Part shown: positions 1 through 64,000 of the stretch, piece by piece
Position numbering within the stretch: position 1 is the stretch's first letter
Layout of the letters: each line of letters begins with the position of its first letter
NCBI GenBank assembly: GCA_963841735.1
Contig: CAWJDT010000005.1
Coordinates: 190,944 to 254,943, forward strand
Reading direction: 5' to 3'
Source: an uncultured Actinomycetes bacterium
GTDB lineage: Bacteria > Actinomycetota > Thermoleophilia > RBG-16-64-13
Length of the DNA: 64,000 bases
Position numbers and translations under genes: made by a program
The notes under the pieces: model-generated
Database searches by the model: none
What the model saw: only the letters and a program-made list of their open reading frames with translations
What the model was told of the DNA's origin: nothing

Positions 1-1289
1 TTCAACGCGACCAATGCTTCCTGATACGCCCGGCCCATCTGCCCGGCGTCGGGCGTGAAGCCCCCGATACCTGCCGAGATACTCAAGTCGGCGGACGTCC
101 TCCCAAGAGCCTGCAACGTGGTGGCGAGCTTCTTTAGAGAGGTCGCATCCTGGGCGGTCTTCCCGCACACAAAGATCACCACGTGGCCGGACTTCAGGCT
201 GGCGAGCGACGAGGGTTCGGTCGAGCCCAGGTGGCGCGAGCACTGGGAGAAGAACTGCTCGGCCCTCCGATCCAGCTCCTCCTGACCCCAGCCCTTGCGG
301 GGCACCAAACCGTCGAAATCATCCACCCCGAGCAAGATGACGGTGGACCCCTGGCTCAGGTCACATCCCAAGAACGCGCCGCGTCGTGAGAGGGAGTCTC
401 CATCCCGCGCCCCTCCGCTCACCACGTCGTCCACGAAGTCGCCCTTCAAACGCACCTCGGTCTCGAAGCGCACCCGGTCCTGAGCCATCTCGAGAGCCGC
501 GATGGTGACGGAGTGCTCCAAGATCATGATCTCATTGGCCGAAAGCTCCTCCGCCTCAGTGAGTGAGCACACATAGCCCAACCGCCTGTGACTGGCCACG
601 ATGGGCAGCGCAAACATGGCCGGCAGCCCTTCTTCGCTCAACCGCACCGGCTTTTGCCCCTCCCCCATTCCCGCGAACAGCTCTCGTGCTTTGGCGCCGG
701 CCAGGCCCGTCTTCAGGTGGATCCAAGCCGCGGCCAAGCCCTTCGAGGCTGCCAGCACCTCCAGGGAAGTGTCAAGCACCAGTGCAGGGCTCTCCAGCAG
801 GCGGGAGGCCTCATCGGCCAGGTCTTGCCAGCCGCCTCCCCGAATCACCACTCCCAGTAGACTCCGGTGAATCGACTGCGACTGCTCCAGCAACGACGCC
901 TGCCGGTTGATGATCAGCTCGGTGGCGTCCTGCATAAGCCGCGTCCAGCGAAGGCTCTGCGCCACCTCGACAATGGGGAACCTGCGCTTCTCGGCCAGCT
1001 CCAAGATGTCCCCCGGCAGGCTCTCGACAAAGCGAGTGGTCTTGATGAACAGCGCAGCCGCGTCGGCCATCATCACCCTGCGGCAAAACTCACGCTGCCT
1101 CTCCGGATCGCCCTTCACAGCGAAAAGCGTGGAGAGCACCAGCTCTCCCCCCGACAGCCAATCGGCGATATCGGGGACTTCTCCCACGGTCACCGACGAG
1201 ACCCTGCGGTCCAGACCGCCCTCGCCGGCAAGCATCCGAGCCTCTTTGAGCACCTCAAGCTGGAGTATTTGTGAAACCGTTACAGGCAT
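1..1289 (-). CDS. PucR-family transcriptional regulator, 3' end truncated by the window edge (N-terminal PucR/purine-catabolism-like sensor domain; C-terminal HTH lies beyond position 1)
   Basis: Manual reverse-complement translation from ATG at 1289-1287 runs with no stop to position 1. N-terminus MPVTVSQILQLEVLKEARMLAGEGGLDRRVSSVTVGEVPDIADWLSGGELVLST matches the PucR N-terminal domain signature (LAGEaGLDRpV...GGELlLTTG). Confidence 0.6.
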   Translation of the reverse strand, partial: MPVTVSQILQLEVLKEARMLAGEGGLDRRVSSVTVGEVPDIADWLSGGELVLSTLFAVKGDPERQREFCRRVMMADAAALFIKTTRFVESLPGDILELAEKRRFPIVEVAQSLRWTRLMQDATELIINRQASLLEQSQSIHRSLLGVVIRGGGWQDLADEASRLLESPALVLDTSLEVLAASKGLAAAWIHLKTGLAGAKARELFAGMGEGQKPVRLSEEGLPAMFALPIVASHRRLGYVCSLTEAEELSANEIMILEHSVTIAALEMAQDRVRFETEVRLKGDFVDDVVSGGARDGDSLSRRGAFLGCDLSQGSTVILLGVDDFDGLVPRKGWGQEELDRRAEQFFSQCSRHLGSTEPSSLASLKSGHVVIFVCGKTAQDATSLKKLATTLQALGRTSADLSISAGIGGFTPDAGQMGRAYQEALVAL

Positions 1290-1467
1290 AGTGCCACGAA
1301 CGATAGCAGTCGGAACGAGCGCCGTCGAATGGAGCGAGCCGGGCAGCCGATGGACACCGCGGGTTAGGGGCCGCCGACCTATGCCAGCTCGGCCTTGCGC
1401 ACCGCCTTCCTAGCTGGGACGATTCAGTGGATAGATCCGTCTGACCGAAAGAGGAGGGGGAGCCGCG

Positions 1468-2052
1468 GTGGACCGGACCGAGCTGAGGCATCTGTTCGCG
1501 TGGCGGCGCTGCCATAACTGCATGACTGTGACCGAGGACCAGGAGATTGCAGAGTCCGCGCCGGACCAATGCCCAAGTTGCGGCCAGACGGGCTACTTCC
1601 TGGATTGGCCGCCGGAACCCGCCCGGCTGTTGCTCAGAAGCGCCTTCCGTCAGAGCATCGAGGACTACGAAGGCCTTGCCACGATGAGCTTCCTGGTCGC
1701 CTCATCTATGGACTCGATCGTCCAGTGGGTGGTCGGGGCAGCCGCGGAATATCTGGCGCCCGAGGGCCAACGCGGCGCGCAACTCATCGAGAGCGCCCAC
1801 GATCCGGCCCTTTCCACCGAAGAGCGACTGCATCTGCTGAAGAACATCGCCGACCTTGACTACAAGGGGGTCGCGGAGAGCCTCGACGAGCCAGGCTTTG
1901 CCTCGAGATGGAAAGACCTGCGCAATGGACGAGATCAGTTCGTCCAGTTCTGCGATCCTTCCGCCTTTCAGTCCGTGACCGAACAGGACCTGTTCGACCT
2001 CGCCCGCATGGCAGTCAAGGTCTTCGCCCGGCTCAACAACATGATCTGGTGA
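1468..2052 (+). CDS. hypothetical protein with N-terminal CxxC...CxxC zinc-ribbon-like motif
   Basis: 194-aa ORF with GTG start preceded by AGGAGG at ~1450. Motifs CHNC...CPSC. No recognisable family. Confidence 0.45.
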   Translation: MDRTELRHLFAWRRCHNCMTVTEDQEIAESAPDQCPSCGQTGYFLDWPPEPARLLLRSAFRQSIEDYEGLATMSFLVASSMDSIVQWVVGAAAEYLAPEGQRGAQLIESAHDPALSTEERLHLLKNIADLDYKGVAESLDEPGFASRWKDLRNGRDQFVQFCDPSAFQSVTEQDLFDLARMAVKVFARLNNMIW

Positions 2053-2064
2053 GACCCGAAAGCC

Positions 2065-2307
2065 CTACGCCACGGGCGCGTCCCACATGATCGCCACAGC
2101 CTCCGGATCGCCCGAGCTGACCATCACAGCTAGGCTGGCCCCGGGAAGCACCCGCGACGCGTAGACCACCGCCACCGTTTCCTTTAAGCCTTTCATCTGC
2201 TTGAAGAGTCCCATGTCGAATCCTTTACTATCGCCATTCGATTCGAGGAACACTGGCCACACGGTCTGGCGTGTTACCAGATGGAGCGCTTTGCAGGCTA
2301 TGGGCAT
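2065..2307 (-). CDS. small hypothetical protein (start uncertain; ORF extends to 2370)
   Basis: ORF 2065..2370; the plausible part begins at MPIACKAL. No family recognised. Confidence 0.25.
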   Translation of the reverse strand: MPIACKALHLVTRQTVWPVFLESNGDSKGFDMGLFKQMKGLKETVAVVYASRVLPGASLAVMVSSGDPEAVAIMWDAPVA

Positions 2308-2380
2308 TGCGATTGACCCTCGGGGCCCGAGATGCAAATCCGGCGCGCACTCCCGCGGCGCGGGGGGCACGGCCTCGGTA

Positions 2381-3688
2381 CTACGCGTCGGCCACGAAGG
2401 AGCGATCGTCTTCCCCTCGCTTTTGCTTCAGCCACTCGGCATACCAGGTCGCATGGCCTTCGCGCGCGATCTCTCTCGGTAGCCTGCCCTTGACCATGGC
2501 TCTCAGCCCTCCTCGCCCATGCCGAGTGAGCAACGCTATGCCGAGATGACCAAACAGGAGCATGGCGCTGGTGACTGCCAAGACCTTGTGCCCCAAGAGG
2601 AGCCCTGGCAGCAGCCAGAGGGGCAGATGGAACCGGAACAACAGCAGGATGCCGGTGACGACGAAACCCAACGCCAGGCCCGCCACCAAGTGGGAGTTGA
2701 CCTTCTGCCCAGCGTTGAACCGGCCCTGAGGGGGCATCTTCCCACCGCGAAGCATGCGCCCGCTCAGCGCGGCGCGGAGCCAGCGGCCATCGTTGGCGTC
2801 CCATTCGTCCACCGCGCGCCGAGTCTCTGCCAGGCGCCGGCGATCAAGCACCAGGAAGATCAACAACGGGACGAGCACCATCGCGAGCCCCACATAGCCA
2901 TGGTACTGAGACACCGTGTAGCGAGCTCCGGCCATCCACGTCCGGGTCGACGGGATCCACATGAGCGCGCCACTGAGCCCCGCGACGAGGAAGCAGAAGG
3001 CATAGACCCAATGCGCGAGGCGCTCGGCGAGCACGAACCGCACCGGCCCGCTTACTGTTGCCCCCCCATTCGCCGAGGTCCGCCGGTTCCCTGACCACTG
3101 GATGGCCATTCCGGCCCAACCGATCAAGGCGAAGACACCGAGCAACGACATGAAAGCGATCCACCCGCCGGTGAGTCCGCCACCGCCGCCACCGGTCCCC
3201 GCCAACGCCGCGATCGAGTCGGTGCTGGTCGTGGTCGCTCCCTCAACGGTCGTGGTCGGCTCCAAAGAACTCGTGCTCGAGTCCAGGATGGTCGTGCTCG
3301 AGTCCAGGATGGTCGTGGTCGATCCCGCGATGGTCGTGGTCGATCCCACGATGGTCGTTGCCGCCGCCCCAGCGCCCGCCGCCGAAAGGCTCGTCGGCGT
3401 CGTTTTTGGCAAGGCCGGCTTCGTGGTGGCCGACGCCGGTGGCTTCGTGGTGGCCGGCGCGGGTGGCCTGGTGGTGACCGGCGCTGGTGGGCTGGTGGTA
3501 ACCGGCGCTGGTGGAGATGTGGTGACTGTAACGTGGCAACCGGGAGTGCCGTGCCCAGTATCAGGATTGCAGGTCTTGCCCGGCGTAGCTCCCGCCGGTT
3601 GTACGTAGCCCCAACCGAGCAGAGCAGCAGCCGCGACCGCCACGATCACCAAGCTCAGGGCAAGATAGCGTTTCCTTCTCTTCATCAT
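2381..3688 (-). CDS. cytochrome b561 / Ni-Fe-hydrogenase b-type cytochrome family membrane protein with N-terminal signal peptide and Thr/Pro-rich repetitive extracytoplasmic region
   Basis: 435 aa. Signal-like N-terminus (MMKRRKRYLALSLVIVAVAAAALL); TTSPPAPV x3 and TTI(V/A/L)GS/DSS repeats; then a multi-TM core with NAGQKVNSHLVAGLALGFVVTGILL, which matches the NxxQK motif of the PF01292 cytochrome b family. Confidence 0.6.
   Translation of the reverse strand: MMKRRKRYLALSLVIVAVAAAALLGWGYVQPAGATPGKTCNPDTGHGTPGCHVTVTTSPPAPVTTSPPAPVTTRPPAPATTKPPASATTKPALPKTTPTSLSAAGAGAAATTIVGSTTTIAGSTTTILDSSTTILDSSTSSLEPTTTVEGATTTSTDSIAALAGTGGGGGGLTGGWIAFMSLLGVFALIGWAGMAIQWSGNRRTSANGGATVSGPVRFVLAERLAHWVYAFCFLVAGLSGALMWIPSTRTWMAGARYTVSQYHGYVGLAMVLVPLLIFLVLDRRRLAETRRAVDEWDANDGRWLRAALSGRMLRGGKMPPQGRFNAGQKVNSHLVAGLALGFVVTGILLLFRFHLPLWLLPGLLLGHKVLAVTSAMLLFGHLGIALLTRHGRGGLRAMVKGRLPREIAREGHATWYAEWLKQKRGEDDRSFVADA
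3275..3536. repeat. in-frame coding tandem repeats: 4 x 21-nt units (3275-3358) and ~5 x 24-nt units (3417-3536) inside the cytochrome-b-like gene
   Basis: Direct reading: ctcgagtccaggatggtcgtg x2, gtcgatccc(g/a)cgatggtcgt(g/t) x2, ggcttcgtggtggcc(g/g)... x4-5. These encode the Thr/Pro-rich repeats. Confidence 0.6.
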
Positions 3689-3770
3689 GCTGTGCTTATA
3701 CCTCCAGACAGGACCGACGCTCGGGACGGTCTCGGGACGACAAGATGTCTACTAGCTCGCCAGGATCTGG

Positions 3771-4331
3771 CTAGTCATCCTCGTCGGGGTGTTCGTCGTC
3801 GGTATGCGATGCGGGCAAGTGATCGGAAGGCTCGTCGACCTCGTCGACCTCGTCCAAGCTCGGTGCATCCTCGTCGTGCTCGATAGCCGGCAGGTCAGAT
3901 GGCTCCTGAACGGTGGTGGGCGGCGAAGCGGGCTGCGTGGTCGGCGGCGAGACCGGCCGTGTGGTCACCGGCCTAGTCGGCTGTATGGTGGCCGGCGAGG
4001 CCGCAGGCCTCTGACTGCCTGTAACCAGTACCGGGCCGGCCGGTGCGGCCTGGCCCAGCGCGGCGCTTTGATCGATGAGTGGTTGCAGCAAGCCCTCGCT
4101 GGTCACGGTTGTCTCGGTTTCGGTTGTCTCTGCCTCCGTCGTCTCCGTCTCCACCACAGTGGCCGGGTCGGTCGCGGCAGCCACAACGGAGTTCAGTGTG
4201 GAGTCAAGAAGGGTCACGCTTGCATCTCCGCGGTGCACTTGCCCCAAGACTATCCCCGTGCCAACGAGCGCCACGACCGTCAACATGGCAAGAATCGGTG
4301 TCAACACGCTAGCTTTGATCCGCATTTGCAC
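3771..4331 (-). CDS. hypothetical membrane-anchored or secreted acidic low-complexity protein
   Basis: 186 aa. N-terminal hydrophobic segment (ASVLTPILAMLTVVALVGTGIVLG), ETTE repeats and a highly acidic C-terminus. Confidence 0.4.
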   Translation of the reverse strand: MQMRIKASVLTPILAMLTVVALVGTGIVLGQVHRGDASVTLLDSTLNSVVAAATDPATVVETETTEAETTETETTVTSEGLLQPLIDQSAALGQAAPAGPVLVTGSQRPAASPATIQPTRPVTTRPVSPPTTQPASPPTTVQEPSDLPAIEHDEDAPSLDEVDEVDEPSDHLPASHTDDEHPDEDD

Positions 4332-4476
4332 TCCTCCTCGCTAGGACCCGTCACCCACAATCGCTGAGGCGACGAGGCCCGACCGGCAACCAGGAGTTTA
4401 GACCTCGGTCGTAAGAGAACCTTAACAAGAGCTTAAGAATGCTCTTATCTTTGGACTTTTCCCGTCTTTCAGACCG

Positions 4477-5949
4477 TTACCGGCGTCTATTTGCACGTGG
4501 CCGCCGCGTCCCGTCCACACCGTCGGGCTCCCCTTTCGCCAACGGCGGCAGCAAGACGGTGAAGGTGCTCCCCTCCCCCTGCCGACTTACAACTTCAAGC
4601 GATCCTCCGTGCGCGACCACAATATCGCGGGCAATGGCAAGCCCCAGGCCCGAGCTCTCCTCGTCCCCCGAGAGCAGTCCTCTCCCCCGGTAGAACGGTT
4701 CGAAGATGTGGGGCAGGTCGTCCGCGGCGATGCCCGCGCCGGTATCGACCACATCGACGCAAATGGAGTCGGCCTGCGCCCGCGAGCAGCCTCGAGCTAG
4801 AACCCGGATGCGGCCCGACGGCGGGGTGAATCTTATGGCGTTGGCCAATAGATTAGACAGGACTCGAGCCAGGTCTTCGGCGAATCCGCTGACGTAGATG
4901 CCCGGCGGCACTTCGGTCTCAAGCTCGACCCCCTTTTCTTGGGCGAGCGGTTCCATATGCTGAACGGTGACTCCCAGTAGGTCGCTGAGGTCGACGGTCT
5001 CTGGCTCGTCGCTTCTGGCCCGACCGGCCCGGGCGACCACCAGAAGGTTTGTGCTAAGGCGAATCAGTCGGTCCACTTGACCCTCCAGATCGCGCAGAGC
5101 CTCTTCGTACTCTGCCGGAGTCCTGCGTCTCGAGAGTGTGACTCCGATGCCCCCCTTTATGGCCGTGAGCGGAGTGCGCAGCTCATGGGAGGCATCCGAC
5201 GTGAAGCGCCGTTCGCGCATAAACGCCTGCTCCACTCTGTCGAGCATCCGATCGAAGGCCGCCGCCAGCCTACCGATCTCGTCGCCCGGACCCCGATAGC
5301 GTATGCGCCGGCCGAAGTCGCCCGCGCGGATCGAGTCGGCTACCTGCGAGATGGTGACCAACGGACGAAGCGTCCGTCCGGTAAGAACATAGGCGGCCAG
5401 AGCGGCCAGTACGAGAGCGATGGGCAAAACCAGATACAGCTGTGTACGTAGAGTCTGCAGAAGACTTTCGGTAGGCGTCAGCGGTCTGGCCACCTGGATC
5501 CAACCGCGCGTCTGCCCGTCGGCGCCCGGGACCGCTTCTGTCAGGACCCTCCAGTTCTCGCCCGATGCGTTCACGGTCAGATATCCCGGCGCGGGAGGCG
5601 TGGGCAGTCCTGCGATGGCCTGCCCGGCGCCATCGGACTGCTCACCGTCGGCCCTAAGCACCAGGAGTGCAAAGCCGGCCTCCATATCGGCGTGCGAGAA
5701 CGTCGCTCCCTCGCCGCGAAGAACGAGTCGGCCATCCTCTTCCTCAAGCGACAGCAGGGCCTGAGAAGCGGCAGCCCGCAGACTGGAATCGACCTCCTGC
5801 AAAAGCCGGTGCTCAGTCTGAAAGTAGACATAAGTGCCCACCCCGAGCAGACTCATGCCTACCAGGATGACAAAAGATGCGACCACTCTCTGACGCAGCG
5901 TGCCGCGCAGTCGCCTCCGCGGGTCAGCCTGCGCCCGAACCATCGTCAT
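4477..5949 (-). CDS. two-component sensor histidine kinase (HisKA + HATPase_c)
   Basis: H-box SHELRTPLTAIKGG; N, G1 and G2 boxes (DTGAGIAADDLPHIFEPFYRG...GLGLAIARDIV); N-terminal TM and sensor region. Overlaps the upstream response regulator by 26 nt. Confidence 0.85.
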   Translation of the reverse strand: MTMVRAQADPRRRLRGTLRQRVVASFVILVGMSLLGVGTYVYFQTEHRLLQEVDSSLRAAASQALLSLEEEDGRLVLRGEGATFSHADMEAGFALLVLRADGEQSDGAGQAIAGLPTPPAPGYLTVNASGENWRVLTEAVPGADGQTRGWIQVARPLTPTESLLQTLRTQLYLVLPIALVLAALAAYVLTGRTLRPLVTISQVADSIRAGDFGRRIRYRGPGDEIGRLAAAFDRMLDRVEQAFMRERRFTSDASHELRTPLTAIKGGIGVTLSRRRTPAEYEEALRDLEGQVDRLIRLSTNLLVVARAGRARSDEPETVDLSDLLGVTVQHMEPLAQEKGVELETEVPPGIYVSGFAEDLARVLSNLLANAIRFTPPSGRIRVLARGCSRAQADSICVDVVDTGAGIAADDLPHIFEPFYRGRGLLSGDEESSGLGLAIARDIVVAHGGSLEVVSRQGEGSTFTVLLPPLAKGEPDGVDGTRRPRANRRR

Positions 5950-6613
5950 CTTCCAGCACGAACCCAGTGCCCCGAAGTGTGCGGATTACCGAGGCGCCCG
6001 GGCCGTGGCCGAGTTTCCGCCTTAGATAGCCGACGTAGACGGCGACGACGTTCGACTCGTTGTAGAAGTCGAATCCCCAGACCCGTTCCGCGATCTGAGT
6101 GCGGGTGAGCACCTCGCCAGGGTGGTGCATCATGTACTCCAAAAGGGCAAACTCCCGGCGGCTCAGCGCAACAGGCCGGTCGCCCACGCGGACCTCACGA
6201 CGGAGCACATCCATCTCTATTGAGCCCACGCGCAGCATAGGTTGAGCATCCGGCTGCGGACGCCGCAGCAAAGCGCGTACCCTCGCGACCAGCTCCGGGA
6301 AGGCAAAGGGCTTGACCAGATAGTCGTCCGCTCCCGAGTCCAGACCGCGTACGCGATCCTCGACGCCGTCGAGAGCCGTCAGCAGCAGAACGGGGCAGGT
6401 GATGCCCGCTGCGCGGGCCTGGACGAGCAGATCCAGCCCACTGATGTCGGGCAAAAGGACATCAAGGATAAGAAGATCGTGGACGCCGGTCAGGGCCTTT
6501 TCAAGGCCGCGTGCACCGTTGCGCTCCCAATCGATCTCATAGCCGGCTTCGACAAGACCTTGGCGAATGAATCTACCGATACCGGCGTCGTCTTCCACCA
6601 ACAATAGCCGCAA
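5924..6613 (-). CDS. OmpR-family response regulator (receiver + winged-helix)
   Basis: LLLVEDDAGIGRFI...LILDVLLPDISGLDL...DDYLVKPFAFPELVARV, followed by a winged-helix C-terminus. Probable TTG start at 6613, 6 nt after AAGGAGG; the listed ORF extends to 6655. Confidence 0.85.
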   Translation of the reverse strand: MRLLLVEDDAGIGRFIRQGLVEAGYEIDWERNGARGLEKALTGVHDLLILDVLLPDISGLDLLVQARAAGITCPVLLLTALDGVEDRVRGLDSGADDYLVKPFAFPELVARVRALLRRPQPDAQPMLRVGSIEMDVLRREVRVGDRPVALSRREFALLEYMMHHPGEVLTRTQIAERVWGFDFYNESNVVAVYVGYLRRKLGHGPGASVIRTLRGTGFVLEDDDGSGAG

Positions 6614-6778
6614 TGCAAGCCTCCTTGCTGGGGCCAGCCGGAGTATACACCCCACAAAGCGGCGCCCGGAGAATGCTTCGGCCGGCCCGCGCCTTGCGCG
6701 GACCGGCCGAATCGGAGGGGGTCTATGTTCTGAAGCACCGTGTCCGGCGCGGGCGCCGCCGAGCCGAGCGCCGTCCGG

Positions 6779-7120
6779 CTACCCGATGGCCACGTGTCCT
6801 GTCTCGCCGGTGCTGATGCGCACGCACTCCTGCAGGTCCAAGACGAAGATCTTGCCGTCGCCTATGCTGCCGGTGCGGGCACCCTTGTTGATGGCGTCCA
6901 TGGCCGGCGCCAGGAATTCGTCGTTCACCGCTATCTCGATTTTCACCTTGCGCAGCAGGCCGCCCGGTTCCACATGGCTCCGGTAGACCTCGGCCACACC
7001 CTTCTGCCTGCCGCGTCCCATGACATCCGACACCGTCATCAGGTTGATCTCGGCCTCGGTGAGCGCTTCCACCACCTCGTCCAGGCGATCGGGCTGGATT
7101 ATGGCGATTATGTATTTCAC
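6779..7120 (-). CDS. glnK: nitrogen regulatory protein P-II
   Basis: 113 aa. MKYIIAIIQPDRLDEVVEAL...GRGRQKG...Y in the T-loop region; canonical P-II. Immediately downstream of the ammonium transporter (amt-glnK arrangement). Confidence 0.9.
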   Translation of the reverse strand: MKYIIAIIQPDRLDEVVEALTEAEINLMTVSDVMGRGRQKGVAEVYRSHVEPGGLLRKVKIEIAVNDEFLAPAMDAINKGARTGSIGDGKIFVLDLQECVRISTGETGHVAIG

Positions 7121-7228
7121 GTCTCGAGCCTCCTTAGGTCCAACTGGTCACTGTCGCGAGTCGGCGGTCAGGCAACGATGGCGCCGGTCGCCGGCCACAC
7201 ATCGATGCCATGAGTCGCCGCTCACTTC

Positions 7229-8770
7229 TCATAGGTGCGGCGAAGCCGGGTAGGCCGGAACGCCCATCTCGGGTATGTCGAGCCCTATCATCTCTTCGTC
7301 GCGCGACACCCGGATACCTTGCACCCTCTTCTGGATGCGGAAGAACGCGTACATCAGCCCGAACGACCACGTTACCACCACGACGCAACCTATGGCCTGA
7401 GCAGCAAGCTGTCCGGCGCCGCCTCCGTAGAAGAGACCACGGATGGTGCCTTCCACTCCGTTCCAACCTTCTCCGTAGGTACCATCGGCGAAGAGTCCCA
7501 GCGCCAGCATGCCCCAAAGGCCGTTGATGCCATGCACCGAAACTGCGCCCACCGGGTCGTCCACCTTGAGCACGCGCTCTACGAAAACGATGGAGCCCAC
7601 CACGAGCAGCCCCGCGACGATACCGATGATCGCGGCACCCGTGGGGCTTACGAACGCACACGGTGCGGTGATGGCCACCAGACCGGCAAGCATGCCGTTG
7701 GCTGTCATCGACGGGTCGGGCTTGCCCCACAGCTTCCACACCAAGAACATGGCCGCGAGCGAACCGGTGGAGCAGGCGATGAACGTGTTGACGATGGCCA
7801 CTACAAAGCGCAGGTCGGTGGCCGCGAAGGTGGAGGCTCCGTTGAACCCTATCCAGCCGAATACCAGAACGATCACTCCCAGGATGGCCATGGGCATGTT
7901 ATGTCCAAGAATGGCCTTTGGTTTTCCGTCCTTGCCGAACTTGCCTATCCGCGGACCCAAGACGATGGCTCCGGCCAGCGCGGCAAACCCGCCGACTGCG
8001 TGCACCACACTCGATCCGGCGAAGTCCACAACTCCGTGACCAATACCTACGTTGCGGCCCAGCGCCGACAGCCAGCCGCCGCCCCACACCCAGTTGCCGT
8101 AGATGGGATACAAGATGGCCGCGATGAACACTCCGTACACGGCAAAAGCCGAGAACTTCCACCGTTCGGCCATAGCCCCGGTGGGGATGGTGGCTGTGGT
8201 GTCCATAAACACGAGCTGGAAAAAGAACATCGCCAGAATGGCTACGTCGTAGCTACTGCCCGACAGGAAGAAGCCTTTGGTGCCTATGAGACCCCAGCCC
8301 GACCCGGCCGAGGCCAGACCGTCCAAGGCCTGAGTGCCACCCAGCGTAGCGAAAGTGCCCACACCTCCAAACTGGAAGGCGAAGCCTACGGCCCAGTAGG
8401 TCACACAGCCGATGGCGAAGATCACGAAGTTGGTCATGATGACGTGCACCGCGTTCTTGGAACGCGAGAACCCGGTCTCGACCATGGCGAAGCCCATCTG
8501 CATGAAGAACACCAGCGCGCCGCCCATGATCAAGAAGAACATGTTGAGCGAGATCTTGGTGTGCCCCAACTCAGTGGCGAGCTCGCCCACAGTCGGACTG
8601 CCGCTGGTAGCAGCGGTAACGTCGGCCGCGGTGCCGGTGGCCGCTCCGGTGGGGTCGTTGGCCAGAGCCAGCCCCGTAACCAGCACCAGGGTCAGTCCGG
8701 CCAGCGCAATGATTGTGGCGAGCCTCTTCGCCCACGGCGACCAGGCCCAAGGTGGGGGTGCTTCTCTCAT
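7229..8770 (-). CDS. amt: ammonium transporter (Amt family) with N-terminal signal peptide
   Basis: 513 aa, 11-12 TM. Amt signatures FFLIMGGALVFFMQMGFAMVETGFSRSKNAVHVIMTNF and GHNMPMAILGVIVLVFGWIGFNG. Confidence 0.9.
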   Translation of the reverse strand: MREAPPPWAWSPWAKRLATIIALAGLTLVLVTGLALANDPTGAATGTAADVTAATSGSPTVGELATELGHTKISLNMFFLIMGGALVFFMQMGFAMVETGFSRSKNAVHVIMTNFVIFAIGCVTYWAVGFAFQFGGVGTFATLGGTQALDGLASAGSGWGLIGTKGFFLSGSSYDVAILAMFFFQLVFMDTTATIPTGAMAERWKFSAFAVYGVFIAAILYPIYGNWVWGGGWLSALGRNVGIGHGVVDFAGSSVVHAVGGFAALAGAIVLGPRIGKFGKDGKPKAILGHNMPMAILGVIVLVFGWIGFNGASTFAATDLRFVVAIVNTFIACSTGSLAAMFLVWKLWGKPDPSMTANGMLAGLVAITAPCAFVSPTGAAIIGIVAGLLVVGSIVFVERVLKVDDPVGAVSVHGINGLWGMLALGLFADGTYGEGWNGVEGTIRGLFYGGGAGQLAAQAIGCVVVVTWSFGLMYAFFRIQKRVQGIRVSRDEEMIGLDIPEMGVPAYPASPHL

Positions 8771-9053
8771 GGTTCCTCCTTTTGTCCAGGCAATGCTCCC
8801 GCGTCAATGCTACCGACCGGGAAGCCGTCCGCCATTCGCCCCACAACAAGAGAGAAACGGGACTTGTTTAGACACAAGGAGTAGCCGGAGACCAGCTCGG
8901 CCTCGTCGCTACCTGTAGTTTCGTGCTATTGGAGTGATGACTGTTTCGCTAGCTTGGCCTTATGGCCAAGCGGGACAGGGGTTGGCTGGGGCCCGCTGCC
9001 TGGTGCCTCCGCCAAGAATGCATGCAACAAGGCGCCAGGCCGCCCAGAAGCGA

Positions 9054-9572
9054 CTATCCTCGCCTCAGGCACGCAAAGTGTCCAAACCGCTCCAGCCACT
9101 CCTCGTCAAGCTCCTCGTTCCCATCGGCATAGAGCCAGGCCAAGTCATCATGGGAGATCCTGAAGACCACCCGCCCAGAAGAAGAGACGATATGGCAGTC
9201 CCACCCCGCGTAGAGAACGTAGCGGACCAAGGAGAGCAAGTCAGCGTGGTCATCCGGCCCGAAGAGATGACCTGGCTTGTCAAGAAGTTCGGCACCATCG
9301 CCCAGGGCCTGCCTGAACCTCAGGAACAGGTTGTAGTCGTAGTACTCCAGCGAACCCGCTCCCGCTACCTCGGTGTAAGCCAGTACTTCTGGGTCGTCCG
9401 AAAACAGGCAGGCAATAGGCGTCGCAATCACGGTTCTTGTCGCGGCCTCTTCACGAATGCCAAAGGAGAACACCTTTCGAAACCCCGAGAGGTTCATCCC
9501 CTCGTGCTTCCTGGCCAGCCTTCGCTCGCGAAGCCACGCGTCCATCTCTGAAAACTCGATGATCCTTGCCAT
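9054..9572 (-). CDS. hypothetical protein, third gene of the AbiE operon
   Basis: 172-aa ORF starting 5 nt after the AbiEii stop. No recognised domain. Confidence 0.4.
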   Translation of the reverse strand: MARIIEFSEMDAWLRERRLARKHEGMNLSGFRKVFSFGIREEAATRTVIATPIACLFSDDPEVLAYTEVAGAGSLEYYDYNLFLRFRQALGDGAELLDKPGHLFGPDDHADLLSLVRYVLYAGWDCHIVSSSGRVVFRISHDDLAWLYADGNEELDEEWLERFGHFACLRRG

Positions 9573-9576
9573 GCAA

Positions 9577-10467
9577 CTAACCTCCCCCGAGGACGCTTGG
9601 AATCCAGTCCTGAAGGTCCCTGATCACGATCTTGAACTCCGGCAGGAGCCTGACGAGATCGGCAAGACTCGAGTCCCACTGTCTTGCGGCCTCGGCGACG
9701 ACAATCGAAGGGAAGAAGTCCTCCGAGCCTTCAAAGCTCACGTCTCTCACGGAGCACTTTTGCCGCAGGATGCTCCCAACGACAGCGCTATTGACACTAT
9801 CGACGCCGGCCGCGTTCATCGAGGTCAACCACCAGAGATCGTAGTAGTCGCGAGCGCAGTTGCGCAGCCACCTGCCCTCTCGAGCCCGCTTCACGGCCTG
9901 GAGCGGAGTCCGCAGCTTCTCGGCGACGATCTCCTCCAACGAGTAGCAGACCAACCCGGCGTCCAATTGCTCCGCGTAGGCGTTCAGCAAGAGTCGATGG
10001 CTTGGCGGCAGTAGAACGGGTTCGTCCGTGGTTATCTCCACCTTGAGGTTACACATCGGCCGCGCATGCCAGGGGTATTTGATCTGCACTTGGAAGGCCT
10101 CTTGGGCAGCAGGGTGTGCTTCCCGCTCGGCTCTCCGGGACGAGACGACCCGAAACGGGCCTCGTTCCAGCAGAGTCTTCTCCGTCTCTCCGGCGACCTG
10201 AGCGACGGCCGCTTCCAGGTCCTGGCCTCGAGGCCCCCCATTTGCGGTAAAGTCGAGATCGACCGAGAAACGATAGCCCGGGAAGTAAGCTTTGCGAAGC
10301 GCAGTGCCACCCTTGAAGACAAGGCTTGAGGCCAACCCCTCGTTGCGAAAGATCGCCGCCAGGACATGGCTCAAGCCATAGTCCTTCTCGATGACCTCGA
10401 GCGGCACCCCCAGCTCGAAGGCCTTCGCTCTCAGCATGTCCTTCAGGGAAGGCGGCGAGTCACTCAC
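9577..10467 (-). CDS. abiEii: AbiEii/AbiGii-family nucleotidyltransferase toxin (type IV toxin-antitoxin)
   Basis: N-terminus PLEVIEKDYGLSHVLAAI...LVFKGGTALRKAY...RFSVDLDF is the hallmark of PF08843 (DUF1814/AbiEii). Overlaps the upstream antitoxin by 8 nt. Confidence 0.8.
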   Translation of the reverse strand: MSDSPPSLKDMLRAKAFELGVPLEVIEKDYGLSHVLAAIFRNEGLASSLVFKGGTALRKAYFPGYRFSVDLDFTANGGPRGQDLEAAVAQVAGETEKTLLERGPFRVVSSRRAEREAHPAAQEAFQVQIKYPWHARPMCNLKVEITTDEPVLLPPSHRLLLNAYAEQLDAGLVCYSLEEIVAEKLRTPLQAVKRAREGRWLRNCARDYYDLWWLTSMNAAGVDSVNSAVVGSILRQKCSVRDVSFEGSEDFFPSIVVAEAARQWDSSLADLVRLLPEFKIVIRDLQDWIPSVLGGG

Positions 10468-11314
10468 CTGCGGACTCTTGACTCAAGTTGGCGATGATCT
10501 TCCAGCGGCGGTCGTGCTCACCTCGGCGCATGCGTCCTGGGTCCAGAGGGCTGTAGTGGGAGGCGGGCAACTCAAGCAGTGGCATGACGGTCTTCATGTC
10601 GACGCCGGCGCGCTCCAGAGTCCACCCCAGGCGCTTGGCCACAGCCACGGACTTGTACTGCAGAGCGTAGTGGACCAGCTTTCCCAGATTGAGCTCATCA
10701 CGATGGCGGTCGACAACCGAGAGCGCCTCACCTATCCCCCCAAACATTCTCGGGAAAGCAAAGAGGTCGAGGACGGTGCGCTCCCGATCGGTGATGCTGA
10801 CGCGAAAGCGTTCCTCCAGCCAGATCGTCTCCAGGCCAAGCTGGAACCGGCGAGGGATGACCGTGACGTACCGACAGTCGATGCCGGCCACGTGCCAAAG
10901 GTGCCGGGCTTCTTCTACGGCGCCCCCTTTGCGCATGCTTGGGGTGACTACCTTCTTGGTAGTCGAGACAGTAATGACAAGTGGGATCTGGTCCGTCAAA
11001 TCATGATAGGCAAGCGCAGACAGGTGACTCACGGCCGATGGAGTGAACAGCGCGGTCGCGATCAAGAAAGTGGGCACATCCACCCCGCCGGGTAGACGAC
11101 CCGTTCCGGCGTAGAGATCGCGCCGCAGACGAACGATCCAGCCCGCGTCAGCCAACGACTTAAGAAGAGAGCGGACACGCCGAGGGTCAACGCCCTGGGG
11201 CGCCAGCTGCGTGGCGCGTTCCGTCGTGAAGATGTATGTCCCGGCCTTCGCGAGCGAAGCTGCAAGAGCCACGCCGGCCGACACGCCGTACTCCCTTGTC
11301 TCCGACTTGTCCAT
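10460..11314 (-). CDS. abiEi: AbiEi-family antitoxin / transcriptional regulator (type IV toxin-antitoxin)
   Basis: 284 aa. N-terminal wHTH-like region (PRRVRSLLKSLADAGWIVRLRRDLY) plus C-terminal domain. Gene order and overlap with AbiEii are typical. Confidence 0.75.
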   Translation of the reverse strand: MDKSETREYGVSAGVALAASLAKAGTYIFTTERATQLAPQGVDPRRVRSLLKSLADAGWIVRLRRDLYAGTGRLPGGVDVPTFLIATALFTPSAVSHLSALAYHDLTDQIPLVITVSTTKKVVTPSMRKGGAVEEARHLWHVAGIDCRYVTVIPRRFQLGLETIWLEERFRVSITDRERTVLDLFAFPRMFGGIGEALSVVDRHRDELNLGKLVHYALQYKSVAVAKRLGWTLERAGVDMKTVMPLLELPASHYSPLDPGRMRRGEHDRRWKIIANLSQESAGE

Positions 11315-11380
11315 GTGTGCGATTCTACTGCGTTAATGCGTTATTAGCAAACTTACGCAGTAGTGTCGCATAGGCAGCGG

Positions 11381-11818
11381 TCACACCCTTGCCGGTGGCA
11401 CTGGTAGCGGCCCGAGCCTCTGTTCCAGCGCCGCCAAGAAGGTCATCCGCTGCGCATCTGCGACATGGTCCAAGCGGAGCTTGACCCTCTTGCCGCCGCA
11501 GATGGTCAATTCGACGATGCCCCAACTCTTGCGTCTTGCGCCCTGTACCGAGGACCACTGAATCACCCTCCGTGGCCTAAAGCATGGCGGTACAGGCCGA
11601 AGCAGGCTCGTAAACGTGAGGCTCTCCCGCGACACGCGGGCGTATGGCAGGAGCGAGAGGACAGCGTTCGTCCCGGCGAGCACCGGCAAAGCCAGCCATA
11701 GCGCTAGCCAAACGAGGCCAGCCCCATCCAGGACCTTGACAACGCCGAAGCCGGTCCACACCAACTCAAGGAGCAGATTGCTGTAGAACCAGGCTCTGGG
11801 ATGTCGGAACTCAAGCAC
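11381..11818 (-). CDS. hypothetical membrane protein
   Basis: 145-aa ORF with two hydrophobic helices. Weak support. Confidence 0.2.
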   Translation of the reverse strand: MLEFRHPRAWFYSNLLLELVWTGFGVVKVLDGAGLVWLALWLALPVLAGTNAVLSLLPYARVSRESLTFTSLLRPVPPCFRPRRVIQWSSVQGARRKSWGIVELTICGGKRVKLRLDHVADAQRMTFLAALEQRLGPLPVPPARV

Positions 11819-11851
11819 CGTGCGCTCTCCCCCCCGTGAGCAGCCCCTGCC

Positions 11852-12574
11852 TCAGTAAGACGGTATCGCGGCGTAGTGGGCCGCCTTCGCGGCCGTGTAG
11901 GCCGCCTGCGCGCCGGAGGCCGCGCCAAGATACGGCACCCCGTTGGTCACCATCCCTGTGCTCTTCATAGCGTCGATAGCCACGACGAGGTTGGCGATCC
12001 AGGACAGCATGCTACCGGCCGCCTGCCCCAACCAGTACTGGGCATTTTCGTAGCCCGCGGGGGGAGTCGTGGACGCCTCCGGCAAGTACATGGTGATGAA
12101 GTCGGTCATGCCCACCAGCTCCTCCCGCACCGAGCCGGGGGTGCCGAGGCCCATGCTGCTGATCTGAGCAGCCAACTCCGGGATGCGTGTTTCGTCGACG
12201 TCGATCTCGTTCAGCAGGTGGTGTACCGACTGGATATACCCGATGTGCACCACCGACGGGTCCAAGGTAGTAGTCGTGATAGGCGGGGCGGTGGCGTGGG
12301 TAGTGGTCGTCGCCGGCGCAGCCGTCGTGGTAGTGGCGGGAGCTGCGGTGGTAGTTGTAGTCGAGACCGTGGTGACCACGCTGGTCTCGACGCCCACGAG
12401 CGTCGTGTCGCTCGAAGATACCGCGGTGGTGGGCAGCCCGCCCGGGAGGTCTGTGCACGCTGCCGCCAAGAGGCTGGTTCCTGCCAGCGCCAGCACCAGC
12501 CCCGCCACCATCAGCCATCTGATCTTCAGGCGATTCACGGTCCCCTCCTTGAGTCTCGGCAACACCTCACGCAC
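11852..12574 (-). CDS. hypothetical lipoprotein with Thr-rich linker
   Basis: Signal plus lipobox (LLAAAC), then TTTTTAAPATTTT x2 linker, then a globular C-terminus. Linker style is shared by other exported proteins in this window. Confidence 0.45.
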   Translation of the reverse strand: MREVLPRLKEGTVNRLKIRWLMVAGLVLALAGTSLLAAACTDLPGGLPTTAVSSSDTTLVGVETSVVTTVSTTTTTAAPATTTTAAPATTTTHATAPPITTTTLDPSVVHIGYIQSVHHLLNEIDVDETRIPELAAQISSMGLGTPGSVREELVGMTDFITMYLPEASTTPPAGYENAQYWLGQAAGSMLSWIANLVVAIDAMKSTGMVTNGVPYLGAASGAQAAYTAAKAAHYAAIPSY

Positions 12575-12660
12575 CTTGACCGACCAACACGTCGATTCTA
12601 CGCCGCAACACCGGCACCTTGCTCAGTGGTCACGTGTGGAGCGCGCCCCCCCGCCTCCAC

Positions 12661-12900
12661 TCAGGATTCCCACCACTCGATATCCACGCCTTCGGAGTCG
12701 CCCACGGCTTCCCGAAGCATCTCGATGAGCTCGGGGGCCGCCCCGGCTTCCTCCATCATCTCGATGGTCAGGGAGGTGATGTAGTAGTCGGTGTCTTCCT
12801 CGTCTTCCTCTACCAGTTGGTCGATAAGAAACTGGAGTTCAGACTCGTCGATCTCCCCCAGCACCTCACCGCTATCCTTCAATGACAACGTATACATCAA
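12661..12900 (-). CDS. small acidic hypothetical protein (79 aa)
   Basis: Strong RBS GGAGG 4-7 nt upstream. Its start overlaps the TGA stop of the upstream DUF1385 gene (TGATG), indicating translational coupling. Confidence 0.45.
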   Translation of the reverse strand: MMYTLSLKDSGEVLGEIDESELQFLIDQLVEEDEEDTDYYITSLTIEMMEEAGAAPELIEMLREAVGDSEGVDIEWWES

Positions 12901-14234
12901 GCAACCTCCATTCGCAGTAGTTCCTGTAACGCCCTTTGTCCAACCTCCAGCTGTTCCGTGGTGGGTTCACTGGTGGTCAAGCGCTTCTGGATGGCCCGCC
13001 CCGGCATGAGCATCAACCGGGCCAGCACCGAATCGCCGTGTTTGGTGGCCCAGCGCAGGGCCTCAAGAGCCAGGCCCAGACTGGCCGCGCCGGCCAGAGC
13101 CGACCCGACGGGTGTCTTCTTGCCCGAGCGACCCCGGGCAATCAGGTTGGTGGCCACGGTGGCGAGCAGATAGGGCCCCACCAGGTTGGAGCCGCAGCGG
13201 TCGTGCTCTTTGGCGGCGGCGGCCGAGTCGCCGATGAGGGTCGCGTCGACCGCGTCGGGCGCGGGGGCGGCATCGACCGCCCCGCCTGCCACGTCCGCGT
13301 CGACCGCGGCGCCGGGCGCGCCGGCTCTGCCCACCTCAAGCGCGTCCGCCCCGGCGTTGAGGGCGACCGGACCCGGCGCCGCTTCGCGGCCGCGGGCGCC
13401 GCCCGCCGCCCCCCGCGCCGCGGCCCGCAGGGCCTCCTCGCGTCCACCGATGACCTTGTGTTCGGCACCGTGATATCCGGAGATGGCGGAATTCTTGAGC
13501 GCCAGCATCGCGGGAACAAAGGCGGCAAGGGCCGTGCCGGTCTCCTGCGCCAGAGCCGACTTGGGAGCCGCCGCGCGGACCCCAGAGCTCACGGCCACGG
13601 AAGCCGCCAGCGCCGCCAACACCCGTCCTCCTTCGAGGGGCATCTTGGCATTGGGCAGCTTTGACTTCACTATGCCCAGCACCATAAGGCTCTCTCCAAA
13701 CCGGCCAAGGCCGCGCAACAGTGGCACGCCCGCGCTCGCGCCGCGCCGCAGGCCTGCGCCGGCTGCGCGGAGCGCTCCCGCGTCTGGGGTGGCGGCACCT
13801 GCGGCGGCGGCACCCGCACCGGCTTCTGTGACCGCGCCGCCGCCCACCACCGCGTACGTGCCCCCGCCCGGGGCGCGGCGCGTCGCCGGCGCCTCACGGG
13901 CCGGTCCTCCGCTGCCGGGCACGTGGGGCTTCGGGCCCGAAGCCACGCTGATAGAACCGTCGGCTTCGCGGATGGCCGCGGCCCAGTTGCGCTCCGACAC
14001 CAGCACCAGGCCGTTCTTCAGCGCGATGCCGCCCATGCGCAGAGCCGGATCGGCAGCGGGGTCGTACTCACCTTGAGGGGGCCGCCCGCCGGCGCCTGCC
14101 GCCGCGGGCGCGCCCGCGGCACCGCTCACACCCGCGCTCCCGGCGCCGCCCCCGCCGCCCGCTGCCGCCCCGAGTCTCTTGTCGCTACTCACTTCACGTC
14201 CTCCATCCCGGCCTCCTCGGCCGCTATCGCCCAC
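12897..14234 (-). CDS. DUF1385 (YqhQ-like) family protein with long Ala/Gly-rich insertions
   Basis: Motifs RMGGIALKNGLVLVSERNWAAAIREADGSI, GYHGAEHKVI and EHDRCGSNLVGPYLL resemble DUF1385 (GGQAVIEGVMMR / EYHGAEHK / HPRCGT). The same frame carries both ends of the domain despite the inserts. N-terminal start uncertain. Confidence 0.5.
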   Translation of the reverse strand: MGDSGRGGRDGGREVSSDKRLGAAAGGGGGAGSAGVSGAAGAPAAAGAGGRPPQGEYDPAADPALRMGGIALKNGLVLVSERNWAAAIREADGSISVASGPKPHVPGSGGPAREAPATRRAPGGGTYAVVGGGAVTEAGAGAAAAGAATPDAGALRAAGAGLRRGASAGVPLLRGLGRFGESLMVLGIVKSKLPNAKMPLEGGRVLAALAASVAVSSGVRAAAPKSALAQETGTALAAFVPAMLALKNSAISGYHGAEHKVIGGREEALRAAARGAAGGARGREAAPGPVALNAGADALEVGRAGAPGAAVDADVAGGAVDAAPAPDAVDATLIGDSAAAAKEHDRCGSNLVGPYLLATVATNLIARGRSGKKTPVGSALAGAASLGLALEALRWATKHGDSVLARLMLMPGRAIQKRLTTSEPTTEQLEVGQRALQELLRMEVA

Positions 14235-15514
14235 ACTTTCACCGGGTCGCCCCGGGCCGCCGACCGGGCCGCCCTGCGGGCGGCTGCCCGGGTGTTACCC
14301 GACGCCAGGGCCGCTTCCCAGGCAGCGTGCCCCCGTCGCGACGACGCCACTCTATAGGGCAGGTAGACGGCCACACCCATGAGCATCGCCGCCAGTCCCG
14401 CCATCAAGAAGGTCCGGCGGATGCCCACAACGTCGCCCAGCACTCCGCCCACCAAAAAGCCCACGGTGGCTCCTATCTGCCCAAAGCCGCCCCGCACCGC
14501 AAGCAGCCGTCCCTTGTCCGCTTCGGCCGGGATCTCCTGGAACATGGTGATGGAGGGTATCACCATCCCCACGTTCATCAGACCGGCTATACCCATCAGG
14601 GCGATCGCCACACCCAGATAATCGGTGGCCCACACCCCCACCAGGCAGGCGGCCACCAGCACCAGCGACAAAAGCACGTAGGCATTCTTGTCACCTTTCA
14701 AAGACATGCGACTGATGACCAGCGCCCCGGCTATGGACCCCACGGCCACTGCCGCCTCCATGAACCCCATGGCCAGAGCACCGGCGTCGAACACCTCCAG
14801 CACCAGCCCGTACGAATTGGGCATGCCCATCATCACGGCCATCGCCGGCAGCACCACCAGCAGCATGTTGGTGCGCAGGGCCGGATGCCGCCACATGCGC
14901 ATGAGCACCGCGGGCGACTCGGCTATGAGCGTGCGCACCGAAGCCGGCGGCTCCGCCCGCCGCGCGGCGCGGGGCAGCCCCAGCAGCAGCAGCCCCGAAG
15001 CCACGTAGCTGGCCGCGTCGATAGCGAAAGCGATCTTGTAGCCCAGGGCCAGCACCAGAGCGCCGCCGACCACGTAGCCGATCCACTCGGTAGAGTCCCG
15101 CGAGATGCTCGCATACGAGTTGGCCTTGACCAACTGCTCCCGCTCTACCAGTTCCAGAATCAGCTTTAGCTGTCCCGGGTTGAAGCAGGCCGAGAAGATG
15201 CCCAGCAGGCAGGCGATAACGTAGATAAATCCGATGGCCGCTTCGGCCGCAAAGGGCAGCAGCAAGATCAAAACCGCCCGGGCCGCGTCGGCCCCCACCA
15301 TGATCCACTTGGCGCTGAACCGGTCGAGCAGGGCGCCGCCTATCCAACTGGTCACTATGAGCGGAAAGGCCGAGATGGCCATGACCCCGCCCATTTGCAG
15401 CATGGATCCGGTGAGCTGGTAGACCATGATGCCAAGCGCCACCGTCGACACCGAGGTGCCAAAGCTGGAGAGGGCTTGAGCCCCCAAGAGCCGCCACAGA
15501 ACTTGCAGACGCAT
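14189..15514 (-). CDS. MFS transporter
   Basis: 441 aa, 12 predicted TM helices; N-terminus MRLQVLWRLLGAQALSSFGTSV typical of MFS_1/EntS-like exporters. Confidence 0.8.
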   Translation of the reverse strand: MRLQVLWRLLGAQALSSFGTSVSTVALGIMVYQLTGSMLQMGGVMAISAFPLIVTSWIGGALLDRFSAKWIMVGADAARAVLILLLPFAAEAAIGFIYVIACLLGIFSACFNPGQLKLILELVEREQLVKANSYASISRDSTEWIGYVVGGALVLALGYKIAFAIDAASYVASGLLLLGLPRAARRAEPPASVRTLIAESPAVLMRMWRHPALRTNMLLVVLPAMAVMMGMPNSYGLVLEVFDAGALAMGFMEAAVAVGSIAGALVISRMSLKGDKNAYVLLSLVLVAACLVGVWATDYLGVAIALMGIAGLMNVGMVIPSITMFQEIPAEADKGRLLAVRGGFGQIGATVGFLVGGVLGDVVGIRRTFLMAGLAAMLMGVAVYLPYRVASSRRGHAAWEAALASGNTRAAARRAARSAARGDPVKVWAIAAEEAGMEDVK

Positions 15515-15598
15515 GATCCCCCAACACCGAACGCGGGTAAGTCCCCGCTATCCTACCAAGCGCGGGCCATGCCGGGTCAAGCCCGGACCGGCCCTAGG

Positions 15599-16558
15599 TC
15601 ATTCCTCTCCGTCGGTCTCCCGCCTAGATGCCCGGGCACCGCGCGTCGCCATCGCCCCCACCGGCACGCGCGCCATCGCAGCTATCCCCTCCTCTGCCTG
15701 CCGCGCCCCCGCGGGCCTCGGCTGCCGATCGGTCCGCCGCCGCCCGCGCGCCACCACCGGCTCCGGCGCGGGCTCCGGAGGCTCGTAGTCCAGATCGTCC
15801 TCGGATTCGGCCGGCAGGTCGCGCAAGAACTTCACCGCCTGCACCTCCAAGCGGAAGTCGGCCTTCTCGCCCATGACGTAGGCCGTGTCGCTCCGCCCCA
15901 AAAGGCCCAGGAAGCAGTCCACCACCTGGGGATCAAACTGCGTGCCCTTGCGGTATTCCAGCTCGGCCTGGGCGATCTCCGCGGGCAACGGAGGCCCATA
16001 GGGCCGGTCGCTTATCATGGCCGAATAGGAGTCGGCCACCGAGATGATGCGGCTGGCCAAGGGGATGCTCTCTCCCGACAACCCATAGGGATAGCCGTTG
16101 CCGTCAAAACGCTCGTGGTGATGGAGCACCACCGTAGCCGGCTCATCGAACTGATCGATCTGTCTCAAGATCTTGTAGCCGTGCTGGCAGTGACCCTCCA
16201 CCTCCACCCAGTTCTCGGCGCTCAACTTCTCGGGCGACCGCAGGAGCTGCTCCGACACCCCTATCTTGCCCACGTCGTGCAAAAGGCTGGCCATGTGGGT
16301 GAGGTTGACGTCGTACTCGTTCAGCCCCATGGCCTCGGCGATATCCCCGGCCCACTGCGCCACCGCGGCCGAGTGCTGAGCGGTGTAGTTGTCTTTGAGG
16401 TCCAGTGCGTAGATAAGGCTCACCACGGCCTGCAGGGCCAGGCGCTCGTTGCGCACGGCCAGACGAGCGTTGCGCTTGGCCAGCCCGTGTTGGCGACCGT
16501 AGGCCCTAAAGGAGTAGATGAGGCCAACTACCGGCAGCAGACAGAGCATCACCAACAT
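15599..16558 (-). CDS. HD-GYP domain c-di-GMP phosphodiesterase (C-terminal catalytic part of a larger membrane-anchored protein)
   Basis: HSAAVAQWA...LLHDVGKIGV...HHERFDGNGYPYGL matches HD-GYP. One N-terminal TM. Confidence 0.8.
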   Translation of the reverse strand: MLVMLCLLPVVGLIYSFRAYGRQHGLAKRNARLAVRNERLALQAVVSLIYALDLKDNYTAQHSAAVAQWAGDIAEAMGLNEYDVNLTHMASLLHDVGKIGVSEQLLRSPEKLSAENWVEVEGHCQHGYKILRQIDQFDEPATVVLHHHERFDGNGYPYGLSGESIPLASRIISVADSYSAMISDRPYGPPLPAEIAQAELEYRKGTQFDPQVVDCFLGLLGRSDTAYVMGEKADFRLEVQAVKFLRDLPAESEDDLDYEPPEPAPEPVVARGRRRTDRQPRPAGARQAEEGIAAMARVPVGAMATRGARASRRETDGEE

Positions 16559-17274
16559 GGTGGCCTGGAGGGTATTGGCCCCGCCCGGTATCAGGCAGAT
16601 AGGTGCGGTAGACCGCGATGAGCCCCAGGCTAATGGCCAGGAAGAACACGTGGAAAGGCAAGAAGGGCTTCTCCCCTTCGCGCCAGAGCATCTTCATGCC
16701 GATGCCCCGCCGCATATAGGCGACGGGTGCCACCACGGCGAAGTTGAGCAGGGGATAGAAGACGCCAGCCCCCACGCCGATTAGAGATGATCTTCCAGAT
16801 CGCGGCGTTCTCAAAGCCGCCCACCCAGCTTAGCGCCGCCCAGTAGAGAAGAGAGGAACCGCCGGCAACGATGCCCGCGGTCGAAATGAAACACGTATGC
16901 CGTTCCCATTCGCTCAGCCTGAACCGGAAAATCTGGCTAGCGACGGCAACGGCCAAGGCCGCTAGCGGGCCAGCGATGGCCCCGCTCAGAAAGAACGTGA
17001 GAAAACTCGCAGACAGCTCCATGCCCGATCCAATGCGAACGGTACATGTCTCTGCCAACACGGCCAGAATCATCAAGAAGACGAAACTCGCCCACGGGAA
17101 TGGACCGGAAGGACCTATCCTTGGAAGAGAAACCTGAGCAAAGACAAGATACAACACAAGGCCAAGGGTGACAATCGCCAAGGCCCTGATATATAGCCCG
17201 GCCCCACCGGCTCTTGTCGTCTTCAGCCGAATGGTAGCCGGGCCCGCTACTCTCGCTGCGCGTTCTTTGGTCAT
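16506..17274 (-). pseudogene. two frame-shifted multi-TM ORF pieces (16630..17274 and 16506..16814) that appear to be the N-terminal 7TM-like sensor region of the HD-GYP gene
   Basis: Three consecutive overlapping frames each carry hydrophobic helices followed by an R-rich out-of-frame tail. The frame switch at ~16775 (...AAIWKIIS | LIGVGAGVFYPLLNF...) needs a 1-nt indel; the second switch lies near the G-run at ~16590. Confidence 0.35.
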
Positions 17275-18103
17275 CTATGCCGGTCCTAGCAAGTGGACAG
17301 AGGCTGCTTATAGTCCAATTGCGATATCGACCAGATGCCTCGAGAACGTTAGCGTAGGATTAGCCTAGTAGACCTTGAGCCACATATCTCTCTCCTCTCG
17401 TGCGAAAGTCCTCTCGGAAACCCCCGCCCAACGGCGGAGTTCCCGACCCATATGGCCCTTCCTTGTACCCAGAACACCCGGACGGTCCCATTCACCTCCG
17501 GAGTCCCAGCTTCAGACTTGAGCGCCCCATTCGGGCTTCAGTCTATGGCACAAGCGAGCCTGGCTCCAAAAGCCAGTGACCGTATCGTAAGGCCATCTAG
17601 GTCTGATTGTCAATGTATTGAGGTCAAGTTAGAGAAGAGTAATAGAAGTAAGCCGATAGTGAAGTCAATATACGTTGTTTTATGTATAGTCGCTTGCATC
17701 TAAGAGACAACTCTTAGACTCTAAGGCAAAATAACCTGATCTTTCCCAGGCAGGAGCAGGTCACCGGGATATCCTAAGGATGACAGCGATAGCCAGCCGT
17801 AAGCCGAAGATACCAAGGATATCCGCGGAAACCAGGCGGTAGAGGTTGTCCTGGACGGCAGCCGCAATTGCAGGCCCCAGAAACGCCAGCGCGTAGAGCC
17901 AGCATGACCCGACCAACAGTGAAGACCCTCCAACTTGATCTTCCCCCCCACGTTCTCTCCGATAGCGCGGCCATCGGCCCACCCATCGGATAGCCTAAGT
18001 CCGTGTCCCGATATAGGTGGTCATGTACTTCGACGTCCTCAGCATGCGCTGAGCCACGTAGTGAGCACAGACGACGCTAGTTCTAGCTATGGAATCCACG
18101 ACC

Positions 18104-19066
18104 TTGGTTGACACAAGCTATAGAGTAGCGAGAGTCAATCGGAGGTCGTTAGGATGACGAAAGCTGAGAGGGACATCAGGCGCAAGCTGGCCGTCTTTAG
18201 GTACGCCGAAGAGTCAGGCAACGTATCGCTCGCCTGCCGCCATTTCGGGATCTCACGACAGTGCTTCTACATCTGGAAGCGAGCCTGCGAGAAACATGGC
18301 GAGACGGGTCTCGTGAACAAGAAGCCCTGCCCGCAGAATGTGGCCCTACGCACGCCGGCCCCCGTCGAGGAGAAGATCCTTCACCTACGCCGTAACTATC
18401 ACTTCGGACCGCGGAGGATAGCCTGGTACCTGGAGCGCTATCACGGGATACCCATCTCGGCGAGCGGGGTCCACCGCGTGCTCACCCGGAATGGTCTCAG
18501 CCGGCTGCCCGCCAACTGTCGCACCCGCTCGATCATGAGCAAGCGCTACGAGAAGCAGATGCCCGGCCACCACGTGCAGGTGGACGTGAAGTTCCTGAAG
18601 TTCGTGGATCCGGCCGGCCGCAAGGTGCAGCGTTACCAGTTCACCGCCGTGGACGACGCCACCCGCATCCGCGCTCTCAAGGTCTATAACAAACACAACC
18701 AGGAGAGCGCCATCGACTTCATCGACCACGTCGTGGAGCGTTTCCCCTTCCGCATCCACACCGTGCGGACCGACAACGGCCACGAGTTCCAGGCCAAGTT
18801 CCATTGGCATGTGGAGGACCGGGGCATGAGGCACACCTACATCAAGCCGGGGAGCCCGAACCTCAACGGCAAGGTGGAGCGCTCCCACCTCACCGATCAG
18901 CTCGAGTTCTATCAGCTCCTTGAGTACACCGACGACGTCGACCTCAAGGAAAAGCTCGCGGTCTGGGAGGAGTTCTACAACGTCCACCGACCGCACGCCG
19001 GGCTCAAGGGGCAGACCCCGTATGAGGTCCTGAGAGGGAAGTTGGTATCGTGAAGCTGTCAACCGA
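18104..19066 (+). mobile_element. IS481-family insertion sequence (boundaries approximate)
   Basis: Single DDE transposase ORF flanked by imperfect inverted repeats GGTTGACACAAGCT (18104-18117) and AGCTGTCAACC (19056-19066; reverse complement GGTTGACAGCT). Size ~0.96 kb, consistent with IS481. Confidence 0.65.
18154..19053 (+). CDS. IS481-family DDE transposase (HTH + rve integrase core)
   Basis: 299 aa. N-terminal HTH (LACRHFGISRQCFYIWKR) and DDE triad context (VQVDVKF / VRTDNGHEF / KVERSH) with a C-terminal HxGLxGQTPxE tail typical of IS481. Confidence 0.85.
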   Translation: MTKAERDIRRKLAVFRYAEESGNVSLACRHFGISRQCFYIWKRACEKHGETGLVNKKPCPQNVALRTPAPVEEKILHLRRNYHFGPRRIAWYLERYHGIPISASGVHRVLTRNGLSRLPANCRTRSIMSKRYEKQMPGHHVQVDVKFLKFVDPAGRKVQRYQFTAVDDATRIRALKVYNKHNQESAIDFIDHVVERFPFRIHTVRTDNGHEFQAKFHWHVEDRGMRHTYIKPGSPNLNGKVERSHLTDQLEFYQLLEYTDDVDLKEKLAVWEEFYNVHRPHAGLKGQTPYEVLRGKLVS

Positions 19067-19482
19067 GGTCGTACAGGTCACAGCTAGTCACCGCCAGAAC
19101 CTCGCCGAATTCCCTCGCCACTAGGACCTTCGTCTCCTCAAGGGCACAACAACCAGCGGCAACCATGCATCGCACCGAAACCCGCCGAGGGTGATATCCA
19201 GCCCGTCTCGGAGCTTGCCTTGAACTCCACCCCCAGAAGCTCCGTGTGCACACCATGTACCTTTCCCGGTCCCGGTGCCGTCGCTTTCATCCTCTTTCGA
19301 TCATCGCCCTTCGTCAATCCGACGAGCCAACTGCGTGGGCGGAATGAGGGTTAAACCGATACCCCGGTTGAGTGGTATGCGTAGCGACTTAGCCGCAGCC
19401 TCTCTCAATCTGCCGCAAACCGGCCGGGAAGCGATACGAACGATTTCCTGCCAGTCCTTGCTGGAATCACGCCAGAAACCCC

Positions 19483-19845
19483 ATGACCTCGGACCACGCC
19501 CTTGTCCAACTCGACCCCAACCTGCTCGCAAGACGTGTCACGTTCACGGGCGGCTTCAGCTACTCCTGCCCGTACCCTGCCTCCCGTCCCGCTCTCCTGG
19601 GGTACGATAAGTGTTCTGTGAACACGCCCGCCATACTCACCTACCTCGCCGCCGCCCACCGGGTCAACCCGGAGGCGGAGGTCTCGGGCCCCGAACTGCA
19701 GCACGAGCTGGGGCTCGACGCCGCCACGGTGCGGCAGTGCGTGGCCGAGTTGGCCCGGCAAGGGCTGGTGGAGTGGGACCCGCTGCTCACCAACCTGTGG
19801 CTCCGAATCACCGACAAGGGGTTGGTTCACGCCGGCGGCTTCTGA
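19483..19845 (+). CDS. hypothetical winged-helix-like protein
   Basis: 120-aa ORF; C-terminal segment LGLDAATVRQCVAELARQGLVEWD resembles a wHTH recognition region. Weak. Confidence 0.35.
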   Translation: MTSDHALVQLDPNLLARRVTFTGGFSYSCPYPASRPALLGYDKCSVNTPAILTYLAAAHRVNPEAEVSGPELQHELGLDAATVRQCVAELARQGLVEWDPLLTNLWLRITDKGLVHAGGF

Positions 19846-20035
19846 CGGCTAGGGCCAAGGGCTGGCTGCCGGCGGCTCCAAAAGCCCGGTCCAGACGATC
19901 ACCTAGTGCTCAACGGCGCTTGCGTTGACGCTTAGCAGGTCGGCGATAGACTTGGGCACCGGGCCTTTCAGGGGACTTATCAGCAACATGCCTCCGTCCA
20001 TGCCCAGGCACGGACCGACGAGCTCCTCTAGTTGC

Positions 20036-22099
20036 CTATTTCAACAGCCCCTTTACCTGACTCAGCACCGGCTCGATCATAGCGATATAGCTGAAGCGCT
20101 TGACAGCGGTTCGGTTGGTGGTAAGAAGGGCGACGATGGGCGGCGGCACAGGGCCCTTGAGCGGGGTGAGCAGCAAGAGGCCCCCGTCGTTGGCCAAAAA
20201 CGGCCCGGCGGCCAGCGCGTCGGGGAACTTGTCTCCGGTGGCCAGGCCGGTGTGGGTGAAGGTGAGTCCGGCATAGGCCTGGGCCCACTTGGCCACGTTG
20301 GCGTTGGTGTAGTAGCGATCGGCTCCGGAGAGGTTGTAGTAGTTGACCGCGGCGGGAGTTTTGACGTAGGTGCCCACCTTGATGGCCTGGGTAATGCCTA
20401 GCTCAGATAGAGCCTGGGCGGCTTTGGGGTTCAGGACTGGATTGGGGTTGGCGGCGGTAGGCCCTTCGGTCAACAAGATGGGCCACAGCTTGGCACAAGC
20501 TAGGGGCGATACCCCGATGGCGTCGGGGAACTTGTTGCCCACGGTGATGATGGCCATAGCGTCGCTCATGTCTTCCAGCCCGATCTCCATCATCTTCGCT
20601 ACCCTGTAACTCATGTCGTAGACGTTGGCGCCATTGATGGGGATGACAAGGACGTCGTCGCCCAGAGCCGTCTGCACCTGCCCAACCACAGTCCCAGACA
20701 GCCCGATGCAGAACACCAAGTAGGGGTCCAGCCGGAGCATCTCCGCTCTGGTGCCGTTTTCGAGACCGGTGGAGGGTGTGAGAAGCACCGGGCCTCCCAC
20801 CGCGGCGGCCAGGGGCGCCCCACACAGCGCCTCCTGGAAGGTCTCACCCGGGGCAAGAACCAGCCCGGAATAGGCCGGGAGCCCGCCGGGGAACATGGCC
20901 TGGGAGATGAGCTGGGCGGTGTGGTAGCGGTGGGTGCCGCGAATGGAGGTGTAGGCCAACCGCGGGACCGCGGTGTAGATCTCGTAGTTGGGGTCGGCCC
21001 CTCCGATGTTCAGCCACACGACCCGATCACCAGAGACCATCGGGGCGCGATCCTGGTCACTGTTGGTGCTGATCTGGGTCAAGCCTGCCGTCGGTGTCCA
21101 CGTGATGGTCTCGGGGTCCCCGTCGGCCGAGTCGGTCCACACAACGCGGTTGCCCGAAACCTGCGGGTTGGCGCTCGTATACGTACCGCCGCTCAACCGT
21201 ACGATCCCTCCGGTGGGAGTCCACATCATTATCTCCGACCAGGGCATGCCATGAGACGACCAGACCACCCGCTCACCGGACACGCTGGGTTCATCGTCGG
21301 TAAGGTCGTCGACAGATATCTGGACGATCCCCCCCGTAGGCGTCCAGGTGAAGATCTCAAGGTCGTCGGCGGGAGCGGGCCCGCCGCGGCCCGTCCAAAC
21401 GACCCGATCACCGGATACACGTGGTTCGAAGTCATCCCCGCTGTTGATAGTGATCTGGGTCGTTCCCCCCGTAGGCGTCCAGGTGAAGATCTCGGAGTCA
21501 GCACCGTCGCGGCCCATCCACACGACGCGGTCGCCCGACAGCTTTGGTTCGGCGTCCTCGTAGGCGTTGGTGGTGAGCTGCACCACCCCGCCGCCGGGCG
21601 TCCAGGTGAAGATCTCTCTGTCTGCGTAGGCGTCGGAGTCTCCCGCCCCGCACCACACCACGCGGTCTCCCGAAACCCATGGCCACTCCTGCACCTTGGA
21701 ATCGAGCGTGAGCTGCACCACTCCGCCGCCGGGCGTCCAGGTAAAGACCTCCATGTCTGTGCCGCCGTCGGAGCCTCCCGTGCCGCACCACACCACGCGA
21801 TCGCCGGAGACCTGCGGCATGTCATCCCCGTACAGGTTGGTGGTGAGTTGTACCACCCCGCCGCCGGGCGTCCAGGTGAATATCTCCGTGTCTGTGCCGC
21901 CGTCGGAGCCTCCCATGCCGTACCAGACCACACGATCGCCGGAGACTTCCGCGGCTCCATCGTAGTCGGTGTTGGTAGTGAGTTGGGTTAGCGCGAAGGA
22001 CTCAGCGGCCCACGCCGTGCCGCACAAGCCCGCGGTAGAAAGCGCCCACAGCAGCACACCGGCGAAAATCGCCACGACAGCACAGTTTGAACGGTGCAC
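20036..22099 (-). CDS. cell-surface protein: signal peptide + nine ~43-aa propeller-like repeats + three C-terminal cell-wall-binding repeat 2 (CW_binding_2) domains
   Basis: Probable GTG start at 22099 behind GAAGGGGGGGG; the listed ORF extends to 22303. Signal AVVAIFAGVLLWALSTAGLCGTAWA. Repeats of (V/L)SGDRVVW...EIFTWTPxGG.VQ(L/I)T. C-terminal motifs IRGTHRYHTAQ and LSGADRYYTNANVAKWA match PF04122 (RxxGxDRYxTA). Confidence 0.7.
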   Translation of the reverse strand: MHRSNCAVVAIFAGVLLWALSTAGLCGTAWAAESFALTQLTTNTDYDGAAEVSGDRVVWYGMGGSDGGTDTEIFTWTPGGGVVQLTTNLYGDDMPQVSGDRVVWCGTGGSDGGTDMEVFTWTPGGGVVQLTLDSKVQEWPWVSGDRVVWCGAGDSDAYADREIFTWTPGGGVVQLTTNAYEDAEPKLSGDRVVWMGRDGADSEIFTWTPTGGTTQITINSGDDFEPRVSGDRVVWTGRGGPAPADDLEIFTWTPTGGIVQISVDDLTDDEPSVSGERVVWSSHGMPWSEIMMWTPTGGIVRLSGGTYTSANPQVSGNRVVWTDSADGDPETITWTPTAGLTQISTNSDQDRAPMVSGDRVVWLNIGGADPNYEIYTAVPRLAYTSIRGTHRYHTAQLISQAMFPGGLPAYSGLVLAPGETFQEALCGAPLAAAVGGPVLLTPSTGLENGTRAEMLRLDPYLVFCIGLSGTVVGQVQTALGDDVLVIPINGANVYDMSYRVAKMMEIGLEDMSDAMAIITVGNKFPDAIGVSPLACAKLWPILLTEGPTAANPNPVLNPKAAQALSELGITQAIKVGTYVKTPAAVNYYNLSGADRYYTNANVAKWAQAYAGLTFTHTGLATGDKFPDALAAGPFLANDGGLLLLTPLKGPVPPPIVALLTTNRTAVKRFSYIAMIEPVLSQVKGLLK
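20780..21950. repeat. ~129-nt in-frame tandem repeats (x9) encoding the SGDRVVW...FTWTP propeller-like units
   Basis: Periodic protein repeats in the ORF; several spurious long antisense or alternate-frame ORFs (e.g. 20921..21991 +) arise from the repetition. Confidence 0.55.
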
Positions 22100-22330
22100 G
22101 TCCCCCCCCTTCGGCGGCCGGCCTCGATGACCGTTCCGCGTCTTTATTTCCGCACAGGCAAAACTAACGGCTAGCACATTATCAAACCGCACCGCCTGCA
22201 GTCTAGCCTCCGCAATCCGCAGGAGTTTCGGTGGGCGCGTGGCGATGTGGGGCACGGCCGCGCCCACCGTAAGCCCGGTCCAGGCGATCACCTGCTTAAA
22301 CACGTCCGGAACTCCGGCGGACGCCGGCCC

Positions 22331-23221
22331 TTAGGGCAAGATGAAGATGGGTGTGCCGGGAACCACCGACTTAACCACCTGGGTGATGTCCTTGTTGTAC
22401 ATGCGGACGCAGCCGTGGCTTACGCTCTTGCCCACGCTGTCGGGGTTGTTGGTGCCATGGATGCCCACCACTCCCCCGCCCGGCCAGTCGAGCAGGGTGT
22501 CGGAGAAGGCACTGGTGGGGATAGCGTAGGGCCCATAAGCACCGCCCGGTTCGATCACCCCCAGGGCACAGAAGACGCCCAGCGGAGTGGGATTGACGTT
22601 GGTGCCTATGCACACCGGGTAGGAGTCCACCTTCACCCCCCCGTCGAAGAGGGTCAGCCGGTGGGCCGCCCGCTCGATGACGATGGCATGGGTGAGCGTG
22701 CGGGCGACAACCTCGTCGGCCGCGACCCAGCCTGTGCTCCCGTTGGGCCTCTGCGCCAGCCGCACCTCATACCAGCCGGACACCTTGTCGAAGCTCCCCA
22801 GGCCAACCACGGGCAGACTGGTGACTTCCTTGATGGCGTTGAGACGTGAGAGGGTCTTCACCACGGCGCCGCCGGGCGAATCGAGCACGTGCACCTGGCC
22901 GATGGCGGTCACTACGGCGTAGGAGGCGTGGATAGCCAGACCACCCGGCAACGTGACCAAGGTAGTGGTAGTGGTTGGGGCCACGGTGGTGGTGGTCGGC
23001 GCGACGGTGGTGGTTGTGGGAGGGGGCGCGGTAGTGGTGGTGGTGACCGCGGATGCCTCCGGCGTAGCCGTGAGGTCGGGCGCGGTGCCGGCCGACGGAC
23101 TCCCTGTGGCCGCGGGCAAACCGTCATCGGTGGCCGGGCCGGTGCCGGCGAAGATGGCGGCCGCGATTAGGCCGCACACCAGTACCACCCCTATGCCAAA
23201 AAATATCCGCGACTTCTTCAT
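22331..23221 (-). CDS. L,D-transpeptidase (YkuD domain) with signal peptide and Thr/Pro-rich linker
   Basis: Catalytic signature SHGCVRM near the C-terminus. N-terminal signal plus TTTTTAPPPTTTTVAPTTTTV linker. Confidence 0.8.
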   Translation of the reverse strand: MKKSRIFFGIGVVLVCGLIAAAIFAGTGPATDDGLPAATGSPSAGTAPDLTATPEASAVTTTTTAPPPTTTTVAPTTTTVAPTTTTTLVTLPGGLAIHASYAVVTAIGQVHVLDSPGGAVVKTLSRLNAIKEVTSLPVVGLGSFDKVSGWYEVRLAQRPNGSTGWVAADEVVARTLTHAIVIERAAHRLTLFDGGVKVDSYPVCIGTNVNPTPLGVFCALGVIEPGGAYGPYAIPTSAFSDTLLDWPGGGVVGIHGTNNPDSVGKSVSHGCVRMYNKDITQVVKSVVPGTPIFILP

Positions 23222-23255
23222 GGCGCGTCCCCCGATGGGTCAGGCCCCTCGGCCG

Positions 23256-23858
23256 CTACTCCAGCTGCCCGCGTAGCTCCCCGTTGCGGTTGGCTGCAGT
23301 GCCCACGTTGAGGTACACCGTGCCGGTCTCGAGAAGAGCCACCAAGTCGGCGATGGTCTTGCCCGCCAGAGGGCCCAGCAACTGAGCCGCTGTGAACGAC
23401 CCCTCGGCCACCACCCCGCTGAATGAGCCCACTATGGTGGGACCCGGGTAGAGGGTAAGAATCTCGTCACCTGAGGTCCCTGCCGCTCCCACGCGCACAC
23501 GAGCGACCGTGAGATCGGAAAGGTTGTCCACCTCAAACACGTAGTCTACAGAGGCACCGTCCTCGGCCACGGTCATGGTCAGGGTGCCGGTGGCGTCGGT
23601 TGTGACAGCGGGAACGGCTTCAGCGCCGGTGAGTTGGGCCACGAAGGTGGGAGTGAGATCCACCTCGGTGGTGGTGGTAGCTCTGATGGAAGTCGTTGTG
23701 GACGAACTCGTGGTGGAGCTGGTGGTGGTCACCGGCGGAGCAGTGGTGGTGGTAACAGCCGGCGATGTTGTGGTGGGGGCCGTGGGCTCCCCGCCCATCA
23801 GCAAGATGAGCAAAACGGCCACAACCACCGCGGCCACCAGGCCGCCCAGCGCCACCAA
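23256..23858 (-). CDS. CHRD-domain protein, N-terminally membrane-anchored
   Basis: AQLTGAEAVPAV...TGTVYLNVGTAANRNGELRGQL matches the CHRD consensus (YVNVHT...GEIRGQI). N-terminal TM plus Thr-rich linker. Confidence 0.6.
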   Translation of the reverse strand: MVALGGLVAAVVVAVLLILLMGGEPTAPTTTSPAVTTTTAPPVTTTSSTTSSSTTTSIRATTTTEVDLTPTFVAQLTGAEAVPAVTTDATGTLTMTVAEDGASVDYVFEVDNLSDLTVARVRVGAAGTSGDEILTLYPGPTIVGSFSGVVAEGSFTAAQLLGPLAGKTIADLVALLETGTVYLNVGTAANRNGELRGQLE

Positions 23859-24058
23859 CAGCCACCAGCGCGGACGCCGGCGGCCCAGGTTCCCGCCCGA
23901 GTGCCTTGGCGGTGTAGGTGCCCATTCCCGTGACTGTGGGGGCGGAAACGGGGCGCGCTCTGAAGGACCCGCCCGAAACCAGGGCGCGGGCCAGCACCCA
24001 CTTCTCCATGTCTTCCCAGCTATGCGGGTCGGCGGGGAATCTCCCCGGCTCAGAAGGC

Positions 24059-24259
24059 TCAGCGCCGGCCAAGTCGCTCGCGTACGGCGGCCATCATTGC
24101 CTGGATCTCGGCCGCAACCGCCTCGACGGTGCGCTCCCCCGTCACGATGTCCTGCTCATAGCCTTGAGCCGCCAACATCTCCCACTGCAGGTCGGTAAAA
24201 GGCCTGGGGAAGTATTTCTCTAAAGCCTCTCTGGCTTTGCTGCCGTTACTCACCTGCAA
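24059..24259 (-). CDS. small hypothetical protein (66 aa)
   Basis: ORF with TTG start 3 nt after GGGGAGA. No family recognised. Confidence 0.3.
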   Translation of the reverse strand: MQVSNGSKAREALEKYFPRPFTDLQWEMLAAQGYEQDIVTGERTVEAVAAEIQAMMAAVRERLGRR

Positions 24260-24410
24260 GTCTCCCCAATCTGGTGAACACGTCTATCCCGCTCGCAACC
24301 TAGGCGTCTGAGTTTATCAGGAGAGACGGGCGGGGCACACGGGCCGGAAGGTTTCCCGTCGGTGCACATGCTTGACCCCGGCCCCCTCCCGGCTACCGTC
24401 GAGGCCGGCG

Positions 24411-26461
24411 ATGAGCACCGTGACCCCAGAGATCGAAGCCCGCGCCCGCGCTCTGCGCGACCGGCTCACCCCGGCCGAGAAGCTCGGGATGCTCTCCGGC
24501 GGCGTGGACTTCTACCGCTTCATGGCCGGGATGCCCGGCACCGAAGCCGGCGTGGAGGCGGCCGCCGAGGCGGGCCGCCGGCCCACGCCGGCGGCCGCTG
24601 TCGAGCGCCTGGGACTGGCGGGCTCAGCTTCGCCGACGGACCGCGGGGCATCGCGGTGGGAGTGTCCACCTGCTTTCCGGCGCCCATGGCCCGGGCGGCC
24701 ACCTTCGACTACGACCTGGAGGAACGGGTGGGCGAAGCCATGGGCCGGGAGGCACGGGCCCACGGGGTGAACATCGTGGCGGCGCCGTGCATCAACCTGC
24801 TCCGCCACCCCGGCTGGGGCCGCGCCCAGGAGACCTATGGCGACGACCCCACCCACGTAGGCGAGATGGGCGCCGCGCTGACGCGAGGCCTGCAGAAACA
24901 CGTGATGGCCTGCGTCAAGCACTTCGCCTGTAACAGCATAGAGAACACCCGCTTCCGCCTTGATGTGCGCGTGGACCCCGAGGTGCTGGACACCGTCTAC
25001 CTGCCCCACTTCGAGCGGGTGGTGCGGGAGGGCGTGGCTTCGGTGATGTCGGCCTACAACTCGGTCAACGGCGAGTGGTGCTCCGAGAACCGCTATCTGC
25101 TCACCACGGTGCTCAAGGAGCGCTGGGGCTTCGATGGCTTCGTGATGAGCGACTTCGTCTTTGCCCTCCACGATGGGCCCAAGGCCGTCAACGCCGGCCT
25201 GGACCTGGAGATGCCGTCTCCCCTCTTTTTGGGCAAGCGGCTGGCGCGCGCGGTGGAACATGGCTTGGTGCCCTGGGAGCGCATCGACGACGCCGTGTTG
25301 CGGCTGATAAGGCAGCAGTTGCGGTTTCGCGCCGCCGGGGGCGGCGGCGGATGCGTGGGAGCACCGGGACTTGGTGCCGCCACCGCGGGGAGCACCACCG
25401 CCCTGGGGAGCGCCGCCACCGGAGTGCGCCGCCGAGCCATGTGGAATCGCCGCCCCGACCCCGGGCTACGGCCCCGAGGTAGCACCGACCTCGGCTACGC
25501 GAAGTGAGCCTGTGCCGCACACCGGGCTCTCGCTCGCGAGGTAGCCACCAGGGCCATCGTGCTGCTGCGTAACGAACCGGTGGATGGGGAGCCGGTGCTG
25601 CCGCTGCGCGCGGGCGCGGCGGACGTGGGCTCCGCCACGGGCGAGGGCGCCACCCTAGGCACCACAGACGGCGCCGCCGCGCAGCTGCGGCGCGTGGCGG
25701 TCATTGGCAGGTTGGCCGCCATACCCAACACCGGCGACCACGGTTCGAGCGATGTCGTGGCTCCCTATGTGGTCACCCCGCTCGAAGGACTGCGGGCGGC
25801 ACTGGAGCCAATGGGAGTGCAGGTCGTCCACGACCCGGGCGACGACCCGGCCCGGGCCGCGCGACTGGCGGCGGAGGCCGACGCAGCCCTGGTGGTCGTC
25901 GGCTACGACTACCGCGACGAGGGCGAGCTGATAGCCGCTCCCCTGCCCGCTGGGTTCCTGCGCAAACTCCCCCGGCCGCCGCTCAAGAGCCTACCTGGAG
26001 TGGTGGCTAAGGCAGCCAAAGCGGCGTGGGTCATGGTAGCCGCCAGGCTCCTCGGCAGAGGCGGCCTGGCCGGCGGCGGCGACCGCAGGAGCCTCACCCT
26101 CCCCGATTCCGACGAGAATCTGCTCTTGGCCGTCGCGGCCGCCAATCCCAGGACCGTGACAGTGCTCATGTGCGGCTCGGCCGTGCTGATGGAGCGCTGG
26201 CGGCAGAAGGTGCCTGCCATCCTCATCCTCTGGTATCCGGGCATGGAGGGCGGTCACGCCCTGGCCGACATCGTGCTGGGCCGCCGCTCACCCACCGGAC
26301 GTCTCCCCTTCACCATCCCCACCAGCTCGGAGCACCTGCCCTTCTTCGACCCCGACGCGACCAGCATCGAGTACGGCCCGCTCCACGGGCAGGCCCTGCT
26401 GGACCATCTGGGGGTGCCGGCCGCCTATCCGTTCGGGTTCGGGCTGACCTACAGCGACTGA
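24411..26461 (+). pseudogene. glycoside hydrolase family 3 (beta-glucosidase-like) gene disrupted by a 1-nt frameshift (~24620-24630) and an in-frame TGA (25505-25507)
   Basis: True N-terminus MSTVTPEIEARARALRDRLTPAEKLGMLSGG is in frame 0 (ORF 24372..24770). The N-terminal domain continues in frame 2 (LSFADGPRGIAVGVS...GFVMSDF). After TGA the same frame continues with AHRALAREVATRAIVLLRNEP and the full GH3 C-terminal domain. Confidence 0.65.
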
Positions 26462-26629
26462 CAGCCGCTACGGCAGATGCCCGTCAGGGGTTTAGCAGAG
26501 TCCCCCGCAGACCGCTACGTAGTCCCTCTTCACAAAGCTCGGATCCGCTACAGGCCGAGACCTGCTTCGGTCAAGCTGCAGAAGACGAGCCCCCTTGTCC
26601 TCTGTCGATTGGCTCCGTGAAGCGCGGAC

Positions 26630-27251
26630 CTACCGGATGAAATTGGTCGATGAGCCGCGGCTCTGTTTCGGGTAGGGCACTGTGCCTTTCGCCGCTTCGA
26701 GGCACTTGAGCAGCCAGGCCATGTTGCGGCCCAGGGTCCTCATGATCTGCATGCCCTCCAGGTCCTGCCTCACCTCTTCAGGTGTATTCCCGTGGGTCGC
26801 GTTCCAATACTGCGAGGACACGACGGGCATGCTGGAGATCGTGAAGTACTTGTTGAGCCTGTCAAACGCGGCGCTGGCGCCACCGCGGCGGCAGTTCACG
26901 ACGGCGGCCGCCGGCTTGTAGGCATATCCCGCACTCTTCCCGAAGAACATCCTGTCGAGGAAGGCACAGAGCGAGCCGTCGAGACCGGCGTAGTAGACAG
27001 GAGAGCCGACCACGATGCCATCGGCCTTCCTGGCTAGATCGATGCATTCATTCACGGAATCGTCCTCGAAGACGCAGTACCCGCTCTTGAGGCAGCCACC
27101 GCAGCCGCTGCATCCCTGGATCGCCTCGTCTCCAATGTGGAAGATGCTGCTATCGATGCCCTGTTTCTCGAGTCTGTCCGGCAACTTCCGAAAGCGCCGT
27201 ATACGTGCAGCCCTTCTCGTGCGGGCTTCCGTTGATCATGAGCACCTGCAT
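26630..27251 (-). pseudogene. iron-sulfur flavoprotein / NADPH-dependent FMN reductase-like gene with an apparent frameshift near 27185-27195
   Basis: ATG at 27251 gives MQVLMINGSPHEKGCTYTALSEVAG (typical Isf/FMN_red start), which then terminates. The rest (..RLEKQGIDSSIFHIGDEAIQGCSGCGGC...GSPVYY...) continues in another frame (ORF 26630..27184). Confidence 0.5.
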
Positions 27252-27424
27252 TGTTCCGCCCTTTCCTGTGCACCTGGTCCGCGAGCCGACGCGCTCCAAG
27301 GAACGCAGGGCGATGCTGGATTTTAGCGCCCAAGCGGCGCCCTGTGGTTCTGCCGTGGATAACGCGGCGCCTCTCCCCCGCGCCCGAGGCCAGGCTGGAC
27401 GGCACGCTGCGGCCGCAGGCGCCC

Positions 27425-27483
27425 GCTAGGTGGCGCGCACCGGCGCTCTCCGGCCCGCGGGGCCCTCGCTAGGTGGCGCGCAC
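27425..27483. repeat. direct duplication of the 3' end/stop region of the cluster-A esterase-RCC1 gene (GCTAGGTGGCGCGCAC x2, 43-nt spacing)
   Basis: Copies at 27425-27440 and 27468-27483; the second contains the TAG stop and the last codons (..PVRAT*). Confidence 0.5.
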
Positions 27484-29853
27484 AGGCCCCAGACGCCCGT
27501 TCCTGGCATTGCCCCATGCCCAGATGGTGCCGTCCCTGCCGAGGGCGAAGTTGTGATTGAAGCCGGTGTAGATCTCCCGGATGTCCGTCAGACCCAAGGC
27601 GCGGACCGGCGACCTGCTGCCGTCCAGGCTGCCTGCCCCCAGGACTCCGCTTCCCATCTGCTTGTTGTAACCCCAGGTCCACACACTGCCGTCTGCCTTC
27701 AGAGCTACCGTATGGTTCATTCCCGCCGTGATCTTCGCCACGCCTTCCAGCCCATCCACCCTCCTGGGATGCACAACAGTCGTAAAGAACTCCGGATTGG
27801 CATGGGGATCGTTTGGATCGATCTCAGGCATATATTCGCCGAGGCCCAGCTCTCCGTGACGGTTGAGTCCCCAGCTATGCACGGTGCCGTCGCTCTTTAG
27901 CACCGCCGTGAAGCAGCGGCCTTCCGCCGCGCCATTGACCCCGGTCAGGTAGCCGGTGGCATCGGACTTGTCCAGCGACTTGAAGGGCAGTGTGGTACCC
28001 GGACCGTGGCTAGCCACTCCCTTCCCTATCTGCCCGTATTCCCCGTCGCCCCAGCAGCGGATGGTGCCATCGCTCTTCACCGCGACAACGGTGCGCACAC
28101 CGGCCTCCAGATGCACCACATCCGTCAGAAATCCGCTCGCGTCATCGGGATCTTTGACCTGGCTGGGCTCGTGACTCCTAGTGTAGGTGCCGTTGCCAAA
28201 TTGCCCGTTGATGTTGGCCCCCCAGGCCCACACGGTGCCGTCCTGCTTCAGCGCGACGCCGTAGCTGTCGCCGGCATCGATCTGCCTCACCGTGGAGAGA
28301 CCCCCGATCACAACCGGCGCCGTATGGCGCTTTGTGGTGTCGGGGTCCCCCATCTGGCCGCAGTTGTTGCTCCCCCAGCCGTAGACGCTTCCATCTGCCG
28401 TGAGGGCGAGGCTGAAGTTGTTTCCCGCAGCGACCTGCACGATATCTTTCAGACCCTCTACCTGCACGGGAGTGTTCTGATCGGAGAACGCGCCGCACCT
28501 GCCGTTGCCCACCTGGCCGGTGCAGTTGAAGCCCCAGGCGAACACGCGCCCCTCCTCCAGCAAGGCCACGTTATGCCGGTTGCCGGCGGCGATCTGCTTG
28601 ACCTGCGACCCGTCGAACCCCAAGTTGACCATCACAGGCACGTGTTCGGCGGGCATGTTGTATTTGTAGGCCTCGGCCCAGGGCTCCGGATTCACATGAG
28701 AGAACAGCCAGTCGCGCACAGCCTCGTTGGTAATGGCGGGCCGCGCACCGAATTCGTGAGCCCAGCCGCCCAAGATGCTGCCCTCCCGATACAACGTGTG
28801 CAGAGTGTGCCCGCCTTTGGCCAGTTGCTCCTTGGCCATGCGGACGGCCGCCTCTCCACGCAACGACCCGTCCCAAACAGCCCGGTTGATGACGGCGCCG
28901 GCGCTCTCCAGCGTCTCCATGTTGTCAACGTTGCCGGGCATCGCCTTGTCGTCGTCCTCGCCGTGAAAGACCCAGAGGTTGTGGTCTTTCAGCACCTCGA
29001 GTTCCTCATAGTTGCTCTGGCCCGCAAAAACGATGCTGGCGGCGAACATCCTGTAGTACCGTTTGCTCGCTTCCCAGGACGACATCCCCCCCATGGAGAA
29101 GCCGGTGCAGTAGAGGCGGGTGCGATCCACGCTGTACTGCTCGAATAGGGAGAACATCAGCCCGCAGACGGCATCGAACACGCCCGTCATCTCATATGTG
29201 TCGGGATCGATCCAGTCGCCGTCGATGGGGCATTGGGGAACGAAGACGAAGCAAGGATGCTTCTTCTGCTCTTCTTCCGTCGCCCAGATCACACCGTTCA
29301 AGGAACACAGCATGCTCTTGAGGTTGTTGTTGCCCTTCTCGCCGCCGCCGTGCCAGTACAGAACGAACGGGTACTTCTTGTCCGGCCGGTAGTCCCTGGG
29401 CACGAACAATGAGTAGGCGACGGTGGTACCGTTCACGGGGTCCCGGTACGAATCCTTCTTGAACTGGTCGAACTCCAGGTTTGCGCCGTCCTGCACCTCG
29501 ACATGCTCCATCCAGGGACTGCAGACCCCTTCGTCGGCATAGACGACATCTTTGAGCTGACGCACGTCATAGGCGATTCTGACTCTCTCGTTCACCTCCC
29601 AGTGGAAAGGGAGCGTGGTGGCCGCCTTGTCGGACGGATCCATCTCCACGATCACGTAGCGTCCGTCATGCCCGCGCCCGTCTGGGTCCTGCGCCGCCTG
29701 CTCATTCGCGTAGGCCCTCAGGATCACCCTGCTGCTCACCGAGAACGATTCGGCGCCCAGGTCGGCGTTGCATACCGGCTGCGGGTACTCGATCGCGATG
29801 GCGACATTCTTTTCGCCGTCTTCCATCACTCGGTGGATAGCAAGGATATTCAT
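27469..29853 (-). CDS. fusion protein: N-terminal ~150-aa unknown domain + alpha/beta-hydrolase (esterase, GxSxG) + C-terminal RCC1-repeat beta-propeller; no signal peptide (cluster A)
   Basis: Probable start MNILAIH at 29853 behind AGGAGA; the listed ORF extends to 29877. Esterase motifs LYWHGGGE and GFSMGG. Multiple RCC1 repeats (GxNxxGQ(V/L/M)G(N/D)G...PV). Terminal gene of the ABC operon. Confidence 0.8.
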   Translation of the reverse strand: MNILAIHRVMEDGEKNVAIAIEYPQPVCNADLGAESFSVSSRVILRAYANEQAAQDPDGRGHDGRYVIVEMDPSDKAATTLPFHWEVNERVRIAYDVRQLKDVVYADEGVCSPWMEHVEVQDGANLEFDQFKKDSYRDPVNGTTVAYSLFVPRDYRPDKKYPFVLYWHGGGEKGNNNLKSMLCSLNGVIWATEEEQKKHPCFVFVPQCPIDGDWIDPDTYEMTGVFDAVCGLMFSLFEQYSVDRTRLYCTGFSMGGMSSWEASKRYYRMFAASIVFAGQSNYEELEVLKDHNLWVFHGEDDDKAMPGNVDNMETLESAGAVINRAVWDGSLRGEAAVRMAKEQLAKGGHTLHTLYREGSILGGWAHEFGARPAITNEAVRDWLFSHVNPEPWAEAYKYNMPAEHVPVMVNLGFDGSQVKQIAAGNRHNVALLEEGRVFAWGFNCTGQVGNGRCGAFSDQNTPVQVEGLKDIVQVAAGNNFSLALTADGSVYGWGSNNCGQMGDPDTTKRHTAPVVIGGLSTVRQIDAGDSYGVALKQDGTVWAWGANINGQFGNGTYTRSHEPSQVKDPDDASGFLTDVVHLEAGVRTVVAVKSDGTIRCWGDGEYGQIGKGVASHGPGTTLPFKSLDKSDATGYLTGVNGAAEGRCFTAVLKSDGTVHSWGLNRHGELGLGEYMPEIDPNDPHANPEFFTTVVHPRRVDGLEGVAKITAGMNHTVALKADGSVWTWGYNKQMGSGVLGAGSLDGSRSPVRALGLTDIREIYTGFNHNFALGRDGTIWAWGNARNGRLGPVRAT

Positions 29854-29869
29854 AGTCTTTGGTGGTCTC

Positions 29870-30901
29870 CTATTCATCGGTTCTGCTTGCGTCTGTGTGG
29901 CGAGGTTCTTCGCCCCCTGAGTGGCGCCAACCCGCGGGCCGGGAACCCGGCACGTTGATCTCGCTCACCCGGCAGCACAGCACGTGGTGATGAGGTTCCA
30001 CTTCCTCCATCACCTGACGCTCTTGACATCTCTCTTGCGCGTAGGGGCACCTGGCCGCGAACCGGCAGCCCGGCTTGGGGTTGATGGGTGACGTGAGTTC
30101 GCCCTTGAGTTCGACTCGCTTCATGGGATGGTCGATATCGATGGAGGGCACCGCGGAGAGCAGGGCCTTGGTGTAGGGATGCATCGGCCTGGCGAAGAGG
30201 CCTTCTGAAGTGCTGGTCTCAACGAGTTGGCCGAGGTACATGACGCAGATGTCGTCGGATATGTGGCGTACGACCGACAAGTCATGAGTCACGAACATAT
30301 AGGTGAGGCCAACCTCGTCCTGTAGGTCCATGAGGAGGTTGAGTATCTGAGCCTGTATGGACACGTCCAAGGAGGACACGGGCTCGTCGCACACCACAAA
30401 AGCTGGGTTGAGGGCGATAGCGCGGGCTACACCGACCCTCTGCCGTCTACCACCGTCCAGTTCGTGCGGATATGCGTTGCGCAGGCGCTGGTCGATACCA
30501 ACCAAGTCCATGAGCCTGGTGACCTCGGTTGCCAACCGTCCCCTGCCAAAGCGCCCGGACAGCTTGAGGGGCTGTCTGATGATCTCCTCCACACTCCGTC
30601 TGGGGTTGAGCGAGGAGTAGGGATCCTGAAAGATGATCTGCATATCCGACCGTAGGCCGCGCAGCCCGCGCCCCTTAGCCTCCGTGACGTCCTTGCCCTC
30701 AAAGAGTATCTGGCCGTCGGTTGAATGCTGGAGGTGGATCATGGTGCGCCCAAGGGTGGACTTGCCGCAGCCCGACTCACCTACTACGCCCATGGTCCGA
30801 CCCTTTTCTATGGAGAAGGAGACGTCGTCCACAGCGTGCAGTAGGCCGGTGCCCACCCGGAAGTACTTCTTGAGGTTACGGACTTCGATCAAGGCCGCCA
30901 T
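29870..30901 (-). CDS. ABC transporter ATP-binding protein (DppF/OppF-like) (cluster A)
   Basis: Walker [13 protein letters not shown] signature, Walker [12 protein letters not shown] and the C-terminal oligopeptide-transporter Cys-rich extension. Confidence 0.85.
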   Translation of the reverse strand: MAALIEVRNLKKYFRVGTGLLHAVDDVSFSIEKGRTMGVVGESGCGKSTLGRTMIHLQHSTDGQILFEGKDVTEAKGRGLRGLRSDMQIIFQDPYSSLNPRRSVEEIIRQPLKLSGRFGRGRLATEVTRLMDLVGIDQRLRNAYPHELDGGRRQRVGVARAIALNPAFVVCDEPVSSLDVSIQAQILNLLMDLQDEVGLTYMFVTHDLSVVRHISDDICVMYLGQLVETSTSEGLFARPMHPYTKALLSAVPSIDIDHPMKRVELKGELTSPINPKPGCRFAARCPYAQERCQERQVMEEVEPHHHVLCCRVSEINVPGSRPAGWRHSGGEEPRHTDASRTDE

Positions 30902-30902
30902 G

Positions 30903-31889
30903 TCATTCCTCCGAAAGCGCCGGGTAGAGACAGCGGCAGCGATGTCCGGGCGCGATGTCGGCCAAGGGGATACTCTCGCCTCTGCACTTGTCTGTCGCTC
31001 GCGGACAGCGAGGATTGAACCGGCAACCGTCCGGCAGGTTCGAGGGATCAGGCATAAGACCCTCGATGGGCTGAAGTCTTCTGGAATCCTTGGACATGCT
31101 GGGCAGCGAGGCGAACAGGCCCAGCGTGTAAGGATGCGCCGCGCGCTTGAAGATGTCGCGCTTGCTGCCGTGCTCGATGATCTCGCCCGCGTAGATAACC
31201 GCTACGTCGTCGCAGACCTCGGCGACTACACCCAGATTGTGGGTGATCATTATCATGGCGGTGTTGAGCCTGTCCCTGAGGTTGCGGATCATCTCGAGCA
31301 CCTGGGCTTGGATGGTCACGTCCAGCGCGGTGGTGGGCTCGTCGGCGATGAGCAATTCAGGATTGCAGGCCAGCGCCTCGGCTATGACCACCCGTTGTCT
31401 CATGCCGCCCGAGAACTCGTGGGGGAACTGCTTGAACCGCTCCGCCGGAATACCGACCATCTCCAGCATCTCTGTGGCGCGTCGCTCGGCGTCCACGCGG
31501 CTGACCGCGTTGTGCAGGCGGACGGCCTCGGCAATCTGTTCGCCCACAGTCATGAGGGGGTTGAGCGCCGTCATAGGGTCCTGGAAGATCATCGATACCT
31601 TCTCGCCTCTGATCCTGCGCATGTCCTTCTCGGGCAGGCCCAGAAGGTCCTCGCCGTCCAGGATGATCTCGCCGTCGGCGACCCGAGCCGTAAACTCGGG
31701 GAGTATTCGCATGATGGTCTTCGCAGTCGTGGTCTTGCCGGCGCCCGTCTCTCCTACCAGCCCAAGGGTCTTTCCACGCACCAGGTCGAAAGACACGTCG
31801 TTCACCGCGTGTACGATGCTCTTGCCCGAGCGGTACTCGACCTTCAGGTTCCTGACCGACAAAAACACGTCGTTACCGTTGTTCACCAA
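30903..31889 (-). CDS. ABC transporter ATP-binding protein (DppD/OppD-like) (cluster A)
   Basis: Walker [10 protein letters not shown], signature SGGMRQRV, Walker [12 protein letters not shown]. Confidence 0.85.
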   Translation of the reverse strand: MVNNGNDVFLSVRNLKVEYRSGKSIVHAVNDVSFDLVRGKTLGLVGETGAGKTTTAKTIMRILPEFTARVADGEIILDGEDLLGLPEKDMRRIRGEKVSMIFQDPMTALNPLMTVGEQIAEAVRLHNAVSRVDAERRATEMLEMVGIPAERFKQFPHEFSGGMRQRVVIAEALACNPELLIADEPTTALDVTIQAQVLEMIRNLRDRLNTAMIMITHNLGVVAEVCDDVAVIYAGEIIEHGSKRDIFKRAAHPYTLGLFASLPSMSKDSRRLQPIEGLMPDPSNLPDGCRFNPRCPRATDKCRGESIPLADIAPGHRCRCLYPALSEE

Positions 31890-31902
31890 GGCCTTACCCT
31901 CC

Positions 31903-32766
31903 TCATCGCTTCATCTTGGGGTCAAGCGCATCACGTAGGCCGTCCCCGAAGATGCTCACGGCGAGAACCGTGATCACGATGGCAAGACCTGGGAAGAGGA
32001 TGATGTGCGGATGAGCAAGGACGCTGGCGATACCTTCAGTGACCATGGCGCCCCATTCGGGTGTCGGGGGGCGTACGCCGAAGCCTAGGAAGCTCAGCGA
32101 TGCGGCCACCAGAATGGTGCCCCCTATGGCCGTGGTGGTGTGCACTATCAGAGGCGACAAGGTGTTGGGCAGGATCTCCGAGAACATGATGCGCATCTTG
32201 CCGCTGTTTATCGACTCGGCCGCTTCTACGTATTCCCTGGTCCGTTCTCCCAAGATCTGTCCACGGGTGATCCTGGTTGCCGGTACGATGCCTCCCACGG
32301 TGAGGGCGATGACGGTCTTCCAGAAGCCGCCCCCCAAGACGGCCGCGATGAGGATAGCTATGAGGATGCCCGGAATAGCCTGCAAGACGTCCATGAAGCG
32401 CATGATGCTGTTGTCGATCCATCTGCCGAAGTAACCCGCGAAGGCGCCAAAGACCACTCCGATGATGGTGCTGAGCAGCGCACCGGCGAGCCCGAGAACT
32501 AGGGAGTACCGGCCGCCGTAGAGCAACCGGGTGAGGATGTCGCGTCCCTGCTGGTCGGTGCCGCAGAGGTGCTGCCAAGAGGGGCCCAGGTTCGCGTTGT
32601 TGAGATCCATCTTGGCGGGGTCGTAGTGGGTGAGCAACGGAGCCAGCAAGCACAGCAACACGATAATGAACAGAAGAGCCAAACCGGCGACGGCGAGCTT
32701 GCTGTGGAATACACGTATGAGGGTCTGCAGGGCCAGACTGCGTCTCTGTGGATGGCTGGTGGTCAT
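31903..32766 (-). CDS. ABC transporter permease (DppC/OppC-like) (cluster A)
   Basis: 6 TM; BPD_transp_1 EAA-like loop YVEAAESINSGKMRIMFSEILPN. Overlaps the upstream permease by 4 nt. Confidence 0.85.
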   Translation of the reverse strand: MTTSHPQRRSLALQTLIRVFHSKLAVAGLALLFIIVLLCLLAPLLTHYDPAKMDLNNANLGPSWQHLCGTDQQGRDILTRLLYGGRYSLVLGLAGALLSTIIGVVFGAFAGYFGRWIDNSIMRFMDVLQAIPGILIAILIAAVLGGGFWKTVIALTVGGIVPATRITRGQILGERTREYVEAAESINSGKMRIMFSEILPNTLSPLIVHTTTAIGGTILVAASLSFLGFGVRPPTPEWGAMVTEGIASVLAHPHIILFPGLAIVITVLAVSIFGDGLRDALDPKMKR

Positions 32767-33710
32767 ACCCTCGCGTCTCCCTTGTACTGAGCCTTTATGC
32801 GAGGATCGACGAACCCATAGGCTAGGTCGGTAAGTAGCATGACAACCGTCGTGATGAGCGACAGAAACACGACCACGCCTTGGACTATGGGGTAGTCACG
32901 GTTCATGATGGCGTTCATCAGCAGCAGCCCCAGTCCAGGGATGGCGAACACCATCTCGATGATTATCAGACTGGTAAGGACCACGGCGAACGAGAAGCCG
33001 GTGACGGTGATCACTGGTATCAGCGCGTTAGGCAGCACGTGCCGGTAGATGACGCGTCGCTCCGAAGCCCCCTTGGCGCGAGCGCTCTGGACGTAGTCGG
33101 CCCTGAAGGTCTCCAGCACGCTGGAGCGCATCTGGCGGGTCACAATGCCTATGCCCCCAAGCGAGGCGGCGATGATGGGTATCACGTAGTTCTTCCAGTT
33201 GCCTATGCCGAAGCCCGGCAGCCAGTGCAACTTGACGGCAAACAGCACCACCAGCTCAACGGCCAGCCAATAGCCGGGGACCGCGAACCCAAGCATGGCG
33301 ATGAACAGACTCAGGCCATCACGAGTCTTGCCTTGGTGGGTGGCGGCCATGACACCCAGCGGAACGCCGACGACGGTGCCTAGGAGCACGCTGATGAATC
33401 CGATCAGCATAGTCCGAGGCAGCCTTTCCAGGATCTGCCCGGTCACAGGCAGACTGCGCTGATAGGAGACCCCGAGGTCGAAGTGGAGAAAGGCCCGGTT
33501 CAAGAAGTGGCCGAGCCGAACGATGTACGTTTCGTCCAACCCCAGTTGGTGACGCTTGGCCTCCAAGTCCGCTGCTTTTGCGCCGGTGCCCAGGATGAGT
33601 GTTGCGGGATCACCAGGCACGAAGTACATGATGGTGAAGATTATGATGGCCGAGAAGAAGACCACGAAGATCATCATCAGCAGCCGTTTCAATATGTATT
33701 TCGCCATCAT
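32763..33710 (-). CDS. ABC transporter permease (DppB/OppB-like) (cluster A)
   Basis: 6 TM; conserved loop YVQSARAKGASERRVIYRHVLPNALIPV. Confidence 0.85.
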   Translation of the reverse strand: MMAKYILKRLLMMIFVVFFSAIIIFTIMYFVPGDPATLILGTGAKAADLEAKRHQLGLDETYIVRLGHFLNRAFLHFDLGVSYQRSLPVTGQILERLPRTMLIGFISVLLGTVVGVPLGVMAATHQGKTRDGLSLFIAMLGFAVPGYWLAVELVVLFAVKLHWLPGFGIGNWKNYVIPIIAASLGGIGIVTRQMRSSVLETFRADYVQSARAKGASERRVIYRHVLPNALIPVITVTGFSFAVVLTSLIIIEMVFAIPGLGLLLMNAIMNRDYPIVQGVVVFLSLITTVVMLLTDLAYGFVDPRIKAQYKGDARV

Positions 33711-33737
33711 CTACCTCGTTACTGGCGGGCGACATGG

Positions 33738-33767
33738 GAGTGGCGCGGTCTTGCGACCGCGCCACTC
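33738..33767 (-). other. perfect 13-bp stem / 4-nt loop hairpin between the SBP and permease genes (intra-operon RNA stabiliser or attenuator)
   Basis: gagtggcgcggtc-ttgc-gaccgcgccactc. No U-tract follows on the transcribed strand. Confidence 0.4.
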
Positions 33768-33817
33768 GCGTTCGCCCGAGGATCTGTTGCTAGGTCCTAG
33801 GCCTTCTTGGGTCGGTG

Positions 33818-35455
33818 CTACTTGGCCTCGTACGAGCAGGCGTTCGGGATGAGCCACAACTGATCGCTCAGCACGAAGTTGGTGCACCAGCTCGGATACG
33901 CGGCATTGATGTAGTTGGCGCTGACGCCGTAGGCGTAAGCGTTGGCGTTGATGTAGTCCTGCGCGGCGTTGACCGTGTCTTGGCTGTGAGTGCTGACGGT
34001 CATGGCAGCTTTGACAAGGGTCTGGAGCTGGTCATCGGTGACCATGTTCATAGGCTTGCCGGTCGGTCCCCACTCGGGAGTGAGGTTCATGAACGTGCTG
34101 GCCAGGAAGTCGGTTGAGAAAGTGGGGAATTGCTGCAGGTCCCACTGAGTCGCATCCCCGGCCACCGGCATGTAGCTGGCGCCGTTGACGGCGGTCAGTT
34201 GCGCGTCGATGACGCCGGTCTCGTTGAGGAAGCCCTGGACCAACTCCATGAGGCCCTTGAAGGTAGGCTGCTCCATGACCAGCATCTTCAACTGCAGCTT
34301 GTTGGTCTCGTTGTAGCCGGCTTCAGCAAGCAGGGCTTTGGCCTTGGCAACATCGTAGTTGAAGTAGTCGGCCGTAGCCCAAGCCTTGTTGTAGTCGGAG
34401 TAGTGGTCCGCGCCCATGGCTTTGGACAACGTCGCATCGTCGCCGAACATCCGCTTCACTATGGCCGCGCTGTCGATGGCGCAGAAGACGGCCTCGCGCA
34501 CCTTCGGGTCGCTCATCTTGCTGGTGGGATCGCAGTTCGGGTAGAGCACATGGTTCATGGCCTCGCCGAAACTCTTGACCATGGAAGTGCCGGACGCGGT
34601 CACTTCGGCCACGTTGTCCAGGGCTATGTTCTGAGCGAAATCGATCTGGCCGCTCTTAAGAGCTATTGCCATCTGATTGAGGTCCATGATGATGAAGAAG
34701 TTGATCGTCTTGACGTTAGCCTGTTCGACCGGAGTCTTGAGGGCCTCGTCGGTCTTCCAATAGGTGTCGGTCTTCTCGACGGTCAACTGCGAGCCGGAGG
34801 TGTACTTGGTGACCTTGTAGGGGGCCGTGGTCACCGGATCGACGATCATGTGGTCTGCGCTCGCGGTCCAGGCCTTCTCTGTAACGAAGTACAGACCGGT
34901 GAGTACGTCGGTCACATTGCTCAGATACATGTCATGAGCAAAGGTGATCTTGACGTTCAGGTCGTCGATCGCCTCGGCACTCGCGATGCTGCCGGCCTTC
35001 TGCTGGGCGGACTCGACGCACTTGGCGATGCCGAAGGCCACGTCCGAAGCCTTGAAGGGATTACCGGCCTGGTCGACGATGTTGTTGTAAAGGGTCACGG
35101 TGATCGTCTTGGAGTCGTCAACCTTGTACGACTCCATGAGGATGCCCTTGAAGGTGCCGTCGGGCATCAGATAGGCCAGGGGCTGCACCCAGATGGGATG
35201 CGTCGTTCCGTTCCTGTGGCCAAGGGTGGTGTAGGGGTCCAGATCGGTCGGGTCGCCGTCGATACCGACGTTGACAACATCCGGGACGTAAGCCGCGGCC
35301 ACGGTAGTCGGGGTTTCTCCCCCGGTAGTCGAGGTTTCGCCACCGGTCGTCGGGGTGACCGCGGACGAGGTCGTGGTGGTGGTGTCGTTGCCGCACCCGG
35401 CTACCATGCCAAGGATCACGGTCAGAACAAGGAGAACGAGAACGATTCTTTTCAT
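33818..35455 (-). CDS. ABC transporter substrate-binding lipoprotein, family 5 (DppA/OppA-like) (cluster A)
   Basis: Lipoprotein signal (LVLLVLTVILGMVAGC), Thr-rich linker, ~500-aa SBP_bac_5-type body. First gene of the operon. Confidence 0.85.
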   Translation of the reverse strand: MKRIVLVLLVLTVILGMVAGCGNDTTTTTSSAVTPTTGGETSTTGGETPTTVAAAYVPDVVNVGIDGDPTDLDPYTTLGHRNGTTHPIWVQPLAYLMPDGTFKGILMESYKVDDSKTITVTLYNNIVDQAGNPFKASDVAFGIAKCVESAQQKAGSIASAEAIDDLNVKITFAHDMYLSNVTDVLTGLYFVTEKAWTASADHMIVDPVTTAPYKVTKYTSGSQLTVEKTDTYWKTDEALKTPVEQANVKTINFFIIMDLNQMAIALKSGQIDFAQNIALDNVAEVTASGTSMVKSFGEAMNHVLYPNCDPTSKMSDPKVREAVFCAIDSAAIVKRMFGDDATLSKAMGADHYSDYNKAWATADYFNYDVAKAKALLAEAGYNETNKLQLKMLVMEQPTFKGLMELVQGFLNETGVIDAQLTAVNGASYMPVAGDATQWDLQQFPTFSTDFLASTFMNLTPEWGPTGKPMNMVTDDQLQTLVKAAMTVSTHSQDTVNAAQDYINANAYAYGVSANYINAAYPSWCTNFVLSDQLWLIPNACSYEAK

Positions 35456-35546
35456 CTATTCAACCCTCCTGCTTGTGGAACATGTGGCACGGTGAACCGT
35501 AGCAACCGCCATCTCCCTATGGAAATTCGATTCCGGCATGGATGCT

Positions 35547-35559
35547 TTCCAGAATGGAA
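35547..35559. promoter_or_regulatory. T-N11-A palindrome TTCCAGAATGGAA (candidate LysR-type operator) 92 nt upstream of the cluster-A SBP start
   Basis: Perfect dyad TTCCA-N3-TGGAA. A paralogous copy lies at the identical offset before the cluster-B SBP. Confidence 0.3.
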
Positions 35560-35800
35560 TGGGCCTGTTCAGCGGCACAGCGGCACGGCGGACTGGAGGG
35601 CGGTGTCCGATGGACGCGCCGAGTCGGCCGCCGAGCTTGAGATTGCCGGCGCGCCTCAGCGAGGCGGCTATGCTTGCTGGTCCCCCAAGCGGCCTCCTAC
35701 GGCCTGCCGACGGACCTAGTGATACCGGGCGCAAGCAAGAGAGACAGTGAAGCGCAAACCGAAGGTTGTGAGGCCCGCACCGCGCCCCGCGGCGCCCACG

Positions 35801-35858
35801 ATAGGTGGCGCGCACCGGCGCTCTCCGCCCCGCGGCGCTCCCGCTAGGTGGCGCGCAC
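35801..35858. repeat. same 3'-end duplication downstream of the cluster-B esterase-RCC1 gene (aTAGGTGGCGCGCAC / GCTAGGTGGCGCGCAC)
   Basis: Copies at 35801-35815 and 35843-35858. Conserved between the paralogous clusters although the surrounding sequence has diverged. Confidence 0.5.
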
Positions 35859-38228
35859 AGGCCCCAAGCGCCCGTTCCTGGCATTCCCCCAGGCCCAGAT
35901 GGTCCCGTCCTTGCCGATGGCGAAATTGTGGTTAAGGCCGGTGGAGATCTCCCTGATGTCGGTCAGGCCCAGGACGCGGACCGGCGAGTTGCTCCCATCC
36001 AGGTTGCCCGCCCCCAAGGCCCCGCTGCTCATCAGCTTGCTGCAGCCCCAGCTCCATACACTGCCGTCTTCCTTCAAAGCGACCGTGTGGTTCATCCCGG
36101 CTGCGATCCCAGCGACACCTTCCAGCCCGTCGATCATCCTGGGATGCACCACCGTCGTCAAGAAGTCCGAGTTCATGTGGGGATCAGACACATCTATCTC
36201 CGGCTGGTAGTCGCCCAGGCCAAGTTCCCCATGGCGGTGCAGCCCCCAACTGCACACGGTGCCGTCGTTCTTCAGAACCGCCGTGAAACAGCGTCCTTCC
36301 GCGACGCGGCTGACGTCGGCCAGGTGTCCGGTCGAATCGGACCTGTCCAGGGCCTTGAAGGGCAGCTTTGTGCCCGGACCGTGCATGGCGAGTCCCTTGC
36401 CTAGCTGTCCGTATTCCCCGTCACCCCAGCACCGGATGGTGCCGTCGGCCTTCAATGCGACTACAGTCCGCACGCCGGCTTCGACATGGACGACATCCGA
36501 AAGAAATCCTCCAGCGTCATCGGGGTCCATTACCCGGGCGGGCGCATGGTTTCTCGCAAAGGTCCCGTTCCCGAGCTGTCCGTTGACGTTGGCGCCCCAG
36601 GCACATACGGTGCCGTTCCGCATCAGGGCGACGGCATAGCTGTCTCCGGCCTCGATCTGGGCTGCCTCGGACAGACCATCGATCCGGACCGGCGCCGTAT
36701 AGCGCTTCGTTGTGTCGGCATCCCCCAGTTGGCCGCTACTGTTGCTGCCCCAACCGTAGACGCTCCCATCGGCCGCCAGGGCGAGACTGAAGTTGTTCCC
36801 CGCCGCGACCTGGACGATGTCTTGCAGGCCCTCCACCAGCACGGGAGTCTCCTGGCCGGAGAATGCGCCGCACTTGCCGTTGCCCACCTGGCCGGTGCAG
36901 TTGAAGCCCCAAGCAAACACGCGCCCGTCCTCGAGAAGGGCCACGTTGTGCCGGTTGCCGGCGGCGATCTGTTTGACCTCTGACCCGCCGAACCCTAGGT
37001 CGACCATGACAGGCACATATTCGGCAGGCACCGTATAGCCGTAGGACTCGAGTGAAGGGGTCGGATTCGCGTTGGAGAACAGCCAGTCCCGAACGGTCTC
37101 GTTGGTAACGGCAGGCCGCCATCCGAACTGATGCACCCAATCGCCCGAGACACTGCCTTCCCTGTAGAGGGTGTGCAGAATATGCCCGCCTCCTGCCAGT
37201 TGCTGCTTCGCCATTTGAACGGCGGCCGGCCCACGGAGAGATCCGTCCCACACCGCGCGATTGACGAAAGCGCCGACACTCTCCAGCGTCTCCAAATTGT
37301 CCACGTTGCCGGGCCCGGCCTTGTCGTCGTCCTCCCCGTGGAAGACCCAGAGGTTGCTGTCTTTCAGCACCTCGAGCTCCTCGTAGTTGCTCTGCCCCGC
37401 CAAGATGAGGGTGGCGGCGAACAACCCGCAGTACCGCTTACTGACTTCCCAGGCCGCCATTCCGCCCATGGAGAAACCCGTGCAATACACCCGGGTAAGA
37501 TCCACGCTGCACTTGTCGAGGAGAGAGACCATCAGCCCACAAAAGGCATCGAGCACGCCGGTCGTCTCGTACGTGTCCGGATCGATCCAGTCGCCCTCGC
37601 TTGGACATTGCGGCACGAGGACAAAGCAGGGGTGTTTCTTCTGCTCTTCCTCCGTGGCCCAGATCACGGCGTTCATCGTGCTGAGCAGGCTCTTGAGGTT
37701 GTTGTCACCCTTTTCGCCGCCACCATGCCAGTAGACCACCAACGGGTACTTCTCGCCGGGTTTGCAGTCTTTGGGAACAAAGAGCGCGTAGGAGAGGGCG
37801 GAGCCGTTGCTCGGGTCACGATAGAGGCCCGGCGTGAACCGGTCGAACTCAACATCGGCGCCGTTCTGGACCTCGACGTTCTCCGTCCAGGGCGCGCAGA
37901 TGTTCCCATCCGTATAGACGACGTCCTTGAGCTGGCTGACCTGGTACGGGATCTTGCGTCTCTCCTTCACCACCCACTCAAGGGGAAGGGTTCCCGCCGA
38001 GGCGTCCGCGGGATCCATCTCCACCACCACATAGCGGCCGTCGCACCCGATCCCATCGCCAGCCTGAGCCGCGTGGTCATTTGCATACACCTTCAGAATG
38101 ATCCTGCTGCTGACGGAGAAGCCATCGATGTCGAGCGTCGCGTTGAGTACCGGCTTGGGGTACTCCAACACAAGAGCGACATTACGTTCGCCGTCTTCCG
38201 TCACGCTGTGTATCGCAAGGATGTTCAT
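35844..38228 (-). CDS. paralogous unknown-domain + alpha/beta-hydrolase + RCC1-repeat fusion protein (cluster B)
   Basis: Probable start MNILAIH at 38228, directly after the upstream ATPase stop; the listed ORF extends to 38369. Roughly 75-80% identical to the cluster-A protein over its full length (estimated by eye, not computed). Motifs VVYWHGGGE, GFSMGG and RCC1 repeats are conserved. Confidence 0.8.
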   Translation of the reverse strand: MNILAIHSVTEDGERNVALVLEYPKPVLNATLDIDGFSVSSRIILKVYANDHAAQAGDGIGCDGRYVVVEMDPADASAGTLPLEWVVKERRKIPYQVSQLKDVVYTDGNICAPWTENVEVQNGADVEFDRFTPGLYRDPSNGSALSYALFVPKDCKPGEKYPLVVYWHGGGEKGDNNLKSLLSTMNAVIWATEEEQKKHPCFVLVPQCPSEGDWIDPDTYETTGVLDAFCGLMVSLLDKCSVDLTRVYCTGFSMGGMAAWEVSKRYCGLFAATLILAGQSNYEELEVLKDSNLWVFHGEDDDKAGPGNVDNLETLESVGAFVNRAVWDGSLRGPAAVQMAKQQLAGGGHILHTLYREGSVSGDWVHQFGWRPAVTNETVRDWLFSNANPTPSLESYGYTVPAEYVPVMVDLGFGGSEVKQIAAGNRHNVALLEDGRVFAWGFNCTGQVGNGKCGAFSGQETPVLVEGLQDIVQVAAGNNFSLALAADGSVYGWGSNSSGQLGDADTTKRYTAPVRIDGLSEAAQIEAGDSYAVALMRNGTVCAWGANVNGQLGNGTFARNHAPARVMDPDDAGGFLSDVVHVEAGVRTVVALKADGTIRCWGDGEYGQLGKGLAMHGPGTKLPFKALDRSDSTGHLADVSRVAEGRCFTAVLKNDGTVCSWGLHRHGELGLGDYQPEIDVSDPHMNSDFLTTVVHPRMIDGLEGVAGIAAGMNHTVALKEDGSVWSWGCSKLMSSGALGAGNLDGSNSPVRVLGLTDIREISTGLNHNFAIGKDGTIWAWGNARNGRLGPVRAT

Positions 38229-39202
38229 GATCCGCACCCCACCGACGCAACCGCATTTATCTCCCTCGCCCTGCAGCACAACGCGAAATGCTGGGGCTCT
38301 ATCTCCTCCAGCGCTTGGGGACTTTGGCACCTCTCCTCCACGTACGGGCATCTGGCCGCAAACCGGCAACCCGGCTTGGGATTGATGGGCGACGTGAGCT
38401 CGCCCGTCAGCTCCACCCGCTTCATGGGATGGTCGATGTCAATGGACGGGATCGCCGAGAGCAGAGCCTTTGTATACGGATGCAACGGCTTGTTGAACAG
38501 CTCCTTGGAGGGGCTGGTCTCAACCATCTGGCCCAAATACATAACGCAGATGTTGTCGGAGATATGGCGGACCACCGATAGGTCGTGCGTCACGAACATG
38601 TACGTCAGTCCAAACTCGTCCTGCAGATCCATAAGCAGGTTCAGGATCTGCGCCTGAATGGAGACATCCAGGGACGACACGGGTTCGTCGCAGACCACAA
38701 ACGCGGGATTGAGAGCGATAGCGCGGGCGACGCCAACCCTCTGCCGTCTCCCCCCATCCAGCTCATGGGGGTACGAGTTGCGCAGACGTTGGTCGATGCC
38801 GACCAAGTCCATCAGCCTCGTTACCTCCTTCTCGAGCTCCGCCCTCTTGAAGCGTCCCGAAAGCTTGAGAGGCTGCTGAATGATCTCCCCGATGCTTCGC
38901 CTGGGATTCAGTGAGGAATAGGGGTCCTGGAAGATGATCTGCATGTTGGTACGAAGCCGGTGCAGCTCCTTGCCCTCCACGTGCGTGACATCTTCACCGT
39001 CGAAGAGTATCTGACCGCCCGTGGGCTGCTGCAGATGGATGATCGTGCGTCCGAGCGTGGACTTGCCGCAGCCCGATTCACCGACTACACCCATCGTCCT
39101 GCCCTTCTCAACAGAGAACGTGACGTCATCGACGGCATGCAGCAGGCCGTGCGCCACCTTGAAGTACTTCTTTAGATTTCGGACTTCGACGCTGGCCGTC
39201 AT
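38225..39202 (-). CDS. ABC transporter ATP-binding protein (DppF/OppF-like) (cluster B)
   Basis: Paralog of 29870..30901 (GESGCGKST...[11 protein letters not shown]). Confidence 0.85.
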
Positions 39203-40182
39203 GCTTCTGGACTCCTAACGTTGCAGCAGCGACAGAAATGCCCCGGGCCGATCTCCGTCAACGGGACGCTCTCGCTTCCGCAAGAGTCCGTCGCGAGGGG
39301 ACAACGGGGATGAAACCGGCAGCCCTCCGGCAGATTGGATGGATCGGGCGGAAGTCCCAAGATCGGATGGAGCCTGTCCGAGTCGTCCCGCAGGTTGGGC
39401 AGCGACCCGAAAAGTCCAACGGTATACGGGTGCGACGCATGCTTGAAGATGTCCCTCTTGCTGCCCTTTTCGATGATCTCGCCCGCATAGACGACCGCCA
39501 CGTCGTCACAGACCTCCGCGACCACGCCCAGATCGTGTGTGATCATGATCATGGCTGTGTTGAGGCGGTTTCGAAGGTCGCGGATCGTCTCCAGCACCTG
39601 AGCCTGGATGGTCACATCCAGCGCAGTGGTAGGTTCGTCCGCAATCAGGAGCTCCGGATTGCAGGCCAGCGCCTCGGCGATGACGACGCGCTGCTTCATA
39701 CCACCGGAAAACTCATGAGGAAACTGCTTGAAGCGCTCCGCGGGAATGCCGACCATCTCCAGCATCTCGACGGCGCGTTCTGTCGCATCGACCGCGCCTA
39801 TCTTGTTGTGGAGTCGGACGGCTTCCGCTATCTGGGCACCGACCGTCATCAGCGGGTTGAGAGCCGTCATGGGGTCCTGAAAGATCATGGAGACCTTTTC
39901 GCCCCGGATCTTGCGCATGGCCTTCTCGCGTACCTTCAAGAGGTTCTCGCCGTCCAGCACGACTTCTCCCCCTGTCACCCGGGCCGAGAACTCGGGCAGG
40001 ACCCGCATGATCGTCTTTGCGATCGTTGTCTTTCCGGCTCCCGTTTCGCCGACCAGGCCCAGAGTTCTCCCTCTCGAGAGGTCGAGGGACACCCCGTTGA
40101 CCGCATGGATGGTGACCTTCCCCGACCGGTATTCCACAACCAGGTCTCTTACCGACAGGAATACGTCGTTGCCGATACTCAC
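39199..40182 (-). CDS. ABC transporter ATP-binding protein (DppD/OppD-like) (cluster B)
   Basis: Paralog of 30903..31889. Confidence 0.85.
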
Positions 40183-40198
40183 GAACGAGTCCCCCTTT

Positions 40199-41056
40199 TC
40201 ACTTCTTCATCTTGGGGTCAAGAGCATCACGCAGACCATCCCCGAAGAGGTTGACCGCAAGCACAGTGATCACGATGGCGAGCCCCGGGAACAGGGCGAT
40301 ATGCGGATAGTTGCGGATAAAGTTCCGACCCGCGGTGAGCATGGCGCCCCATTCCGGCGTCGGAGGCTGCACGCCCAGGCCGATGAAGCTGAGGGCCGAA
40401 GCCACCATGATCGTGCCGCCGACGGCCAACGAGGTGTGTACTATCAAAGGAGACAAGGTGTTCGGGAGGACCTCCATGAACATGATGCGCATCTTGCTGC
40501 AGTTGATCGACTCGGCCGCCTCCAGATACTCCTTGCTGCGTTCGGACAGAATCTGCCCGCGCGTGATCCGGATGGCCACCGGAACGCCTCCCACCGTGAG
40601 GGCTATGACCGTGTTGACAAACCCGCTGCCCAGAACCGTCGCGATGAGGATGGCGATCAGGATGCCGGGGATGGCCTGCAGCACATCGGTAGCGCGCATG
40701 ATGATGCTGTCCGTCCGTTTGCCAAAGTATCCGGCGTAAACGCCGAACACCACCCCAACGATGACGCTGAGTAGGGCACCGGCGATGCCGAGGCTGAGAG
40801 AATACCGGCCGCCGTACAGCACCCGGGTGAAGATGTCCCGACCCATATCGTCCGTGCCAAACAAATGGTGCCATGAAGGCCCTTGGTTGGAGTTCACGAG
40901 GTCCATCATTTCAAGCCCCTCGGGCGCGATCACAGGAGCCAGAAGACAGAGAACAGTGATGACAAACAGAGTGACGAAACCGACTATGGCGAGTCTGCTA
41001 TGGCATAGCCTGATCAGCGTCAGTACGTAAAGGCTCTGCTTTCTATTCCTAGCCAT
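40199..41056 (-). CDS. ABC transporter permease (DppC-like) (cluster B)
   Basis: Paralog of 31903..32766 (EYLEAAESINCSKMRIMFMEVLPN). Confidence 0.85.
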   Translation of the reverse strand: MARNRKQSLYVLTLIRLCHSRLAIVGFVTLFVITVLCLLAPVIAPEGLEMMDLVNSNQGPSWHHLFGTDDMGRDIFTRVLYGGRYSLSLGIAGALLSVIVGVVFGVYAGYFGKRTDSIIMRATDVLQAIPGILIAILIATVLGSGFVNTVIALTVGGVPVAIRITRGQILSERSKEYLEAAESINCSKMRIMFMEVLPNTLSPLIVHTSLAVGGTIMVASALSFIGLGVQPPTPEWGAMLTAGRNFIRNYPHIALFPGLAIVITVLAVNLFGDGLRDALDPKMKK

Positions 41057-41059
41057 CGG

Positions 41060-42004
41060 TCAACCCCTCGCTGTTCCCTTGTACTCAGCCTTGATGCGTG
41101 GGTCGACGAACGCATAGGCCAAATCGACCAGCAACATGACGAAACTCGTCATGAACGACAAGAAGATGACAGTGCCCATGATGATTGGATAGTCGCGGTT
41201 CATGATGCCTTGCATGAGCAAGAGCCCGATGCCGGGAATGGTGAACACCGTCTCGATGATGATGGAACCGGCGACGACGCCTCCGAAGCCATAGCCCACG
41301 ACGGTTATGACTGGAATGAGGGCGTTCGGTAGCATGTGCCGAAAGATCACGCGTCGTTCAGATGCCCCCTTGGCTCGGGAGCTCAGCACGAAATCGGCGC
41401 GCATGGTCTCCAACATGCTGGACCGCGTCATGCGGGTCGCAATGCCCATGCCCCCCAAGGATGCGGCAATGATAGGCAGCACGTAGTTCTTCCAGCCACC
41501 GATGCCGAAACCCGGGAACCAGTGCAGCTTCAGGGCGAACAGGACGACCAACATCAGCGCCAGCCAGAATCCTGGAATCGCGCCACCGATCATCGCAAGC
41601 ACGAGGCTGATCTGGTCCTGGATCTTCCCCTGGTGGATGGCGGCCCAGATGCCCAGCGCCACACCAACTACCGCTCCCACGATCGTGCTGACTACGCCGA
41701 TCAGCATCGTCCTCGGAAGTCTTTCCCAGATCTCACTCATGACAGGCCGGCCCCGCTGGTAGCCATCGCCCAGGTCGAAATGCAGAAACACGTCCTTCAG
41801 AAAGGTCCCCAACCGCAAAAAGTACGAGTGGTCCAGCCCCAGCTCGACGCGCTTCGCTGCCAACTGCGCAGGCGACGCGCCAGGTCCCAAGACCAGCACA
41901 GCCGGGTCGCCGGGCACGAAGTACATGATGCTGAAGATTATTATGGCGGCGAAGAAGACCACCAGGATCATCATCAGGCATCGCTTCAGGATGTACAGAG
42001 ACAC
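41060..42004 (-). CDS. ABC transporter permease (DppB-like) (cluster B)
   Basis: Paralog of 32763..33710. Confidence 0.85.
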   Translation of the reverse strand: MSLYILKRCLMMILVVFFAAIIIFSIMYFVPGDPAVLVLGPGASPAQLAAKRVELGLDHSYFLRLGTFLKDVFLHFDLGDGYQRGRPVMSEIWERLPRTMLIGVVSTIVGAVVGVALGIWAAIHQGKIQDQISLVLAMIGGAIPGFWLALMLVVLFALKLHWFPGFGIGGWKNYVLPIIAASLGGMGIATRMTRSSMLETMRADFVLSSRAKGASERRVIFRHMLPNALIPVITVVGYGFGGVVAGSIIIETVFTIPGIGLLLMQGIMNRDYPIIMGTVIFLSFMTSFVMLLVDLAYAFVDPRIKAEYKGTARG

Positions 42005-42064
42005 CTTCTACCTCACTGTTCGCACGTTGGTCCGCATACCGATGCGATGGGTTCTGGCTACATC

Positions 42065-42092
42065 AGTGGCGCCGCCTTTCGGCGGCGCCACT
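42065..42092 (-). other. perfect 12-bp stem / 4-nt loop hairpin between the SBP and permease genes (cluster B)
   Basis: agtggcgccgcc-tttc-ggcggcgccact. Positional equivalent of the cluster-A hairpin. Confidence 0.4.
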
Positions 42093-42119
42093 GCTTTCCT
42101 CGATTCGGGCTGGACTAGC

Positions 42120-43748
42120 TCAGTGCTGCGTGTACGTGCAGCCACCGGGGATGATCCACATGTGGTCGCTCAGTACGAAGTCGCTGATCCAACTAGGATA
42201 GACGATGTTGATGTAGTTGCCGCCAATTCCGTAGGCGTAGGCCTTGGAGTTGATATAGGCCTGGCCCGCCTCAACTGTCTCGGCGCTGTGCGTCGCCATG
42301 GAGCGGCCCGCGGCGATGACTGCCTGCAACTCAGGGTCCTGGATGAAGTTGATCGGACCGGTCGGGCTGTAGGTATCGGCGAGGTTGCTCCAGGCGCTAA
42401 CAACGTAGTCGCTGGAGAACGTGGGCATATGCTGGAGGTCCCACTTGGCCGGATCCGTAGCGTCCGCGAAGTAGCTTCCACCGTTTTCCGCAAGCAGCTG
42501 GGCCTCGATGCCGATGGCGGTCAGGTAGCCCTGGACGATTTCCATGATCGCCTTGAATGTGGGCTGCTCGATGACCAGGAGTTTCAGCGTAAGCGGGTTG
42601 TCCTCGGTATAGCCGGCCTCAGCGAGAAGCGCCTTCGCCTTTTCGGGATTGTAGTTCCAGTAGTCCGCATCCGCCCAGGCGGGGTTGTAGTCGGGAGAGC
42701 TGACGTTACCGATGCACTTAGAAAGGACGGCCTCAGGGCCAAACATCTTCAGAACGAGCGCCTTCGCGTCGATCGCATAGAAGATGGCCTCTCTGACGCG
42801 CTGATCGCTGCACGGGCTGGTGGGATCACAGTTGGGGTTAAGCACATGGATCAAGAATTCGGGGAAGGTGTACACGGTGTACTTCGACGCGTCGGTGAAG
42901 TAGTCGGTGTCGGCCAAGCCGATATTCTGGCAGATGTCGATCTGACCGGTCTGGAGAGCCATTGTCATCTGGCTGGCTTCCAGGATGACAAGGTAGTTGA
43001 TCGTCTGGACGTTCGCCTTCTCAACCGGGGTCAGCAGGCTTGCATCGGTCTTCCAGTACCCGTCCCATTTCTCAAGGGTAAGTGAGGAACCGGCAACATA
43101 CTTCGCCACCTTGTATGGCGCAGTGGTCACAGGACTGGTCTTCATGCCCTCGGGGTTGGCCTCCCAGGCGACCTGGGTAACAAGACCGAGGTTCGTGAAC
43201 ACGTCGGTCAGGTCGTTTGTGAAGAGGTCATGGGTGAAATGGATGGTGAAGGTAAGGTCGCCGGTCTGCTCGACACTCTTGATGCTGGCCGCATACCGAT
43301 TCTTGCTTTCGACATGTTTGTTCAGGCCCCAGACGGCATCCGTCGCGGTGAAGGCGTTGCCGGCCTGGTCCTTGATGTTGTCGTACAGGGTGACGTTGAC
43401 AGTCTGCAGATCAGCCTGCTCATACGACTTCATCAAGATACCGCTGAAACTGCCGTCCTTGTTCAAATAGCCCAACACCTGTACGAACTGCGGATTCACA
43501 GTGTTGTTCTTCATTCCCAGCGAGGTGTATGGATCCAGGTCCATCGGGTCGCCGTCGATGCCGACATTAACCACATCCTGGATGTAGGCGGCCGCTACGG
43601 TCGTTGGGGTTTCGGATCCGGTGGTCGGGGTTTCGGATCCGGTGGTCGGGGTTCCTCCCACGGTGGTTGTCGTGGCACCGTCGCCGCACCCTGCAACCAT
43701 GCCAAGGATCACGGCCAGAACGACAAGAACAAGAACGTTTCTCTTCAT
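42120..43748 (-). CDS. ABC transporter substrate-binding lipoprotein, family 5 (cluster B)
   Basis: Paralog of 33818..35455 (LVLVVLAVILGMVAGC lipobox). Confidence 0.85.
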   Translation of the reverse strand: MKRNVLVLVVLAVILGMVAGCGDGATTTTVGGTPTTGSETPTTGSETPTTVAAAYIQDVVNVGIDGDPMDLDPYTSLGMKNNTVNPQFVQVLGYLNKDGSFSGILMKSYEQADLQTVNVTLYDNIKDQAGNAFTATDAVWGLNKHVESKNRYAASIKSVEQTGDLTFTIHFTHDLFTNDLTDVFTNLGLVTQVAWEANPEGMKTSPVTTAPYKVAKYVAGSSLTLEKWDGYWKTDASLLTPVEKANVQTINYLVILEASQMTMALQTGQIDICQNIGLADTDYFTDASKYTVYTFPEFLIHVLNPNCDPTSPCSDQRVREAIFYAIDAKALVLKMFGPEAVLSKCIGNVSSPDYNPAWADADYWNYNPEKAKALLAEAGYTEDNPLTLKLLVIEQPTFKAIMEIVQGYLTAIGIEAQLLAENGGSYFADATDPAKWDLQHMPTFSSDYVVSAWSNLADTYSPTGPINFIQDPELQAVIAAGRSMATHSAETVEAGQAYINSKAYAYGIGGNYINIVYPSWISDFVLSDHMWIIPGGCTYTQH

Positions 43749-43838
43749 ACTATCGACCCTCCTGTTTGGAAACTTGTAGCATCATGAACCGTACCAACCG
43801 GCTTCTTCATATGCGAGTTCAAATGTGGCACCAATAGT

Positions 43839-43851
43839 TTCCATAGTGGAA
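43839..43851. promoter_or_regulatory. T-N11-A palindrome TTCCATAGTGGAA (candidate LysR-type operator) 91 nt upstream of the cluster-B SBP start
   Basis: Dyad TTCCA-N3-TGGAA at the same offset as in cluster A. The adjacent 5'UTR segment (atgaaccgtaccaaccg) is also conserved. Confidence 0.3.
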
Positions 43852-43927
43852 CCAGTGTCATCGACGGCGCAAAAAAGGACGACAGTCAACCGGTCATCCT
43901 CCGAGGTCCGGCACAGAAGTCAGTCGA

Positions 43928-44797
43928 CTATCCGATGGACTCCGCCACGAATTTCAGGAAGAGCTTTGCTCCAGACGACAGCTGGGCATCCATCCGATAG
44001 CAGATGGATACCTCGAAGGGAGCCTTCGGAGTGATCTCGACAATCGACACACCGTCCGTATTGATTGCCGCCACGGAGTGCTCTTGGATCAGAGAGATCC
44101 CCATCTCCTGTCGGACGAGATCGACCAAGTCACTCCCATGAAGCCCGGTCATCACGGTCTTGGGAGTGAATCCCGCCTGCTGACATATGTCCAGGCACGA
44201 CTTGGTGTGCACGGCGTAAGGAGGCAGCATGACGAAATCCTCCGATTTCAACTCCTCCAGCGAGATCATCTTACGGCCGGCCAGCGGATGGGAGGCATAC
44301 AGCACGGCGACGAATACATCTGTGGTGTAGGGGATCGAGACGAAATCGCCGTCCGGATCCTCCAGGTTGCAGATGAAGGCGAGCTCGCATTTCCCACTGC
44401 GGAGCAGTTCCCTAACCTCACCCCGAACGTTACCCTCGATGGTGCTCAGCAGATAGTTCTTGTTGTTGGTACGGAAGTCGGTCAGCAGACCTGTCACCCG
44501 GTATTCCGTCCCGATGACGATGAGATTATCGGCGTCGTGCAGCTTGTTGTAGACGTCCTTCACGAAGTGGTCTTCGAGCATGACTATCTGCTTGGCATAC
44601 GGAAGGAGCAGCTTCCCGTATTCGTTCAGGACGATACCCTTGCCCGTTCGATCAAACAGGGGAGCGCCAAATTCTTCTTCCATGGACTTGACGTGCTTGG
44701 AGAGTGACGACTTGGACACGAAGAGCCTGCCCGCCGCCTCGCCGACGTTACAGAGCTGAGCCAGGACCGTGAATTCCCTGAGATATCTCGTATCCAT
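43928..44797 (-). CDS. LysR-family transcriptional regulator
   Basis: N-terminal HTH (REFTVLAQLCNVGEAAGRLFVSKSSLSKHVKSMEEEFGAPLFDR) plus a LysR substrate-binding domain. Start at MDTRYLREF; the listed ORF extends to 44821. Confidence 0.8.
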   Translation of the reverse strand: MDTRYLREFTVLAQLCNVGEAAGRLFVSKSSLSKHVKSMEEEFGAPLFDRTGKGIVLNEYGKLLLPYAKQIVMLEDHFVKDVYNKLHDADNLIVIGTEYRVTGLLTDFRTNNKNYLLSTIEGNVRGEVRELLRSGKCELAFICNLEDPDGDFVSIPYTTDVFVAVLYASHPLAGRKMISLEELKSEDFVMLPPYAVHTKSCLDICQQAGFTPKTVMTGLHGSDLVDLVRQEMGISLIQEHSVAAINTDGVSIVEITPKAPFEVSICYRMDAQLSSGAKLFLKFVAESIG

Positions 44798-44998
44798 CCA
44801 GCCACCCCGGTCAACCGACACAAAGGGGGATGTGCGCGAAACAACGCCGCTTCCCCGACTCCCTTGGGCAGCATCATATCAATTACGGGCGTGGTACTCG
44901 GTCGCATCCACAATGCGGCCGCGACCGCTCCCTGCGTACCGGCCTCGCGGTCGCCAAGCGTGTCCGCAGCGGCGAGGCTTCGGCCCGAAACAAGTCTG

Positions 44999-45868
44999 TT
45001 AAACGATCGACTCTCGCACGTGCTCCAGGAAGAGCTTCGCTCCGGACGACAGCGGGGCGTCCCTTAGATAGCAGATGGATATCTCGAAGGGAACGCTGGG
45101 GGCGATCTCGACCATCACTACGCCGTCCGTGATGATCGCGGAGGCGGAGCGTCCAAAAAGCAGGGAGATCCCTATCTTCTGCCGGACAAGATCAACAACG
45201 TCGCTCCCGCGGGAGCCGGTCATGACGATCTTCGGCGTGAATCCGGCCTTCCTGCATATGTCCATGCAGAAGCTGGTGTGCAGGGCATAAGGAGGCAGCA
45301 TGACGAAATCCTCCGATCGCAGCTCCTCCAGCAAGATCGTCCTACGGCCGGCCAGCGGATGTGAGGCATAAAGAACGGCGACGAACTGATCGGTTGTGTA
45401 GGGCGTCGAGACGAACTCCTGGTCCGGGTCGTCCAGGTTGCAGAGGAACGCAAGCTCACATTTTCCGCTGCTCAGCAGGGCCTCCGTCGTGCCCATGAGA
45501 TTGTCTTCAATGGTGCTGAGCAGGTAGTCGTGATTCTTGGTGCGGAAGTCCGTCAGCAGACTCGTGATGCGGTATTCCGTGGCGATGACGATGGTATTGT
45601 CGGCGTCGTGCAACTTGGTGTGAACGTCCTTCTTCAAGTGGTCTTCGAGCATGACCATCTGTTTGGCGTAGGGAAGAAGAATTCTCCCGTATTCGTTAAG
45701 AACGATGCCCTTCCCCGTCCGGTCGAACAAGGGCGCGCCCAATTCCTCTTCCACCGACTTGATGTGCTTGGAGAGCGACGACTGGGACATGAAGAGCTTC
45801 TCCGCCACCTCGCCGAAATTGCATACCTGGGCGAGGACCGTGAATTCCCTGATGTATCTCGTATCCAT
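44999..45868 (-). CDS. LysR-family transcriptional regulator (paralog of 43928..44797)
   Basis: Roughly 75% identical to the neighbouring LysR (estimated by eye, not computed). Conserved ~40-nt upstream element (...ccccgactcccttg...catcatatcaatt) is present before both genes. Confidence 0.8.
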   Translation of the reverse strand: MDTRYIREFTVLAQVCNFGEVAEKLFMSQSSLSKHIKSVEEELGAPLFDRTGKGIVLNEYGRILLPYAKQMVMLEDHLKKDVHTKLHDADNTIVIATEYRITSLLTDFRTKNHDYLLSTIEDNLMGTTEALLSSGKCELAFLCNLDDPDQEFVSTPYTTDQFVAVLYASHPLAGRRTILLEELRSEDFVMLPPYALHTSFCMDICRKAGFTPKIVMTGSRGSDVVDLVRQKIGISLLFGRSASAIITDGVVMVEIAPSVPFEISICYLRDAPLSSGAKLFLEHVRESIV

Positions 45869-46012
45869 CCAGCCACCGCCTACCGTTCACGCCCCAGGGC
45901 TGCCTGATGGCAGGAATGCACTGCGAACAAGGCCGTCTGGGGGCAACGCCGTTCCCCCGACTCCCTTGTCCGCCATCATATCAATTCGGGGAATCCTCCC
46001 CTCCGCGGCACG

Positions 46013-46064
46013 CTTCTAGGGCGCCGGGACTTCGCTTTTCGGCGGCCTTCTAGGGCGCCGGGAC
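46013..46064. repeat. direct duplication CTTCTAGGGCGCCGGGAC x2 (34-nt spacing) spanning the stop of the lipoprotein gene
   Basis: Copies at 46013-46030 and 46047-46064; again the stop-containing 3' end is repeated just downstream. Confidence 0.5.
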
Positions 46065-47414
46065 GAACAGCCGCAGGCTCTTGGCCGCCTCGATGAGCTC
46101 GGCCTCGTCCGCCGGCCCCGCATCCCCCCAGCCAGCAATGTCGATAGTAGTTCCGCCCCGCGTCGCCACGTAGAAGAGCTCTCCAGAGCCGGAGTCGTAG
46201 ATGGCGTCCACGTGTCCGTCGACTTCTGCGGTGCGGATCAGCTTCCACCCTTCAAACGGCTTCTTGCGCTCAGGCGTCAGGATTGGATCGTATAGGTAGA
46301 TTGCGATATGGGATGGGGTCTGGTGACTCAGGTCTCTGTAGTAGATGCCAACCTGGGGCCTCATGCCTTCGGTCTTCTCCGCCGGCCTGACCATCTCCAA
46401 CGGGAGACCGTGAAACGATTCCCCCAGGTAGTAGAGCGGATACGGCACCTCTGGAGAGATCTTGGCCAGTTCCTCCAGACAGGCCGCCAGACCGACAGCC
46501 TCCTCGAGCATCTGAGGAAGCTGCTCGTCGGTCATGGGTTTCACGCCGGCCGGGAACGTCAGGCTGAACAAGGCGCTGAGGTCTGCATCCTCGACCACTT
46601 CAAGATCGGCCAGGCGGCAGGAGTAGAGAGCGCCATTCGAGCGATACATGCGATCGTCCAGCGGAAAGCCGGTGGCGGCATCGGCGAGGACTACTCTGCC
46701 GGTGGAAGCGTCCACGCCTAACTTGCCCTCGTAGCGCACGATCTCCCGGCCGTTCACCTGGCCCCGGCCCGTCTCGCGCAGCATACCCCCCGCGACCGCC
46801 TGCCGAATCTCGGCCACCGACCGCCCGATCTCTCCCTGATCCATCGCGAAAGGATCCACCTTGTCCTCAAGGACCGAGGCCTGGTAGGCCTCATACGTGA
46901 AGTCGAAGGCCTCGTTCGAAGGCGTGGAATACCACTGCAGCCTCTCTCCGGTAAACACCTGAAGCGACTCTGACTGCCCCGAGCGCTCGTTGCCGGGACT
47001 GCTCGCGGCCTGACGGAACCGACCACTAGACGGCTGATGCCAGAAGTCCATCTTGAACTCGGCCGAATTGAGTTCCCTGGTGACCAACTGCAGGTGCAGC
47101 ACTTGGTCTCCGGCATCGAGAGTCATGGGAAAACTACCAGGCAGATCCGGGGCGACAAGCCCGAAGGGTGAGTCACTCCCGACGACGAGGGCCGGGTCGG
47201 TCGAGTCGACGACGGAAGTCGAGCCAAGGGCCGTCGTGGTTGTCTGCGACGTGGACGAGACCGCGGGCCCGGCGCCTCCGACCGTGACGGCAGATTCCGA
47301 ACTGCTGCAGGCGGCGGCACCGACGACGGTGCAGATACCAAGCGCACTGACCAGCAATACTCTGGACTTGCGGCTCATGGAACGCAACGCGTTTTGCCGA
47401 GCAGTCACATCCAT
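46050..47414 (-). CDS. hypothetical lipoprotein (~455 aa)
   Basis: Probable start ATG at 47414 after AGGGGG. Lipoprotein signal MSRKSRVLLVSALGICTVVGAAAC. The listed ORF extends upstream into an R-rich out-of-frame-looking stretch. Confidence 0.5.
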   Translation of the reverse strand: MDVTARQNALRSMSRKSRVLLVSALGICTVVGAAACSSSESAVTVGGAGPAVSSTSQTTTTALGSTSVVDSTDPALVVGSDSPFGLVAPDLPGSFPMTLDAGDQVLHLQLVTRELNSAEFKMDFWHQPSSGRFRQAASSPGNERSGQSESLQVFTGERLQWYSTPSNEAFDFTYEAYQASVLEDKVDPFAMDQGEIGRSVAEIRQAVAGGMLRETGRGQVNGREIVRYEGKLGVDASTGRVVLADAATGFPLDDRMYRSNGALYSCRLADLEVVEDADLSALFSLTFPAGVKPMTDEQLPQMLEEAVGLAACLEELAKISPEVPYPLYYLGESFHGLPLEMVRPAEKTEGMRPQVGIYYRDLSHQTPSHIAIYLYDPILTPERKKPFEGWKLIRTAEVDGHVDAIYDSGSGELFYVATRGGTTIDIAGWGDAGPADEAELIEAAKSLRLFVPAP

Positions 47415-47448
47415 CCCCCTTGTGGCTCCCACCTGCCGACTGGACGCC

Positions 47449-48975
47449 CTACTCCAGAGGTATCCCCCACACCGATGACATGCCCACCCCGCCGCTCTCC
47501 GCGTTCTGCGAGAAGGTGGACGGATCGGAGTCGACGAGGGTGTAGCTCCCGGCGGGGACCACCAAGTCATCCAGCGTGACGGTCCAGTAGGCGTTAGCCA
47601 CATCGCCCTGGCCCGGGCTACCGACGGCCTGAAACGGTCCGTACATGGTGCCGTCCTCGGCCCGCAGGCCGATGGTGCCCACCCCGGGTAGTCCCCCCCA
47701 GATATAGTGGTAGGTCTGAAGCGTTGTGATCTTCGTGGTAACGTCCAGCACAAACGTGGGGAGGGTGGCGCCGGGACTCACTCCGCCGATGTTGCCGTTA
47801 CTGAAAAGCTCTTGAGGCTCCTGCGCAACGTCCTGGTCTCCGGTGGTCCCGACCGGCCGATCGAACTCCTCGCCCGTGTCGATGTCGACTACGACGAAGA
47901 TGTTGATGATCACCACAGTCGGCTGGACCACGACGATGGTGGCCGGATCGAAGTCGGGCCACTTGGTGCCTGTGTATTTGGGAGCTTTCGTGGCCAGTTT
48001 GGGCGGAGTCAACGGGTTCCCGCATTCACAGCGCACCCGGGGTACGCCGTATTGGTCGACCAGCACCATCTGCCCCTTCTGCAACACCGACTGGCGAGGG
48101 GTAGGCTTGCCGTCACGGAAGCCGTTGTTGGTGACCCTGGTGTCGCGGGTGAGCATCAGGGGGGTGAGCTCAGCGAAGTAGTCGCGGAGCTGAGAGGGCT
48201 GAATCTGGGTGCCGCCGCTCCACTTGAAGGTGGGATCGGCGTTGAGGGCGGCGCAGAAGGCCGCGGCCTTATCGGGGTTCTGTTCGAAGAACTCGAGCTG
48301 ACCTTCTTTGTCGGCCAGAGCCTTGTCTTTGGATCCGCCATACAGGGCCGGCTTGTCTCCGGAGACGGCAGCCACCTGCACAGTTCCCGGAGCGGTGGTG
48401 ACAGCTCCAATTGGCGGAGCTGTCGTAGCAACTCCAACCGGCAACGTGGTCGTCGGCGCGAGTGTGGTGGTGGGCAGGTTAAGCGACGGTGGAGGACCCG
48501 CCAGCACAAAGGACTCGCCGGTGAACGGCTCGGGTCCGGACTTGCCGGCCGCCTCCAAGAGAATCTCACCCTCTTGCTGCGCAGCGGTGGCGTCCGTGGT
48601 CGCATCCGTGGTTGCTTCGCCGGTGGCGGAGCCGGACGAGGACGACGTCACCGTGGTGTTGCCGGAGGCCGTCTTGTCCGAGTCATCACCGCGCAGACCG
48701 AAGTAAAGACCGACCCCCAATGCCGCCAGCAGTATGACCGCGGCCGCAACTATCCCAGCGATCAAGGGTCCGCGGCCCCGCCTGGCGGGCGCCGGCGACT
48801 GTGGGGGCTGCCAACCCGGGCCCCCCGGGCCGTATCCCCCCGTCATCATCGGGGGCGGCGGAGACGGCGGTGCCTGGGCGAAACCGGGAGGAGAGGGCTG
48901 CCAACCCGGAGCGCCACAGTGCACACAGAATGGCGCGCCCTCCGTCAAAGGCTGACCGCATTTCGTGCAAAGCAT
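47449..48975 (-). CDS. zinc-ribbon membrane protein with Pro-rich region, single TM and large extracytoplasmic domain
   Basis: Probable start MLCTKCGQPLTEGAPFCVHCGAP at 48975, 3 nt after AAGGAGGG. TM PLIAGIVAAAVILLAALGVGLYFGL; Thr-rich linker. Confidence 0.5.
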   Translation of the reverse strand: MLCTKCGQPLTEGAPFCVHCGAPGWQPSPPGFAQAPPSPPPPMMTGGYGPGGPGWQPPQSPAPARRGRGPLIAGIVAAAVILLAALGVGLYFGLRGDDSDKTASGNTTVTSSSSGSATGEATTDATTDATAAQQEGEILLEAAGKSGPEPFTGESFVLAGPPPSLNLPTTTLAPTTTLPVGVATTAPPIGAVTTAPGTVQVAAVSGDKPALYGGSKDKALADKEGQLEFFEQNPDKAAAFCAALNADPTFKWSGGTQIQPSQLRDYFAELTPLMLTRDTRVTNNGFRDGKPTPRQSVLQKGQMVLVDQYGVPRVRCECGNPLTPPKLATKAPKYTGTKWPDFDPATIVVVQPTVVIINIFVVVDIDTGEEFDRPVGTTGDQDVAQEPQELFSNGNIGGVSPGATLPTFVLDVTTKITTLQTYHYIWGGLPGVGTIGLRAEDGTMYGPFQAVGSPGQGDVANAYWTVTLDDLVVPAGSYTLVDSDPSTFSQNAESGGVGMSSVWGIPLE

Positions 48976-49041
48976 GATTCCCTCCTTGCGCCCGCTCCTC
49001 AGCGATACGCCCACTCCGGTGACTACATTGGCAAGCGTAGG

Positions 49042-49815
49042 CTAGTTGCCCGCAATAGTCCATAGTCTGATGGTTTCTTCCATCCAGCAGGCAGCCGCTT
49101 CCATCATGTTGCCCAGCTCTTCCTTCGGATAGGCGCCATCAGCACGCAGGGGCGGGGGATACATCGGCTCACCGAACACCTGCCTCATCCGCGGGCGATG
49201 CGTGCACTCCGAGCCGTTCCGGCGGTAGCGTTTGGTGAACACGTAGACCATCGGGAGGATGGGTGCCTGGTGGAGACAGGACATGTAGAAGGCACCTGGC
49301 TTGAAACGGTAGATCTCCTGGCTCAGGTAGACAAGATCGCCCTCGGGCAGGAAGAGCACGTGATGCCCGCGGCGCAGCGCCTCGCCCACCGGAGCCGTGA
49401 TCATCTTGAAACCCAAGGCTCTGGCCGGAATGGGAAACGCCCGCACCATGCGGAGTATGCGGCGGACAACCGGCACCTCGAAGTTCCGTTGCGCAACGGA
49501 GATGTAGAGTCTCCGCGGAAACACTGCCGCGCCTGCGAACACCGTGTCAAAGTAGTGGCAGTGGTTGGAGATGACAATACATGCCCTCTTCCGCAGAATG
49601 CGCTTGTTGGCGCGTCCGCTTACCCTTAGCCCAAAGTACACGCCGGCAAGCCCGGCAATGGGATAGAGCAGGAGCATGACCGGGAGCGTGAGAAGTGTGA
49701 ACCACCAGTCGAAGTAGATGTACTTGTACGGCTTGCGAAAATCGAGCTTCTTGGTGTCGTTGGTGACCACGAACAGCTTCTCTTGCGGAATGGTGTTCCG
49801 CTGCCTTTTCTCCAT
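49042..49815 (-). CDS. 1-acyl-sn-glycerol-3-phosphate acyltransferase (PlsC/LPLAT family)
   Basis: NHCHYFD (HX4D) and FLPEG acyltransferase motifs; N-terminal TM. Confidence 0.75.
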   Translation of the reverse strand: MEKRQRNTIPQEKLFVVTNDTKKLDFRKPYKYIYFDWWFTLLTLPVMLLLYPIAGLAGVYFGLRVSGRANKRILRKRACIVISNHCHYFDTVFAGAAVFPRRLYISVAQRNFEVPVVRRILRMVRAFPIPARALGFKMITAPVGEALRRGHHVLFLPEGDLVYLSQEIYRFKPGAFYMSCLHQAPILPMVYVFTKRYRRNGSECTHRPRMRQVFGEPMYPPPLRADGAYPKEELGNMMEAAACWMEETIRLWTIAGN

Positions 49816-49851
49816 GTTGTCGATTGGAAAGATAGAAGTCGGGCGACCCGG

Positions 49852-51006
49852 CTAGGCCATCTGCGGTTCTAGGGTCGGCTCACCGCTCAGGATCTCGCGC
49901 TCGAACTCCGCGTAGATATCCTCCATGAGGTCAAGACATCTCTCAAAGCGATACTGCTCGGCCATTTGCAGGACCTTTGCGCGGGAGGCGCGGAGCTCGT
50001 CCTTGTGCTCAAACCAATAGTCGATCTTCTTCGCAAGGTCGTCCTCGTCGTCCTTGCGGAACATGAACCGGTCGTCCAAGGCAAACTGCGGCGCGGCGCT
50101 ATAGCTGGAATCGCCTATGAGGCACGGAAGCCCACAACCGATGGCCTCAAGACACGAGAGACTCTCCAGCTCGACGATAGAACCGTGCACGTACATGTCG
50201 GCGGTGTTCAGGTACTGCAGCTTCTCTTCGTTGCTGACATAGCGGATGAGCGGCTTGTTGGGCAACTCGTCGCCGAGGCGCACAAGCTCGTCGGTCATCT
50301 CGCCCGTGCCACAGAGCATGAGAGTTATCTTGTCCGCGTACTTTGAGCGTCTGACGCCCCCGATGAGCAGCGACTGCCGCTTCTCAAGGGCATGGCGGCC
50401 GACGTTCATGAGCACCAGATTGTCGCCGTAGAAGTCCGGACGGTCGTATCTGCCGGCCGCGTACTCCCGGGGGATGCCGTTGGACACCACCCGCAGGGCG
50501 CTATTGCAGCCGTGGCCCCAGAGCATATCGGCAGCGAACTGCGAGGGACATTGTACTAGCGGCACACGATTGAAAAGCAGGAAGTTGAACAGCTTGTGCA
50601 CCGTCCACTCCAGGGACTTGCTCTCCTTGCCCATGGCCGAGATGATGTTCTGCGGCTGCACGTGGAACGCGCCCATGACGTTCTTGCCCATCTGCTTGGC
50701 GACCTTGGCCGCCCCGTACCCCAGATAGAACGGGAACTGGATCTGCACCAGGTCTACGTCGGCGAACGCCTTGCGCAGCACGTCTTTCTCGGGGACGCCG
50801 AACATGAAGTCCATCTTGTCCTGTGATTCCTTGGTGCCCGGCAGAAAGAACCCCTTGACCTTGTAGAACCGCTCTTCTTCAAGGGACTTGGTGGCGACAA
50901 TGGTGAACTTGTGCCCACGCTTCTTGAGACCTTCCACCAAGCGCATGGTGGCGATGGTGCCGCCATTGGCCCTGTTGAACGTGTCTACGACGACTGCTAT
51001 CTTCAT
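49852..51006 (-). CDS. glycosyltransferase family 4 (GT1_4-like; glycolipid synthase-like)
   Basis: Probable start MKIAVVVDTF at 51006 after GGAAGGA. C-terminal EX7E motif (ELESLSCLEAIGCGLP). Confidence 0.75.
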   Translation of the reverse strand: MKIAVVVDTFNRANGGTIATMRLVEGLKKRGHKFTIVATKSLEEERFYKVKGFFLPGTKESQDKMDFMFGVPEKDVLRKAFADVDLVQIQFPFYLGYGAAKVAKQMGKNVMGAFHVQPQNIISAMGKESKSLEWTVHKLFNFLLFNRVPLVQCPSQFAADMLWGHGCNSALRVVSNGIPREYAAGRYDRPDFYGDNLVLMNVGRHALEKRQSLLIGGVRRSKYADKITLMLCGTGEMTDELVRLGDELPNKPLIRYVSNEEKLQYLNTADMYVHGSIVELESLSCLEAIGCGLPCLIGDSSYSAAPQFALDDRFMFRKDDEDDLAKKIDYWFEHKDELRASRAKVLQMAEQYRFERCLDLMEDIYAEFEREILSGEPTLEPQMA

Positions 51007-51258
51007 TCGGGCGTCCTTCCACGTGCCTGTGCCACGAGCAGGGACCCACAACGACTCGCGACATTTAGCGAACACTTAATGTTCGGAGTTGCACATGCTA
51101 GCAGACGCGGCGGCGACCTGTCGAACGGCGCGGCCGTGTCTCACAAGCCCATCAAGATCACCGGCAGGCGAGGCAGCGCCGTACTTGGTGAGTGAGGACG
51201 ATTGGCGAGCGGTGCAGACGATCGGGCGCCTTGCGGAGCTCATCGCTCCAATACAAAC

Positions 51259-52116
51259 CTACCGCTTCGGCCAGACGATATTCCCGCTCCTGTCGATCAT
51301 GGCCTTGTATCCGTCTTCGTGACCAATGCTCACCAAGGCAAGCCCGTCCCTGAACGGCTCGGCCCAGGCGAGGTCCGGCTCGATGGCCCAGGCCCCGGTC
51401 CGGTCGATGAAGCCAAAGACCAGAACGCCGTCGTCGAATAGGCAACAGGCTGCAAGGCCCTCCGTGAACTCCTGAGCCGAGTTGAAACGCGGTTGCACGA
51501 CAACCACTCCTGTCGTATCCAGGTAACCGAACTGATCACCGATGCGGGCGGCCGCCAGGCCCTCGGAGAAGTCGAAGGCCTCATAGAACTGCGGCTGGAT
51601 GACCAGGGCCCCAAAGGTATCGACATAGCCCCACTTGCCCCCAACTCGCACCGCTGCGAGGCCGTCGTCTGTGAAGCTGCGGCCCTCGTCGTATCTCGGT
51701 TCGATCTTCCAGGCCCCGGTCTTGTCGATGTAGCCCCACCTGCCGGAAGCATCCGCCGCCGGACAGAGACCCTCCGAAAACGACCTCTCCATGAAGGCCG
51801 GCGCGTCGCCCGGCCGGATGACCCAGGCCCCGGTCTTGTCTACGAAGCCCACCGGGTACCCGTGCTCCTTCTCATCCAGCACTACACTGGCGACACCCTC
51901 GCTGAAATCCTCGGCACTGAGCAGGGTAGGCTCGATTGCCCAGTCGCTCTGTGGGTCGATGAACCCGCACGGGCCATCTCCCTTCTCCGGCGCCACACAC
52001 GCGAGTCCATCGGAAAACCAGGAGGCATAGGCGAACTGTGGCTCAATGGCCCACGCTCCCGTCCTGTCGATGTAGCCCCACTTGTCCCCTCCAACCAATA
52101 CCGGGTAGAGATGCAC
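51259..52116 (-). CDS. WG-repeat (KWG) containing protein; GTG start immediately follows an in-frame TAA that terminates a lipoprotein leader ORF
   Basis: At least six repeats of KWGY(I/V)D.(T/S)G.W.I.P.F. Same frame as the upstream ORF 52117..52338. Confidence 0.7.
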   Translation of the reverse strand: MHLYPVLVGGDKWGYIDRTGAWAIEPQFAYASWFSDGLACVAPEKGDGPCGFIDPQSDWAIEPTLLSAEDFSEGVASVVLDEKEHGYPVGFVDKTGAWVIRPGDAPAFMERSFSEGLCPAADASGRWGYIDKTGAWKIEPRYDEGRSFTDDGLAAVRVGGKWGYVDTFGALVIQPQFYEAFDFSEGLAAARIGDQFGYLDTTGVVVVQPRFNSAQEFTEGLAACCLFDDGVLVFGFIDRTGAWAIEPDLAWAEPFRDGLALVSIGHEDGYKAMIDRSGNIVWPKR

Positions 52117-52338
52117 TTAGGTCGTCTGCGAGTCGGTGGACGTGGTTGTGGCCGCACCTGTCGTCGTGGTGGCGCTGACTATGGTGGTCGTAGAATGGGA
52201 AGTGGTCGTCGTGGCCAGGATGGTGGTCGTGGGCTCTTCGCAACCGGCAGCCAACCCAGCGCCTACTCCCATACAAACTGTGATTACCGCGGCCGACAAC
52301 GCGATCGCCAGTCTTCTCATCGAATCCCCCCTCGGCAA
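52117..52338 (-). CDS. lipoprotein signal peptide + Thr-rich linker ORF (73 aa), probably the severed N-terminus of the WG-repeat protein
   Basis: MRRLAIALSAAVITVCMGVGAGLAAGC lipobox, then a TTTxxTTTT linker ending ...TDSQTT-TAA, followed in frame by VHLYPVLVGGDKWGYID. Confidence 0.4.
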   Translation of the reverse strand: MPRGDSMRRLAIALSAAVITVCMGVGAGLAAGCEEPTTTILATTTTSHSTTTIVSATTTTGAATTTSTDSQTT

Positions 52339-52531
52339 CGTCTACCCCCCCAACACGCTTGAGTATAGGCAGATTCGGGTTCGAGTCAACCGGCGCTGGA
52401 TGCTGGACAGCTGGACCCCCAGGCGGACCTAACTGGACAACTTTTGAACTTTTCCGTCAAGGTCCAACAGCTACTTCAGCGCTCCTCGACGGCGTCCTGA
52501 TCGGCCTGAGGCGCCAAAGACCCGCAGGCGT

Positions 52532-54682
52532 CTAGACACGCAATAGCCCTTCTCCGACAAGGAACTCCGCCCCATTTCCCATTCCGTAGTCCAGAAGCTC
52601 GTCGCTGAAGGAGCCCTTGAGAGCGCAGAAGTACACCTGCGCGCCGATCCTCCTGGCCATCTCGACAATCCGCGTGGCTTGGTCGAGTTTGAGTGAATCG
52701 GCCGTCCGTTTACATTCTGCGACGAGTCGTTCTGGGCCGAAGCCGAAAAAGACGTCAAAGTCCACGGTTGGTGCGCCGGGCACCGTGACATCCAAGCCTG
52801 GCCAATAGGCCATTTGAAGAGCACTCCGGTCACGGGGCGTGAAACGGCGAACTGCCGCCAAGACTGGGAGCAAGTCGTTGTCCATCATTGTTTCAGCCAA
52901 ACCATCCAGCCTAAGGTAAGACTTGGCTTCTAGTCCGTCCCCTTGAAGCAGCGGCAGGGTGAATTCAGCCCGACAGGCAAGGCAACGCATGACGTCATCA
53001 AGATCAGAAATCGGATAGAACTCCTTTGCCCCGCATTCCTCGCACTGGTAGGTTCTCCCTCGCCTGACTAGACCTGTCGCCAAGAGTCTCTCTAGAAGCG
53101 GCGCGATGTCCGCTCTGGCGAAGCCAATTTGTGACGCGATGTCGTCCAGCGTCTTGGTATTGGGCCGAAGAAGGATCAACTCGTTCTTGACCGTGTCCTG
53201 GATAAACCGGTCAAAGCCTTCAGGCTCCTCGCACTTGGCGTCCTTGAGCGCTTTAGAGATGCTCGCCTCAACCTTGCGCCTGGCGAGAGAGGCGAGATTC
53301 TCGAAGATGGCGATGGCCAGGGTGTTGGTCAACACAGACAAGCCTTCAAGTCCTCCAACTCGGTCAATGACGGCCCGCGCAAACCTTCCTGGGGGAGTAA
53401 TCTCGGCGCTCAAACCTAGGTCCTGCATGTAAGCATTCAGGGCCTCATCCGGGTCTAAGACTCTCAGCTTGAGATCAAAAGAGCGACTCGGAGACTGAGT
53501 GCGAATGCAGAACCTCCCTTGGTAGGCGTAGCCGTTTTGCTGAATCTTGGCTGCAGCTGATCTCGTAACCGGGAAGGGATTCGGCCAGGTCACCTCCAAC
53601 ACGACGCTGTTGCTGTATTTAGCCGCAAAGCCTTTAGGTACCCCGAATCGCATGGTGTTTTCCCCACGCCGCAATGCAGCGAGATCGTCGGCAAACAGAC
53701 CGCGTCTGAGCTGCCCTCCCGGGAGATATCCCGCAAACGCGAATTCGAGCGCGCGCTGCTCGCTTGCTGCCGGTCCTCTAAGCTGTTCAGTCCGAGTTTC
53801 CTCTGGCACCTCAACCATTCCAGCGGCGACTAGCTCCTGTCTGGCGGAATCCCGAATAGAGGCCGCCGCGAATATGCGCACATCCGGCTTCTGGCGAAGC
53901 CGCGACTCCGCGGCAATCCACTTGACCATCTCCGCGACAACCGCCTGCTCCTTGAGAAAGCCGACCGGCATGATAATCAGTTGCTCACGGCTACCCCAGC
54001 TCACCACGCGGGAGCGATAGTTCCAGGCCGTGCACAGGTCATCAAAGCTGTCCGTCTGGACGACGTAGATGAATCTGTCATAAGCGGGAGAGACTTGCTC
54101 ATGTAGGTCGATCAGGCGGACTGATTGCGCGAGCGGCGAGACGCCAGAGGTTTGGCCGTCAAGCAGCGCGAGCTTCGCTGCCAATTCAGTTGGGGCCGCA
54201 CGCAAAGAGAAGGCTTCTTCATACGCTCCTCGATCTCCCGGATTCAGCGAGCCCCAGATGATGGTTTCGACATCTGGCAGAGGATCTTCATTGACGGAGG
54301 GAATAGTGAGCAGGTACTTCGAGGAAGAGTCTCCCGAGAGCCAGAGATTCAGCGGATGAAGATACCAGTCCGTTAGCTTCGGGTGAATCTGCTGGACATT
54401 GATTCGTGGAAACAGCTCTCGGATTGCTGCCGCCGAGAACGCAGAGTGATAGAAGACTGTCTCCACATCGCGAATCGCGGTATAGGCGCCAGTAGCGGGG
54501 TCCATTTCTGGCGTCCCCTCCGAGACCGGAATCACGAGAGCGTTCGCTCCGTTCCAGATTTCCGAGGCATTTCGGGCAACACTGGCTAGGGCCGAGATAT
54601 CTCCTCGCGGAATGACAAACCCCAGTTCGGGTCCCCGGAGGCCATACGAGATTCGCTGCTGTGATAGCTCACCTTGCCCCAT
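52532..54682 (-). CDS. large hypothetical protein (716 aa) with winged-helix-like segment, CxxC...CxxC zinc ribbon and C-terminal PD-(D/E)xK-like nuclease motif; candidate defence gene
   Basis: LDDIASQIGFARADIAPLLERLLATGLVRRG (wHTH-like); YQCEECGAKEF...RCLACRAEF (Zn ribbon); DFDVFFGFGPERLVAECKR (D...ExK). No P-loop. Reduced GC. Confidence 0.5.
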   Translation of the reverse strand: MGQGELSQQRISYGLRGPELGFVIPRGDISALASVARNASEIWNGANALVIPVSEGTPEMDPATGAYTAIRDVETVFYHSAFSAAAIRELFPRINVQQIHPKLTDWYLHPLNLWLSGDSSSKYLLTIPSVNEDPLPDVETIIWGSLNPGDRGAYEEAFSLRAAPTELAAKLALLDGQTSGVSPLAQSVRLIDLHEQVSPAYDRFIYVVQTDSFDDLCTAWNYRSRVVSWGSREQLIIMPVGFLKEQAVVAEMVKWIAAESRLRQKPDVRIFAAASIRDSARQELVAAGMVEVPEETRTEQLRGPAASEQRALEFAFAGYLPGGQLRRGLFADDLAALRRGENTMRFGVPKGFAAKYSNSVVLEVTWPNPFPVTRSAAAKIQQNGYAYQGRFCIRTQSPSRSFDLKLRVLDPDEALNAYMQDLGLSAEITPPGRFARAVIDRVGGLEGLSVLTNTLAIAIFENLASLARRKVEASISKALKDAKCEEPEGFDRFIQDTVKNELILLRPNTKTLDDIASQIGFARADIAPLLERLLATGLVRRGRTYQCEECGAKEFYPISDLDDVMRCLACRAEFTLPLLQGDGLEAKSYLRLDGLAETMMDNDLLPVLAAVRRFTPRDRSALQMAYWPGLDVTVPGAPTVDFDVFFGFGPERLVAECKRTADSLKLDQATRIVEMARRIGAQVYFCALKGSFSDELLDYGMGNGAEFLVGEGLLRV

Positions 54683-54801
54683 GCCGACGTTCCTCCTGAA
54701 GAAAGTAGCCGCCTTGCCGAGCTAGCTGGGCAGTGCCAAGCATAGCGCGACCTCAGCTGGACGACAGCCAGTAATACGCTTAGCTATCCGATAAGTCGCG
54801 A

Positions 54802-56004
54802 TCACCGGGAGGCGCGGAATCCAAAGGCTGTGTTGGTGCTGCCTGGCACACTGCCCAAATCAAGGTTAAGCACGCCCGCTTGGCCGCCATCGCTCCAACG
54901 GCCGCCACGCCGAAAACCACGTAATGATGCGTCGCTAACTGAGCTATACAGCTGGCCAACACCTTGGCTAGAGTTCCAAGTGTCTGAACCAGACAAGCCG
55001 ATACTTCTAGGGAGAGGATTTGCCGGCAAGGAGCCCGGCTCTGTCACGGCGGTCCATTGCTTCCAGGCGAAGGCGCCTTCTCCAGTAATGCCCGGCTGGC
55101 CGCCGGTCGTCTGGCCAGCTGTCCATTCCGAGACATTACCTGCAAAGTCCCAGATTACTTCTCCGTTCGTGAGAGTGAGCGTACGGCTCTGGTTGCCGCT
55201 AGCGCTTCCAGTGCCGTAGTAGCCGTTAGAGTCGTTTGAATCGGCTGCCAGGGCGTTTGTCGGATCATTGTCATTGTGTCCCGAGTAGATATAGCCGGAG
55301 CCGACGCTCCCGCCGCTCCAGTTGCTGGCGACGGCCAAGACGTTCTGGGCGACTGTCATCCATTCGGCTTCGGTAATCAGGTGGCAGCCGTCGCAACCGA
55401 CAACATTGGAGCTGTAAGCAGCGGCATTGGTCTGGTTGATGCTGACCCAGGGTGCGCCGGAGGCTTGTGAAACGGGGACGGTGCCTCCGGCGTTCTTGGC
55501 TTCATACTTCATGAGGCAGAAGTCATTGGTGCCGTACGTGCCACTGCCAGGAACCGGTATGAAACCGGAAGGACAGGCCGAGCCAACCGATGAGCCGCTG
55601 CCGGTGGTGGCTATGGCCGGGGCGGTCATGTCGGTAACGGAGTAGCTGGCAGTGCCGTTGGTACTGGTCAAGTGGAAGGTCTTGCCGGCTATCTGGCTGT
55701 AGACCAGCGTGTTGCCCAAGCTGGTCTTCAGGCAGTAGTTGGCATCTACAGTGGGCGCGGTTGGGCAGTTGCTGCCGTCCAGCGACGTGGGGTAGGAACC
55801 ATAGAGCGTGTTGTAGTTCTTGAGCAGGGTTGAGGCATTGGCCAGGTCAGACTGCAGAGAGCTGACCTTGGCCCTATTGGATATACCTGAATAGGAAACG
55901 ATGGTTATGGCGGCCAGGATGCCGATGACGACAATGACAACCAGAAGCTCGACGATGGTGAAAGCAGGACGTCTGGTTGGAAACAGCTTATCTATAATAC
56001 GCAT
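54802..56004 (-). CDS. prepilin-type N-terminal methylation/cleavage motif protein with C-terminal FGE-sulfatase (SUMF1/DUF323)-like domain
   Basis: N-terminus RRPAFTIVELLVVIVVIGILAAI is a class-III signal / pseudopilin helix. C-terminus ...LRGFRRGGRWSDGG...TAFGFRASR resembles the FGE-sulfatase domain end (RGGSW...GFRcar). GC ~50%. Confidence 0.55.
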   Translation of the reverse strand: MRIIDKLFPTRRPAFTIVELLVVIVVIGILAAITIVSYSGISNRAKVSSLQSDLANASTLLKNYNTLYGSYPTSLDGSNCPTAPTVDANYCLKTSLGNTLVYSQIAGKTFHLTSTNGTASYSVTDMTAPAIATTGSGSSVGSACPSGFIPVPGSGTYGTNDFCLMKYEAKNAGGTVPVSQASGAPWVSINQTNAAAYSSNVVGCDGCHLITEAEWMTVAQNVLAVASNWSGGSVGSGYIYSGHNDNDPTNALAADSNDSNGYYGTGSASGNQSRTLTLTNGEVIWDFAGNVSEWTAGQTTGGQPGITGEGAFAWKQWTAVTEPGSLPANPLPRSIGLSGSDTWNSSQGVGQLYSSVSDASLRGFRRGGRWSDGGQAGVLNLDLGSVPGSTNTAFGFRASR

Positions 56005-56122
56005 CTATGAATAGAGTTTATGCTTAAGCTGCATTGAGAGCAATACTTCGCCTGTTATGGTTGTGGATAAGTCAGCCGTATAGCTAGACTGGGCGAGCCT
56101 GCACGGCGTCTATAATGAAGGC

Positions 56123-57370
56123 ATGACAGACAATCAAAACAACCCTCCCTACCAGTCGGCCCTCGATATTCCATCGATTGCGAAAATGGCCGACGAGCTG
56201 CAGACTGCCGGAAGGCTGACGCGTGTGTTCGGGCGAAAGCATCGCGCGGAGATCTTGAAGATCGAGGCCCAGCTGCATCGGCTCGTTGGGATCGTCGATC
56301 GCTTCTATGCCCTGTTGGGGCCTCGTCACTGGATCTTTCACGACCGGTTGAATGTCGAACAAATCGCGGACCTACTCGACCTGCCGGTGGACGAGGCCGA
56401 GCGCAGACTAATTGAGCTGTACATGGAGCCCGAATCTCTCCGATTCGCGATTCTCGGACTGAACCATTTCCCAGCCATGCGATTACGCATGCATCTGTTG
56501 GAACGAGCCGAGAAGGATTACCACGAGAAGCGCTACTACTCGACCGTCCTCGTGCTGCTGGCCGTCATGGATGGATTCGTGAACGATTTCGAGAACCAGC
56601 ATCGAGGTCTGCACACGCGGTCCGAGGAGGAAATGAGCGCATGGGATAGTGTCGTCGGGCATCACCTCGGCCTAACGAATGCTCACAGGACCTTCACGAA
56701 GAGCACATCAAAGACGAGCGATGAAGAGGTCTTCGATCTCTATCGGAATGGCATCGTCCACGGCACTATCGTGAACTTCGACAATGACGTCGTGGCAACC
56801 AAGGCGTGGAACCGGCTTTTTGCCGTCTGTGACTGGGCAACTAGCGAGGAACGCCGCCGAGTCGAGCCCGAAGCAGAGCCGACTTGGCGAGAGCTATTTG
56901 CACAGATGGCCGAGAACCAGAAAGCCAGAAAAGCGCTAGATGAGTGGAAGCCGTCGGTGCTGGAGGCTGGAGCGCCCGGACTGGAATCCAACGAGGTCTT
57001 TGTTAGGGCGAATGAGTACCTCTCCCTCTGGAAGCGGGGCAACTACGGCCGCATGGCTCCGTTCCTGTCCAAGCTCGTCGCGGAAGACTCGGACAAAGCC
57101 ACTGCCGGGATGATTCGCACGGAGTACAGCACCTTCCCGCTGACGGCGTTCACCATCACTGCAGTCAGGCATGACGTGCCGGCAATCTGTGAGGTCGAAG
57201 CGGAGCTGGAGTTCGGTCCTGAGCGCAAGAGTGCGCGCATGCAGTGGAACCGAGAGGGCGACGACTGGGTGCCGGTATCACCAAACCAGCCAGGTGAGTG
57301 GCGACTGGTGCGTTGGGGTCCTCTCGCCATGATGCAGCCCGAACCAGCTGGCGAGGACGAGACGAGCTAG
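56123..57370 (+). CDS. hypothetical protein (415 aa), the only plus-strand gene in the island
   Basis: Clean ORF with moderate GC and no recognisable motifs. Its stop overlaps the convergent OLD-family gene by 4 nt. Confidence 0.45.
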   Translation: MTDNQNNPPYQSALDIPSIAKMADELQTAGRLTRVFGRKHRAEILKIEAQLHRLVGIVDRFYALLGPRHWIFHDRLNVEQIADLLDLPVDEAERRLIELYMEPESLRFAILGLNHFPAMRLRMHLLERAEKDYHEKRYYSTVLVLLAVMDGFVNDFENQHRGLHTRSEEEMSAWDSVVGHHLGLTNAHRTFTKSTSKTSDEEVFDLYRNGIVHGTIVNFDNDVVATKAWNRLFAVCDWATSEERRRVEPEAEPTWRELFAQMAENQKARKALDEWKPSVLEAGAPGLESNEVFVRANEYLSLWKRGNYGRMAPFLSKLVAEDSDKATAGMIRTEYSTFPLTAFTITAVRHDVPAICEVEAELEFGPERKSARMQWNREGDDWVPVSPNQPGEWRLVRWGPLAMMQPEPAGEDETS

Positions 57371-59256
57371 TCCAATACTCTGACGTGCTCCAGCGTGATT
57401 GACAGACAGTCGGGTATCTTGCCACCGGCAAGCAAGCAGGCATCGTGGTATGTCCAAGCATCCTTGCCAGCGAATCCAAGCCCTTGTGATACGAGTTCGT
57501 CCCTAGCCGCAACCCACTCCGGCCAGGAATCGTGAACTAGCGCCTCCAAGGTCGGCTCATTGAAGAATAGACGATCGGCCACCTTCCCTGAGGGCCAGTC
57601 GATTTCGCTGCAGCCGAAGAACTTCAGCAGTTTGCGGTTCCAGGACTTGGTGTTTTCTATACTCGACTCCAGGTCTTTTTCGCGCTTGGAGTCAGCTGCG
57701 GCCTTTGCTTCAGCCAGCTTATCCTCAAGTTGTCGATCGTTGTCCACGACAACTACTGCGGGTACTCCCAGCCGCTCCAAGATTACGAATGGCAGGAGCA
57801 CGCCCGTCTTACCTCCGCATTCTGCGACGCACACTCCGTTGCTGACCAAGCTCTGCACTAGCTCCGAAGCACCATTGAACATGCCTCTGTCCGTCGAGCC
57901 CTCTACAAGAAGAACCCTATCAGCGAACAGCGCCTCGGCTAGAGAGCCCATGCACACGCCATCGAGCTGGCGCTTGACGCTTGGTTCATCCACGTAGCAA
58001 TCTAGGCGCGCTAGCACCTTGTCCACGGAAGATCCCGAAACTGACACCGCGCCTTGACTGCCGCCGCCTGAACGGCTGACCCGCCTGATCTGATGAAAGG
58101 CCCGGGGTTCTATGAAATATGGGCTATGAGTTGCGTATGCGACTTGCACGCCCTGGTCAGGGTTCTTCGCTAGATCACGCAGGACCGACGCAAAGTTGCG
58201 AGCCTGCAGGGGATGCTGAAAGAGTTCGGGCTCCTCAATTGCGAGGCAGATCGTGCCTTGCTCTCCCTTGCCCTTTCCGCGCTCAGCCAGCAGCTGAAGA
58301 GCTGAGATCAACAGGGCGCGCTGGAAACCGTGTCCCTGTCTTTCCACGGTTGTCTCAGTGTCGTCGTCCATGATCTTGACTTTGAACTGCGCCTTTTGCT
58401 GCGGAATTGCTAGGTCCTGCGCGCTGACCTGAACTTCGCGCCCTGAAGTGAAGGCGGACACGGCCGAGGTCATCCTCTCGGAAAGCTCCTTGAGCTGCTC
58501 TCCAAAATGCTTACCGTGGATGTCTGCCTGCTCAGCAGCCACCTTAGCCATCAACTCGGCAAGGTCGGCGTCCGCGCCAGACCGATCGACCGCTTGTTCG
58601 AGGACGCGGCCGATTATGGCATTTCGGTTGTCTTGTGCTTGTTCGCTCGCGCGCAGGTCGGCGGTTACAAAGACGTAGTCGAAAAGACCCGTCATTACAA
58701 ATTGGCCGTTGAAACCGAACAGGTGAGTGGTCGATGAGATATCAACATCTTCTAGCTTATCGGGGTTGTCTGCTTCCCACTGATCCAGCGCGGTCAGCCG
58801 CCCGGCATCGTTCCGAACCGATGGAAGCCCGAGGTCGGGGCGAGCAACTCTTAACTCGTCATATCGCTCCCCACGTTCGGTTGCGTTAATCCCCTCACGA
58901 ACACTCGCGAACTCCGGCCGGGCTCTGCCCTTTCCATAGAGCTTATCTTTGCCGTCTTGCCAATGCTTCCAGAGGGTTACAGCGTCTCTCCCTGGTACGG
59001 CATAGCGACCTAGTGCTTCCCGATCCTTGTCTGTCAACCCAGCGAACTCGACTGACACTTCAATTTGCTTTTCTTCCGCTCCCGAGAAGACATCGTCCTC
59101 GGTAATAGTGCCGCCATTGAAGAACCAATCAAGAGCTCGCAGAATGGTAGATTTCCCGACTCCATTCGGCCCGATGAAAGTCGTTACATCGTCGAAGTCG
59201 ACAGCGACGTCGTCTAGGCAGCGGAAACCGACGATGTGAACCTTCTTGATTCGCAT
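57367..59256 (-). CDS. OLD-family ATP-dependent endonuclease (N-terminal ABC-type ATPase + C-terminal Toprim), class-1 single-gene type
   Basis: MRIKKVHIVGFRCLDDVAVDFDDVTTFIGPNGVGKSTILRALDWFFNG is the characteristic AAA_15/OLD N-terminus with Walker A. C-terminal Toprim with VLLVEGSTD and VVVVDNDRQ. Confidence 0.8.
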   Translation of the reverse strand: MRIKKVHIVGFRCLDDVAVDFDDVTTFIGPNGVGKSTILRALDWFFNGGTITEDDVFSGAEEKQIEVSVEFAGLTDKDREALGRYAVPGRDAVTLWKHWQDGKDKLYGKGRARPEFASVREGINATERGERYDELRVARPDLGLPSVRNDAGRLTALDQWEADNPDKLEDVDISSTTHLFGFNGQFVMTGLFDYVFVTADLRASEQAQDNRNAIIGRVLEQAVDRSGADADLAELMAKVAAEQADIHGKHFGEQLKELSERMTSAVSAFTSGREVQVSAQDLAIPQQKAQFKVKIMDDDTETTVERQGHGFQRALLISALQLLAERGKGKGEQGTICLAIEEPELFQHPLQARNFASVLRDLAKNPDQGVQVAYATHSPYFIEPRAFHQIRRVSRSGGGSQGAVSVSGSSVDKVLARLDCYVDEPSVKRQLDGVCMGSLAEALFADRVLLVEGSTDRGMFNGASELVQSLVSNGVCVAECGGKTGVLLPFVILERLGVPAVVVVDNDRQLEDKLAEAKAAADSKREKDLESSIENTKSWNRKLLKFFGCSEIDWPSGKVADRLFFNEPTLEALVHDSWPEWVAARDELVSQGLGFAGKDAWTYHDACLLAGGKIPDCLSITLEHVRVLD

Positions 59257-59421
59257 ACATGTCTCCCTTCAGCTACCCGTGTTCTGCTCCCGTTGGCCGT
59301 TCGGCTTAGCCAAGTGCTACGTTTCGTCATCATCTGCGACCCATTATATGAGCACGAACGTTTGTTCGCAATCGCATGGACTCGGTGCGGGCTCCAATGC
59401 GTGCCGACAGCTTCAGGTTGT

Positions 59422-60303
59422 TCACCGTTTTGGAAACAGCCCGCCAAAGAGGAGTCCGAGATACAAGAACGCCATGTCCTCATCGTCGTCCCTGTACGCG
59501 TCAAGAGCCTTCCTGGCCCTGCCCGCCGCCGTCTTGAGCTTCGACAGAGCCTCTGAATGCTTGGCTTCACTTGAACAGGGGTGGATTCTTCCGCAGGCAC
59601 CCTTGGGGTCGTTCATGGCAGCGAGTTCATGGCCTTCGAGACTCTCAAGGATCAGGCACAGGTCAAAGACGTGGATATAGAGAGACTGCTTCGCTACGTG
59701 CTGCGCAGCGCGCATCTCCAGATAGAACGAGGAAATCGGGACGTTTAAGTAGTACTTCCACGCTTTAAGCAGTCGCGCGAGACCCTTTGCATCGCCCTTG
59801 TGCGGCTTTTCATTACATTCATTCACGTAGGCAAGGTGCTCATAAGGCGCGGAATCAATCCAGCCGCTTCCAACGCTGGGGCCTGGGATGTCGTACACCA
59901 ACTGACCGGGGCCACCTCTACCCGTGAGGAAGGCGGGGATGACTTCCCACGTCTCAGCTCCTCCAGCGAATCTCACAGCTACCGCCGGTCGGCGAATCGT
60001 GACCTCGGTCGAGGGGAATCTCTTCGAAAGCGCATCCTTCACCCACTCAAGAGCTGTGTACGACGATTCCGGCTTCGAGTCCTTCAGCCGCACCACGGCA
60101 TCGACATCGCTATAGAACCGAATGCCTGTTCCGTGCGAGAAGGAGCCAGTCTCGAAGAAGTTGGCGACGCTTAGATTGTCTTCAAGAGCGGCCTTGACCG
60201 ATGCACGGTGGGATGCGGCAGCGCTGCGCTCCGTTGCCGTAGGAGTCAGCCCGGATAGGAAGTCTTCAAAAGCCTGGCTCACAGTCCGCGCCATACGATT
60301 CAC
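59422..60303 (-). CDS. CD-NTase / SMODS-like nucleotidyltransferase (copy A)
   Basis: Motifs TGSFSHGTGIRFYSDVDAVV (GS...[DE]h[DE] pol-beta-type NTase core) and later WIDSAPYEH; N-terminal helix MARTVSQAFEDFLSGL typical of SMODS/CD-NTase proteins. ~290 aa. Confidence 0.6.
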   Translation of the reverse strand: MNRMARTVSQAFEDFLSGLTPTATERSAAASHRASVKAALEDNLSVANFFETGSFSHGTGIRFYSDVDAVVRLKDSKPESSYTALEWVKDALSKRFPSTEVTIRRPAVAVRFAGGAETWEVIPAFLTGRGGPGQLVYDIPGPSVGSGWIDSAPYEHLAYVNECNEKPHKGDAKGLARLLKAWKYYLNVPISSFYLEMRAAQHVAKQSLYIHVFDLCLILESLEGHELAAMNDPKGACGRIHPCSSEAKHSEALSKLKTAAGRARKALDAYRDDDEDMAFLYLGLLFGGLFPKR

Positions 60304-61182
60304 CTATCCATATGCTGGAAAATCATCGCCAAGTATGATTCCCCATAGCCTTATGGCTTCTTCATGATCTCCGTCTCGCTGCGCCTCGATTGCATCTGAG
60401 GCCCGGCCGTGAGTTGAAGAAAAAGACTGCTTCAGGTCTGATTCTTGGAGGGGAGTGAGGCTCGCCCCAAGATCGCCGCCATAGCCGTCCGGGTCCTGAA
60501 CGTGGATGTAGCCCCCGGCCCATTCGAAGAACTTCTGAAGTCCTATCGCATGGTTACTACTCATGGTTGAAAACGCAGCCCCGACCATTGCCTCAAGGTG
60601 CCATGAGCCGAGCCGCTTGCTGTGTTCGTTGTTCCATCGCTTAAGAATTCGCACCCGTCGTCTGAACTGGCCAGACAAGGCCGTATCGCGGTCCTGAGCC
60701 CACTGCTCCTGCTTTGGCGGGTCCGTCTTTATCCAGGAACCGTCACCAGCCGGCAGGAAATAGCCTCCACTATTCACGCCGAAGACCGGCGCGATATCGA
60801 CGTGTAATCCGTCTTTGTAGAAGAGCCTGACTGCTTGGCCTCGTGCTCCAACTTGTTGCACTTCAGTGCGGGCGTCTATCCTGCGTGTAACCCAGTAAAG
60901 GAAGCTTTGAGAGTCGTGCCGGTACTTCTCGAAGACCTGATTCTTGTTAGTAAAGACAGCCAGAACGTCTATGTCATCGAGCGGACGAATCATCGTTCCT
61001 CGTGCCCCGGACCCCATCAACCGACTGGTCTTGAGTGGTACGTCGCAGTCAGCGGGGAATGACTCATCCAGCAGTTCCTTGACCCGAGCCGCTCGACTGA
61101 CCATCGTCACTCGCTGCGCCTCGGTCAAGACGATCGCAGCTGCGAATTCCTTGAAGGCTTGCTCAACCGTCCTGGCCATCGC
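60304..61182 (-). CDS. CD-NTase / SMODS-like nucleotidyltransferase (copy B, paralog)
   Basis: MARTVEQAFKEFAAAI...MGSGARGTMIRPLDDIDVLAVF; same architecture as copy A. Start at MARTV (61182), 20-nt overlap with the upstream 4TM gene. The stop abuts the start of copy A. Confidence 0.6.
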   Translation of the reverse strand, partial: AMARTVEQAFKEFAAAIVLTEAQRVTMVSRAARVKELLDESFPADCDVPLKTSRLMGSGARGTMIRPLDDIDVLAVFTNKNQVFEKYRHDSQSFLYWVTRRIDARTEVQQVGARGQAVRLFYKDGLHVDIAPVFGVNSGGYFLPAGDGSWIKTDPPKQEQWAQDRDTALSGQFRRRVRILKRWNNEHSKRLGSWHLEAMVGAAFSTMSSNHAIGLQKFFEWAGGYIHVQDPDGYGGDLGASLTPLQESDLKQSFSSTHGRASDAIEAQRDGDHEEAIRLWGIILGDDFPAYG

Positions 61183-62068
61183 TTGCCCCCGGCCCGATGT
61201 TTCTCGCCGCATACTGCATGTCTTCTTCGAAAGAAGGAACAAGTGCCTTGTAGAACCATTCTGGAACTAGCGGAGCAATCTTGCGCAGCCGGAATATTCC
61301 GTCCTGCAGCTCCCTCAACGGTTGCACCTCGCCAGGGAGGTGGGAGAGAAGGCTATCAACCTCATCCTCCAACAACTGGCGACTACCAGCAGCCTGAAAA
61401 TGCTCGCGCGCTAGTTCGCAAGCGTCCAGCAACGCTGGCAGCGAGGGCAACGCGATGGTTGTAAGGTAAGCCGCCAGGGTCGCGTTGCCAGTCAAAGCAA
61501 GTGCAACACCGGCTAAGAACCAGAGCACCGCCGCGCCTGCCAGCACCCACGCGTAGGCGTAGTGCTGTCTGCGAGCCCATACTGCATTGGATCTCAGGCA
61601 GATGAGGACCGAATCGGGCCAAGCGTGCGCTGCCTGCGTTGGATACCAATCGCGTACGGAGGCAAAGGGCGCCTCTCCCTTGCTCGCGTTCCGTATCTCC
61701 TCTGCGGGAATTGGCTTGCCAAGGACTGGGTTCCATGGCAACCCGAGGACATCGCAGTCGAACATCTCTTGCGCGAGCGCGCCTTTGATCCGACATCGGT
61801 CACGCCATGGACTAATCAGAACCCGGGAGACGAAGATCCAAACTCCGGCGAGGGCTCCGAGAAGCGGCCCGTAGGTCGGAGCGATAAAGAAGATCAACGG
61901 CGCGACTAGCGCAAGCAAGAGTGCCACTGAACGTCCCGCAAGTTGCATCCGTTTTGCTCGTCCGTAGTAGCAGCCCGCCGCAGTTTGGCGACGGAGGTTA
62001 GCTTCGCTCCTCTGTCTGCATCCGATGTCGGCCATGGTCGGACGACGTTCCACAAAACGATGAGTCAT
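61163..62068 (-). CDS. four-transmembrane-helix protein (S-4TM-like; candidate membrane effector)
   Basis: TM1 SVALLLALVAPLIFFIAP, TM2 GPLLGALAGVWIFVSRVLI, TM3 YAWVLAGAAVLWFLAGVALAL, TM4 TLAAYLTTIALPSLPALL. Its ATG overlaps the methyltransferase TGA (ATGA). Confidence 0.55.
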   Translation of the reverse strand: MTHRFVERRPTMADIGCRQRSEANLRRQTAAGCYYGRAKRMQLAGRSVALLLALVAPLIFFIAPTYGPLLGALAGVWIFVSRVLISPWRDRCRIKGALAQEMFDCDVLGLPWNPVLGKPIPAEEIRNASKGEAPFASVRDWYPTQAAHAWPDSVLICLRSNAVWARRQHYAYAWVLAGAAVLWFLAGVALALTGNATLAAYLTTIALPSLPALLDACELAREHFQAAGSRQLLEDEVDSLLSHLPGEVQPLRELQDGIFRLRKIAPLVPEWFYKALVPSFEEDMQYAARNIGPGASDGQDG

Positions 62069-64000
62069 GCAGTCTTCTTCCGCTCACCGTTTGAGTGCCA
62101 GGCGAAGCCGCTGAGGTCGCGAACGGAACCGATTGTTGTGAGCAGCTGCGCGTTAGCAATGACCCGCTCGTCGTTCAGCGACAGCTTGATTCCGGCTTCG
62201 CTCATCCGCCGTATCTTCGACGCTGCTGAGCCAAGAGCATCCGACCTGGCGGCCGGGCGCGTTCCTTCATCCTTCCGGCAGACGACTATGGCGTCAATCT
62301 GAATGGGGCTCTTCGCCTGCGACTTCGGAGTCGCCCCGGACATCTCGGACTTGACGGGATGAGCATTGACGACGACGAAGCCGGATTCGACCACGGCCCT
62401 CGCTACGGAGTCCCATCCTTCGTCTCGCGAATGATGGTAGGTGAAAACCAGGAGCCCCGAAGGCTTCAAGACACGATGGCACTCGCGAAAGACGGAGGCC
62501 AGCTTATGGCTAAACAATGTCGCTTGCGCGTCTTGGACTTCCCCGGCGGAACGAGTGCTGCCGGATTCCTTGACGAAGCCTCGCGGAGTCAGTTGTTGCC
62601 AGGCATAGAAGAAATCGGCGAGTTCGGAATAGTGCACGTTATCGAAGAAGGGCGGATCGGTCACGACGAGGTCAATACTGCTGGCAGGAAAGCCGGTTTC
62701 GCTGGAATCGCCGCACGAAAGATAGATCGCTCGTCCGCTCCTGTCGCCGTTAAGGGGAGTGTCCATGTGGACTTGTCCAGCAAAGGCCGCCGAACACTGC
62801 ACTGCCTGGCCACTGCTAGAACCAACGATCTCCAAGGGATTGCGCCGGTAACTGATCGCTTTCAGCAGACGACCAGCGAACAAGCCCGAAAAGCTTCCGG
62901 AACTCTTCGAGGTTCCCCATATGTTGGCCTCAATTGGTGTTCGTTCCGGCTTCAAGATGTGATGAGAGAACATATGTCGGACTGCGCCGGTGCCTTCGCC
63001 CTTGTATGAGGCGAACATGTTGTTGAATTCGAGAGCGCCGGAGAACAAGAGCAACAGGGCATCTCTCGATTCGGTGTCTTTCACTTCGGAAATGGCCCGA
63101 TGCAGCTTCGCGAGTCCCAGCAGTTGCCGATCGTTGTGGAAGTCTCGCCAGCGCTTGAACCCGTAACTAATGGCCTGACGGGTATTGTTGCCATCCGCGA
63201 GTTCCAACGAGGGAACGGATAGAGCACCTTGCTCCAATTCTCGCTTCAGCTCGCTGGAGCATTCCTCGTAGCGCGCCAGATCCTGCGCGTTTGCGGCCAA
63301 GTACTCCTTGCGTCCCTCCCGCGTCAGGACGAGCTTGGCATACAAGCGAAACGACGACGGAGCCTCCCCAGATAGCGTGTCAAGCACTCGAAAGTCGTTG
63401 CGGCAAGAAGGGCAAGTGGCCGAGCGACCGTTCACAACGCCAACGTCCTGGTTGAAGTCGTGTCCGCAGCGATCGCAAGTCGCGTCCGGCTGATCGTATC
63501 TGCCCTCAAAGATTTGGTCGCATTTCGGGCAAAGCACTTGGACTTCTGGCTTTCGACGCGGATAGGCGTTCCGCGCAAATACCCAAGAGGAAAAGAGATC
63601 AACAGTGCTTCGACAGGTTGGACAGCCGGCCTGCATCACCCAGAAGTAGTAGAGAACCTCGCACTGTTCGCCCCTGCTGTCTTCCGAGGCGTACATAGCG
63701 CGAAGCTCTTCACCAACAGAGGCTGAGAGCGAATCAAAGGCTCTTCGCAGCTTGATTTCGTCCAGCCCACCCAATGCCACTCGCACTGCCTCAGCCGCCA
63801 CCGGGTTGATGTCGCGACCTACTGCGGTGAGCCCGAGCTTGTGAGCTTCTCCGATTGTAGTTCCAGACCCCATGAAAGGGTCAAAGGCAGTAACGCCTGC
63901 GTAGTCTTGCCTGCGATAGAACTCGCTCCGCAAGTCGCTATCGGCCGGAAGGAGGCAGCCGAGAAGGATTCCCCGGAACACGGAACCGAGCCTTTTCGCC
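62065..64000 (-). CDS. DNA methyltransferase (N6-adenine/N4-cytosine class) with inserted multi-CxxC zinc-ribbon region; 5' end lies beyond the window
   Basis: AdoMet motif I DPFMGSGTTIGEAHKLGLTAVGRDINP; catalytic motif IV DLVVTDPPFFDNV; four CxxC pairs between them (CPTC...CPKC...CDRC...CPSC). No stop upstream before position 64000. Confidence 0.7.
   Translation of the reverse strand, partial: AKRLGSVFRGILLGCLLPADSDLRSEFYRRQDYAGVTAFDPFMGSGTTIGEAHKLGLTAVGRDINPVAAEAVRVALGGLDEIKLRRAFDSLSASVGEELRAMYASEDSRGEQCEVLYYFWVMQAGCPTCRSTVDLFSSWVFARNAYPRRKPEVQVLCPKCDQIFEGRYDQPDATCDRCGHDFNQDVGVVNGRSATCPSCRNDFRVLDTLSGEAPSSFRLYAKLVLTREGRKEYLAANAQDLARYEECSSELKRELEQGALSVPSLELADGNNTRQAISYGFKRWRDFHNDRQLLGLAKLHRAISEVKDTESRDALLLLFSGALEFNNMFASYKGEGTGAVRHMFSHHILKPERTPIEANIWGTSKSSGSFSGLFAGRLLKAISYRRNPLEIVGSSSGQAVQCSAAFAGQVHMDTPLNGDRSGRAIYLSCGDSSETGFPASSIDLVVTDPPFFDNVHYSELADFFYAWQQLTPRGFVKESGSTRSAGEVQDAQATLFSHKLASVFRECHRVLKPSGLLVFTYHHSRDEGWDSVARAVVESGFVVVNAHPVKSEMSGATPKSQAKSPIQIDAIVVCRKDEGTRPAARSDALGSAASKIRRMSEAGIKLSLNDERVIANAQLLTTIGSVRDLSGFAWHSNGERKKTA

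Follow-up and report, generated by a model that had tools for sequence, protein, structure and literature searches.

The nearest described counterparts of the protein analysed here are the CARF-domain nucleases ancillary to type III CRISPR, namely Card1, Can2, VC1899 (DUF1887) and Cdn1 (described in PMC12825302), with which we compared it using PDB entries 6wxw, 8q3y, 8bao, 7bdv, 1xmx and 9u49. In these cA4-activated enzymes, a Rossmann-like region lies N-terminal to a PD-(D/E)xK nuclease. Mrr-type type IV enzymes join a winged helix-turn-helix (wHTH) to a restriction-fold nuclease in one polypeptide and stand alone in defence islands beside restriction-modification (R-M) genes. The CBASS effector Cap4 pairs an N-terminal PD-(D/E)xK nuclease with a two-lobed, C-terminal SAVED sensor in a single chain encoded inside the CBASS operon; Shedu SduA (DUF4263) is a single-gene defence in which an N-terminal region for sensing or regulation precedes a C-terminal PD-(D/E)xK nuclease; and the archaeal Holliday-junction resolvase Hjc is a stand-alone housekeeping enzyme of 120-140 aa with a minimal nuclease core.

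A 716-aa protein encoded in the stretch of DNA that we analysed (64,000 nucleotides, hereafter the window) resembles each of these in part. It shares with Card1, Can2, VC1899 and Cdn1 the Rossmann-like N-terminal region and a C-terminal nuclease apparently of the same subtype, with D...ECK in register; however, it is twice as large, has no detectable CARF domain, carries two lobes, a beta-rich domain, a linker, a wHTH and a zinc ribbon before the nuclease, and belongs to a family without association to type III CRISPR or any cyclase. The order of wHTH and nuclease and the stand-alone position beside R-M genes recall Mrr, but neither Mrr_cat nor Mrr_N HMMs match, the protein has a zinc ribbon, and its conserved N-terminal module of 430 residues is without an Mrr counterpart. 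Like Cap4 it is a single chain with a two-lobed putative sensor, and its gene lies near a CBASS; unlike Cap4 it has its nuclease at the C-terminus, and its family shows neither a SAVED match nor a linked cyclase. Its predicted layout also resembles that of SduA, although no PADLOC Shedu or DUF4263 match was found in the query or in 41 family members, the N-terminal module is conserved rather than variable, and a wHTH and zinc ribbon are present. Hjc has the same core and the same D...E-x-K register without the accessory domains. We tentatively favour, at a little below an even chance, the reading that this gene encodes a candidate sensor-nuclease of defence islands, one that acts autonomously as a single polypeptide.

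The gene and its family

The gene is genuine. An earlier note on this DNA had placed a gene for 716 aa at 52532-54682, and the minus strand indeed carries a complete ORF there, which begins with ATG at 54682, runs for 716 codons and is preceded by a ribosome-binding site. The features of the locus, all on the minus strand, are as follows.

52532..54682 (-): the whole ORF, with 716 codons and a stop; one member of an unnamed family of ~700-830 aa proteins
54692..54697 (-): ribosome-binding site AGGAGG, 9 nt upstream of the ATG; read off the sequence
54083..54670 (-): N-terminal alpha/beta (Rossmann-like) lobe 1, aa ~5-200; from the order of secondary structure in the AlphaFold (AF2) model and conservation, without HMM match
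53753..54082 (-): alpha/beta lobe 2, aa ~201-310; from the AF2 model and conservation
53393..53752 (-): beta-rich domain 3, aa ~311-430; from the AF2 model, with conserved G328, P349, P371 and A377
53225..53392 (-): helical linker, aa ~431-486; from the AF2 model, with conserved G432, R433 and K470
53045..53224 (-): wHTH, aa ~487-546; from sub-threshold HMM matches and the helices and wing of the model
52958..53044 (-): zinc ribbon, aa 547-575, C547xxC550-X16-C567xxC570; from cysteine conservation and weak Zn_ribbon HMM matches
52535..52930 (-): predicted PD-(D/E)xK nuclease domain, probably of Card1/Can2/Hjc type, aa ~585-716; from the model fold, Foldseek and weak HMM matches
52709..52756 (-): catalytic motif D643 ... 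E656-C-K658, with the acidic D641 two residues before D643; from conservation

Searches that began from the single protein returned little. No model in Pfam, NCBIfam or PADLOC matched it or its family above threshold, a search of PDB sequences with it as a single query gave noise only (e.g. Hsm3, Doa1), and a word-index homology search, run with the single sequence and also with a 41-sequence profile, recovered the query alone. This last null is misleading because an exhaustive HMMER search did recover the family: at E<=1e-3 it gave 591 relatives, so that the family comprises no fewer than 591 clusters at 50% identity, with 221 at <=1e-10 and 53 at <=1e-30, many of them full length (~700-830 aa) and 22-34% identical. 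The protein is thus not the orphan that the note had taken it for. Two full-length alignments (A1 and A2) retain W43, G45, G144, Q177, W220, R223, P349, P371, the four cysteines, G629, D643, E656 and K658; with 591 relatives and these invariant residues, the conservation marks a genuine family under selection. The absence of a Walker A motif from the 716-aa protein agrees with the note's remark that it has no P-loop.

The family is widespread in bacteria and unnamed. Its members come from Solirubrobacterales, Gemmatimonadales and one Rhodococcus plasmid, and mostly from soil Actinomycetota; the plasmid-borne copy, WP_046380425.1 of Rhodococcus erythropolis BG43, bears the PGAP label 'hypothetical protein'. 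The distribution is patchy and the neighbourhoods are highly variable. One copy is interrupted by an IS630 insertion. We found no phage-encoded copies in a viral structure library, viral contigs or phage genomes, and therefore the gene is not phage-borne. Among validated defence proteins none matched the 716-aa protein significantly, and the literature on Cmi2 and on this combination of domains yielded no description of the family.

Predicted domain architecture

An AlphaFold model built from the family alignment reached a pLDDT of 89.5 and a pTM of 0.85, and therefore points to one compact multidomain body; from the single sequence, AlphaFold gave a pLDDT of 36, which was unusable. The predicted order is two Rossmann-like lobes, a beta-rich domain, a helical linker, the wHTH, the zinc ribbon and the nuclease domain. 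Residue conservation was counted over 150 family representatives, the totals given below being those that cover each position.

The C-terminal domain has, in this model, a PD-(D/E)xK fold with an essentially invariant catalytic triad. Its core is alpha-beta-beta-beta-alpha-beta (helix 594-614, strands 625-633, 640-648 and 651-660, helix 666-679, strand 682-689), modelled at a pLDDT of ~95, with the catalytic D on strand 2 and the (D/E)-x-K on strand 3, both conserved across the family (D643 in 132/132, E656 in 129/130 and K658 in 128/130 representatives; D or E at position 641 in 130/132). The 15 best Foldseek matches in the PDB were all VC1899, Cdn1, Card1 or Can2 (E 9e-6 to 1e-3), followed at lower rank by Ecl18kI, EndoMS and EcoRII, and among viral models there was a weak match to an Mrr-type restriction endonuclease (E 0.03). 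A profile of the nuclease domain by itself places xDxLL...ECK on the D...ExK of Cdn1, Can2 and Hjc, and HMM matches in family members, all weak, were to Card1_endonuc (sub-threshold, E 0.007 in 1 member), Hjc, NERD, YraN and PADLOC CARF_PDDEXK (sub-threshold, best E 8e-5, 4 members); the PDB profile matches were likewise sub-threshold (E 0.18-0.8). The D...ExK pattern alone occurs in 53% of shuffles of the protein, which is not above chance, and the weight of the motif comes from its conservation and the predicted fold. The note had read DFDVFF...ERLVAECK at the C-terminus as the mark of a restriction-endonuclease fold; the motif is present, and the model, Foldseek and the invariant triad all bear out that fold. 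We consider it very probable, from conservation and modelling, that the C-terminal 130 residues form an active, nucleic-acid-binding nuclease.

Directly before the nuclease stand the wHTH and the zinc ribbon. The model gives the wHTH three helices (487-505, 512-519 and 523-536) and a beta wing (539-546), and sub-threshold HMM matches fall at aa 503-565 of the query (TrmB, Sta1, Lrs14) and in other family members (HTH_20, MarR_2, IclR); the family profile also matches the wHTH of ADAR1 Z-alpha (E 0.006). The ribbon (C547-E-E-C550 ... C567-L-A-C570) begins immediately after the wing strand; its four cysteines are kept in 131-133 of the 134-135 representatives that cover them (>=97%), and the CxxC-X16-CxxC pattern arose in 3/20000 shuffles of the protein. 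A three-helix wHTH with wing and a two-CxxC ribbon are thus found in the model, and several independent sub-threshold HTH and zinc-ribbon matches coincide in position between the query and other members. The note had rightly seen a helix-turn-helix-like stretch ahead of the ribbon, but the ribbon's spacer is of 16 residues and not of 17. With a wHTH and a four-cysteine ribbon immediately before it, the nuclease would be suited to position a nucleic acid, DNA being the likeliest, in its active site.

Residues 1-480 are covered by no sequence model, as the note had said of the large N-terminal region, and HMM searches detected no known ligand-binding family in the N-terminal module. It is nevertheless strongly conserved: R16, D28, W43, G45, H109, G144, Q177 and S182 are near-invariant in lobe 1, and in lobe 2 W220 and R223 are invariant and N221 near-invariant, at the end of an FWNxRxR helix. 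In each lobe the first helix ends in a tryptophan (W43-x-G45; W220-N-x-R223), and the beta-rich domain follows the two. The helix-WN-strand motif of lobe 2 echoes that of lobe 1, but the hhalign match is weak (E 0.0097, probability 4%, 19 columns), and we do not claim that the two alpha/beta lobes arose by duplication within the protein. Whole-model Foldseek matches to two-lobed binding proteins were also weak (E 5e-3 to 0.2, probability 0.1-0.6). The HPL and SPL motifs recall the 'HPSPL' loop of UDG, but we dropped this comparison, as the order of the motifs does not fit and the UDG fold is absent from the Foldseek top 50.

Genomic neighbourhood

The window contains a CBASS with two SMODS cyclases and a 4TM (S_4TM) effector, an OLD nuclease and a methyltransferase; it holds no rRNA or tRNA genes. 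The two cyclases lie 4.7 kb from the 716-aa gene, and an OLD gene, a convergent ORF and a pilin-like gene intervene, one of the three on the opposite strand. We counted neighbour conservation over 32 loci, found with the 12 closest sequences, and no partner gene is conserved across them, the upstream genes being mutually unrelated. The most frequent neighbour cluster occurs in only 6/32 loci, and its only scanned member, which lies upstream of the family gene in locus L005, has only a sub-threshold Phage_integrase match (E 5e-5). Since no neighbour is conserved across the 32 loci, the data support the view that the 716-aa protein behaves as a single-gene unit, as the note had proposed, whereas its suggestion of a pilin/FGE neighbour as partner fails: the 400-aa protein has no homologue beside any other family member. 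Partnership with OLD, the 415-aa ORF or CBASS was rejected at family level, none of them recurring beside homologues bar one distant SMODS gene.

Described locus by locus, the family elsewhere usually sits among anti-phage and mobile-element genes. The neighbours include Lamassu LmuABC, type II and type III methyltransferases, AbiEi, ApeA-HEPN, ABC-3C, HicA and 4 integrases. One homologue is overlapped by 4 nt by an MmeI-like R-M gene; another has XhoI and an Eco57I-type methyltransferase 66 nt upstream, and then RadC and a PIN toxin-antitoxin pair; a third has an Mrr_cat gene 17 nt downstream; and KAP NTPase with TatD, HsdM, and integrases adjoin others. Some homologues adjoin housekeeping genes (ClpB, MnmE/GidA; Mur ligase, LysR). 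The neighbourhoods are mostly of defence and mobile-element genes and not metabolic operons, again descriptively; together with the predicted C-terminal fold, this clears both of the checks by which the note would have had its reading refuted. Members are carried on integrative elements, on plasmids and in defence islands, without being tied to one element type. Cyclases are near the family gene in only 3/~40 loci: a SMODS gene falls within 10 kb in only 2/32 loci, in L028 a SMODS homologue is ~8 kb away from the family gene, and in L009 a gene with a class III cyclase domain is directly upstream. No cas genes were found in the annotated neighbourhoods of the family, and its loci revealed no conserved association with genes of repair or recombination.

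A proposed sensor-nuclease and its alternatives

We propose that the PD-(D/E)xK nuclease is catalytically intact, that the wHTH and ribbon would hold nucleic acid at its active site, and that the N-terminal module (two lobes and beta-rich domain) may act as an allosteric sensor of a chemically conserved ligand, for example a small molecule resembling a nucleotide, or some feature of nucleic acid that arises during infection. Ligand binding would release the nuclease and lead to degradation of invader and/or host DNA. Judging from genomic context, the protein rather probably works alone in anti-phage or anti-mobile-element defence. The sensing step is the weakest of the proposal, and we hold it possible but doubtful; it is suggested because W43, G45, H109, Q177, W220, N221 and R223 are kept at an overall identity of 18-30%. 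By analogy, we infer the sensor-then-nuclease logic of Card1/Can2 with a different, non-CARF sensor. A more specific version, in which the N-terminal 430 residues form a new receptor class without detectable CARF/SAVED kinship that gates a Card1-type nuclease via a nucleotide-derived alarm molecule, appears unlikely. Such an alarm molecule could be phage- or host-made, possibly a CBASS-type product supplied in trans.

The protein might instead be a type IV-like restriction enzyme whose N-terminal module reads some feature of the DNA (base modification, say, or an unusual end or structure) and which cuts without a small-molecule signal. The Mrr arrangement of wHTH and PD-(D/E)xK, structural matches that include the viral Mrr-type enzyme, Ecl18kI, EcoRII and EndoMS, invariant tryptophans that could make a base-stacking pocket, and the lack of a conserved signal-generating partner in 32 loci all speak for this; yet neither HMMs nor the top 50 structural matches contain Mrr_cat, SRA, EVE, YTH or another modified-base reader, and the closest nuclease relatives, of Card1/Can2 type, are ligand-gated. 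The gene does repeatedly adjoin R-M genes (MmeI-like, XhoI/Eco57I, HsdM, Mrr_cat, type II/III methyltransferases), but such adjacency is expected by chance because defence islands contain R-M systems more often than any others, and DNA-specificity domains in an arms race usually vary, whereas the N-terminal module is strongly conserved. We regard this reading as rather unlikely. Quite unlikely, in our judgement, is a cyclic-oligonucleotide-activated effector, a highly diverged CARF/SAVED-like receptor nuclease used in trans by the window CBASS or another cyclase. Its best nuclease-domain relatives are indeed the cA4-activated VC1899, Cdn1, Card1 and Can2, with the shared order of a Rossmann-like sensor before the nuclease; the tandem lobes with their helix-WN-strand motif recall the pseudo-dimeric receptors SAVED and Can1; and the cyclases in the window, in L028 and in L009 could supply a signal. 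Against this, no CARF or SAVED HMM matched the query or any of the 41 members, neither CARF-only proteins (Csm6, Csx1, Csa3, ring nucleases) nor SAVED proteins appear in the Foldseek top 50 for the whole model, and the target-normalised TM-scores of 0.26-0.37 are as expected of superposition of the nuclease domain only. The rarity of cyclases near the gene, with no cas gene seen, also argues against it, and the window CBASS has its own 4TM effector and is set apart by the three intervening genes.

A housekeeping or mobile-element nuclease, either of Hjc/NucS type in repair or recombination or serving maintenance or addiction of integrative elements, would account for the weak Hjc and YraN matches, the structural match to EndoMS, the integrases, IS elements and plasmid locations, and the one homologue that lies between ClpB and housekeeping genes. 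The patchy distribution, the highly variable neighbourhoods, the lack of phage-encoded copies and of a conserved repair or recombination link, and the failure of the gene to be bound to one element type make this reading improbable. A regulator that binds DNA and whose nuclease-like domain has degenerated and lost its activity would fit the wHTH and zinc ribbon, all HTH matches being to transcription-factor families, but D643, E656 and K658 persist in 128-132 of 130-132 representatives at ~20% overall identity, and near-full conservation of the triad is not expected of an inactivated site; we therefore consider it extremely unlikely.

Under the favoured reading of an autonomous sensor-nuclease, the 716-aa gene makes a good candidate for a new defence system that consists of a single gene. 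If the prediction holds, the family would be a widespread single-gene immune nuclease named by no current annotation resource, and a Card1/Can2-type nuclease would be in use outside CRISPR signalling. A profile from alignment A1 would let defence-annotation pipelines detect the family, and the plasmid-borne copy in the cultivable R. erythropolis BG43 offers a direct experimental route. The N-terminal module is unlike any described ligand or DNA reader, and its trigger could reveal a new mode of infection detection; if the reading as a new receptor class were true, these proteins would make up a new family of abortive-infection effectors, gated by a signal and widespread among soil Actinomycetota.

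Sequence motifs and the predicted nuclease domain

The target gene is read from the sequence as a 716-codon ORF (window 52532-54682, minus strand) with an ATG start and an AGGAGG site 9 nt upstream of it. As the earlier note had described, the protein carries a helix-turn-helix stretch directly N-terminal to a four-cysteine ribbon, a DFDVFF...ERLVAECK stretch close to the C-terminus, and no Walker A motif in our motif check; the ribbon itself also stands, with a spacer corrected from X17 to X16 (C547xxC550-X16-C567xxC570). The ribbon pattern arose in 3 of 20,000 shuffles of the protein, and a D...ExK pattern in 53% of shuffles, so the latter alone is uninformative. No match above threshold was found in Pfam, NCBIfam or PADLOC; the sole matches were weak wHTH (TrmB, Sta1, Lrs14) and Zn-ribbon hits across residues 503-575. 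When the PDB was searched by sequence with the family profile, the wHTH (window 53045-53224, aa 487-546) best matched the Z-DNA/Z-RNA-binding Z-alpha domain of ADAR1 (E 0.006), and a phage 'Z DNA-binding protein' was a weak match in the viral structure search; this likeness is probably generic wHTH similarity.

Single-sequence structure prediction gave a pLDDT of 36, and we instead used AlphaFold2 with an alignment of 41 full-length family members (pLDDT 89.5, pTM 0.85); these scores indicate one compact multidomain body in the model. The order of its secondary-structure elements suggests the following domains:

residues ~5-200: alpha/beta (Rossmann-like) lobe 1
residues ~201-310: alpha/beta lobe 2
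residues ~311-430: beta-rich domain
residues ~431-486: helical linker
residues 487-505, 512-519 and 523-536 (helices) and 539-546 (wing): wHTH
residues 547-575: Zn ribbon, starting right behind the wHTH wing strand
residues 585-716: nuclease domain, alpha-beta-beta-beta-alpha-beta

D643 lies in strand E640-648, and E656 and K658 lie in strand E651-660. When the whole model was compared with the PDB (Foldseek), places 1-15 were all taken by VC1899 (E 8.9e-6), Cdn1, Card1 or Can2, which are CARF-domain nucleases ancillary to type III CRISPR, followed by Ecl18kI, EndoMS and EcoRII. A nuclease-only profile placed xDxLL...ECK in register with the D...ECK of Cdn1 and of two Can2 structures, and with the D...EVK of the archaeal resolvase Hjc, and individual family members matched Card1_endonuc, Hjc, NERD and YraN weakly, as they did PADLOC CARF_PDDEXK (best E 8e-5). 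The restriction-endonuclease fold proposed for the C-terminus is thus present in the model, in agreement with the Foldseek, profile and member HMM matches. Because both fold and motif were found, we place the protein in the PD-(D/E)xK superfamily on sequence and model. Its C-terminal domain is a predicted catalytically intact nuclease of the Card1/Can2/Hjc type, preceded by the wHTH and zinc ribbon, and the protein is very probably an active nucleic-acid-binding nuclease.

Family size, conservation and the N-terminal module

The protein had been called an orphan, and two word-index searches, one of them with the 41-sequence family profile, returned the query alone. Such empty indexed searches do not prove orphan status, because an exhaustive HMMER search across 1.84 billion cluster representatives recovered 591 relatives with E<=1e-3, of which 221 reached <=1e-10 and 53 reached <=1e-30; many are alignable end to end with the target protein at 22-34% identity and ~700-830 aa. 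The family loci taken from genome and metagenome collections were mostly from Solirubrobacterales MAGs; a single one came from a Gemmatimonadales MAG, and another carried the label Actinomycetes. Plasmid pRLLBG43 of Rhodococcus erythropolis BG43 encodes a distant homologue of full length (WP_046380425.1, hhalign probability 99.8%, annotated by PGAP as 'hypothetical protein'). No relatives were found among viral contigs and phage genomes. Curated models do not name the family, whose PGAP label stays hypothetical, and our literature search found no paper describing this architecture. In one copy (L006:9974-13327), insertion of an IS630-family transposase gene has left two pieces of 484 and 248 aa. 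Several further MAG copies (L007, L011, L035) are likewise in pieces, perhaps through long-read frameshift error rather than decay.

Columns invariant across the 41 full-length sequences fall both in the N-terminal module (W43, G45, G144, Q177, W220, R223, P349, P371) and in the C-terminal part (C547, C550, C567, C570, G629, D643, E656, K658). Among 150 wider representatives, the ribbon cysteines were kept in 131-133 of 134-135 sequences, the nuclease motif was nearly constant (D643 132/132, E656 129/130, K658 128/130; position 641 acidic in 130/132), and so were N-terminal residues (W43 96/96, G45 96/96, W220 113/113, R223 114/114, N221 103/113, H109 95/104, Q177 104/109). At ~20% overall identity, these counts argue for strong purifying selection on the nuclease motif and on polar and aromatic N-terminal residues.

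By sequence and model, the N-terminal module does not appear to be a recognisable CARF or SAVED: none of the 41 members had an HMM match covering this region, and the 50 best Foldseek matches included no CARF-only or SAVED protein. The target-normalised TM-scores (0.26-0.37) were as expected from superposition of the nuclease domain only. Some two-lobed binding proteins (GluA2, histidinol dehydrogenase, GlmS and a sugar-binding protein) matched weakly, which indicates tandem Rossmann-like lobes and nothing more; a helix-WN-strand motif is common to both lobes, with a marginal profile match (E 0.0097, probability 4%).

Genomic context

GC content around the target gene (0.57-0.58) is below that of the adjoining 6 kb toward lower coordinates (0.61-0.63), and this lower-GC stretch also holds an OLD-family nuclease and a methyltransferase-like/S_4TM/two-SMODS CBASS operon. 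Its neighbours in the window are:

59422-64000, minus strand: apparent four-gene CBASS-type operon (HMM matches), made up of the next three entries
running off the window end, minus strand: large N6_N4 methyltransferase-like gene (704 aa on a sister contig)
61163-62068, minus strand: S_4TM effector
60304-61242 and 59422-60303, minus strand: two tandem SMODS cyclases with different best PADLOC cyclase models
57367-59256, minus strand: OLD-family ATPase-TOPRIM nuclease (PADLOC Old, E 1e-56)
56123-57370, plus strand: 415-aa ORF, convergent with the OLD gene (4-nt overlap), without Pfam or PADLOC match
54802-56004, minus strand: 400-aa prepilin/FGE-like protein, 119 nt upstream of the target gene
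51259-52116, minus strand: WG_beta_rep protein
47449-49014, minus strand: Zn-ribbon and DUF6777 protein

The CBASS layout is unusual in joining two cyclases and one 4TM effector with a methyltransferase-like gene. The OLD gene looks stand-alone, since no GajB-like or other partner is evident in the window. On the other side of the target, window 47449-52116 (minus strand) also holds a GT4 glycosyltransferase and an acyltransferase; the genes on this side seem to serve the cell envelope, and the defence island probably has its boundary here. The 400-aa protein, which matches a prepilin N-terminal methylation motif (E 6e-5) and, below threshold, FGE-sulfatase (E 0.0015), had been suggested as a partner; we abandon this idea, as no other family member in 32 loci has a homologue of it as a neighbour.

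Clustering of the ORFs called in these 32 loci left the family gene as the sole cluster common to all; the next commonest occurred in 6, and its one scanned member gave a sub-threshold Phage_integrase match. Co-directional upstream genes are mutually unrelated (unknowns, an AAA_23 protein, an integrase and a nucleotidyl cyclase domain protein, among others). The target protein travels alone. Within three genes of the family gene, a Pfam and PADLOC scan of 20 non-redundant loci found four integrases, Xre-type HTH proteins, Lamassu LmuA, LmuB and LmuC, type II and type III methyltransferases, AbiEi, PDC-S58, mad3, ABC-3C components, ApeA-HEPN, HicA and Hypoth_Ymh, along with ordinary genes (Mur ligase, LysR, AMP-binding). 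Annotated contigs place near the family gene an MmeI-like R-M gene (4-nt overlap, integrase-bearing element); an Eco57I-type methyltransferase and XhoI on its immediate upstream side and RadC and a PhdYeFM-PIN pair on its downstream side; KAP NTPase, TatD and Peptidase_M78; HsdM; further integrases; and, in one housekeeping setting, ClpB. The Rhodococcus copy adjoins an HTH-PIN pair, integrases and an IS3 element, and an Mrr_cat gene lies 17 nt downstream at two loci (L001, L002). Homologues thus do not sit consistently in metabolic operons; their neighbours are largely defence and mobile-element genes, with some housekeeping.

On two unrelated contigs (L047:87-5050 and L048:7517-12274), the family gene lies directly behind a same-strand R-M gene, in one case an MmeI-like fusion enzyme with 4-nt overlap and in the other an Eco57I-type methyltransferase with XhoI, 66 nt upstream; here it may be co-transcribed with the R-M systems. 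Elsewhere, a class III adenylate/guanylate cyclase-domain protein (L009:8810-9781) is encoded directly upstream of an apparently split member, and a SMODS homologue (L028:1079-1951) lies ~8 kb from the family gene. These are isolated cases, yet they bear on the signal-receptor hypothesis.

Alternative readings and proposed role

From this genomic context, we consider a defence function probable. The main rival to the sensor-nuclease mechanism that we favour is a type IV-like enzyme reading DNA directly, favoured by the resemblance of the wHTH-nuclease half to Mrr and by R-M genes recurring next to the family gene; we judge it rather unlikely. Less probable still is a diverged cyclic-oligonucleotide receptor: what its closest nuclease relatives are, and the CBASS nearby in the window, speak for it, but the CARF or SAVED signal is missing and there is no cyclase linkage across the family. 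A repair or mobile-element nuclease is improbable, and an inactive regulator highly improbable. We would not classify the protein as a CARF nuclease, a Cap4-like CBASS effector or a Shedu, because for each a defining domain or association was looked for and not found; nor would we class it as an Mrr, since HMM searches gave no Mrr_cat or Mrr_N match, although the order of wHTH and nuclease is Mrr-like and a viral Mrr-domain model matched weakly (E 0.03).

In mode of working, the protein would be most like Card1/Can2 or Mrr. In the mechanism judged most likely, the conserved N-terminal module would sense a chemically conserved cue and gate the C-terminal nuclease allosterically. The sensor-then-nuclease logic would be that of Card1/Can2, but the sensor would differ and a dedicated signal synthase would be lacking; the cue would therefore come from infection itself. 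That the gating ligand is a small molecule is a tentative proposal. We regard the target protein as a solid, testable candidate for a single-chain sensor-nuclease in defence, with an undescribed sensor module.

Follow-up and report, generated by a model that had tools for sequence, protein, structure and literature searches.

The window, i.e., the entire stretch of 64,000 nucleotides analyzed here, carries near its end a run of minus-strand genes in the order MTase, S_4TM, cycB, cycA, and OLD; the first four were present as open reading frames where the original prediction had placed them. Three of these genes make up a CBASS cassette, in which the gene for an S_4TM effector (61163..62068) comes first and is followed by those for two CD-NTase cyclases, cycB (60304..61179; 291 aa; PADLOC family PDLC00823) and cycA (59422..60294; 290 aa; PADLOC family PDLC00776). 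The flanking genes belong to neighboring modules outside the cassette: a methyltransferase gene (62065..64000) for a 704-aa protein, the last 644 aa of which fall within the window, and a gene for a 629-aa OLD-family ATPase/TOPRIM nuclease (57367..59256). The low-GC island anticipated beside an OLD nuclease does contain that nuclease, but it is only moderately lower in GC (0.57 to 0.58 at 52 to 64 kb versus 0.60 to 0.70 across most of the remaining window).

The genes are closely packed. The stop codon of the MTase (TGA, 62067-62065) lies inside an ATGA that contains the ATG of S_4TM (62068-62066), as had been proposed, given that translation starts at this ATG at 62068. From there the effector has 301 aa; it possibly has 290 aa, counted from Met12 at 62035. 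Its homologue in locus L019 begins at the position equivalent to Met12 (MADIG), and this may be the true start; the ATGA overlap with the MTase would then disappear. The overlap between S_4TM and cycB, previously given as 20 nt, is 17 nt when the conserved cycB ATG at 61179 (MARTVEQAF) is taken. The cycB stop (TAG, 60306-60304) was also described as abutting the start of cycA; it does abut a GTG, but the conserved cycA ATG (MARTVSQAF) is at 60294, 9 nt further on. The similar MARTV(S/E)QAF N termini of the two cyclases are thus as first read. A gap of 165 nt separates cycA from OLD.

The membrane protein matches the Pfam S_4TM profile PF18159 (E=2.4e-70; 237.6 bits, cut-off 26.9) and the PADLOC model for CBASS 4TM effectors, PDLC00722 (E=2.9e-70). 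Two hydrophobic hairpins, at residues ~45-88 and ~170-214, account for the four transmembrane helices that were anticipated, and the invariant residues of the S_4TM family (Q19, A30, A38, Q100, F103, D104, Q255, and R262) are all kept. Judged by its profile matches, its four predicted helices, and the adjacency of its gene to a SMODS gene, it is a bona fide S_4TM effector.

Both cyclases lie well above the gathering score (26.5) of the Pfam SMODS profile PF18144, cycB with 58.6 bits (E=1.2e-15) and cycA with 57.3 bits (E=2.8e-15), and each has a strong match to a PADLOC cyclase model of its own, cycB to PDLC00823 (E=1.9e-87) and cycA to PDLC00776 (E=4.7e-117). The profile checks suggested for the nucleotidyltransferases and the membrane protein are hence all positive. 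With the NCBIfam equivalog "CBASS oligonucleotide cyclase" (NF041117) cycA and cycB reach 97.6 and 123.2 bits, below its cut-off of 200, which marks them by profile as relatives of that equivalog and not members. The pol-beta core noted in both is present, as GSFSHGT...SDVDA in cycA and GSGARGT...DDIDV in cycB. The catalytic residues are intact in cycB (GS, DID, and a third acidic D in HVDIAP) as well as in cycA (GS, DVD, and a third acidic E in WEVIPAF), and the cycA family, single-cyclase systems included, conserves this Glu. By these motifs and profiles, cycA and cycB are intact CD-NTases from two different families.

Structural models agree with this assignment. The AF2 models (pLDDT 95.4 for cycB and 92.5 for cycA) find their best PDB matches exclusively among CD-NTases, namely, PaCdnD, EcCdnC, BfCdnB, and EcCdnD. 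The top Foldseek match is PaCdnD in each case (6P82 for cycB, TM 0.83, E=1e-19; 6P8U for cycA, TM 0.79, E=1e-16), and the PaCdnD matches for both together span TM 0.79-0.84 and E values of 1e-16 to 1e-19. Both proteins are accordingly modeled with a cGAS/DncV-like fold, and with their catalytic residues in place they come through the structural check that had been proposed. The closest solved structures, from the type III CBASS enzymes P. aeruginosa CdnD and E. coli CdnC (6P82, 6P8U, and 6P80; TM 0.77-0.84), share the catalytic architecture of the window cyclases but only 15-25% sequence identity with them; they are, moreover, under the control of HORMA/TRIP13, which is absent from the window and present in locus L006 beside a further cyclase, cycX.

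Neither Cap2/Cap3 (E1/E2/JAB) nor HORMA/TRIP13 nor other ancillary genes were found with the cassette in the window or among the genes of an identical public contig, and the gene content, nothing but cyclases and an effector, is that of type I CBASS. Systems of this type that use an S_4TM effector are already known: the E. coli system EcCdnD12-4TM has been shown to restrict phages (bioRxiv 10.1101/2023.05.21.541620). Together with the plasmid-borne cyclase-S_4TM pairs in loci L025 and L029, it shares with the window the combination of CD-NTase and S_4TM without Cap2/Cap3 or HORMA/TRIP13, and we predict abortive infection via membrane damage for the window cassette as well. The variant feature is the presence of two cyclases from different families per effector. 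The gene order also differs, in that the effector gene comes first in the window and overlaps a cyclase gene, whereas the S_4TM gene of other phyla follows a lone cyclase gene. A second relative is the SLATT_4-cycA type I CBASS of Actinomycetota (Mycolicibacterium, Nocardia, and Amycolatopsis; L001-L015), which has an ortholog of cycA (57-70% identity) as its cyclase and has the same 17-nt effector/cyclase overlap and the MARTV start, but in which the effector is a SLATT_4 protein of ~170-180 aa rather than S_4TM and the cyclase is the only one.

The sample for comparing gene neighborhoods comprised about ten informative loci. The order S_4TM-cycB-cycA is found in three other contigs (L017, L032, and L033), and an alternative order, cycA'-S_4TM-cycB', in L018 and on the Arthrobacter plasmid pJ349-116 (L027); relative to the window copies, cycA' is 45% and cycB' 47-65% identical. 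In L006, a type III CBASS with the order TRIP13-HORMA-cycX-S_4TM-cycA, cycA is appended after S_4TM; its HORMA-linked cyclase, cycX, belongs to family PDLC00809. The two-cyclase layout therefore recurs in six other independent loci, a link of both cyclase families to S_4TM far beyond chance, and because it is seen in several unrelated loci, the suggestion of a CBASS variant using two cyclases stands. Single-cyclase relatives exist for both families: S_4TM-cycB in L019 and L034 and SLATT_4-cycA in L001-L015. Whereas cycB is the cyclase that always adjoins this S_4TM lineage, the cycA family elsewhere mostly supplies the one cyclase of two-gene SLATT_4 systems. S_4TM-cycA is present in L016 on a contig cut upstream, so that no S_4TM system was seen to have cycA as its only cyclase.

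The cassette behaves as a unit. By blastn, the homology of the window to L017, L032, and L033 is limited to the three cassette genes and that to L022 is limited to the MTase, with the break exactly at the MTase stop/S_4TM start. Elsewhere, the cassette stands behind a type I HsdM-HsdS pair, behind a gene for a 131-aa protein, or alone. The cycA gene also moves individually, as the copies in L006 and in the SLATT_4-linked L005 have 93.6% DNA identity over the ORF only. The GS, the DxD, and the third acidic residue are kept in every cyclase of every dual locus; for both cyclases dN is 0.12-0.27 with dS saturated, and dN/dS is 0.03-0.19 where computable, which is purifying selection. S_4TM-cycB-cycA is thus a discrete, recurrent module under purifying selection.

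The neighbors on either side appear to be separate. The MTase was thought to stand at the head of the operon; its ORF is cut by the end of the window, since there is no in-frame stop before base 64000, and in the identical full-length public version (P0241; 704 aa), a further upstream gene overlaps its start by 17 nt, and therefore the MTase is not the first gene. Its matches to PF01555 (E=1.2e-13) and to zinc-ribbon models point to an N6/N4 DNA methyltransferase with a Zn ribbon and a distant resemblance to DUF1156 proteins. The anti-phage DUF1156 MTases (PADLOC DUF1156_MTase/HmaB; NF042963) have a similar catalytic N6/N4 core, and the window MTase has a weak DUF1156-like N terminus and a partial match to their models; it is, however, 704 rather than ~950 aa long. 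An Hma-type anti-phage DUF1156 MTase was considered and rejected: the protein scores 124.6 bits with NF042963 (cut-off 1000) and E=0.017 with DUF1156 (below the gathering score), and its partner is not the helicase plus DUF499 ATPase seen in L019. In the identical contig and in L022/L023, the MTase is paired with the upstream gene. The product of this conserved partner has ~265 aa and a PD-(D/E)xK-like motif, and it has no match in Pfam, NCBIfam, or PADLOC. We regard the MTase and this protein as a putative separate restriction-modification (R-M)-type module. On the other side, OLD combines by its profiles an N-terminal ABC-type ATPase (AAA_15, E=4.5e-43) with a C-terminal TOPRIM domain (OLD-like_TOPRIM, E=1.4e-13; PADLOC Old, E=1.1e-56), and it is not conserved beside the cassette in L017, L032, or L033. 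The cycA-OLD spacer gives OLD a promoter-like minus-strand site of its own, TTGCGA-17-TATAAT (59343..59371), known only from its consensus match (10/12 positions; 1 site found versus 2.1 expected in region shuffles). The CBASS transcription unit probably ends, on its downstream side, at this site.

Taking these findings together, we propose, with moderate confidence, that the defense island consists of an R-M module, a dual-cyclase type I CBASS cassette, and OLD, with the cyclases as parallel sensors for one effector. The three-gene cassette would have been inserted flush behind the R-M-type module and upstream of an independent OLD nuclease. Each cyclase would sense infection independently and make a nucleotide second messenger recognized by the single S_4TM, which on activation would permeabilize the membrane and abort the infection. 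Two sensors that probably feed one effector in this manner would constitute an OR gate, giving a wider phage range or making escape harder. Of the two, cycB is likely to be the resident cyclase of this S_4TM lineage and cycA a mobile add-on borrowed from SLATT_4-cycA systems; the wiring of cycA to S_4TM is assumed here because its usual partner, SLATT_4, is a different effector family.

The original prediction offered as a further reading a hybrid methylation-linked abortive-infection system, with the coupled MTase as a functional component or a regulator of the CBASS operon. The ATGA stop/start overlap, which leaves zero spacer between MTase and S_4TM, fits this reading, and so does the outcome of a promoter search in the 3' end of the MTase gene, where nothing sigma-70-like was found. 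Two other dual-cyclase cassettes likewise sit flush behind R-M genes, namely, HsdM-HsdS in L017 and an Eco57I-type MTase with a PstI-like REase in L018, so that co-transcription with R-M genes may be common. However, the MTases at these two loci belong to unrelated families, and the MTase family of the window travels with its own ~265-aa partner in the absence of CBASS (homologues with 81% and 60% identity in L022 and L023). The window's MTase is absent from L017, L033, L018, L027, L019, and L034, and in L033, L027, L019, and L034 the cassette or its relatives occur without any MTase. The break in homology at the gene boundary and the possible Met12 start, which would remove the overlap, also speak against a hybrid. 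Hence, while the survey of homologous loci bore out the two-cyclase layout, it did not find the MTase traveling with it, and by this non-co-occurrence, an outcome that the original prediction had itself named as refuting, the hybrid system is, on genomic grounds, largely refuted; we consider it very improbable.

Two further explanations retain the cassette but wire it differently. In one, the cyclases would be an obligate two-enzyme synthase, acting as a cycA/cycB heteromer or sequentially (e.g., with a linear intermediate or primer of one enzyme extended or cyclized by the other), and both would be needed for a single S_4TM-activating signal, i.e., an AND gate. The repeated pairing of PDLC00776 with PDLC00823, in two gene orders and across deep divergence, is what such co-dependence predicts, and both enzymes are kept intact. 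Yet each family is also a sole cyclase elsewhere, cycA is paired in L006 with a quite different cyclase, cycX, and it was swapped into that locus as a lone ORF; these are a poor fit to an obligate, co-adapted heteromer, and we judge the obligate synthase unlikely. In the other, cycA would be a leftover of operon fusion, captured from SLATT_4-cycA by recombination at the conserved effector/cyclase junction, and expressed but not wired to S_4TM; it could be redundant, could act on anti-CBASS proteins as a decoy or sponge, or could serve as a reservoir from which cassettes are shuffled. SLATT_4 is indeed the normal partner of cycA, which moves between contexts as a single ORF, and the 17-nt effector/cyclase overlap is identical in the S_4TM-cycB of the window and the SLATT_4-cycA of L001, suggesting a shared recombination point. 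Against this, synonymous sites have become saturated over the time that the layout has lasted, while dN/dS has stayed far below 1; every catalytic residue is intact in four cassette lineages; and the layout has had at least three origins, with differing arrangements. Such long persistence and repeated origin, with the residues intact, would be unexpected for a useless gene, and an unwired cycA seems to us about as improbable as the obligate synthase.

Parallel sensing by the two cyclases, the reading we prefer, is proposed by analogy with other defense systems. CBASS-DAC (Liu-DS2), which combines a CD-NTase, a DisA-like diadenylate cyclase, and a CapV phospholipase, is likewise a type I CBASS in which one effector is served by two synthases of nucleotide signals, and its added cyclase was shown experimentally to drive immunity through the effector (PMC13069673). 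It differs from the window in that its second enzyme has a DAC fold unrelated to CD-NTases and its effector is a patatin phospholipase. In Thoeris, loci with several thsB genes per thsA led to the proposal that each recognizes different phages, which its authors aimed to examine using the two TIRs of B. dafuensis (bioRxiv 10.1101/2021.01.06.425286). The logic of several divergent signal-producing sensors in one operon with one effector is the same, but the proteins (TIR and SIR2-SLOG) come from families with no relation to those here and the signals are cADPR isomers, making this an analogy only. More tentatively, we suggest that the window's cassette might represent a conserved, previously uncharacterized CBASS subtype in which PDLC00776 and PDLC00823 CD-NTases converge on one S_4TM pore-forming effector, with the PDLC00776 type as a mobile plug-in sensor for SLATT_4 and S_4TM type I and HORMA/TRIP13 type III systems. 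If true, CBASS would have a Thoeris-like design of multiple sensors and one effector, and the unrelated effectors SLATT_4 and S_4TM would read the same nucleotide signal.

The locus also cautions that tight stop/start overlaps in defense islands do not prove that neighbors form one system. To our knowledge, both the sensing of infection by CBASS cyclases and the reading of their signals by S_4TM/SLATT membrane effectors are poorly understood. A natural cassette with two cyclases and one effector would offer a direct test of whether its enzymes divide the sensing among them in the way of ThsB in Thoeris. Further, since cycA is swapped among contexts of the SLATT_4, S_4TM, and HORMA types, signals and effectors may be exchanged more freely than the current picture of one cyclase and one effector implies.

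The four genes at 59422-64000 contain a discrete, recurrent cassette that combines one S_4TM effector with two intact, divergent CD-NTases under purifying selection. ORF calls and inspection of the sequence itself bear out the four consecutive minus-strand genes of the original prediction: the MTase (62065 to the window end), the S_4TM membrane protein (61163-62068), and two nucleotidyltransferases of about 290 aa, cycB (60304-61179) and cycA (59422-60294). As had been described, the stop codon of the MTase falls inside an ATGA that holds the ATG of the S_4TM gene (62065-62068); the S_4TM protein may instead start at Met12 (MADIG), as does its homologue in the single-cyclase locus L019, in which case this overlap would be lost. 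The S_4TM/cycB overlap measures 17 nt rather than the 20 nt first given, and 9 nt lie between the cycB TAG and the conserved cycA ATG.

Both nucleotidyltransferases display the expected GS...DxD cores and common MARTV(E/S)QAF N-termini, and pass the Pfam SMODS profile (57-59 bits against 26.5). They match different PADLOC CBASS cyclase models, PDLC00776 for cycA (E=5e-117) and PDLC00823 for cycB (E=2e-87), and are only about 25% identical to each other. AlphaFold2 models (pLDDT 92.5 for cycA and 95.4 for cycB) retrieve CD-NTases as their closest PDB structures throughout, with Pseudomonas aeruginosa CdnD first (TM 0.79-0.84), followed by CdnC, CdnB, and EcCdnD. As its third catalytic acid, cycB has Asp and cycA has Glu, the latter being kept throughout the cycA family, sole-cyclase systems included. 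Profiles, fold, and catalytic residues hence agree on the CD-NTase assignment for both proteins. We rejected an origin among the antibiotic nucleotidyltransferases or MNT toxin-antitoxin systems, as the NTP_transf_2 score of 19 bits falls short of the cut-off (21) and all profile and fold matches are to CD-NTases. Likewise, neither cyclase can be taken as a dead paralogue, given that neither has lost a catalytic residue and dN/dS is low. Most cycB-family proteins terminate in ...FP(A/S)YG, glycine being the last residue (60304-60320 in the window), a consensus drawn from an alignment of 52 sequences, 12 of them cycA-family members, in which two of the eight cycB copies end otherwise. This end recalls the C-termini that Cap2 conjugates in type II CBASS; the window is without Cap2.

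The four transmembrane helices claimed for the membrane protein are recovered in a Kyte-Doolittle scan as two hydrophobic hairpins (residues ~45-88 and ~170-214). With its PF18159 score of 237.6 bits, its match to the PADLOC 4TM effector (E=3e-70), and the invariant residues of the family, it is a textbook S_4TM effector. Neither Cap2/Cap3 nor HORMA/TRIP13 genes flank it, and by gene composition the cassette classifies as type I CBASS.

The layout S_4TM-cycB-cycA recurs, in the same gene order, in three unrelated contigs from metagenomes (L017, L032, and L033); identity to the window copies is 66-74% for the cyclases and 59-62% for those S_4TM proteins that are complete (L017 and L033), and the cycB/cycA spacer is 9-11 nt in all four. 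By blastn, the similarity of the window to these contigs is limited to the three cassette genes and stops at the cycA stop codon. A second arrangement, cycA'-S_4TM-cycB', is found in L018 and in the plasmid pJ349-116 of Arthrobacter sp. J3.49 (L027), with cycA' falling again in PDLC00776 (E about 1e-110 to 1e-120) and cycB' showing 47-65% identity to cycB. In the Solirubrobacterales MAG contig OY969562 (L006, 4182-8867), cycA is added 3' of S_4TM in a full type III CBASS comprising an AAA/TRIP13-like protein, bacHORMA_2, a cyclase of family PDLC00809, and S_4TM. Counting the window copy, five of the seven examined cycB relatives that are at least 63% identical lie in dual-cyclase cassettes. 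Single-cyclase versions are also seen: S_4TM-cycB in L019-21 and L034-37, SLATT_4-cycA in many Actinomycetota (L001-L015), and, in other phyla, a lone cyclase gene upstream of S_4TM. The cycA scan yielded eight loci from genome contigs and four from metagenome contigs; scans of viral contigs with cycB and with S_4TM gave no matches. Among plasmids, tblastn recovered 11 S_4TM and six cycB records, the dual form being present only in pJ349-116.

Synonymous sites have reached saturation across the four cassette lineages, and dN is 0.12-0.27 for both cyclases, with dN/dS, where computable, at 0.03-0.19; both genes have thus long been kept as working proteins. The earlier reading of a two-cyclase CBASS therefore stands, the layout being recurrent and both genes being under purifying selection.

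Two further observations concern the surroundings of such loci. The L017 cassette sits within a dense defence island beginning with a type I HsdM-HsdS pair, and its 3' side (5332-9241) encodes a PD-Lambda-3_B/Hypoth_Ymh protein (E=5.5e-90) and an SMC/LmuB-like ATPase. In the Nostoc plasmid pNLP4 (L029), a "hypothetical protein" of about 534 aa (5210-6943, minus strand) is encoded beside a cyclase-S_4TM pair, on the opposite strand to it; it resembles CD-NTases (phmmer, 73-80 bits) and may represent another second-cyclase arrangement.

Several features point to cycA as an exchangeable module. The cycA of L006, which follows S_4TM, and that of L005, which follows SLATT_4, are 93.6% identical in DNA over the ORF only (L005:8001-8848), with unrelated flanks on both sides, which looks like a recent swap of a single cyclase gene. 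A 17-nt effector/cyclase overlap is common to S_4TM-cycB (window 61163-61179) and SLATT_4-cycA (L001:10001-10017), and in both systems its bases code for the MARTV start of the cyclase and the ...DG(Q/K)DG end, with stop codon, of the effector, despite the two effector families being otherwise unrelated; we infer that this overlap served as a shared recombination point. In this S_4TM lineage cycB always overlaps the 3' end of S_4TM and the position of cycA varies, and hence we take S_4TM-cycB as the probable resident pair and cycA as the add-on. By neighbor-joining, the cycA family gives a star-like tree.

The MTase is of the N6/N4 type (PF01555, E=1e-13); it contains four CxxC pairs and a weakly DUF1156-like N-terminus, its matches to anti-phage DUF1156 models being partial and below threshold. 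It had been placed at the head of the operon, but its frame is open to base 64000, and the identical public protein (704 aa) is overlapped by 17 nt at its start by a further upstream gene (as a gene call only), so the window shows neither the whole MTase nor any operon head. The family is large and well conserved, with about 60% identity over many MAGs; the named sources among these are Planctomycetota (Thermoguttaceae, Isosphaeraceae, and Pirellulales), Bryobacteraceae, and Candidatus Acetothermia. In two distant contigs, L022 (MTase 81% identical) and L023 (60%), a gene for a protein of about 265 aa lies directly 5' of the MTase (L022:2924-3727; L023:7208-7999), with a 17-nt overlap in L022 that equals the one in the identical contig; the equivalent gene lies just past base 64000 of the window. 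These partners, 65% identical to each other, have no match in Pfam, NCBIfam, or PADLOC and carry the motif SYPDFR-x10-YE(I/L)KG, which is PD-(D/E)xK-like and suggests a restriction endonuclease. Such an activity would make MTase and partner a two-gene R-M module, the partner probably serving as nuclease in a widespread R-M-like system of this kind that has no name as yet.

The proposal of a methylation-linked hybrid does not survive these comparisons: no CBASS genes lie downstream of the MTase in L022 or L023, and window homology to L022 ends at the MTase stop codon (blastn). The cassette in turn occurs elsewhere without this MTase: in L017 it follows HsdM-HsdS, in L033 a 174-nt gap separates it from an unrelated 131-aa gene upstream, and in further loci the context differs again. 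Judged on gene context, then, the MTase lies outside the CBASS system. The two may still be cotranscribed, as nothing separates the MTase and S_4TM genes and the search for a sigma-70-like site within the MTase 3' end gave none. Three dual-cyclase cassettes are set flush behind unrelated R-M genes, from an 8-nt overlap to a 2-nt gap: the DUF1156-like MTase (window 62065-62068), the type I HsdM-HsdS (L017:2684-2687), and an Eco57I-type MTase with a PstI-like REase (L018:7276-7283). Promoterless cassettes may thus ride on R-M operons, or this placement may merely reflect the abundance of R-M genes in defence islands.

On the other side of the cassette, 165 nt downstream of cycA, lies OLD, a 629-aa ATPase-TOPRIM protein preceded by a promoter-like TTGCGA-17-TATAAT. 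We considered it as a second effector for cycA and rejected this, given its own spacer and promoter-like site and its lack of conservation beside the cassette in other loci; on these grounds it is classed as an independent neighbour. Beyond it are encoded a 415-aa protein without a family match (56123-57370, plus strand), convergent with OLD with a 4-nt overlap; a 400-aa protein that bears a prepilin N-methyl signal and, below threshold, an FGE-sulfatase-like match (54802-56004, minus strand); and a 716-aa protein without a significant match (52532-54682, minus strand). All three genes are syntenic in the identical Logan contig. GC content is 0.57-0.58 across 52-64 kb and 0.60-0.70 in most of the window; a tRNA-linked integrative island was rejected, there being no tRNA gene anywhere in the window.

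CBASS, CD-NTases, and S_4TM effectors are established, a defensive role has been demonstrated for EcCdnD12-4TM (bioRxiv 10.1101/2023.05.21.541620), and the Arthrobacter trio is already annotated gene by gene in RefSeq. In the literature searched, we found no description of a CBASS with two CD-NTases on one effector; the major surveys may already tabulate one. There are precedents for such an organization in other systems. In Thoeris, several signal producers (thsB) may accompany a single effector (thsA), each being proposed to recognize different phages, an idea its authors set out to test with two B. dafuensis TIRs (bioRxiv 10.1101/2021.01.06.425286); in CBASS-DAC, an added diadenylate cyclase drives the CapV effector (PMC13069673).

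We propose that each cyclase, triggered by infection, would make a nucleotide signal, and that S_4TM would bind it and damage the membrane, aborting the infection. One alternative is that cycA and cycB form an obligate heteromeric or sequential synthase; this seems improbable, since each cyclase family serves as the sole cyclase in other systems and cycA both combines with a HORMA-regulated cyclase and moves as a single ORF. We regard it as equally unlikely that cycA is a retained leftover of an operon fusion. The same evidence that speaks against an obligate pair favors parallel action of the two cyclases, by which two phage cues would converge on the same effector, or a phage evading one sensor would still trigger it.
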